Virus record (IMG/VR): IMGVR_UViG_3300044446_000044
Span: 1 to 27,776 of that record
Length of the DNA stretch: 27,776 bases
Strand: one strand, 5' to 3'
DNA from: a virus
Taxonomy: Duplodnaviria > Caudoviricetes
The notes below the pieces were generated by a model, which saw only the letters and a list, made by a program, of their open reading frames with translations, was not told where the DNA came from and made no database searches. The position numbers were made by a program, and so were the translations under genes. Below are positions 1 to 27,776 of the stretch, one piece after another (position 1 is the stretch's first letter; every line of letters begins with the position of its first letter).

Positions 1-45
1 GTGCTTCTTCGCGTCAGGCTCGGACATCGTAAACGTAATCTTCAT
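1..45 (-). CDS. 5' end of a hypothetical protein running off the window (MKITFTMSEPDAKKH...)
   Basis: ATG at 45 preceded by GAGG; frame open to the window edge. Confidence 0.4.
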   Translation of the reverse strand, partial: MKITFTMSEPDAKKH

Positions 46-149
46 CTGCGTTCCTCGACCCTAAAACCTGTTCCGATGATCATCAGCAGCCGAGCGATCA
101 GCAGTAAGACCTGCGTCTGATCGTCTCGTCATGTCTGACAATGGCATAC

Positions 150-380
150 TTAGATATTATCTCGACTTTCAGCCGAAGAATCAACGGACGTCAAAGCCTC
201 ATCTACCGACAGCACGCGAAGCATTCGTCGAAGACCGCATCCTGTCCTATGTCCGCCGTGCTTCTGATCCCCCGGCACGCGAGTCGTTTGGCAGACTGGA
301 CAAACCTCCCAGCGATCATGTCCTCTCCACTCAATGAGTCTTAGGAGGTTCAGAACCTCCATCTCTCGGAGCGTTAGCAC
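150..380 (-). CDS. Small Zn-binding hypothetical phage protein
   Basis: GTG start with GAGGAGG RBS; EW.G...CPVC...GH...C pattern. Confidence 0.6.
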   Translation of the reverse strand: MLTLREMEVLNLLRLIEWRGHDRWEVCPVCQTTRVPGDQKHGGHRTGCGLRRMLRVLSVDEALTSVDSSAESRDNI

Positions 381-936
381 GAGCGTCCTCCTCTTCGAGC
401 GCCTGACGAACGATATCCAGACAGAAGTCGATGTTCATGCCTTCGCGGTCGGTCCGGAACGCTCCATCCTTCACAAAGAGCGTTAGCGAGCCGAAGCCGA
501 TTCCGGATCGGTTCCAACCGATTTCGATTCCGTTTTTGAACGCACGGAACCGTAGCTCACCCTCCGATGGAACGGTTGGAGAAATGGCCACCTTCCCTTC
601 ACGAACGAGCCGTCGAGCCTCTCCCAGGATCTCCGTTCTCGTTGCGAAGCGAAACGTTCCGCCGCAGGCTGTTGTCTGTCCATCTCGTTCGACCGTCGCA
701 AGGCAGTTTCCTGTACATTTCGCCTCGAACTTTCCGCAAGACGTGCAGACGGCAGGTTGACCGAAGTTCGCTCTGCTCATACGGTCTTCTCCTTCCTGTC
801 GGCTTTCATGAGACTGAATATGCCGCTGTACGATGGCCTCAGCGACTTGCTGTTGTGGATTAACGGTGAAGCGGTCCTGCGCTTTGAAACCGCAGAGCGT
901 GCATTTCCACGACCAGTAGTCGATTTGCACGCTCAC
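331..936 (-). CDS. Hypothetical protein with C2H2-like finger and Cys-rich Zn-ribbon
   Basis: GTGA overlap with the upstream gene; CTLC...HIQSH and CTSC..C...C...CGG; internal AAGGAG+ATG at 780. Confidence 0.65.
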   Translation of the reverse strand: MSVQIDYWSWKCTLCGFKAQDRFTVNPQQQVAEAIVQRHIQSHESRQEGEDRMSRANFGQPAVCTSCGKFEAKCTGNCLATVERDGQTTACGGTFRFATRTEILGEARRLVREGKVAISPTVPSEGELRFRAFKNGIEIGWNRSGIGFGSLTLFVKDGAFRTDREGMNIDFCLDIVRQALEEEDARANAPRDGGSEPPKTH

Positions 937-1205
937 GGAACGTCCTTTGCCATGGCCTCGGCCTCTGCGTATGTTTCGTCCGTGACGTAGGGCAACTCGG
1001 CGAAGTGTCCGAGTGACACTCCAAGGAGTTGGATGAACTGTTCGCGGTCGGCAGTTGGAAAGTCAATCAACGCGAGCGTGTGCAGATCCCCGCCCTTGTC
1101 GGAGGCAAGATCATAGAGGAACGAGACGATTGCGTTCGGACGGAAGCGGATGACTCCGTTCGCATCTCGCTCGATCGGCTGAATGGGAAATGGCTCGTCA
1201 ACCAT
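933..1205 (-). CDS. Hypothetical phage protein
   Basis: 90 aa, stop overlaps the next start; P.QP...D.NG..RF..N.IV pattern recalled from phage hypotheticals. Confidence 0.7.
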   Translation of the reverse strand: MVDEPFPIQPIERDANGVIRFRPNAIVSFLYDLASDKGGDLHTLALIDFPTADREQFIQLLGVSLGHFAELPYVTDETYAEAEAMAKDVP

Positions 1206-1213
1206 GCGCCAGC

Positions 1214-1576
1214 CTATTTCTTTTCATAATATCCCTTTCTTACACGCTGCAGTAGCCCCGCGTTGTTTAGCGCTGCGAGTGCTGTACCGACATGATACCT
1301 TTCTTCGTGCGTGATGTGGCCTTCTGATCTCGCCACAATATCTGCGACGTTTACAGGACCGTCAGCACCGCTAACGATATTTAGTACGGTCTTCCGAAAG
1401 TCGCCATGGACACGTGTCGGACTCTCCAACCGTCTTGCAGTATTGAGGATCGTAGACAATCCTCTTGGTGTGTCCGTAAGGAGCGTTCTCGCGGCTTTCA
1501 AATCCTCGAGCTTCGCGGCGGTAGCTGCTACGTTGCGTTCCAACTCTGCTTCAATCACTGTGATGTCGATGGCCAT
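1214..1576 (-). CDS. Coiled-coil plus winged-HTH DNA-binding protein
   Basis: AGGAG RBS; N-terminal heptad helix; C-terminal wHTH-like end (VNVADIV...VGTALAALNNAGLLQRVRKGYY). Confidence 0.7.
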   Translation of the reverse strand: MAIDITVIEAELERNVAATAAKLEDLKAARTLLTDTPRGLSTILNTARRLESPTRVHGDFRKTVLNIVSGADGPVNVADIVARSEGHITHEERYHVGTALAALNNAGLLQRVRKGYYEKK

Positions 1577-1586
1577 TGGAGTCTCC

Positions 1587-1637
1587 TGATAATGAAGGTT
1601 TATGTATCATTATCACAGAATCGCATGCGCATATCAC
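1587..1637 (-). promoter_or_regulatory. Putative sigma70-type promoter overlapped by a 9-bp perfect inverted repeat (operator candidate)
   Basis: Minus strand GTGATA-17 nt-GATAAT with an extended TG; TGATAATGA-N11-TCATTATCA at 1587-1615 inside an AT-rich intergenic gap. Confidence 0.55.
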
Positions 1638-1703
1638 GTAACGTCCGTTGAAATTCCAGCGCGGTTTGAGTGATTTGGGACAGTTGGATTATAACAAGTC
1701 TTT

Positions 1704-1730
1704 GTAAGTTGTTGGAAATAAAGGACTTAC
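1704..1730. repeat. Inverted repeat GTAAGT-N15-ACTTAC
   Basis: gtaagt tgttggaaataaagg acttac, in the AT-rich gap. Confidence 0.6.
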
Positions 1731-1773
1731 GATTTATTTTTGTTCACTTATTCGGACGTCAAGACGGCTCCGC

Positions 1774-2106
1774 TCATCTCTCCTCCGGCGGCAGAGCCTT
1801 CTGCAGAATCTCAATCGCAAATTGTCTGTCCATGCTTCGATAGCCGTCAGCTTCGTCCTCCTTGAACTTGTCGAGGACAAAGCGGACTGCCTGGCGTAAG
1901 ACGTCGTAGTCCGCTTGCAGATCCGTGCTTCGCCGGAGTCCGTCCAGCGACGAATGACCGGCCGCTGATTCCAGCAGCTCTGCACACATGACAAGACGAA
2001 GATCGACGCCGGCAGGTAAGCGAAGATGGTCAGCATGGTAGCGAAGGGCATCGGCACAGACGAGGGCTAGCTTCGCGTCGAAGGGCTTCGTCGGCTTATC
2101 ACTCAT
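1774..2106 (-). CDS. Hypothetical protein
   Basis: 110 aa, helical, last gene before the AT-rich gap. Confidence 0.65.
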   Translation of the reverse strand: MSDKPTKPFDAKLALVCADALRYHADHLRLPAGVDLRLVMCAELLESAAGHSSLDGLRRSTDLQADYDVLRQAVRFVLDKFKEDEADGYRSMDRQFAIEILQKALPPEER

Positions 2107-2248
2107 TCTGCGGCTCTAGCCAAATGCCGGCGAGTCTCCAGCCGACTATCAGCGGAAGTGTCCACTCGATGAGGCTGACGGCAACGAGGAGATCGGGTCG
2201 TTGCCAGTATGTCAATTCTCGACGAAGAACGGGATCGAGTGGAGTCAT
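2099..2248 (-). CDS. 49-aa hydrophobic protein (MTPLDPVLRRELTYWQRPDLLVAVSLIEWTLPLIVGWRLAGIWLEPQNE)
   Basis: Read manually; ATGA overlap with the upstream ORF and overlap with the next start. Confidence 0.55.
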   Translation of the reverse strand: MTPLDPVLRRELTYWQRPDLLVAVSLIEWTLPLIVGWRLAGIWLEPQNE

Positions 2249-2394
2249 GTTCGTCGAGCCTCGTCTTTCCATTCCGTTGACATCCGCTCACACGGACAGA
2301 GTGAGCATTTGTAGATTCGACGAGAATGCCAGAAACGCCGATGCGCAGCGCGAGGATGCCCACAGCGGAGGCAGGCTGGAGTCTTCTTCGTCAT
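2245..2394 (-). CDS. 49-aa Zn-finger protein (CLRCGH...H...CSLCPC)
   Basis: Read manually; ATGA overlaps at both ends. Confidence 0.65.
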   Translation of the reverse strand: MTKKTPACLRCGHPRAAHRRFWHSRRIYKCSLCPCERMSTEWKDEARRT

Positions 2395-2867
2395 TGAACG
2401 GTCTTGATCCTAATCACTTTCCATCCTTCTGCGCGCAGAAACGCGTCACGAAGCAAGTCGTACTCTATGATGCCTTTCTGTGCGTGATACCTCCCATCGA
2501 TCTCAATATTAACCTTTGCTTCAACGTGAGCAAAGTCTAGATGGAATACATCTTGCCTATTCGGACCCCATCGCACGGAATGCGACTGAACATATCCATG
2601 CAAGAGAAGAAACTCGTAGCGGCTTTCCGTTGCGTCATGCGGCAGTGCGCCTGGATGTCCTCGAAGGCTTTCCGAGATTTTCTGCCTCGTTGCGTCTGAT
2701 AGAGGAGAACTTTTTCGATTCTTCGGATATGGCTTGCCTTTAAGCCCAGCAGAGATCGCTTTGCGCGTCTCGTCTGTTGCACGTCGCTGTTTCGCAGCTT
2801 CCGACATCGCTTGACGTGCAGCAGACTTCACATGGAGTCCACATGTACAGTCTGGAGGATGAATCAT
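2391..2867 (-). CDS. Free-standing NUMOD3-repeat plus DUF559 (Vsr/EDxHD-like) homing endonuclease
   Basis: ETRKAIS/ATRQKISESLRG repeats; LDFA..EAKVNIEIDGRYH...DLLRDAFLRAEGWKVIRI. Confidence 0.85.
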   Translation of the reverse strand: MIHPPDCTCGLHVKSAARQAMSEAAKQRRATDETRKAISAGLKGKPYPKNRKSSPLSDATRQKISESLRGHPGALPHDATESRYEFLLLHGYVQSHSVRWGPNRQDVFHLDFAHVEAKVNIEIDGRYHAQKGIIEYDLLRDAFLRAEGWKVIRIKTVQ

Positions 2868-3889
2868 CGCTCCTCCTCGAAGTACTCTGCCATAGGATGT
2901 CGATATTTTCCATCGCGCGTGCGTTCTTGAAACGCGATAACGAGACGTCTGCCAACATATGCATCAGCGTTTACTGCGAAGTCTGCACGCCAGGCATCAT
3001 TCAAGCTTTTTACGGTGATCTCTACTCCCATGTCATCGCGGAGTTGAATCATGGCATGAGGACCGAGAAGTCCAGGGACGAAGCCGATTACCGTCATCCG
3101 TGTAGTGCCTTCCTTCTTAAGCTTGAGCCATGCCTTACTTCGCTTCCCAGGTTCGTATGCCGCGTCCTTCCTCTTCAGAATTCCTCCCTCTCCACCCCTA
3201 TTCCAGAGCATGTGGAGGTTTTCTTCTGTCGGGTCGTACTGCGGAGCGACGGATAGGCCCTCAGCATTCCCATACCCTTGTGCATGCTCGAGCTTCGCTC
3301 CGACATGTTGGAGCATCTGGCGGCGAGCAATTCCACCGAGGTCCATGACGTTGGCGTTCTCCACGCGAAGCACGTCGAAGAAGACCAAGGACAACTTCTC
3401 GGCATTTTCCAGCGCCTTGACATCTGTCGACGTTCCGCCAGGTAGGTAGAGTTCTCCGTCAAACGTTCCATCCGGCACAAACGTCTTGATCGACGAGACG
3501 AGATGCGGAGGAAGTTCACGAGCGTTGCCGACGCGTGACCACGCCAGAGGATTCTCCCCCGCTCTCGTCGTAAGAATCAGTCGGTGGCCGTCGAACTTCT
3601 CTTCCAGCGCCCATTCTTCTCGCGAGTAGTCAGCGACAGACTTTCCAGCCAGCGGCTTCGAAGCTAGCATCGGAGAGATGGGATGGGATCCATCGTAGGC
3701 CGCTGGCGGAGTCCAATCTCCGGTCGACCCATCCCGAACCGCTTCTGTGTGTCTACATTCCGCGGGCGTCGCGCGTGAATACATAAACGACTCGCACGAG
3801 CACGAGATGTTTACATCATCATCCGACAGCGTGACCGTATGCGGAAGGCCAGGTCGGCTCTTCGACTTAAACTTATACGTCTTCGGCAT
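2864..3889 (-). CDS. lig: ATP-dependent DNA ligase with N-terminal SWIM Zn finger
   Basis: Motifs EEKFDGHR, FDGELY, FFDVL, EGGILK and WLKLK; N-terminal CSC...CRH; GAGGAGG RBS before ATG at 3889. Confidence 0.92.
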   Translation of the reverse strand: MPKTYKFKSKSRPGLPHTVTLSDDDVNISCSCESFMYSRATPAECRHTEAVRDGSTGDWTPPAAYDGSHPISPMLASKPLAGKSVADYSREEWALEEKFDGHRLILTTRAGENPLAWSRVGNARELPPHLVSSIKTFVPDGTFDGELYLPGGTSTDVKALENAEKLSLVFFDVLRVENANVMDLGGIARRQMLQHVGAKLEHAQGYGNAEGLSVAPQYDPTEENLHMLWNRGGEGGILKRKDAAYEPGKRSKAWLKLKKEGTTRMTVIGFVPGLLGPHAMIQLRDDMGVEITVKSLNDAWRADFAVNADAYVGRRLVIAFQERTRDGKYRHPMAEYFEEER

Positions 3890-4286
3890 CGTCTGCCTCC
3901 TCATCCAATTCGTTCAGGTCGCCGAGCGCTCGAGTCAGGACTTGCGCACGCGCGGTGTCTGCGACGTCAGTTGCTCGGATCTTGACTCGCTTGTAGACGG
4001 TCGTATACGACAAATCCAGCCGCTTCGCTACGGCCGCGATTCCATTCAACCGGATCTCCTCGATGATCTCGTCCGTCACGTCGAACTTCTGATTGTTCGG
4101 TCCGCCCTGCTTCCGAACGTCGATCTTCACGCGTTCAAGGGCCGTCCGGATGGTATTCCGCGAGACGTCAAGTTTCGTCGCCAGTTCGGAAATCGAGAAC
4201 CCCCGCGTTACGTAGAGGTCGGTCCAGAGCTCGAGCTCAGATCCGTACCCCAACTGCGAGGCGGTCAACTCCCAGGAAATCGGCAT
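3873..4286 (-). CDS. Tandem helix-turn-helix DNA-binding protein
   Basis: SISELATKLDVSRNTIRTAL and IAAVAKRLDLSYTTVYKRV. Confidence 0.8.
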   Translation of the reverse strand: MPISWELTASQLGYGSELELWTDLYVTRGFSISELATKLDVSRNTIRTALERVKIDVRKQGGPNNQKFDVTDEIIEEIRLNGIAAVAKRLDLSYTTVYKRVKIRATDVADTARAQVLTRALGDLNELDEEADDAEDV

Positions 4287-4303
4287 GATCCATTATCCCT
4301 TAT

Positions 4304-5167
4304 TCATATCGTCCGATCACCGGACGTCGGTAGACGATCATCCAGTGCAAGGTTCGTTAGTCGGTCTGCCGCGGTGTTCTTTTCCCGCGGGATATGTTCG
4401 TACGTGACACGCGAGACGCGTTGGGCCAGCCCTCGGGCTTTCGTGTGAAGAGGAACGAGTCCAACGTTCCGGACTTGATAGACGCTCCTCATCTGCTGAA
4501 CGAGGAGGAGAGAGTCGGAGCGAAAGATGACGGAGTCCACTTCGTGCGATGCAGCCCATTCCAGTCCGGCGATCAGTCCTCGATACTCTGCGACATTATT
4601 CGTTGCCGTTCCGATCCTCGCTCCAAACTCTTCGATCACCGAACCGTCAGGCCGCTCGACGCGAACTCCGAAGGCAGCAGGCCCCGGGTTTCCACGCGAC
4701 CCACCGTCTGTGTAGATTACGACCGAGTCAGGCATGTGCTCTCCTACGTCTGTGGACGTTAGAAAATCTTCGCGAAAAATTTGATGGCTTTCGTCGGACA
4801 GGATTCGGACGAAGCTCTCCGGGAGAATGACGTTGGGCGGTGCGCCACGGAAGAACGGAGCGATGTCACGCGGAGCGTAACCTGCCAAGCCGCAACCGAT
4901 TTCGACAACATCAAACTGGAGGTCTGGATGCATTCCTACGTACTGCAGGAAGATGCTCACGAACATCTGGATGGCGTCGAGCGACAGCGTACGAATCCCT
5001 GCATCCTTTGTCGGAATGGCGTACGCCTGGCCTTGTCGACCAGCTCCTATTCCATAAGCCGCACCGTGGTGTCGTAATGCGTGCAAGGCGGATCCTGCCC
5101 CGTGCCTTCCAGCGAGGTTCGATCCGAAGACGAAGATGTGTTCGGGCGTTTCGGGCGTTTCGGTCAT
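4304..5167 (-). CDS. rnhA: Fusion of a macrodomain-like phage domain (A1S_2505-like) and ribonuclease HI
   Basis: N-terminal IFVFGSN..GRHG.G, YAIPTK and IGCGLAG; C-terminal YTDGGSRGNPG, TNNVAEY, SDS and N..AD catalytic motifs. Confidence 0.88.
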   Translation of the reverse strand: MTETPETPEHIFVFGSNLAGRHGAGSALHALRHHGAAYGIGAGRQGQAYAIPTKDAGIRTLSLDAIQMFVSIFLQYVGMHPDLQFDVVEIGCGLAGYAPRDIAPFFRGAPPNVILPESFVRILSDESHQIFREDFLTSTDVGEHMPDSVVIYTDGGSRGNPGPAAFGVRVERPDGSVIEEFGARIGTATNNVAEYRGLIAGLEWAASHEVDSVIFRSDSLLLVQQMRSVYQVRNVGLVPLHTKARGLAQRVSRVTYEHIPREKNTAADRLTNLALDDRLPTSGDRTI

Positions 5168-6219
5168 TTGGATAGAAGGAGAAATTTCGTGTCCGGAAGA
5201 AGCTTTCTGTTTACCGAGGTCGACTGAATGAAAATATCGTACAACGGATGGGAGGCAGGCGATACCTTCACCTGATCGTGCGGGGGCAAGCCGAGGAGCG
5301 TGCGGGCATCGGCCCCTGTGTAGACCGTATGTGCTCTGCGTTCGTAGAGCGCAATCGTCTTCTGCGGTTGGACGACAACCGGCTTCGTCAGTTGATAATA
5401 GCCTTCCCCGAGAACGTACGGCCGGTGCGTCTCTTGCTCGACGAAAGTCGAGATCGGGATTCCGACTTTCTCATCTCGATTCCATCCGTGGATAATATCC
5501 CACGTAATCGTCGACATGCGAAACTGGCCGGGTCCGAGCCTCGTCATATTCGCGACGGTCGACGGCGCCAGACGGTCTGTCTGCAGCACGAACAGATTCT
5601 TCGTTCCGCGCACGCCTTTCGACCGACCCGCCATGTAATCGTCCGTCACGCGTTTGATGGTCTCACCAACCTCCATCATGCCTCGAGCGTCTGCGCTCCA
5701 GACGGCGATGTTGTCTTTCATGAAGCCGAACTTCTTCGCCTCATGCACGCCTTCGGCATTCGGTACGAAGACCGCGACCGTCCAGTTGTCAGGCAGGCTC
5801 CCTAGCCGCTGCGTCAGGACTCTCGGATCCGTCTGACTATCATTCTCCTGCCCATCTGTCAGGACGTAGGTCAGAAAGGCGTGATCGCCATACAGCTCAG
5901 GAGTCTTCGCGAGGTCGTCCAGTGCTTTCAACGTCGCGTCGATCAGGGCAGTCTGACCGTCTGGCTTGTACAGCCCGCGGAGAGACGGCAAGCGCAAGAC
6001 GTCCTTGTCGTAGAAGAGGCACTGGATCGTTCGTCGATAGCTGAAGCGGTAGACGGTCACCCGCGTCTCTTGATCGAGTTCTTTCGATCGATTCGCAAGG
6101 TGCTTGATCTGAGCGTCTGCCACGTCCACTACCTGCTTTTCGAGCTTCGCCATTGAGCCGGACGCGTCGAGTACGAGAGCGATGTGATTGATGTAGTTCG
6201 GAGTCGGTGTCGTCGTCAT
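5164..6219 (-). CDS. von Willebrand factor A domain protein with additional C-terminal domain
   Basis: MIDAS DASGS, TALIDA and LTDGQEN; start at 6219 inferred from ATGA overlap. Confidence 0.88.
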   Translation of the reverse strand: MTTTPTPNYINHIALVLDASGSMAKLEKQVVDVADAQIKHLANRSKELDQETRVTVYRFSYRRTIQCLFYDKDVLRLPSLRGLYKPDGQTALIDATLKALDDLAKTPELYGDHAFLTYVLTDGQENDSQTDPRVLTQRLGSLPDNWTVAVFVPNAEGVHEAKKFGFMKDNIAVWSADARGMMEVGETIKRVTDDYMAGRSKGVRGTKNLFVLQTDRLAPSTVANMTRLGPGQFRMSTITWDIIHGWNRDEKVGIPISTFVEQETHRPYVLGEGYYQLTKPVVVQPQKTIALYERRAHTVYTGADARTLLGLPPHDQVKVSPASHPLYDIFIQSTSVNRKLLPDTKFLLLSK

Positions 6220-6350
6220 GTCCTTCGTCCTTTCCGTCTGCGCCGTTGAGCGGTCGGTCCGAGTGATCGCATCCACCAACCGTCGGTTACGAGTCGCGTA
6301 GTTGCGTCAGAGTCGTATTCCATTCGGATGAGACGATGAAGCAAGTTCAT
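6216..6350 (-). CDS. 44-aa basic peptide (MNLLHRLIRMEYDSD...RRRRKGRRT)
   Basis: Read manually; ATGA overlaps at both ends. Confidence 0.55.
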   Translation of the reverse strand: MNLLHRLIRMEYDSDATTRLVTDGWWMRSLGPTAQRRRRKGRRT

Positions 6351-6703
6351 CTGAGTTGCGTCTCCTGCAGGTGATGGGAGAGAAACTCACGGAGCTTCGC
6401 GGTTGTCTCATCCGTCAGATCGTTGTATGCTACATACATCGAAACGGTCCACTCGGGCTCAAGCCGCAGCGCGAGGAGAGCGTGGTCTTCGAGGAATGAC
6501 TTGGGCGGATGCTCTAGACGTCGCCTGAGATCGTTCGCCGCGACAATATCACACGAGACTTCGTGACCGCCATCGAACGCACACGAGCAGAGGACGGGCG
6601 AATCCGGATTGCGCTCAGCTTCGTGGAAGTATGTAGTATCAAGCTTTTGGAGTTCCCGGTCCTCGAAGAGCATACGGTATGTAATCGGCCTAGGCTCGTT
6701 CAT
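6347..6703 (-). CDS. Hypothetical protein (CSC...H..SC motif)
   Basis: 118 aa, ATGA coupled. Confidence 0.65.
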   Translation of the reverse strand: MNEPRPITYRMLFEDRELQKLDTTYFHEAERNPDSPVLCSCAFDGGHEVSCDIVAANDLRRRLEHPPKSFLEDHALLALRLEPEWTVSMYVAYNDLTDETTAKLREFLSHHLQETQLR

Positions 6704-6894
6704 CGGAAGTTCTCCGGACCGAGAATGATGTGCCGGAACTTCGGCCTATCGGCGTGCTTCGCACGAATCCGTGCCCAAGTTCTTGCGACAGTGATATACC
6801 GTTCCGCCGTGAATCTTCCTTCCTGCCGCCAAAGCCACCACGTCCGTTGTTGTGGGAAGAATCCGTCCTGCGTTTCGACGATTCGATATTCCAT
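6700..6894 (-). CDS. Small hypothetical protein
   Basis: 64 aa; YRIVE...F.PQ.R.WW.W pattern typical of small phage proteins; coupled overlaps. Confidence 0.7.
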   Translation of the reverse strand: MEYRIVETQDGFFPQQRTWWLWRQEGRFTAERYITVARTWARIRAKHADRPKFRHIILGPENFR

Positions 6895-7052
6895 CAGTGT
6901 CTTCGAGGAATCCGGTGAACGATCATGGGGAGAAAGACGACGATCGTCTCGAGGCAGATTCCCCAGACGCTTGGCCAGTTGTCGTAGACAATCCAGAGGC
7001 CAACGGCCGCAAGGCTGATCTCCGCGAGTAGTTCCGTTCCGGCAGTTGTCAT
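6894..7052 (-). CDS. 52-aa membrane protein (two hydrophobic segments)
   Basis: Read manually: MTTAGTELLAEISLAAVGLWIVYDNWPSVWGICLETIVVFLPMIVHRIPRRH; overlaps at both ends. Confidence 0.6.
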   Translation of the reverse strand: MTTAGTELLAEISLAAVGLWIVYDNWPSVWGICLETIVVFLPMIVHRIPRRH

Positions 7053-7216
7053 GGCGTCCTCAGCTGACCGTTGTCATCATACCGCCAGTAGGGTGGTTGA
7101 TCGTCTGAAATCCACTTCGGGTAGTCCAATGGGTGCGTCATCCGAATATGATCCTTCACTCCGCCCTGCTCGCAGTGCTTCCTGCAGAAGGGACAGATGG
7201 GAGCAGTTCCACCCAT
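7049..7216 (-). CDS. 55-aa C2H2 Zn-finger protein
   Basis: Read manually: MGGTAPICPFCRKHCEQGGVKDHIRMTHP...; ATGA overlap with the next gene. Confidence 0.65.
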   Translation of the reverse strand: MGGTAPICPFCRKHCEQGGVKDHIRMTHPLDYPKWISDDQPPYWRYDDNGQLRTP

Positions 7217-7217
7217 T

Positions 7218-8072
7218 TCATTTCCCTAGGGACAGAAATCGATTCTTGACCTGTCCAACGAACTCGATAAACCGGGGATCCTCCGAGATACCCCGATGCC
7301 AGCAGAGATCGAGGGCGGCCAGGTCGTATTGTTCGACAAGACGGGCGCCGGGGAGAAAGCTTCCAGGCGATGCCGGATCCGCCTCCAACCCCATCAACCA
7401 GACGGTGTCGGAAACGCTCATCCCTTCCGTCACGTCATGCGTGACAATGATGATTGTGTTCAGTTCGTCAAGTGTCGACACTTGCGTGATCAGCTCGCAG
7501 GCCCGTCGCTTGTTGATGAGGTCCAAGCCGGAAAAGGGTTCGTCCATGACCAGGAAGTGGTCAGAGCACATCAGCTGACGGATGATTGCGATCCGCTGAC
7601 GTGTGCCTCCTGACAGGTCTCGAGGATAATACTTCCGATACTTCCAGACGTCGAACGAGTTCATCAACGACAGACCCTTCTCCTGGATCTCGTTCGGCCT
7701 CAGCCCAGCCTGCTTTCCGGCTGTGGTCAGATTATCCTCGACGGTCATAAAATCGAACAGCGGATATGCCTGCGGCACCATTCCGACCATGCCCTTACGG
7801 ACGGTCGAGAACTTGATCGACGATGGAGTCGACGACGTGTTCACCTGGACGGAGCCAGACGACGGCTGTTGCAGCCCCGCGATAATTCGGGAGAGGAGCG
7901 TTTTTCCAACGCCCGACGGACCGAGAAATGCTATGACCTGTCCCTGCTGGAGATCAGGGCGTACGATGTTCTCAATCGTCGCGTTGACGTCTCTGAGGAT
8001 CAACGTCCCGCTGAGCGTGAGTGAGACGTGATCGATTCGAAGGATCGTCTCGCGCTTTTCGTAGACGCTCAC
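7218..8072 (-). CDS. ABC transporter ATP-binding protein (NitT/TauT-like)
   Basis: Walker A GPSGVGKT, Q-loop MVPQ, signature LSGGTRQR, Walker B/D-loop VMDEPFSGLD, H-loop VTHD. Confidence 0.95.
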   Translation of the reverse strand: MSVYEKRETILRIDHVSLTLSGTLILRDVNATIENIVRPDLQQGQVIAFLGPSGVGKTLLSRIIAGLQQPSSGSVQVNTSSTPSSIKFSTVRKGMVGMVPQAYPLFDFMTVEDNLTTAGKQAGLRPNEIQEKGLSLMNSFDVWKYRKYYPRDLSGGTRQRIAIIRQLMCSDHFLVMDEPFSGLDLINKRRACELITQVSTLDELNTIIIVTHDVTEGMSVSDTVWLMGLEADPASPGSFLPGARLVEQYDLAALDLCWHRGISEDPRFIEFVGQVKNRFLSLGK

Positions 8073-8851
8073 TTCGTCCTCCGCGCATACGGACAGATGA
8101 CCGATCGAAGCCAGACCAGCGTGAAGTCCTGCGCGAGTCCTACGAGGAGGACGGTCGCCGCGACGGCGTAGACGACACCGTATCTCATATATTTCTGCTG
8201 CTCGAGGATTAGGACGCCAAGTCCACCTTCGGTTCGGATGAAGCCTTCGACAAACATAATCGACGACCAGCCCATAGCCGCGTTGTCACGAACTGCGTCT
8301 ATAGCTTGTGCGACGGTTCCGCGAACGACGACGTACCAGGTCACGGTCCATTCGCTCATCCGGAGGGTTCGAGCGTCATCGAAGGCCGCGGAGGGGATCG
8401 CTTCCACGACTCCGACCATAGTCGTCGTGAGGAAGAATGTTTCTCCCAAGGCCAGCATGAGGACTTTCACTTCGTGGCCGGAGGACGTTGCGAAGAGGAG
8501 GAGGAGGAAGAAGACCGCAGGGCTCAGGAAGCGGAGCTTCGAAACGGCGATGGCTACTGGCCGGATGATCGGTGTCAATGACAAATACGCCAACGGCAAG
8601 GACACGATCGTGGACAGCACAAGAGCTTCCACGTTCGTGGAGAAGGACGAAACGACTTCCGCTCCGAGTCCCTCCCTCGACCACAAGTCTGGAAACTCCG
8701 CCAAGACTTCCAAAGGCGTAGGGAAGACCGTCGGTTTGAAGAACGTCCAGTACGTAAGCCAGACGATCGTCCACCCGACGATGATCAGCTTGGCGGTGTT
8801 ATCGGAGACGGCCTCATTCGGCGTGATGATTGCCCGAGCCTCGCCTGTCAT
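8069..8851 (-). CDS. ABC transporter permease (NitT/TauT-like)
   Basis: About six hydrophobic segments; FPTPLEV motif, EAA-like loop FDDARTLRMSEW, GGLG motif. Confidence 0.9.
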   Translation of the reverse strand: MTGEARAIITPNEAVSDNTAKLIIVGWTIVWLTYWTFFKPTVFPTPLEVLAEFPDLWSREGLGAEVVSSFSTNVEALVLSTIVSLPLAYLSLTPIIRPVAIAVSKLRFLSPAVFFLLLLFATSSGHEVKVLMLALGETFFLTTTMVGVVEAIPSAAFDDARTLRMSEWTVTWYVVVRGTVAQAIDAVRDNAAMGWSSIMFVEGFIRTEGGLGVLILEQQKYMRYGVVYAVAATVLLVGLAQDFTLVWLRSVICPYARRTK

Positions 8852-8892
8852 CTTGCCTCCACCAGTGGTGCAGCCGCGTCAATGGTCATTCG

Positions 8893-9123
8893 CTATTCGC
8901 TCCTCAACTCGTTTCGGACCTGCTCTAGAGCTTCAGGATGATATTTCTTCAGAAATCGGGCGACCAGAATCGGCCAGCCGTCGTCTCGTCGATGTCGGAC
9001 TTCCTCCAGCTCTTCGATCGTGCGAAGCTCTGTGGAAGAGACCGTCACGCGAACCTCTGCTGAATACGCTGAAATCGGGCGTGGCGCCTTGTGCTTCCGC
9101 TTGATGACGATAATCAGAGACAT
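8893..9123 (-). CDS. Hypothetical protein
   Basis: 76 aa; ATG immediately follows the upstream stop. Confidence 0.6.
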   Translation of the reverse strand: MSLIIVIKRKHKAPRPISAYSAEVRVTVSSTELRTIEELEEVRHRRDDGWPILVARFLKKYHPEALEQVRNELRSE

Positions 9124-9792
9124 TCAGCGCGCCACCCAGACGCGGTCTGTGATCCGTTGATATGTTGACTGAAGCTCGTAGTAGATCCTCTGGGCCAGCC
9201 TCTTGACCGGATTGTTGATGGCGGTCCAGACGAGAGACCAAGGCCAATAGGCGATCCAGGCGAGAAACCGACCCTTATGCTCGAGTGTGTCCGTTTTCTT
9301 CGCCGCGACGACGGTCCTCCACTCGTCTTGGAGTTCTGCAGGAACGGTCGTTCCCGACGCGTGTTTCGAACGGAGGAAGCCTTCTCGTACCTTAGCGAAC
9401 TTGTCCGTCTCTACCACCCACCACTTGACAATCGACCATAGGCCGCCGGCCACGAAATACGCGGCGAGGAAGACGATCGACTTCCACGGATGGTGGAGGA
9501 GGTACGATCCGACCTTCACGTTGCCGAAGGCCTGTAACAGTCCTAGGATGATGATGATCGAGATTGTAACGACGACCCCGCCTGTCTCGTCGTCTTCATC
9601 ATCCAACGCCCAGAAGATGAAGATGGATTCCAGGACGACGATCGCCCAGAAGAGCGTCGTCCCGAAGAGGAGGTTGGCTGCCAGGAAGCCAGCTGTCGTA
9701 GCCCACGCGACTGCGAGAACTGCCACGGCCGGGACGTAGAGGAAGTAGCCGATCGCTGCGATGACGATTATCACTCCGAGGTAGAAGGTCAT
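9124..9792 (-). CDS. Multi-pass membrane protein
   Basis: Five to six hydrophobic segments; Trp-rich C-terminus WIAYWPWSLVWT; ATGA overlap. Confidence 0.8.
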   Translation of the reverse strand: MTFYLGVIIVIAAIGYFLYVPAVAVLAVAWATTAGFLAANLLFGTTLFWAIVVLESIFIFWALDDEDDETGGVVVTISIIIILGLLQAFGNVKVGSYLLHHPWKSIVFLAAYFVAGGLWSIVKWWVVETDKFAKVREGFLRSKHASGTTVPAELQDEWRTVVAAKKTDTLEHKGRFLAWIAYWPWSLVWTAINNPVKRLAQRIYYELQSTYQRITDRVWVAR

Positions 9793-11591
9793 TTCGTCCC
9801 CAGGATGATGGTCACCCGACGATTCTTCGCGCGGCCGGTTTCTGAGGCGTTCGAATCAACGGGCATCGTATCGCCGAAGGCCTTGACGTTGATGCGGGCT
9901 GCGGGGAAGAGAGCTGGGGCTTTCGCCGTTAGCCAATTCTTCACAGCGAACGCTCGAGCTTCGCTCAGGGCTTTGTTTGCCACGGCGTTCCCCACGTTGT
10001 CGGTATGCCCATCGATCTCGATCGAAAGAGAACCTATCGAGACGGCCTGGAAGAGTTCGTCCAACGTCGCTCGGGCAGCTGGAGTGAATGAGGCCTTGCC
10101 TGTGTCGAATGTAATCGACCAATCGCGCTTCGCGACGACGTTCTCCTTTTCGATTGCGCCTTCAGAGAACGAAGCCGTTTCCGAGGGAGTCGTGGACATG
10201 CGCTTCGCGAGGGCTTCGATGTATTGCGTGTTGACGACTTCCTCAACAGGAGGGTAGTCAGCCACGAGCCGCGGATACTGTTGCTTGACGATCTTGCCGA
10301 ACCCGTCATACGTCGCGTTGAAGAGCGAAGACTTCAGACTGCCTCCCGATCCTTCGGCCAGACCGAAGAACATGAGGTTGTCTCCGAGATTCGCGGTACG
10401 CGACCCGCCGAGTGGGATCGGCAAGCCTTTCCGATCTGACTCGATCACTCCCTTATAATACTTCAGCCAGTAGGTGGCAGACTCCTCTTTCAAGATCGCG
10501 AACTGTGCGAACGACGCCCTCTTCAGCGCCGCGTCATATGTCCGAATCTGATTCGAGCCGTCGAACGCGGCGGCCAGCATCTCTTCGACCTTCTTCGGAT
10601 TCGCCTTCCCCCATTTGCGTATTCCGACGACCGTCGACGGCATCTGGTTCGCGTTTTCTTTGGTCGAGAGAATCTTGACAATCCCACCCTTCTGATGGGC
10701 AACGGTCACGTCTCCAGGCGTCCACGTAACCACTCCCTGAACACAAGCATGCTTCTTCTCGCCTGTCTTCTTTCCGTCGCGAACAACTTCACGATCCTCA
10801 CAATAGCCGGACGTGAACAGCTCTCCGGCCTTGACGAAGTCATCCGTCGCAGCCCAGTTCAGCGCGTCGGGGTCCCAAGTCCGCTCGTCGGGATTGTTCT
10901 TGACCTTGTTCTGGAGAAGGTAGTAGAGGGCGAGGTTCCAGTCGCCGTCTCGAAGGACTCCTGCGACGAGTCCGCCTTTCATCGTCGACGGATCCAGCTT
11001 CCAGTCTTCCGGTCCCATGAAGGCGTCTTCGCCGGATATGGAATTACCGGAGAAGCCGACGATCCCGACGACTTCGGCGAAATATTCCGATCCGAGCTTG
11101 GCGACGCCTGTGTTGATACCGGCCACGTACTGTGCCGCCCCATCTCCCATGATAATCGCGTAGTGTACGCCGGAGGCCGGATTCGCGTCGGACGCGAGAG
11201 CATTGGCGAATTTGACTTGTTCCGCCTGCGTCACGTTCTGATCGTTCTGTCGAGCGATCATCAAGCGAATTCCGTGCTTCTCCATCAGTGAGCCCGTCGT
11301 GGTCATCGGCCCGCCGTTGGCGAAGGCCAGGCCGAAAGTCGCATTCCACGGAATCGTGTTCAAACGGATCTGCGGTCCGCGGGCAGCCGCCGGAGCGGTC
11401 GCTGGAAGAGGAACTGCGTCGGTCGTCTCCGCTTTCGACGCCGGAGCGTCGGTCGGCAGACTGAATTCTTCCGGCACAACCGACTTCTGTACGAACCGTC
11501 CGGGCAGCATGTTCAGCTGAACAGCAATGACATACAACACGAGCGTGCCTACAGCCGCTAACCCGACTTTTGTCATCCACGTGAGCTTCAC
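9789..11591 (-). CDS. Membrane-anchored periplasmic solute-binding protein fused to C-terminal OmpA-like peptidoglycan-binding domain
   Basis: True start GTG at 11591 (GGAGG RBS, GTGA overlap); N-terminal TM; SBP-like core (VTWTP); OmpA motifs FDTGKA, IDGHTDNVG, LSEARA and NRRV. Confidence 0.88.
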   Translation of the reverse strand: MKLTWMTKVGLAAVGTLVLYVIAVQLNMLPGRFVQKSVVPEEFSLPTDAPASKAETTDAVPLPATAPAAARGPQIRLNTIPWNATFGLAFANGGPMTTTGSLMEKHGIRLMIARQNDQNVTQAEQVKFANALASDANPASGVHYAIIMGDGAAQYVAGINTGVAKLGSEYFAEVVGIVGFSGNSISGEDAFMGPEDWKLDPSTMKGGLVAGVLRDGDWNLALYYLLQNKVKNNPDERTWDPDALNWAATDDFVKAGELFTSGYCEDREVVRDGKKTGEKKHACVQGVVTWTPGDVTVAHQKGGIVKILSTKENANQMPSTVVGIRKWGKANPKKVEEMLAAAFDGSNQIRTYDAALKRASFAQFAILKEESATYWLKYYKGVIESDRKGLPIPLGGSRTANLGDNLMFFGLAEGSGGSLKSSLFNATYDGFGKIVKQQYPRLVADYPPVEEVVNTQYIEALAKRMSTTPSETASFSEGAIEKENVVAKRDWSITFDTGKASFTPAARATLDELFQAVSIGSLSIEIDGHTDNVGNAVANKALSEARAFAVKNWLTAKAPALFPAARINVKAFGDTMPVDSNASETGRAKNRRVTIILGTK

Positions 11592-12565
11592 TGTCTGCCT
11601 CCGGTCTTCGTTTTGACGTTGTCGTTGTCTGCCGTGATGTTCGATGAAAGTGGTTCTGCGAGGGCCTTTGGAGAGGCAGCAGCCGCGAGGCGCGCTCTGG
11701 CTGCATCGGCGTCGACCTCCCTCTGCAGGCGCTCCTGCTCGACGACGGGATCTGCCTGTCGGAGCAGTTGAACGATCTCTGCTTCGGCCTCGGACGACTG
11801 ACGTTCGATCTCTTCGACTGCCATATCGATGACGTCGAGATCTGCCGACCGACCGAAGAAGGCGCGATACGACTTTGCTTGGGCAGCCTCGGCCTTTAGC
11901 GCGTCGAGCTGGATCGCGTAGACGTGTTTCTGGGTTTCGAGATTCGAAAGTCCGCGAAGCGCCATCTGATGGGCTTCTTCGATCTTCAACTGCCGAGCCT
12001 TTTGCTTTGCTAACATCGGTTCGAGCGTACCTGCGGCTTTTCTCCACCGTTCCGAGGCCACGAAGTGGAGATCGACATCGGCCTTGGCCTTCCCCGCCTT
12101 CTCCAGCATCTGAGCGAGCCGCTCTTCATTCTCCGCCTGATCGAGGACGCCCGACTTCCGGTCTGGATGCCGAATCTGTTTTTCCAAACGGGCCGTGGCC
12201 GCGTTGGCTTCGCGTTGACGGTCTTCAGCCTCCTCGATCCGGGCATCAAACCGACTGATAGCTACGTCAATCGCACCGATCGGGTCAGACTGAACAACTT
12301 TCCGTCTGATCGACCGGGCAATCATTTTCATCTTGAGGTAGAATGCATCCCTCGAAAGAAACGCCTGCCCCGCGAGGATCATCATGAAGACGGCGACGAA
12401 GAGCAGACCGAAGAAGACGACCGTATCCTTCGCGAGCTCGACCAAGAACGGCATGATGATGTAGAGACCGTATCCCGCCCCTCCGAGGGCTAGTAGTATC
12501 CCCGCAAACATCATCCCCAGGACGACCTTGTCATATTTCTTCAAGGCGATATCAGGAACATCCAC
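11588..12565 (-). CDS. Two-TM plus long coiled-coil protein, PspA/IM30-like
   Basis: Two N-terminal hydrophobic helices, DPIG motif, then about 220 aa of Ala/Glu/Arg-rich heptads; AAGGAG RBS. PspA similarity is inferred from architecture only. Confidence 0.7.
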   Translation of the reverse strand: MDVPDIALKKYDKVVLGMMFAGILLALGGAGYGLYIIMPFLVELAKDTVVFFGLLFVAVFMMILAGQAFLSRDAFYLKMKMIARSIRRKVVQSDPIGAIDVAISRFDARIEEAEDRQREANAATARLEKQIRHPDRKSGVLDQAENEERLAQMLEKAGKAKADVDLHFVASERWRKAAGTLEPMLAKQKARQLKIEEAHQMALRGLSNLETQKHVYAIQLDALKAEAAQAKSYRAFFGRSADLDVIDMAVEEIERQSSEAEAEIVQLLRQADPVVEQERLQREVDADAARARLAAAASPKALAEPLSSNITADNDNVKTKTGGRQ

Positions 12566-12606
12566 TTGCCGTCTCCTTCCACTAATTGACTTGTGACGTA
12601 AATCGT

Positions 12607-12635
12607 ATTCTATTCCAATCGTCGTTCGATTTCCA
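12607..12635 (-). promoter_or_regulatory. Putative sigma70-type promoter for the envelope/ABC module
   Basis: Minus strand TGGAAA-17 nt-TAGAAT, about 40 nt upstream of the 12565 start. Confidence 0.4.
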
Positions 12636-12906
12636 GGGACGGCGGGACGTCCAGTAAGCCTTCATGAAGTTTGGATAGTCGACAACTAGTCATGTCGAAT
12701 CCTAACGACCCTCCATCCGAGCCTTCGATGTGATTCTGCCGAGCGGCCTCCGGATCCGCAGGAGCTCCCGACCAGAACTTCTGCGCACAAACCTCCCGCA
12801 TCTTCTCACGGATAATCTCGGCGAGACTCGGGAACGACATGTCTTCCACACGTACAATCTGGGGAACAGCCGCCGCGGCGTCCATCGAGGGGTCTATAAA
12901 TCCCAT
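12610..12906 (-). CDS. Hypothetical protein
   Basis: ATG at 12906 with GGAG; 98 aa. Confidence 0.5.
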   Translation of the reverse strand: MGFIDPSMDAAAAVPQIVRVEDMSFPSLAEIIREKMREVCAQKFWSGAPADPEAARQNHIEGSDGGSLGFDMTSCRLSKLHEGLLDVPPSLEIERRLE

Positions 12907-14321
12907 GCAATTGGCTCCAAAATGTACTCCTTCGTCACGGCATTCCACGCAACCAGCTTACTGTCCCTGAGAGTAGCCATCGCGCGTTTGAATTGCTCAG
13001 CATTCATATGAGAGCTGTTTGATCGAAGAAGCGCCGAATGTTCGATCGTGCCGCCTGCGGATCGAAGGTCGCGTAAGATCCGAGCGTGATCCTCTCCCGT
13101 TGCAGATGAAGTCAGTTGATCGAATGTACCAGGGAGGTATGCCTCTAGCCAACCGAGGATGCGTTCAGCATACATCAGATCCTTGTCGTTCAGAACGAGA
13201 TCCTTCTCATCCGTCATCGCCGCAATCTTCATTATCATCGCCACGCGAAGCATGTGGTCGGGCTTACGCTCGAAATATCCGGCAAAACGCTTGTCTCCGG
13301 CTAGCGCTGCGCGAGTGTCGTACCAGTTTCGGTACCAGGCGTCGCCGTGTGGTGTGAGGGTGAACATTCCGCGCTTGGCTTTGATCTTCGACAGCTTGGC
13401 GATTAAGATCTTCCGGATCTCCGGATCAAGTGGAGGGGGAAGCGGAAAGGAACGGGGAGTCGAGTTCTGAATGACAAACAGAAATCGACTCATGAACCCT
13501 CCGCCGAACGAGTCTGCGGGGATGGAGGTCTTCAGCCAGTCAGCGGTTGAGCAGAGAAGGGCGGAGAGAGCCACGTTCGTAAGAGACGTATCCCCTCTTC
13601 CAATCGTCTTCGACACCCATTCATCAGGACAGTCGAAAAGCGCTGTCAGCAGGGGAACCATCCCCTCCTGATATTTCTGCTTCCCAAGGAAGACGGCAAG
13701 CTCCGGAGCGTAGATCAACCCTGTTGCATTCACCTGGGTCTTCAGCGCGTCGACGAACGCTTCTGGAGTCGTCTTGTCCGCTAAGACCGTTCCTCCGACC
13801 TTTGCCAGAAGGCGCGTCCCAAGATTACAGGCGGACGTCTTTCGACAGCGTCCTGTCGGTGCGATTATCATCACGCAGAGGTTGGGAAAGACTTTATACG
13901 CCCCTTTATCGAAAGAGATGGAGCGTCCGAGTGCCGAGCCGATCACGGTTGCAGCAACGAAGAAGTGAAACGCGGTTGGTGGTTCCGTTTGGCGGGTCCA
14001 TCGAACGTACTCAGCGATCCAGCCTTCCTCTGGCATCAAATCATCGAAGTCTGCCCGTCTGTCGATCTGCCTGAGAACCGACGCGATCTCTGCAAGAGAC
14101 TTCGAAAAGACCTGGGAGATCATCGACAACAGAGCTTCCGGCCGTTGTCCTTGCGGGAGTTCTAGCATCCAGGTACAGACGTCTGTAAACAACTCCTCCG
14201 TTGCGCGGTTCCGAGGAAGTGCTGAGAGCATTGTCATCATGCGTGATATCTGTTGTCCTACCGACAGCTTCTTCGTCGATGGGACATTCCGGAGTGCTAC
14301 CGGATCAGGGATTTTCGTCAT
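12894..14321 (-). CDS. DUF3987/YfjI-type P-loop NTPase (probable replicative helicase) with C-terminal winged helix
   Basis: EPP..FH, NL.VMIIAPTGRCRKTS, TTPEA, PEL and GGGFMSRFLFV motifs. Confidence 0.8.
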   Translation of the reverse strand: MTKIPDPVALRNVPSTKKLSVGQQISRMMTMLSALPRNRATEELFTDVCTWMLELPQGQRPEALLSMISQVFSKSLAEIASVLRQIDRRADFDDLMPEEGWIAEYVRWTRQTEPPTAFHFFVAATVIGSALGRSISFDKGAYKVFPNLCVMIIAPTGRCRKTSACNLGTRLLAKVGGTVLADKTTPEAFVDALKTQVNATGLIYAPELAVFLGKQKYQEGMVPLLTALFDCPDEWVSKTIGRGDTSLTNVALSALLCSTADWLKTSIPADSFGGGFMSRFLFVIQNSTPRSFPLPPPLDPEIRKILIAKLSKIKAKRGMFTLTPHGDAWYRNWYDTRAALAGDKRFAGYFERKPDHMLRVAMIMKIAAMTDEKDLVLNDKDLMYAERILGWLEAYLPGTFDQLTSSATGEDHARILRDLRSAGGTIEHSALLRSNSSHMNAEQFKRAMATLRDSKLVAWNAVTKEYILEPIAWDL

Positions 14322-14328
14322 CCGTTTT

Positions 14329-15069
14329 CTACGCGGTACATACTGACTTTAGGATACGAATATTCTGTTCAACCGCGCGGACTTGCGCTTCGGTTAGATT
14401 ATCGAGATTTAAGAGGTCGGAAGACGCTAGCTTCGCACCACGAAGTGTGCCGGCGTTGTCATCGATCCGTCGAAGCTCGACTCCATGCTTGACACATTTA
14501 CCGGTGTCGACAGACCAATCGATCAAGGGCGTCTCACGAGCGATTTCCACAAATGAGCGGAGCTCGGAAAGTTCGTTCACGCCCAAGAGGTGGATCCTCT
14601 TCCACTGCCGGAGGATCGTTGCCTTGTTTTCATGATACCACATGAGTCGGTCTTCTCGATACGGGAGGAGCAACATAGACGCCGACGAAACGTTTCGAAG
14701 GTAGTTCTTACGCTCCGCAGATGAGCGTCCGGCCATCGACACGCCGACGGAGAACTCTCCTCCGATCGTGGTTAGCGTCTCTTGGAAGGACTTCTCGTTC
14801 CACTCCGGTTCTCCGAGCTTGTCCGGGGCTATGATAGTATCCGCCTTACATCGGCGAGCCGCCTCCAGAAGATCGGCGATCGGCAGTGGATGGCCGAGTT
14901 CATGAAGGGAGTTGTCCATAAGTAGCTCCCGCGAGGTAGGCCGAGATGCGAAGTAGCCCGCATAGGTCTTGTCTTCTAGGACCTTGTGGGCTAATACGAA
15001 ATCCATATCGCAGAACGGCGACCACCACTGAAGGTAGGCCGACGGCACTTCGAGCGACATCCGGATCAT
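14329..15069 (-). CDS. TGT-fold protein, putative DpdA-like deazaguanine DNA transglycosylase
   Basis: LLMDNS, IIAPDKLG, IHLLG and SVDTG occur in the order of the TGT/DpdA conserved motifs; GGAGG RBS and ATGA overlap at 15069. Confidence 0.65.
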   Translation of the reverse strand: MIRMSLEVPSAYLQWWSPFCDMDFVLAHKVLEDKTYAGYFASRPTSRELLMDNSLHELGHPLPIADLLEAARRCKADTIIAPDKLGEPEWNEKSFQETLTTIGGEFSVGVSMAGRSSAERKNYLRNVSSASMLLLPYREDRLMWYHENKATILRQWKRIHLLGVNELSELRSFVEIARETPLIDWSVDTGKCVKHGVELRRIDDNAGTLRGAKLASSDLLNLDNLTEAQVRAVEQNIRILKSVCTA

Positions 15070-15284
15070 ACATCCTCCCGCGCCGGCGTGTCGAGCCATT
15101 CTCGATCGGCTCGTCGAGGAATGTAGCGAGGACGTTCTTCTTCGTACATGATCTGAGCGAGCATGGCCGCTTCACGAGCTTCGGTGGGAGTTGTGACGCC
15201 TTCCCTCATCGCACGGTGGAGCTCATCGACAAGACGGTGGAAGAGGGCGTCGGTCAAGTATCGTTCACGCGGAGTCATTGGCAT
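15066..15284 (-). CDS. Small helical hypothetical phage protein
   Basis: 72 aa; AGGAG RBS; RY..D..F..LVD...TP.E.R.AA pattern. Confidence 0.7.
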   Translation of the reverse strand: MPMTPRERYLTDALFHRLVDELHRAMREGVTTPTEAREAAMLAQIMYEEERPRYIPRRADREWLDTPAREDV

Positions 15285-15305
15285 AGTGGCTCCTATCGGC
15301 GGCGT

Positions 15306-17909
15306 CTAGCCGAGAAGGTCTTCGACGCCTAGGTGTTGTTCGAGTTTCTTCCGTTCTTTCTTGATCTTTTCGTTCTTCGATTTACACATGGACCAGTTGG
15401 ACCCGATGTGAATGTCGGCCGGTACGAACCAGCCGTTGGGATAGTACTGCATGACAATGTCGGGATTGGCCGACGCATCCACGACCTGCGGCCAAGGCCG
15501 TTGCATGTTCGTTCGGATACAGACAAGCGTTTCTCGAATAATATCCTTCGGACAGTTGATCACGACCTCGTCGTGGACGGTCAGTCGGAGGGTTGCGCCG
15601 GCCGGAAGCTCACGATCGAGGGCAATGAGCTGCTCGATCATCTGGTCAGCGGCAGTAGACGACGCAGGGTAGTTGTAGATTTCTGTGATCTCACGAGTCC
15701 ACCACCAGCGACGCCTCTTCCACGCGTTGGCGAGGTAGTGCTGACGATGAACGAGAGCTGGAAGGCTTTCTCTCCAGGCGTGAAAGACCTTAAACCGCGA
15801 GAAGAACCGACCGATGAATCGTTGGACAAAGGCGAAGTCGAGATTATGACCTTCAGAAATCGACGCTGCGCCACGGCCGTAGCCGAGACCGTAGACGATG
15901 AATTTCGAGGCGTGACGTTCGTCGTCCGTGATAGTTTCAATCCGCCGCCCGAGCGTCTCAGCTGCCACCGCTTTGTGATTGTCAACGCCCGATGCGAGGA
16001 GTTCGAGACCGACAGGATCTCCGGATAGGACCATCGCGTTCCGCCACTCGATCTGGGAGGAGTCGGCAGAAATCAGAACGCAGTCGTCGTCGTCTGCGAT
16101 CCAAATATCCCTCATCGTCTCCGGGACGTTCTGAGCGTTGGGGTTCCAGCTGTTGAACCGGCCGTTCGAGGCTTTCGACACCCCGAACCGAGCGTGGACG
16201 CGTCCTTCCGCCACCATCGGCTGGACGAATGTGGAGTCCATCTTTCGGAGGTGACGGATGTCGACAATGGACCGCAGGATGACATTCTCCGGAGCCAGAG
16301 TCGCGAGAACTTCCAAGGCTTCCTTGTTAACTGTCGGAACACGCCCTCGCTTCTTGTCCTGATTGTATTGAACCTGCAAGCCGAGCTTTCCGTAAAGCAG
16401 CTCCATCAGCTGTTTGGGACTGTTGAGGTTCAGGCCGGGATCGCCGAGACCTTCTTTCAGGACGGCTTCTAGCCGGTCCGCGTTCTCCTGGAGCATGATC
16501 GACCACGATCCGGCCTTCTCCAGATCAATGTTCACCCCTCGTTGGGTCATTCTCCGAAGGATCGGATGGACAGGCAGGACATGATCGTAGTACAGTTCGA
16601 GCATGTCGTACTTCTTCAGCTCAGCTTTCAACCCGTCGACTGGATGCATCGCAGAGCGATCAGTCGCGATCGAGTCCGTCCCACAGACTCCCTTCAGATC
16701 GTCTTTGTAGTCCTCTCGAGATTTCCAATATTCAATGTCCGTATGGTTCGAGGCGATGAAGGCGAGGTCCTTCTCGGCCCCGCGCGCCCGGAAGTCGCCG
16801 GCGTTCTGATCTCCTATCGTCGTTTGGCCGTAGGACGAGTTCGTCAAGTGAAAGGCGACCATCGTGTCGAAGACGCGCGTCCACCTTATCCTCGTTCCTT
16901 TTTCCTCGGCGAACGGGAGGTCGAAGTTGAGTATGTTCTGGCCGATGATTTCGATCTTATCATCGTCAAGTAGCTCTTGAAATAGGAGCTTAGTACCAGT
17001 GGTCCAATCGAACACGTAAGCCGTGTCTGGCCGCGGAACAATTCCGCACATGAGAATCGAACTGCTACTCGCAGAGAGCCCGGTCGTTTCGAAGTCGAAC
17101 GTAAAGGCGCCCCTTGCTCTGATATCTGCAAGCACAGACTCTCGATCACGCGTTGTATTTGCATCACGGACAATGTTGACCGGTATACGCTCGATCTCGG
17201 GGAACCTGCTTTGAGCTTTCGCTCGAAAAAGGTCGTGGACTGCGAACGGCCAGTAGTACTGGGCTCGGGCGATGAAGGCAGGATGCCACGTGGGGAAGAC
17301 TTTATACGGCCGGTCGTCCGTTTCTTCGATACTGTCGACGACGACTCCTGCTGCTGCGAGGAGCGGTCGTCTGCGTGGTCCGGCTGTTGGCACTCCTCGC
17401 CAGAGACCGATTTTCTTTTTCTCCGTGAGGACTCCGAGGGCTGTATCTCCTGCCGCGATGATGACGTTCGGGTCGACATCTGCAATCTCCTCCTGGAGGA
17501 AGTGGGCACAGCACCCGATTTCGTGGTTTGTCGGATTCCGATTGTCCGGCGGTCGACACTTGACAGTGTTCGTGACGAACGTCTGCGTGTCTCGGTGAAT
17601 TCCGGCATGTGCGAGGAGGGCGGTCAACAGGCGACCCGACCCTCCGATGAAAGGTCGGAAGCGTTCAGGCTTGAATCCATATCCGCGGACACAGCCGGGG
17701 GCTGGAGGGCCGTGTTTTTCTTTGTCATACGCAGGAGGCCAGTCGACCTCTTCAGCTCCCGGGCCTTCTCCTAGCAGAAGGATCTTCGCCGACCGATTTC
17801 CCGTCCCCCACACTGGTCCAGGTTCTTCCCACAGCGTACAGACGCGGCACGCATCCGGCTTACCGAATGGATTATCGGCTGTTGGTGGGACTTTTCGAGG
17901 TTCAGACAT
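15306..17909 (-). CDS. polA: Family A DNA polymerase with N-terminal family-4 uracil-DNA glycosylase domain and 3'-5' exonuclease domain
   Basis: UDG: CRVC, GEGPG, PFIG, NTVKCRPP, WHPA. Exo: FDFETTG, N..FD. Pol: ADSSQIE, RHASKFIVYGLGYG, VHDE. Confidence 0.95.
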   Translation of the reverse strand: MSEPRKVPPTADNPFGKPDACRVCTLWEEPGPVWGTGNRSAKILLLGEGPGAEEVDWPPAYDKEKHGPPAPGCVRGYGFKPERFRPFIGGSGRLLTALLAHAGIHRDTQTFVTNTVKCRPPDNRNPTNHEIGCCAHFLQEEIADVDPNVIIAAGDTALGVLTEKKKIGLWRGVPTAGPRRRPLLAAAGVVVDSIEETDDRPYKVFPTWHPAFIARAQYYWPFAVHDLFRAKAQSRFPEIERIPVNIVRDANTTRDRESVLADIRARGAFTFDFETTGLSASSSSILMCGIVPRPDTAYVFDWTTGTKLLFQELLDDDKIEIIGQNILNFDLPFAEEKGTRIRWTRVFDTMVAFHLTNSSYGQTTIGDQNAGDFRARGAEKDLAFIASNHTDIEYWKSREDYKDDLKGVCGTDSIATDRSAMHPVDGLKAELKKYDMLELYYDHVLPVHPILRRMTQRGVNIDLEKAGSWSIMLQENADRLEAVLKEGLGDPGLNLNSPKQLMELLYGKLGLQVQYNQDKKRGRVPTVNKEALEVLATLAPENVILRSIVDIRHLRKMDSTFVQPMVAEGRVHARFGVSKASNGRFNSWNPNAQNVPETMRDIWIADDDDCVLISADSSQIEWRNAMVLSGDPVGLELLASGVDNHKAVAAETLGRRIETITDDERHASKFIVYGLGYGRGAASISEGHNLDFAFVQRFIGRFFSRFKVFHAWRESLPALVHRQHYLANAWKRRRWWWTREITEIYNYPASSTAADQMIEQLIALDRELPAGATLRLTVHDEVVINCPKDIIRETLVCIRTNMQRPWPQVVDASANPDIVMQYYPNGWFVPADIHIGSNWSMCKSKNEKIKKERKKLEQHLGVEDLLG

Positions 17910-17915
17910 TCCTTA

Positions 17916-18329
17916 TCATCCTGTAAATGCTTTGTGATGTGGATCTTGCTGGAGGTCTTTCATCGTCCTCGTCTGACCACAGATCGCACACGTGACCGTG
18001 AAACTCATCGGGTCGGCGTTCTTCCACACATGGTGATGCGCGTCAGTCATTCTCCGGAGCTCGGAGCGAAGCTGATCGGGCGTCGTCCCGTCGAGAGCGG
18101 ATCGGATCTCTTTAACAATCGGCTCTCGCCCGTAGGTCGTTGACAGAGCCGCTTCCTTGAAGCATTGCAGCGGCGGCGGAGTAAAAGAGGTATCTAGCAT
18201 GTTCGCTGACATCTTCGCGAGTGACGCGATCACCTTCTCCATCGCCTCCTTGAAGTTGTCGATGTTCTTCAGATCAGCCTCACTGATCTTGATACTGATG
18301 TAGAGGATCGGATCACTCGGCATGGCCAT
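17916..18329 (-). CDS. Hypothetical protein with C-terminal H.W...CAICG Zn motif
   Basis: 137 aa, directly upstream of polA. Confidence 0.65.
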   Translation of the reverse strand: MAMPSDPILYISIKISEADLKNIDNFKEAMEKVIASLAKMSANMLDTSFTPPPLQCFKEAALSTTYGREPIVKEIRSALDGTTPDQLRSELRRMTDAHHHVWKNADPMSFTVTCAICGQTRTMKDLQQDPHHKAFTG

Positions 18330-18514
18330 TCCCTGTCACTCCATTCTCTCGCTCTAGCCAGTCCGCAGGACCGACTGTAATAAGGAATGGATGTGGCTCA
18401 GCATAGAATTCATATTGATGACGAATCCGGATGACACGCCAGTTTCCGAGACATTTCAGGGCTTGCCATTAGCTCAGCAAATTTCTTTCTGCGTTCGTCT
18501 GACCACGGAGCCAT
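18313..18514 (-). pseudogene. Internally deleted remnant of a NUMOD/DUF559 endonuclease
   Basis: GGAGG+ATG gives MAPWSDERRKKFAELMASPEMSRK; a shifted frame then gives WRVIRIRH..., matching the C-termini of the two intact paralogs. Confidence 0.6.
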
Positions 18515-18515
18515 T

Positions 18516-18791
18516 TTATCCTCCGCTTTCCGTCGCCTTCCAATCGATGGGTCCGATTGAGACCCGAAACGGACTAATACGTCCTGCGGAAAGGAGCGTG
18601 ACGAAGACGTCAGCACCTTCGAAGATGGCCCGTCGTTCGTCGTCCGTTAGTTCCCACCTCGTAATCACTTGGCCTCGCGGAGTGACAATCGCCGGGACAT
18701 TGACATACTCCTCCTGATGTTCTGCAACGATCAGGGCTCGGCAGTTTGCAGGAAGTAGATCAGCTGGGACGCGTGGATCGATGACATCCAT
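18516..18791 (-). CDS. Hypothetical phage protein
   Basis: 91 aa; AEHQEEY...PA...G.VITRWEL...ER pattern; first gene after the strong promoter. Confidence 0.75.
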   Translation of the reverse strand: MDVIDPRVPADLLPANCRALIVAEHQEEYVNVPAIVTPRGQVITRWELTDDERRAIFEGADVFVTLLSAGRISPFRVSIGPIDWKATESGG

Positions 18792-18810
18792 CGGGCGCTC
18801 CGAGAAAGAA

Positions 18811-18839
18811 ATTATATGTTAACGTCAAGAGAACGTCAA
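18811..18839 (-). promoter_or_regulatory. Near-consensus sigma70 promoter upstream of the replication genes
   Basis: Minus strand TTGACG-17 nt-TATAAT; contains the direct repeat TTGACGTT twice at 11-bp spacing. Confidence 0.8.
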
Positions 18840-19309
18840 TGGACGTCCACAGGACGGTTGAAGGCTTCGCTGGTGGTGGCGCGCGTTATGCGAAGCACGT
18901 CGATGAGTTCGTCGATGGATACGACGAGCGAGTCGACCATCTTATACATGAGATCAGGCTCTTCGTTGTCGAGTAGGAGGATGAAGGTCCGTTTTCGAGC
19001 GCCGGCGGCCCAGCCGAGTTCGAGGTGGGCGGAACGTCCAGACGGCTGAACGAGGACGCATGCATCGCACCAGCGAAGAGCGTTCATGTCCAGGTCGAAG
19101 CCGGAATTGCATCTGGCGTCAGAGAGGATCTTGCGGATGACCTGAGCAGGTTGAGGACTGGTCGGCAGACCGACGGCCGACCACGAGAAGCCGGCGTTTC
19201 CGGCTGTAGGGTTTCTGAAGTCATAGACGTCATGTCCCGCTTCTCGCAAGCGTCGAACGACTTCCGGTTGTAGGGCCGTTCGCCAGCTGGAAGCCACATA
19301 TATACGCAT
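18836..19309 (-). CDS. Nucleoside 2-deoxyribosyltransferase-like protein
   Basis: IYVASSW, D.NAL..CDACVLV.P.GRSAHLELGWAAG including the conserved Glu. Confidence 0.75.
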   Translation of the reverse strand: MRIYVASSWRTALQPEVVRRLREAGHDVYDFRNPTAGNAGFSWSAVGLPTSPQPAQVIRKILSDARCNSGFDLDMNALRWCDACVLVQPSGRSAHLELGWAAGARKRTFILLLDNEEPDLMYKMVDSLVVSIDELIDVLRITRATTSEAFNRPVDVH

Positions 19310-19321
19310 GACTGTTTCCTA

Positions 19322-19885
19322 TTATCTATGAGGAATTCGGATAACGATCCAACCAGCTGATCTGAGAAATGCATCTCTGGTCATGTCTTCATCGGGTGCG
19401 CCGACGTGGAATGGACCGTCGAGCTCGATGTTAATCTTGAGACGTGAATGAGCAAAGTCTAGCTCGTACTTCTCGCGTTTACCGTCACTGCCATGCGCTA
19501 CAAAGAATGTCCGCATGAATCCTGCAGGACATAAGATCCGCGCATACGCCGCACCAGTATCTCCACCTTGATATGCATACGCACCACCAAAACCTTTTCC
19601 TGTCATGCCTGCTGAGATAGCAGCTTTATGGCTTTCCGCAAGCGGACGGCCCAGTAGTGCGTCCGACTGCTTTTGTTTCTGTTCCTCTGAGGCTGGAATT
19701 CCCTTATTCCACGCTGGAATTCCTCGGCGGTTCTTCGACATCAGTTCTATGGACTCTTTCGAGTGTCGTCCTCCTGTCTTTGCAGCAGATATCTTTCTTG
19801 CTGTTTCTTCGGAGTGATGCCATCCACCTAACCTCGAATGCTTCTCACAGTCACAATTCGGCGGGCATGGTTGATTGCCTGGCAT
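19322..19885 (-). CDS. Free-standing NUMOD3-repeat plus DUF559 homing endonuclease
   Basis: HHSEETARKIS, HSKESIELMS and PAWNKG; LDFA...KINIELDGPFH...D..RDAFLRSAGWIVIRI; start inferred from TGATG overlap. Confidence 0.85.
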   Translation of the reverse strand: MPGNQPCPPNCDCEKHSRLGGWHHSEETARKISAAKTGGRHSKESIELMSKNRRGIPAWNKGIPASEEQKQKQSDALLGRPLAESHKAAISAGMTGKGFGGAYAYQGGDTGAAYARILCPAGFMRTFFVAHGSDGKREKYELDFAHSRLKINIELDGPFHVGAPDEDMTRDAFLRSAGWIVIRIPHR

Positions 19886-20070
19886 CACGCTTCTTCTCGC
19901 CATGTCGGTTTCGGCTTCTTCTGATTTCCTCGTTTCACGAGCATCCAGACGTAAGTCCACCTCCAGCCGAGACCAGGTCCAGAGGAAGCCGCTAGGCCAC
20001 GTTTTGAGAGGAGCGCCCTCCAGCGAAGGCGCTCCCGTCTTTTCACCAGCGTTCGGAGAGACGTTCTCAT
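19885..20070 (-). CDS. Small basic hypothetical protein
   Basis: 61 aa, coupled by overlaps at both ends. Confidence 0.55.
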   Translation of the reverse strand: MRTSLRTLVKRRERLRWRALLSKRGLAASSGPGLGWRWTYVWMLVKRGNQKKPKPTWREEA

Positions 20071-21233
20071 TTTACCCAAGGGACGGTCGATGGAAGACTG
20101 ACTGTCGCGCCGGCCAGTGCCTGAACTGTGATCTGATGCGGACCGACAGGCGTGTTTGTCGTGTCCAGCGTGGCCGTGCAGACCGTTGCAGTACAGACCG
20201 TCACTGGCACGGCGATCGGTAGTTGAGCATCGATTATCACTCTAAAACTCGTGACGTTGTCCGTAGCGACATACGGATCCCATGCGACGGTGACGGAGGA
20301 AGGGGGAGGTGGCGGAGGTGGCGGAGCAACGCTCGTATCGAAGACGACGTCAACCCAATAGTTGCTTCCGGAGAATGTAGCGTTTGGAAAGGCGACGGCC
20401 GTGCCGTAGCGATAGACCCCATTCCCTCCGGAGACTTGACTCGTTGACGGCACGTGGAGCGGAGGTGCGTCGCGAGGACTCGCGAAGGCGTTAACAGCAA
20501 ATGCATAGTTCCCGGTTGGTGAGTGGTAGGATGCAACGTAGAACGTTCCTGCCGTGACGGGAATCGGACTTGCAAACGTTCCGGTTTGCCAGCCCCCAGC
20601 TGTTTCAGTCGAGAACGTAGCTGTTCCCAGAGACGTTCCGAGCGCTGACCAGAGCGTTCCGACATGTGTGCCGGTGTTTCCTGAGGTCTTATAAAACTTC
20701 AGTCCAGTAACGAATCCCGCAATATCGGATTTGAACCGAACGCCGAGCTCAACGGGCTGTGGACTACCCGACTGATTCGCGATGGCGGTGGTAGACGGTG
20801 GCCAAATGCTGCAGGGGCAGGTCGCCGGAGGAGGCGGAGGCGGAGGAGTGACAACAGCCAAAGACGTGAACGACCACGTCGGAGAAGTCGACGTGCCAGC
20901 CGCGTTTGCGGCGACGACCCGCCAGTAGTATTTCGTCCCCGCTATTAGCGTTGGAGAAGCGTACGTTCCACAGGGCTGCCGAGTGACGACCTTCGGCGGA
21001 GTCGCGGCTGTTCCGAAGTAGACGTCACATCCAAGCGTTGCTCCGATTCCGATCCATGTCAACGAAGCTCCGACAAGCTGAACGTCTGTCACTGTCGTCA
21101 TCGGCGAAGGGTTCTTTGGGACTTCTGGCACAATCCTTTCTGCGTTCCACCGAATGATGTCCGTGACTGTCTGTGCGGATGATAGTACGGACGTCAGGAT
21201 GAGCGCGACAAGTAGGGATAGAACTTTCTTCAT
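20067..21233 (-). CDS. Secreted FN3-like plus DUF4082 domain protein with poly-proline linkers
   Basis: Sec signal MKKVLSLLVALILTSVLSSA; DVYFGT...YYWRVVA FN3-like domain; CPCSIW, VELGVRF, NTGTHVG.LW and SNYWVDVVF; two poly-Pro tracts. Confidence 0.88.
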   Translation of the reverse strand: MKKVLSLLVALILTSVLSSAQTVTDIIRWNAERIVPEVPKNPSPMTTVTDVQLVGASLTWIGIGATLGCDVYFGTAATPPKVVTRQPCGTYASPTLIAGTKYYWRVVAANAAGTSTSPTWSFTSLAVVTPPPPPPPATCPCSIWPPSTTAIANQSGSPQPVELGVRFKSDIAGFVTGLKFYKTSGNTGTHVGTLWSALGTSLGTATFSTETAGGWQTGTFASPIPVTAGTFYVASYHSPTGNYAFAVNAFASPRDAPPLHVPSTSQVSGGNGVYRYGTAVAFPNATFSGSNYWVDVVFDTSVAPPPPPPPPSSVTVAWDPYVATDNVTSFRVIIDAQLPIAVPVTVCTATVCTATLDTTNTPVGPHQITVQALAGATVSLPSTVPWVK

Positions 21234-21240
21234 TACAAAC

Positions 21241-21579
21241 CTATTCCTCTCCGGAAAAACTGAACGAGGCGGACTTTAGACCTGGGATGTACTGGACTTC
21301 GCCGTCCCAAGCGGGCGCAACTTCGGTCTGGGCCCGGCGAACATGCAGCTGAGTGATAAAGCCGATCGGGACGAACATACCTTCGTATCGGACGTATACT
21401 TCCCCTCCTATCATGAACGCATGTTGTGCGGTGTCTAGTCGCATCGGATTCGGTTGAGTGAGGATAGTCGGTTGGTTGACGACGAGAGCGGAGACCTCTT
21501 CCTCGCTCGCAAGACGGACGAGAGCCGTGCCGGCTGAAGCCGAAACGAGAAGACCTTTGATGAATGATCGTCTTTCCAT
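21241..21579 (-). CDS. Small protein with twin-arginine (Tat) signal-like N-terminus
   Basis: MERRSFIKGLLVSASAGTAL; 112 aa. Confidence 0.7.
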   Translation of the reverse strand: MERRSFIKGLLVSASAGTALVRLASEEEVSALVVNQPTILTQPNPMRLDTAQHAFMIGGEVYVRYEGMFVPIGFITQLHVRRAQTEVAPAWDGEVQYIPGLKSASFSFSGEE

Positions 21580-21583
21580 CGTC

Positions 21584-21808
21584 TTACGTCTCGTAGTTGA
21601 TCGGAAAGGTCCGATCATCCTGTCGGAGGATTCCGTGTTCGTGTTCTGTGAATTCATCCCGTAGTGCGAGGCTTGCCCAGTGCGTGCCCCAGACTGCAAG
21701 CCATGCGATGTGGTCGACATCCCAGTCAGCTGGAGGTCGACGCATTAGCCAGAGGGCAAGGCGGCCTGCAGCCTCAGCATCTCTTCGGAAGATAGACGGT
21801 CCGTTCAT
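21584..21808 (-). CDS. Hypothetical protein
   Basis: 74 aa from ATG at 21808 (ATGA overlap). Confidence 0.6.
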   Translation of the reverse strand: MNGPSIFRRDAEAAGRLALWLMRRPPADWDVDHIAWLAVWGTHWASLALRDEFTEHEHGILRQDDRTFPINYET

Positions 21809-22125
21809 ACCGTCAGGACCGATCCGTCCGTCACGAACCCATGCCAGCCGCATCCACCGCGTTCTTTCGATCGCAGGATCGATGGCGTGAGCGTGAGCGT
21901 CTCGAAAGTTTCTCCAGTTCGATGCCAGAGAGGGTTCGAGGCATCGTATGGGATCCCTCCATCCATTGGATTCTCGAACCCGACGAAACACCGTGAGGCG
22001 CAGTGGCAAGGGCAGTCAAAGGCGATACCGATTCCTCGACGCTCAGGAACGGGTTGGCCTGTAGCGTCCGTGATTCCAGGGCCGCCAGATGAAACCCACC
22101 CGGGATCGAGGTCTGTAAGCCTCAT
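21805..22125 (-). CDS. DUF6527-like Zn-binding protein
   Basis: FDCPC...W...LTLTPSI...CGWHGFVTDG. Confidence 0.7.
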   Translation of the reverse strand: MRLTDLDPGWVSSGGPGITDATGQPVPERRGIGIAFDCPCHCASRCFVGFENPMDGGIPYDASNPLWHRTGETFETLTLTPSILRSKERGGCGWHGFVTDGSVLTV

Positions 22126-22439
22126 AGCGGTCCACTCCAGAGGACGAAGGCATACGCAGCCTTACATCCAACGTGTATCCATTGATCGGCGGTGAAGGTC
22201 GTCCGGCCGACGCACTTCAGGTGGTCGATTATCATGTGGATGAGCGTTTCCAGAATTCCGAGAACGACAGAATGTGTGACGACGGCCACAGCTCCTCCGT
22301 GGATTAGCGAATGCCAGAAGAGCGCCCAGAAGCGTGGAATGCTAGGGACGGCTCCACATTTGGCAGCGGCCAGAAACTTACCTTGCAGCGGGAAGTCGGC
22401 AACTGCGTGCCCGACGAGTAACCAGAAGAACATGCTCAT
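22122..22439 (-). CDS. DUF3307 family membrane protein
   Basis: GH.VADFPLQ, HSLIH, H..ID..K and DQW.H motifs. Confidence 0.85.
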   Translation of the reverse strand: MSMFFWLLVGHAVADFPLQGKFLAAAKCGAVPSIPRFWALFWHSLIHGGAVAVVTHSVVLGILETLIHMIIDHLKCVGRTTFTADQWIHVGCKAAYAFVLWSGPL

Positions 22440-22765
22440 CGAGGAACGCGTTCCTCAGCTCGTGCCTCCAGCTTTTCGATATTCGCCAAGCGAACTTGTC
22501 GGAGGTTCGTGGACAGCGCCGTTGCGAGCATCGCGGAGTAGCCTTGGATGTCACCAAGCTCTTCGAGGATCTCACCGACGGTAACGAGGTCTCGATGCGT
22601 ACCGCCTTTCAGATACTTCTTCTTCACCTTGTTCGCGAGCTCACCGGCTTCGCCTGCGAGTGAAAGAGCGACCGCAATGATCTCACGTTCCTTCGGATCA
22701 TCGGGCCAGATGAAGCCCACGCGGAGCTCGGCGATACGGTCTTCGTAGGCTGTCTCGTTTATCAT
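22436..22765 (-). CDS. MazG-like nucleoside triphosphate pyrophosphohydrolase
   Basis: LAGEAGELANKVKK...EELGD...N.EKL..R; start from ATGA overlap. Confidence 0.85.
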   Translation of the reverse strand: MINETAYEDRIAELRVGFIWPDDPKEREIIAVALSLAGEAGELANKVKKKYLKGGTHRDLVTVGEILEELGDIQGYSAMLATALSTNLRQVRLANIEKLEARAEERVPR

Positions 22766-23145
22766 GTTCCCTCTTTTCGCATGTGTGAACGAAGGTCGTC
22801 GATCGAAAACTGTCCATCTTCCCAGAGGAGGGCTTGAACAAAGCCGAGCCACCGCATGAGCTTTTCTCGATCGAGGTCTGGTCCGGTGGCACGATTCATC
22901 GCGCGGATAGACTCCAGCATGAAGCAGACGGTAGATCGGTGTTCGCCATCTGCCATTAGTGATGATGCGGCCGAGTATAGATCAAGCGCGTTATTGATAT
23001 GGGCGGTTGTCAGTTGGCGCTTTCGCGATGTTTCGAAGTCGGAGAACGATGTTTCGACCCCGTTGACGTAGAAATGCTTCGTCTCGGGTCGGTACGCTCG
23101 GTCTGCACCATTGGTGGCGATTTGAAAGATGACATCATCCGCCAT
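22762..23145 (-). CDS. Hypothetical phage protein
   Basis: GAGGT RBS, ATG at 23145; C-terminal KLMRWLGFVQ motif. Confidence 0.7.
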   Translation of the reverse strand: MADDVIFQIATNGADRAYRPETKHFYVNGVETSFSDFETSRKRQLTTAHINNALDLYSAASSLMADGEHRSTVCFMLESIRAMNRATGPDLDREKLMRWLGFVQALLWEDGQFSIDDLRSHMRKEGT

Positions 23146-23650
23146 GAACCACCTCTGGATGAACGAGATGCCACCGGACGAGCGTGAGGAGTTGGCCAAG
23201 GCGGTTGAGTTGCTTCAGACAGCCTGAAGTCGCTTTCGCTAGGCAGTCATTACACGTACATTGTCCCCAGAAGTTGTCATGCCAGGAATTGCCTTCAACG
23301 AGGACGGCGTCGGATGTTCGCAGGAGCTTCTCCTTCAGCTGCGGGTCCTTGAACTTCTCCGTCAGCAGGTGGAACATGACATCTTCCTTGATCGAGTCCC
23401 AGTCGGGGCGAGCCGGTCGGGCATGCCCGAGTTCCTTTGCGGCGCCGGGTGAAGCCGCGGCGTGGATTTCATCTCGTTCTGCAGGAGTCAGAAACTTCGA
23501 CGCATGGAACGCATGTTCTGTCGTTGGCCACCATCTTGGATCGTTTCCGCACAGGCCGTAGTGCAGATGGATCGTCCCAGGTTTGCAGGGGTAGAAGTTC
23601 GAGAGGAAGAAGTACTTGTCCCTGAAACGGTTGATCACGGAGATTGTCAT
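23135..23650 (-). CDS. NADAR (YbiA/DUF1768) family N-glycosidase
   Basis: FLSNFY, TTEHAF.A.KF, P..AK.LG, DW, KF, LVEGN.W.D.FWG and N.LG.LL..VR. Confidence 0.9.
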   Translation of the reverse strand: MTISVINRFRDKYFFLSNFYPCKPGTIHLHYGLCGNDPRWWPTTEHAFHASKFLTPAERDEIHAAASPGAAKELGHARPARPDWDSIKEDVMFHLLTEKFKDPQLKEKLLRTSDAVLVEGNSWHDNFWGQCTCNDCLAKATSGCLKQLNRLGQLLTLVRWHLVHPEVVHGG

Positions 23651-23651
23651 G

Positions 23652-24095
23652 TCAATGCTTCCGGTCGAGACTTTCGAGGTCTATCTTGAAAAGATCGGCA
23701 TCTGAAATGTCTGGTGGGATGCCAAAATGTTCGAAGAGCGCTTCGATCTCGAGTTGATTCGCCTTCCGGACGACGTTTCTTTCTATCCGCGCCGTGAGGA
23801 TTGAGAGGACGACGTTGCTTATCGGCATGGCCACTTCGAGGCGTGACGCATGGATCCGCATTACGTGTGCCGTGAGGAATCTGATTTGCATGATGGTTGC
23901 ACCCCGAAGATTCTCCTCACGCGTCAGGGCGTGTTTGTACTTCCACTTGTGGGTCTTCGAAAGGCGTCTCTTCGGGACGAAGGGGTGATGCCAGAATACT
24001 TGAGCTCCCTTGTGAGTCAGGCACATACCTGATGCGAACGGATACGTTGTCGGGTCGATGCGCGGTGGAACTGAGAGGTCGAATTCGTTTGGCAT
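23652..24095 (-). CDS. Hypothetical protein
   Basis: ATG at 24095 with GGAGGAG RBS; 147 aa. Confidence 0.65.
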   Translation of the reverse strand: MPNEFDLSVPPRIDPTTYPFASGMCLTHKGAQVFWHHPFVPKRRLSKTHKWKYKHALTREENLRGATIMQIRFLTAHVMRIHASRLEVAMPISNVVLSILTARIERNVVRKANQLEIEALFEHFGIPPDISDADLFKIDLESLDRKH

Positions 24096-24135
24096 GATGT
24101 CTCCTCCGACTGATGTCTCCTCCCGACTGACTGAC
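24095..24135. repeat. Tandem duplication of a ribosome-binding-site segment
   Basis: tgatgtctcctccgac / tgatgtctcctcccgac / tgactgac. Confidence 0.85.
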
Positions 24136-24138
24136 CGC

Positions 24139-24474
24139 CTAGCGAACGACTGGCCAAGAAAACGTCCCTGGTCCCGTTCCGACGATCCGTGACGTTGCCC
24201 AAAAGACATCAGTTCCATCGAGGAAGACTTGTCCGTTGACGGCGGATGTCGGATTAGCTCCCCACACTCGCGTGATCAGCATGGGGAAGACACTTCCCTC
24301 CTGGACGGAGTTTCCAACGTGTGCTTGCGCGCCCTCGTGCCAGGTGGCAGTTTCCAGTCTCACCGCGATGCTCGTACCCGTCGTCCGTCGACGATTTACC
24401 TGCGTCGCGTCGTCTGCTGAAAGCCGATAGTGTACAATCCTTCCGATTGACGGAATCTGCTCATTCATCTCCAT
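24139..24474 (-). CDS. Hypothetical phage protein
   Basis: PSIGRIVHY...P.LITRVW...VNGQVFLDG.D..W.TS...WP pattern common in phages. Confidence 0.8.
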   Translation of the reverse strand: MEMNEQIPSIGRIVHYRLSADDATQVNRRRTTGTSIAVRLETATWHEGAQAHVGNSVQEGSVFPMLITRVWGANPTSAVNGQVFLDGTDVFWATSRIVGTGPGTFSWPVVR

Positions 24475-24670
24475 CTCCTCCCATACGGGCCAGCGCCCGA
24501 CCGACTTTTGCGAGGTCCTCCTGCTCGAGCCAGACGCGGAAGGCCAGAACGCATGCGCCGTCGATAGGCAGCTCTATCGTCACATCGACGGTGTTTTTCG
24601 GAAGCTCGTAGCCCTCAGCGCGAAGAGCTGCGAAGAGCGAAATCTCTGGACTATGGTTAATGGCCATCAC
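24461..24670 (-). CDS. Small hypothetical protein
   Basis: 69 aa; GTGA overlap with folE. Confidence 0.65.
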   Translation of the reverse strand: MMAINHSPEISLFAALRAEGYELPKNTVDVTIELPIDGACVLAFRVWLEQEDLAKVGRALARMGGDGDE

Positions 24671-25359
24671 GGTTTTCCGATTAGCGTCAACAGTTCTGTC
24701 CGGGCGGCGGCATTCAGCAGGAACGCTCCCTTCATAGCAGACGTCACGACGTCACCGTCTGTCTCCACTCCACGAAGGGTCATGCAGGTGTGCTGGCCGG
24801 CGATGATCACGCCTGCAGCTTTCGGCTCCAGCCGATCCCAAAGCTCGTCGCAGATCGCACGAGTCAGCTCCTCCTGTTTGATCGGCTTTGTCAGGTGCTG
24901 TTCGCAGGCGCGGGCCAGCTTGGACAAACCGAGAACCCGTTTTTGGGGAATGTACGCGACATACGCTCGCATGATCACCGGGAGGAGATGATGCGGACAG
25001 AGACCGAAGAGTTTATGCCCCCGAAGGAGAATGACTTCGTCATACTCCCCTCCCGGGAAAGTTGCCCAGTTGTTCGCTTCCGGCGTGAGCAGCTCTGCGT
25101 ACATCTTCGCGACACGGCGGGGCGTGTCGAGGAAGTCAGGGTCCGCAGTATCCACGCCCATTCCTTCGAGCAGACGCTCGACCCCTTCCTCAAGAGCCTG
25201 CAGATTCAATACGCGCGGAGGTGGAGGAGCGCTCGCCTCGACGATCGCAGCCAGGCGCTCAATCTCCAGCTGCATATCCGCCTTCACTCCACGGAGCGCG
25301 GTGTTCGCAGATTCCAACTGTTCGATTCTGTCATCTGATATCTTTCGCCGGCTTTTCAT
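24667..25359 (-). CDS. folE: GTP cyclohydrolase I with N-terminal coiled-coil extension
   Basis: DTPRRVAKMY, LCPHHLLP, AYIP, GLSKLAR, QEELT and HTCMTLRGV; AAGGAG RBS and ATGA overlap at 25359. Confidence 0.93.
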   Translation of the reverse strand: MKSRRKISDDRIEQLESANTALRGVKADMQLEIERLAAIVEASAPPPPRVLNLQALEEGVERLLEGMGVDTADPDFLDTPRRVAKMYAELLTPEANNWATFPGGEYDEVILLRGHKLFGLCPHHLLPVIMRAYVAYIPQKRVLGLSKLARACEQHLTKPIKQEELTRAICDELWDRLEPKAAGVIIAGQHTCMTLRGVETDGDVVTSAMKGAFLLNAAARTELLTLIGKP

Positions 25360-25583
25360 TCTGCGGACTCCTTCGCGAGGTTGACCAACTGTCTGATGTT
25401 GACGTCTTTCCAATATGTGTTCTTTGCGAAGAGGCCTGCTGCCTTCATCGCGAGGAAGACGAAGCGGTCGTCGGACGACGAACAGATGTCTGAGTTCTCC
25501 TGCAACCACGTGACACGACGGCTGACGGAGGACGCCGCACGTCCTTGCCCACGGGTCAACGTCATTCTTTGTCCACGGGCCAT
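25356..25583 (-). CDS. Small hypothetical protein
   Basis: 75 aa, coupled to folE. Confidence 0.6.
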   Translation of the reverse strand: MARGQRMTLTRGQGRAASSVSRRVTWLQENSDICSSSDDRFVFLAMKAAGLFAKNTYWKDVNIRQLVNLAKESAE

Positions 25584-25679
25584 CTGAACTTTCGTCCTGC
25601 TGTGTCTAAACTAAAGATTGGGGAAGTTGAGAAAGAGATCCGGACGTTCGACGGTCAGTCCACGTTTCGACTTTGGCCA

Positions 25680-25943
25680 TTAGCGTCTTGCGTGGGCTTT
25701 GATCTTTCGATCACAGACTAAGCAGAACGGTCCGATTTCGTTCGCGCCGAAGAAATATCGAACGTCTGTCTGGAGAAGGAGGACTCTGCAGTTGATACAC
25801 GCAGCGATATCTTGACGATATGCGGCGAGAGCGTGGGCCGCTTGGAAGACAAGCCACTCGTGATCGTTCACACCGTTTTGGTCGACGATCTCTTGGAGAA
25901 AGACTTCGAGTGAGACAGGCGTGTTAAACGTCAGGACTGTCAT
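25680..25943 (-). CDS. Zn-ribbon hypothetical protein
   Basis: ATG at 25943 (ATGA overlap); CINC...GPFCLVC. Confidence 0.65.
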   Translation of the reverse strand: MTVLTFNTPVSLEVFLQEIVDQNGVNDHEWLVFQAAHALAAYRQDIAACINCRVLLLQTDVRYFFGANEIGPFCLVCDRKIKAHARR

Positions 25944-26035
25944 CCGCCCTCTTCTTCCCGATCGACGTTTCCAGATCGCGCAGGTGATCGCGCTTGGAAC
26001 CACGTCTGTCCAACTCCAACTCCTACCTGCGTCAT
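25940..26035 (-). CDS. 31-aa ORF, possibly a truncated gene
   Basis: MTQVGVGVGQTWFQARSPARSGNVDREEEGG; ATGA overlaps at both ends. Confidence 0.4.
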   Translation of the reverse strand: MTQVGVGVGQTWFQARSPARSGNVDREEEGG

Positions 26036-26208
26036 CGTGGCTCCACGTAGAGGACGTATCGACGGGACGTAAATCCACCGTCAACGATCTGAAGGAGACT
26101 TCCCGGCTCAAGCTCGTCGAGGTGCTCGACTCCGTCCGCTAGACACGCGTCGACTTCTGCGTCCTCAGACCACGATTCCATCAGATCGAGAATATCCCGT
26201 TTCGTCAT
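26032..26208 (-). CDS. 58-aa acidic hypothetical protein
   Basis: Read manually: MTKRDILDLMESWSEDAEVD...; ATGA overlaps. Confidence 0.65.
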   Translation of the reverse strand: MTKRDILDLMESWSEDAEVDACLADGVEHLDELEPGSLLQIVDGGFTSRRYVLYVEPR

Positions 26209-26435
26209 GATCTCACCATCGGTTCGATATCGTTTACAAGGGCAAGCGCCTGAGCGATGTCAGGCCTCCCGCCGATCATGAGGTAGCCAGAAAGAATTCC
26301 GCAGATGAATCCGATTCGAGCTCCGTCATCGATCGGTGCATGCGCGTATGGATTACCATCTTCGATCGCCTGGCGGATCATGACTTCGTCGAATGAAATC
26401 GGAACGAGAAGGCGAAGTTCCCTGGCTGTAGTCAT
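26205..26435 (-). CDS. Small hypothetical protein
   Basis: 76 aa; ATGA overlaps. Confidence 0.65.
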   Translation of the reverse strand: MTTARELRLLVPISFDEVMIRQAIEDGNPYAHAPIDDGARIGFICGILSGYLMIGGRPDIAQALALVNDIEPMVRS

Positions 26436-26806
26436 TTCGCTAGGTCTCCAAGAACCTTTACGAGCTTATCGTATTCGACGGGATCGATTTTTGTTGACCA
26501 ATCAGCACCAGGTCGATAGAAGGACGACCACGGCCCGCTGACAGCATCGAGAAGGAACGGTCCTCCGATCACGCCGATCGGATAGAGATCGATGATGTTA
26601 TCGTGCGGAGTTACGATCCACGAATGTTCGTAAGGTCGGTCAGAAAACCACCCGTCGATAGCCGGCAGGCCGAAAGCCTTTCCGAAGGCATGCGCGATTA
26701 GATGACAAGAGGCGTTTGTGAGTGGGAGATATTCGAGTACGCGGACCATACGGTAAAACATGCTTTGGTCGTCGACAGCGATTACGCGCGTAGCGTGAAC
26801 TATCAT
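26432..26806 (-). CDS. Putative transglutaminase/papain-like fold protein
   Basis: SCH..A (Cys), EHSW (His) and IID (Asp) in triad order and spacing. Confidence 0.5.
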   Translation of the reverse strand: MIVHATRVIAVDDQSMFYRMVRVLEYLPLTNASCHLIAHAFGKAFGLPAIDGWFSDRPYEHSWIVTPHDNIIDLYPIGVIGGPFLLDAVSGPWSSFYRPGADWSTKIDPVEYDKLVKVLGDLAK

Positions 26807-26820
26807 ATTGGACTCACGGC

Positions 26821-27219
26821 TTACGAATGGCAAGTTCCCGGACAGAGGATGTGACCGCACTTCGTGCACGTTGGAACGTTTTCGATGTCGAGCTGGATCG
26901 GGGCGGTAAACGGTCGGCCATGTCGCTCCGCAGCGCGTGATTCCAGGAGGAAGATCGAGCCTTGCAGCAGGGTGATGATCTTGAAGTTATCTGGATGAGG
27001 AATCTGACCTTCGACGTATTTGACTCGGTCGATCAAGGCGCGGAGGACCTCTTGCATCGTCGTGCCGGGATAGTGGCCGACGTTCCCCGGATATCCCGGA
27101 CCCTCTCGTTTGACGAACGTCAGGCGGTTAGGTGGATCGCAGTTTTCGAGTGGTACGACGAATGGCTTACCATCCAGCCAGTGGAGGTCGTATGCGTGTC
27201 CAGGATCGACGATTTTCAT
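26821..27219 (-). CDS. Putative Tad1-like immune-signal sponge with C-terminal Cys/His motif
   Basis: GH.Y, L.F.K, GTT..EVL..LIDR, P...N..IT.L and LL..R...R..R follow the Tad1 pattern as recalled; C-terminal CTKCGH..C...C. Confidence 0.5.
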   Translation of the reverse strand: MKIVDPGHAYDLHWLDGKPFVVPLENCDPPNRLTFVKREGPGYPGNVGHYPGTTMQEVLRALIDRVKYVEGQIPHPDNFKIITLLQGSIFLLESRAAERHGRPFTAPIQLDIENVPTCTKCGHILCPGTCHS

Positions 27220-27776
27220 GCGGGTCTCATGACGCCTAGCGCCTTGAAAGAGTTGATCCAGGCACGGACTTTGCTCATGCCCGGAGGGAGCGGAGTCACC
27301 GTCAGGAAGTATTCCGCTGTCACTGCTCCGGGAATGAAACTCCCATTCAATGCTTCTGCGATGTGATGAGGTCCTTCAACCACGTGCATAGCATCGATCG
27401 GCAGCATCAGAAGAAGAAGTAGAACGAAGAAGACACGAAGGACGCTTCCGACGGGTGAGTGATCGATCGGAAACATGCGCAGAGCTCGGCTCCCTCGGCG
27501 GACGTCTGCATCTGCGTCGTCGAGCTCGGCACAACGGAATACGTAGATCGACAAGACGCCGATGCTACAGATCACGCTCGTGAGGTCTGCCCGAACTTTC
27601 AGCATCGGCCACCAGTAGTCAGCGAGACGAACAATCTGCGATATTCCCGCGAGGATCAGGCAGCACTTTGCAAGGAAGTAGGTCGTCCGGCCCGTCAGTC
27701 GTTGGAACCAATGAGCGAAACGGGTCGCCAGTCGATGTAGCGGACCGTCGATGGTCTCGATCGCGATCCAGAAGAC
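27216..27776 (-). CDS. Membrane protein, 5'-truncated by the window edge
   Basis: Frame open to 27776 (VFWIAIETIDGPLHRL...); several hydrophobic segments. Confidence 0.7.
   Translation of the reverse strand, partial: VFWIAIETIDGPLHRLATRFAHWFQRLTGRTTYFLAKCCLILAGISQIVRLADYWWPMLKVRADLTSVICSIGVLSIYVFRCAELDDADADVRRGSRALRMFPIDHSPVGSVLRVFFVLLLLLMLPIDAMHVVEGPHHIAEALNGSFIPGAVTAEYFLTVTPLPPGMSKVRAWINSFKALGVMRPA

Follow-up and report, generated by a model that had tools for sequence, protein, structure and literature searches.

A Four-Gene Phage Module Joining a Remote, Membrane-Anchored PspA Relative to an ABC Transporter, and Its Possible Part in Envelope Maintenance

The Locus and Its Surroundings

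The window considered here, by which we mean the whole 27,776-nt stretch of DNA that was analyzed, comes from a soil phage and constitutes the IMG/VR virus record IMGVR_UViG_3300044446_000044. CheckV rates the record as 35% complete and, since 27.8 kb would correspond to that share, the phage genome is probably under 100 kb. A cellular origin is ruled out by the viral record itself together with polymerase relatives (58-66%) on 11 IMG/VR contigs. Between positions 7218 and 12565 lie six open reading frames (ORFs), all on the minus strand and all unbroken; three of their junctions are 4-base overlaps (GTGA, ATGA, and GTGA), one is abutting and one leaves a 41-base gap. Four of these ORFs form the module proper: a divergent relative of PspA and Vipp1 (gene 1), a binding protein with an OmpA-like domain (gene 2), an ABC permease (gene 3) and an ABC ATPase (gene 4). 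A preliminary description of this DNA had spoken of an intact five-gene system; the ORFs are indeed intact and lie where described, but the module, which is viral, has four core genes. The supposed fifth is a 222-aa phage membrane protein with roughly four transmembrane (TM) helices (9124-9792, minus strand), dropped as a member because no homolog occurs in the 160 module loci surveyed below and no module gene lies within 5 kb of its homologs at 20 viral loci. The Atlas clusters nearest to it are mostly viral hypothetical proteins. A candidate 76-aa ORF (8893-9123, minus strand), without a Pfam, NCBIfam or PHROG match, was already thought unrelated to its neighbors and is likewise set aside as a passenger, having no homolog in the 160 loci.

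Module and passengers belong to an accessory block (4304..12635, minus strand) that also holds a vWA-domain gene (5164..6279, minus strand; VWA E 1.2e-5) and an A1S_2505-like/RNase H fusion, and that is flanked by a primase-like gene (12894-14321) and an HTH gene (3873-4286). Only 3-188 bases separate primase and HTH genes in seven of the eight related contigs with DNA beyond the primase, so that the block is absent there; the eighth, L171, carries a TM-PspA gene between the two. The vWA gene had been proposed as a partner of the module, a suggestion abandoned on the finding of homologs, partial only, in 2-3 of 80 viral loci and in none of 80 genome loci; full-length vWA homologs are carried by cultured phages that lack the module. 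As regards the assembly, read depth runs at 11-15 over module and flanks without joints, and a single contig covers 7351-12904, which makes a chimera unlikely, although both checks draw on one run that may be the source itself and is not independent.

Ahead of gene 1 stands a sigma-70-like promoter candidate (12602..12635, minus strand) with 9 of 12 consensus matches. Taken overall, the scan that found it does no better than chance (5 sites; 3.0 +/- 1.9 expected), which weakens the promoter originally proposed; in favor of the site, L171, the only related phage with the insertion, agrees with it at 11 of 11 bases near the -10 hexamer and at 9 of 12 near the -35 hexamer, with equal spacing, a comparison of two sequences only. 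A sequence pattern derived from this pair fits both by construction, and the exact 11-mer of the candidate recurs once in an unrelated locus.

A Membrane-Anchored Relative of PspA and Vipp1

Gene 1 (11588-12565, minus strand) encodes 325 aa and leads the block. By sequence profile it is a divergent member of the PspA/Vipp1 branch of the ESCRT-III superfamily, laid out as a two-TM hairpin at approximately residues 14-66 (two TM helices by hydropathy), a basic amphipathic helix at 72-93 and then a long helical hairpin. The window protein gives no match to Pfam PF04012 (PspA_IM30), let alone one above its gathering cut-off, and only 5 of 76 members of its family match that model at E <= 0.05 (best 1.8e-6). 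Across 213 columns spanning helices 0-4, the family profile nevertheless aligns with the PF04012-positive PspA that bacteria encode beside the same transporter (HHalign 95.8%, E 8e-9), and its best PDB matches are Vipp1 (E 1e-6). The AlphaFold model (pLDDT 81.5) retrieves Vipp1 at Foldseek ranks 1-6 (best E 7e-4) and superposes on PspA in VIA-align (Z 9.7, rmsd 2.3, 123 residues aligned); a broader structural search places unrelated helical bundles, namely BAR domains and axonemal coiled coils (Z 10-11), above PspA/Vipp1 (Z 9.4-9.7). Helix 0, measured over segment 75-92, has a hydrophobic moment of 0.47 (family mean 0.36; shuffled 0.23 +/- 0.12; bacterial PspA 0.57) and a net charge of about +2 in the gene-1 family and bacterial PspA alike; it thus counts as amphipathic, though more weakly so than in soluble PspA. 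By sequence profile, then, gene 1 is homologous to PspA/Vipp1, if remotely, which agrees with its first reading as a PspA-like coiled-coil protein with two TM helices. Identity with the bacterial TM-coiled-coil protein discussed below was considered and ruled out (HHalign 6%).

A Tethered Binding Protein and Its Transporter

Gene 2 (9789-11591, minus strand) starts at a GTG codon preceded by GGAGG and encodes 600 aa: an N-terminal TM anchor (a single helix by hydropathy), a Pro/Ala linker, a type II solute-binding domain at approximately 70-460, a second linker and an OmpA-like domain at approximately 485-600. Pfam recognizes the last of these (PF00691, residues 494-591, E 5.5e-20), and the anchored, OmpA-ended architecture first attributed to this protein is therefore borne out; no lipobox was found in 120 homologs. 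In the structural model (pLDDT 94.1) the OmpA-like part resembles the wall-binding domain of TagL (Z 18.7; TagL and OmpA domains together Z 17-19). Of 154 relatives, 100% keep its Asp531 and 98% its Arg546, which we take to be the residues that bind the peptidoglycan stem peptide. Judged by fold and by key residues, the C-terminal part is a predicted peptidoglycan-binding domain; in this architecture the inner-membrane anchor secures the solute-binding domain at one end and the wall-binding domain secures it at the other.

The binding domain itself is less readily placed. Its top structural match is TauA (Z 27.2, rmsd 3.2, 290 aligned, 11% identity), identity to characterized binders in structural alignments is 8-15%, the Pfam and NCBIfam matches listed include no binding-protein family, and the best 60 of 89 PDB sequence matches all fall on the OmpA-like part; by sequence, the protein does not group with characterized nitrate, sulfonate or thiamine-precursor binders. 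Most of its invariant positions are Asp/Glu, Trp, Met or Gly; secondary structure and analogy of fold would place the acidic ones in the binding cleft. The domain is highly conserved, with no fast evolution. Gene 2 keeps 53-56% protein identity to two relatives while third positions of shared four-fold codons agree at only 32-38%; a protein conserved over saturated synonymous sites indicates purifying selection. Among 50,697 cultured-phage records, the binding domain matches a single one, an uncultured 462-kb record.

Gene 3 (8069-8851, minus strand; 260 aa) is a type I ABC importer permease of TauC/SaoP-like character (BPD_transp_1, E 9e-6 in Pfam; TauC E 1.4e-9; SaoP E 8.9e-11), with both named families far below their cut-offs; for the transporter genes as a set, bit scores stand at 37.8 against a cut-off of 342 for TauC, 16.9 against 209 for NtrB and 100 against 357 for TauB. 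Its loop DDARTL is presumably of the EAA type. Among cultured phages, gene 3 matches the same 462-kb record and, weakly, Bacillus phage G, whereas gene 1 matches none; no plasmid match was found in the cultured-phage and plasmid follow-up. Gene 4 (7218-8072, minus strand; 284 aa; ABC_tran E 2.5e-25) contains, as had been stated, every ATPase motif: Walker A, Q-loop, Walker B/D-loop, H-loop and a signature that reads LSGGT, against LSGGQ in most relatives. The part list of a type I importer is therefore complete (binding protein, permease with EAA-type loop, ATPase motifs). Because gene 3 departs from its relatives at two columns kept in >90% of them, and gene 4 in its signature, the function of the transporter may be drifting in this phage.

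Distribution and Co-Evolution

Relatives of the binding protein occur at 86 viral and 328 genome loci. Our survey covered 160 of these, 80 viral and 80 genome, the latter being the 80 of 328 closest to the query binding protein (41-49% identity). The closest cellular relatives belong to genomes of Acidobacteriota, Armatimonadota, Myxococcota and Gemmatimonadota (41-49%), and these are no nearer than the viral relatives. The TM-PspA gene was found in 76 of the 80 viral loci (by a profile derived from the very loci in which it was counted), the permease in 75 and the ATPase in 74; among the genome loci, permease and ATPase each appear in 74. The coiled-coil gene thus accompanies the transporter elsewhere, and since the contig is viral and the binder lies apart from characterized families, neither finding that the preliminary description had named as fatal to its reading was made. 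The rarity it had ascribed to a complete transporter set in phages does not survive these counts, and the surprise value of the locus falls with it. Of 72 viral loci, 49 have unrelated DNA inserted among the module genes, compared with 3 of 63 genome loci, and the genes remain linked all the same. Across 63 non-redundant viral loci including the window, the four gene trees are congruent (Spearman 0.37-0.71, where shuffling reached at most 0.21-0.27), and one locus, L006, is sister to the window in all four. The four genes travel and evolve together. In the trees, bacterial loci with soluble PspA form one clade within viral diversity; the roots are midpoint roots and the genome set (best 80 of 328) was preselected for likeness to the query, and for these reasons we claim no direction of transfer.

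The viral form usually includes one more gene, an upstream helical partner present in 73 of 80 viral loci and missing from the window, whose record is 35% complete. AAA+ and TM-coiled-coil ("TM+Snf7") genes each occur in 1 of 80 viral loci, and profiles of TM+Snf7 and of the double AAA+ ATPase have no match in the window of this partial record. A metagenome scan with a narrow alignment yielded one further locus, L178, which carries the TM-PspA, binding-protein and permease genes together with the beginning of the ATPase gene and likewise has no upstream partner. The TM-PspA profile gathers 998 clusters at 50% identity (E <= 1e-30). Among the surveyed loci, the window copy, with four genes, one candidate promoter and no upstream partner, is the smallest natural form, and this makes it a convenient construct for studying a widespread operon.

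Might the block be a host operon recently captured, of no benefit to the phage and now decaying? The lost upstream partner and the few departures from family consensus are what such a history would leave. The frames are intact, however, the proteins are conserved over saturated synonymous sites, the closest relatives are viral and codon use agrees with that of the phage core (r 0.90-0.92), so that this explanation is largely refuted and we regard it as highly improbable. Long residence in the phage, as first supposed, suits the codon use; that most close relatives lack the block speaks against it.

Function of the Module

The best explanation, to which we give about even odds, is that the phage carries the module to maintain the envelope of a host with two membranes and a peptidoglycan wall. 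Judging from the sequences, its most likely job would be to keep the host inner membrane sealed, in a manner tied to uptake or sensing of a small ligand. During infection, host polymerase would transcribe the block, starting at the block's own promoter. The TM-PspA would be a lasting resident of the inner membrane, its ESCRT-III core facing the cytoplasm, where its polymers could seal or scaffold stressed membrane in the manner of PspA and Vipp1. A small periplasmic ligand, probably one with an amine or other positive group given the kinds of residue that are invariant, would be caught by the tethered binding protein and passed to the permease; the transporter would then import the ligand or report it, marking the site or time of PspA action. 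The phage would benefit from a host that stays sealed and energized until the end of assembly; that PspA limits proton leak is treated as established in the discussion of bioRxiv 10.64898/2026.10.24.761521, as far as its accessible text goes. If this proposal is true, phages take an active part in preserving the envelope of a host cell even as they consume it. In its favor count the linkage of the four genes despite intervening DNA, their congruent trees, the purifying selection on gene 2, the pairing of the same transporter with PspA in bacteria and the lack of catabolic or biosynthetic enzymes among the most recurrent neighbor families. Against it stand the remoteness of the PspA kinship, the upstream partner and AAA+ ATPase missing from the window of this partial record, and the departures of permease and ATPase from their relatives.

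A plain nutrient or cofactor importer, in which the transporter genes are auxiliary metabolic genes and the PspA-like gene, though linked to them, acts separately in stress, is a less probable reading. Every transporter part is of a TauABC/NrtABCD fold or family type, and 13 of the 80 viral loci have a second binding-protein gene, NMT1/TAXI-like, close to the module. Such a reading sits poorly with the direct linkage of TM-PspA, seen at 76 of 80 viral loci, with a TM-PspA tree that follows that of the transporter, with a wall tether that ordinary uptake does not need and with the 8-15% identity to characterized binders; moreover, no substrate-using enzyme recurs among the neighbors, in that none of the 45 most recurrent neighbor families listed (12 representatives scanned) is catabolic or biosynthetic.

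We judge it similarly improbable that the module serves conflict, blocking superinfecting phages or countering membrane-damaging (abortive) defenses by patching the membrane or removing a periplasmic signal. It is accessory, being missing in 7 of 8 related contigs, yet widespread and diverse (86 viral loci; 998 clusters), a pattern that would be typical of conflict genes. On the other hand, the binding domain is conserved and not fast-evolving, PADLOC returns generic OmpA/MotB and ATPase matches only, and many bacteria have the same operon on the chromosome (328 genome loci). A bolder combination, somewhat less probable again, is that hundreds of phage lineages have rebuilt host ESCRT-III into a minimal four-gene machine, with PspA fixed in the inner membrane, AAA+ dropped, and a wall-tethered sensor and ABC transporter that detect an envelope-damage ligand and trigger sealing against membrane-breaching defenses or later phages.

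The ABC ATPase might alternatively take the place of the AAA+ motor, permease and ATPase pulling on the wall-tethered binder to control TM-PspA without transport. The binding protein is anchored at both ends, as in MotB or TagL, and AAA+ genes, present at 22 of 80 genome loci, turn up at 1 of 80 viral loci. Yet the permease is of the type I importer class, whose members, to our knowledge, do not act by mechanotransmission, and bacterial operons that hold ABC and AAA+ ATPases together imply separate jobs for the two there. A PspA-PBPB-TM-Snf7 operon without transporter genes, in Table S3 of PMC11237479 (in its accessible portion), suggests that the binding protein may signal without transport. 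We nonetheless consider ATP-driven coupling of this kind very unlikely, and envelope maintenance remains the reading we prefer.

Comparison With Known Systems

Our search of the literature found no experiments on any module member. PspA/Vipp1 systems share with gene 1 the succession of helices from a basic amphipathic helix and conserved Pro, via the long hairpin, to short C-terminal helices; gene 1 differs in its integral membrane anchor, in an identity of only 14-19% and in having no PspB/C/F genes nearby. TauABC, SsuABC and NrtABCD share the type II binding-protein fold (Z 22-27), a TauC-like permease and a NitT/TauT-like ATPase. The TauA binding site was taken from PMC6906117, as far as its accessible text gives it. 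Identity to these systems is 8-15%, the module binder is bigger, with insertions, a TM anchor and the OmpA fusion, the module scores below the family cut-offs of the TauABC, SsuABC, NrtABCD and ThiXYZ equivalogs, and no sulfur or nitrogen assimilation genes lie near it.

Among huge phages, bioRxiv 10.64898/2026.10.24.761521 reports complete ABC systems adjoining PspA at 15 of 189 pspA loci and proposes membrane management during infection. The likeness lies in a phage PspA next to binding protein, ATPase and permease; the accessible text describes no OmpA fusion or TM-anchored PspA at those loci. Its IMG/VR screen, as given there, retained proteins of 200-300 aa matching PF04012, and would have missed the 325-aa TM-PspA of the window. 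Pfam-based surveys largely miss this family (5 of 76 members match PF04012; 998 clusters), which, should the proposed function hold, would be part of a compact kit of ESCRT-III and importer.

The closest published counterpart is the bacterial operon PspA / PBPB+OmpA / permease / ABC ATPase / TM+Snf7 / double-AAA+, described from genome comparison in PMC11237479, whose available text interprets its context as membrane remodeling tied to transport and makes no mention of phage copies. This PspA/AAA+ operon is the published context of the module, in place of the Ter-type loci initially suggested; neither TerD, TelA nor anything similar is among the 45 recurrent ORF families listed (12 representatives scanned). 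The two agree in gene order, which runs from a PspA-type gene through the OmpA-fused binding protein to permease and ABC ATPase, and the viral upstream partner is homologous to that of the bacterial operon (HHalign 97.7%). Among the 80 bacterial copies, the transporter is accompanied by soluble PspA in 25, by the TM coiled-coil protein in 55 and by the AAA+ ATPase in 22. The locus is not a first, since both the operon type and, in the huge-phage study, phage ABC systems with PspA are already in print, so far as the accessible parts of these sources go. It is a variant, carried mostly by phages, of a gene cluster known in bacteria from genome comparison, and is set apart by a PspA that carries a two-TM hairpin where that of the bacterial operon is soluble (0 TM in 21 of 21), and by doing without the operon's TM-coiled-coil and AAA+ partners.

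Genomic Setting

The window spans the entire length of a linear IMG/VR virus record that CheckV rates as 35% complete, which implies, by simple arithmetic, a full genome of about 80 kb. Its recognisable genes lie on the minus strand, and domain and family searches delineate a phage replication and accessory arm that includes a UDG-fused family A polymerase, a primase-like gene, an ATP-dependent ligase, RNase H, MazG, NADAR and GTP cyclohydrolase I. The phage setting assumed in the preliminary description stands. The polymerase (15306-17909, minus strand) joins, by domain matches, an N-terminal family-4 uracil-DNA-glycosylase-like domain to a family A DNA polymerase, with relatives at 58-66% on 11 IMG/VR contigs. 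Soil metagenome contigs from the one public run containing the DNA, possibly the source of the record itself, span the module and its flanks at a depth of 11-15 with no joints.

Several neighbouring genes deserve mention (all minus strand). Two are of homing-endonuclease type, with NUMOD3 and Vsr-like DUF559 domains (2391-2867 and 19322-19960), while 20067-21233 encodes a proline-rich protein with a signal peptide and fibronectin-III-like and DUF4082 domains, likely another envelope or surface protein. The two genes at 14329-15099 and 24667-25509 comprise a GTP cyclohydrolase I gene and a conserved 250-aa gene, the latter adjoining the polymerase and lacking a family match. In the related phages L167 and L174-L176, genes of these two kinds adjoin ORFs that we take, from their translated starts, to be QueC-, QueD- and QueE-like, which suggests 7-deazaguanine DNA modification, in which the 250-aa protein would be a candidate for the enzyme of base exchange. 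For this protein a PDB profile search returned a single weak, unrelated match and PADLOC returned none.

A Membrane-Anchored Relative of PspA

The lead gene (11588-12565) matched no family in Pfam, NCBIfam or PHROG when searched alone, and a word-indexed search found only four homologs. One of its relatives, on contig L006 (32%, E 3e-28), links it to a family found just ahead of the binding-protein gene in most of the viral loci. The profile of this family (TM-PspA) aligned by HHalign with the soluble PspA of bacterial operons at 95.8% (E 8e-9, 213 columns), the comparison set being 21 proteins that all match PF04012, and its top-ranking PDB match was Vipp1 (E 1e-6). Foldseek with the predicted lead-gene model likewise put Vipp1 at ranks 1-6. 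Because a wide structural search did not set PspA apart from other helical bundles, it is the sequence profile that carries the claim that the lead gene is related to PspA, as had been proposed. The lead protein begins with two TM helices, followed by a basic amphipathic helix whose counterpart in the alignment is helix 0 of PspA; by hydropathy, 60 of 76 family members have two TM helices, 11 have one and five have three. A match to the TM-coiled-coil protein of bacterial operons was rejected (HHalign 6%).

The Binding Protein and Transporter

Six ORFs fall within 7218-12565, all of them intact, as the preliminary description had perceived. Pfam assigns OmpA to the C-terminal end of the 600-aa protein (9789-11591), BPD_transp_1 to the 260-aa permease (8069-8851) and ABC_tran to the 284-aa ATPase (7218-8072), and leaves the other three without a domain match. 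The ATPase retains GPSGVGKT, a Q-loop, VMDEPFSGLD and VTHD, together with the signature LSGGT, where most relatives have LSGGQ (91 of 136 by a crude first-match count). That the module is an ATP-driven coupling device seems to us quite improbable.

The proposed fusion of a binding protein to OmpA is borne out. In the predicted model of the 600-aa protein (pLDDT 94), a helix at the N terminus leads through an extended linker into a type II binding domain, which is followed by an OmpA-like domain; the binding domain is structurally closest to TauA (Z 27.2, rmsd 3.2, 290 aligned, 11% identity), followed by CmpA/NrtA, SsuA and Thi5 types. By hydropathy, 107 of 120 homologs carry an N-terminal TM helix, and a lipobox was found in none of the 120. 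Asp150, Glu188, Asp189, Asp215, Asp217, Asp294, Trp82, Trp290, Met148 and Met317 are among the residues kept in 94-100% of 154 relatives. According to PMC6906117, TauA holds the taurine amine with a hinge Glu and an Asp; by analogy, these conserved positions suggest that the ligand may be a small molecule with a positive group. We judge a plain nutrient importer unlikely.

Membership, Selection and Insertion History

Loci were retrieved with the binding-protein alignment, and 80 of 86 viral loci (some duplicated) and 80 of 328 genome loci were examined. The viral loci hold TM-PspA in 76, a 220-aa upstream helical partner in 73, the permease in 75 and the ATPase in 74, with the bacterial TM-coiled-coil and AAA+ genes in one each; the genome loci hold soluble PspA in at least 25, the TM-coiled-coil gene in at least 55, AAA+ in at least 22 and TM-PspA in at least nine, all lower bounds given many short contigs. 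By HHalign (97.7%), the upstream partner in viral loci is a homolog of its bacterial counterpart; the partner is missing beside TM-PspA in the window, L006, L171 and L178. Across 63 non-redundant viral loci the four core-gene trees agree beyond shuffled controls, and the window's sister is the same in all. With 86 viral loci, the supposed rarity of the module in phages does not hold. The TM-PspA family is large, with 998 clusters at 50% identity (E <= 1e-30). Of the 80 viral contigs, 45 exceed 100 kb and 26 exceed 200 kb.

The system had been described as five genes with a possible vWA partner. Homologs of the 222-aa membrane protein (9124-9792) and the 76-aa ORF (8893-9123) occur in none of the 160 loci, and all 20 viral loci that do hold a homolog of the 222-aa protein lack module genes within 5 kb; the vWA gene (5164-6279) has partial homologs in only two or three viral loci. 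Both proposed members must be dropped, as must the small ORF. Interleaved DNA is normal in phage copies: 49 of 72 viral loci, against 3 of 63 genome loci, have gaps of more than 250 bases between transporter genes. The binding protein and permease are 52-56% identical to their relatives while synonymous sites are saturated, and the module genes are therefore under selection. What remains is a real, selected module of four genes, and decay is a very remote prospect.

TM-PspA also occurs in nine of 80 genome loci (L107, L115, L152, L160, L161, L163 (Longimicrobiaceae), L146, L155 and L145), several set among ordinary cellular genes, and is thus not phage-restricted. Thirteen of the 80 viral loci have an additional binding-protein gene, of NMT1/TAXI-like type, close to the module (e.g., L075:11101-12036 and L059:6065-6955, the latter between TM-PspA and the OmpA fusion), and two more unnamed membrane-type genes recur in its vicinity in 14-15 loci.

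Among the eleven IMG/VR contigs with a close polymerase, DNA past the primase is visible in eight, and in seven of these, which represent about five distinct lineages, the primase is followed at a distance of 3-188 bases by the HTH gene (3873-4286 in the window). As these seven lack it, the block 4304-12635 is most simply a lineage-specific insertion. In the closest relative, L171 (polymerase 66%, primase 68%), TM-PspA follows the primase before the contig ends. Such an insertion would have happened long enough ago for divergence of TM-PspA to 36% and for codon use to resemble that of the core (block versus core r 0.90-0.92; core versus core 0.89); the long residence once suggested is borne out in part, as most close relatives lack the block. 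The promoter candidate (12602-12635) is conserved in L171, a modest support from two sequences. Also within the block, 4304-5167 (minus strand) fuses an A1S_2505-family domain (residues 11-119) to RNase H (148-278).

Possible Function and Comparison with Known Systems

Polymers of PspA and Vipp1 attach to membranes, change their shape and restrict proton leak; OmpA-like domains bind peptidoglycan, and in type I importers the ligand is handed from binding protein to permease. Architecture, linkage, co-inheritance and selection are demonstrated here by computation. The module, probably expressed from its own promoter in a diderm host, would fix TM-PspA in the inner membrane with its core inside, since basic residues flank the hairpin at both ends. 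The binding protein would span from membrane to wall, held at both, and capture a small molecule that carries a positive group. The reading we favour, at about even odds, is that the module maintains the envelope and that this is coupled to taking up or sensing a ligand. A role in conflict, which overlaps with envelope maintenance, is as unlikely as the plain importer. That the module will prove to be a counter-defence by which phages keep the host membrane sealed is somewhat less probable still.

Our literature search, which covered subscription journals thinly, found no experimental study and no account of the TM-anchored phage form. PMC11237479 describes bacterial operons of PspA, a PBPB+OmpA protein, a permease, an ABC ATPase, TM+Snf7 and a double AAA+, for which membrane remodelling linked to transport was suggested; in a study of huge phages, 15 of 189 pspA genes adjoin complete ABC systems (bioRxiv 10.64898/2026.10.24.761521). 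One 478,840-base IMG/VR viral contig, L016, carries the bacterial form, with the TM-coiled-coil gene and a bacterial-type partner downstream of the ATPase; in the tree it clusters with Armatimonadota copies, and it is a separate capture. The module adds a variant to a kind of operon that is already known.
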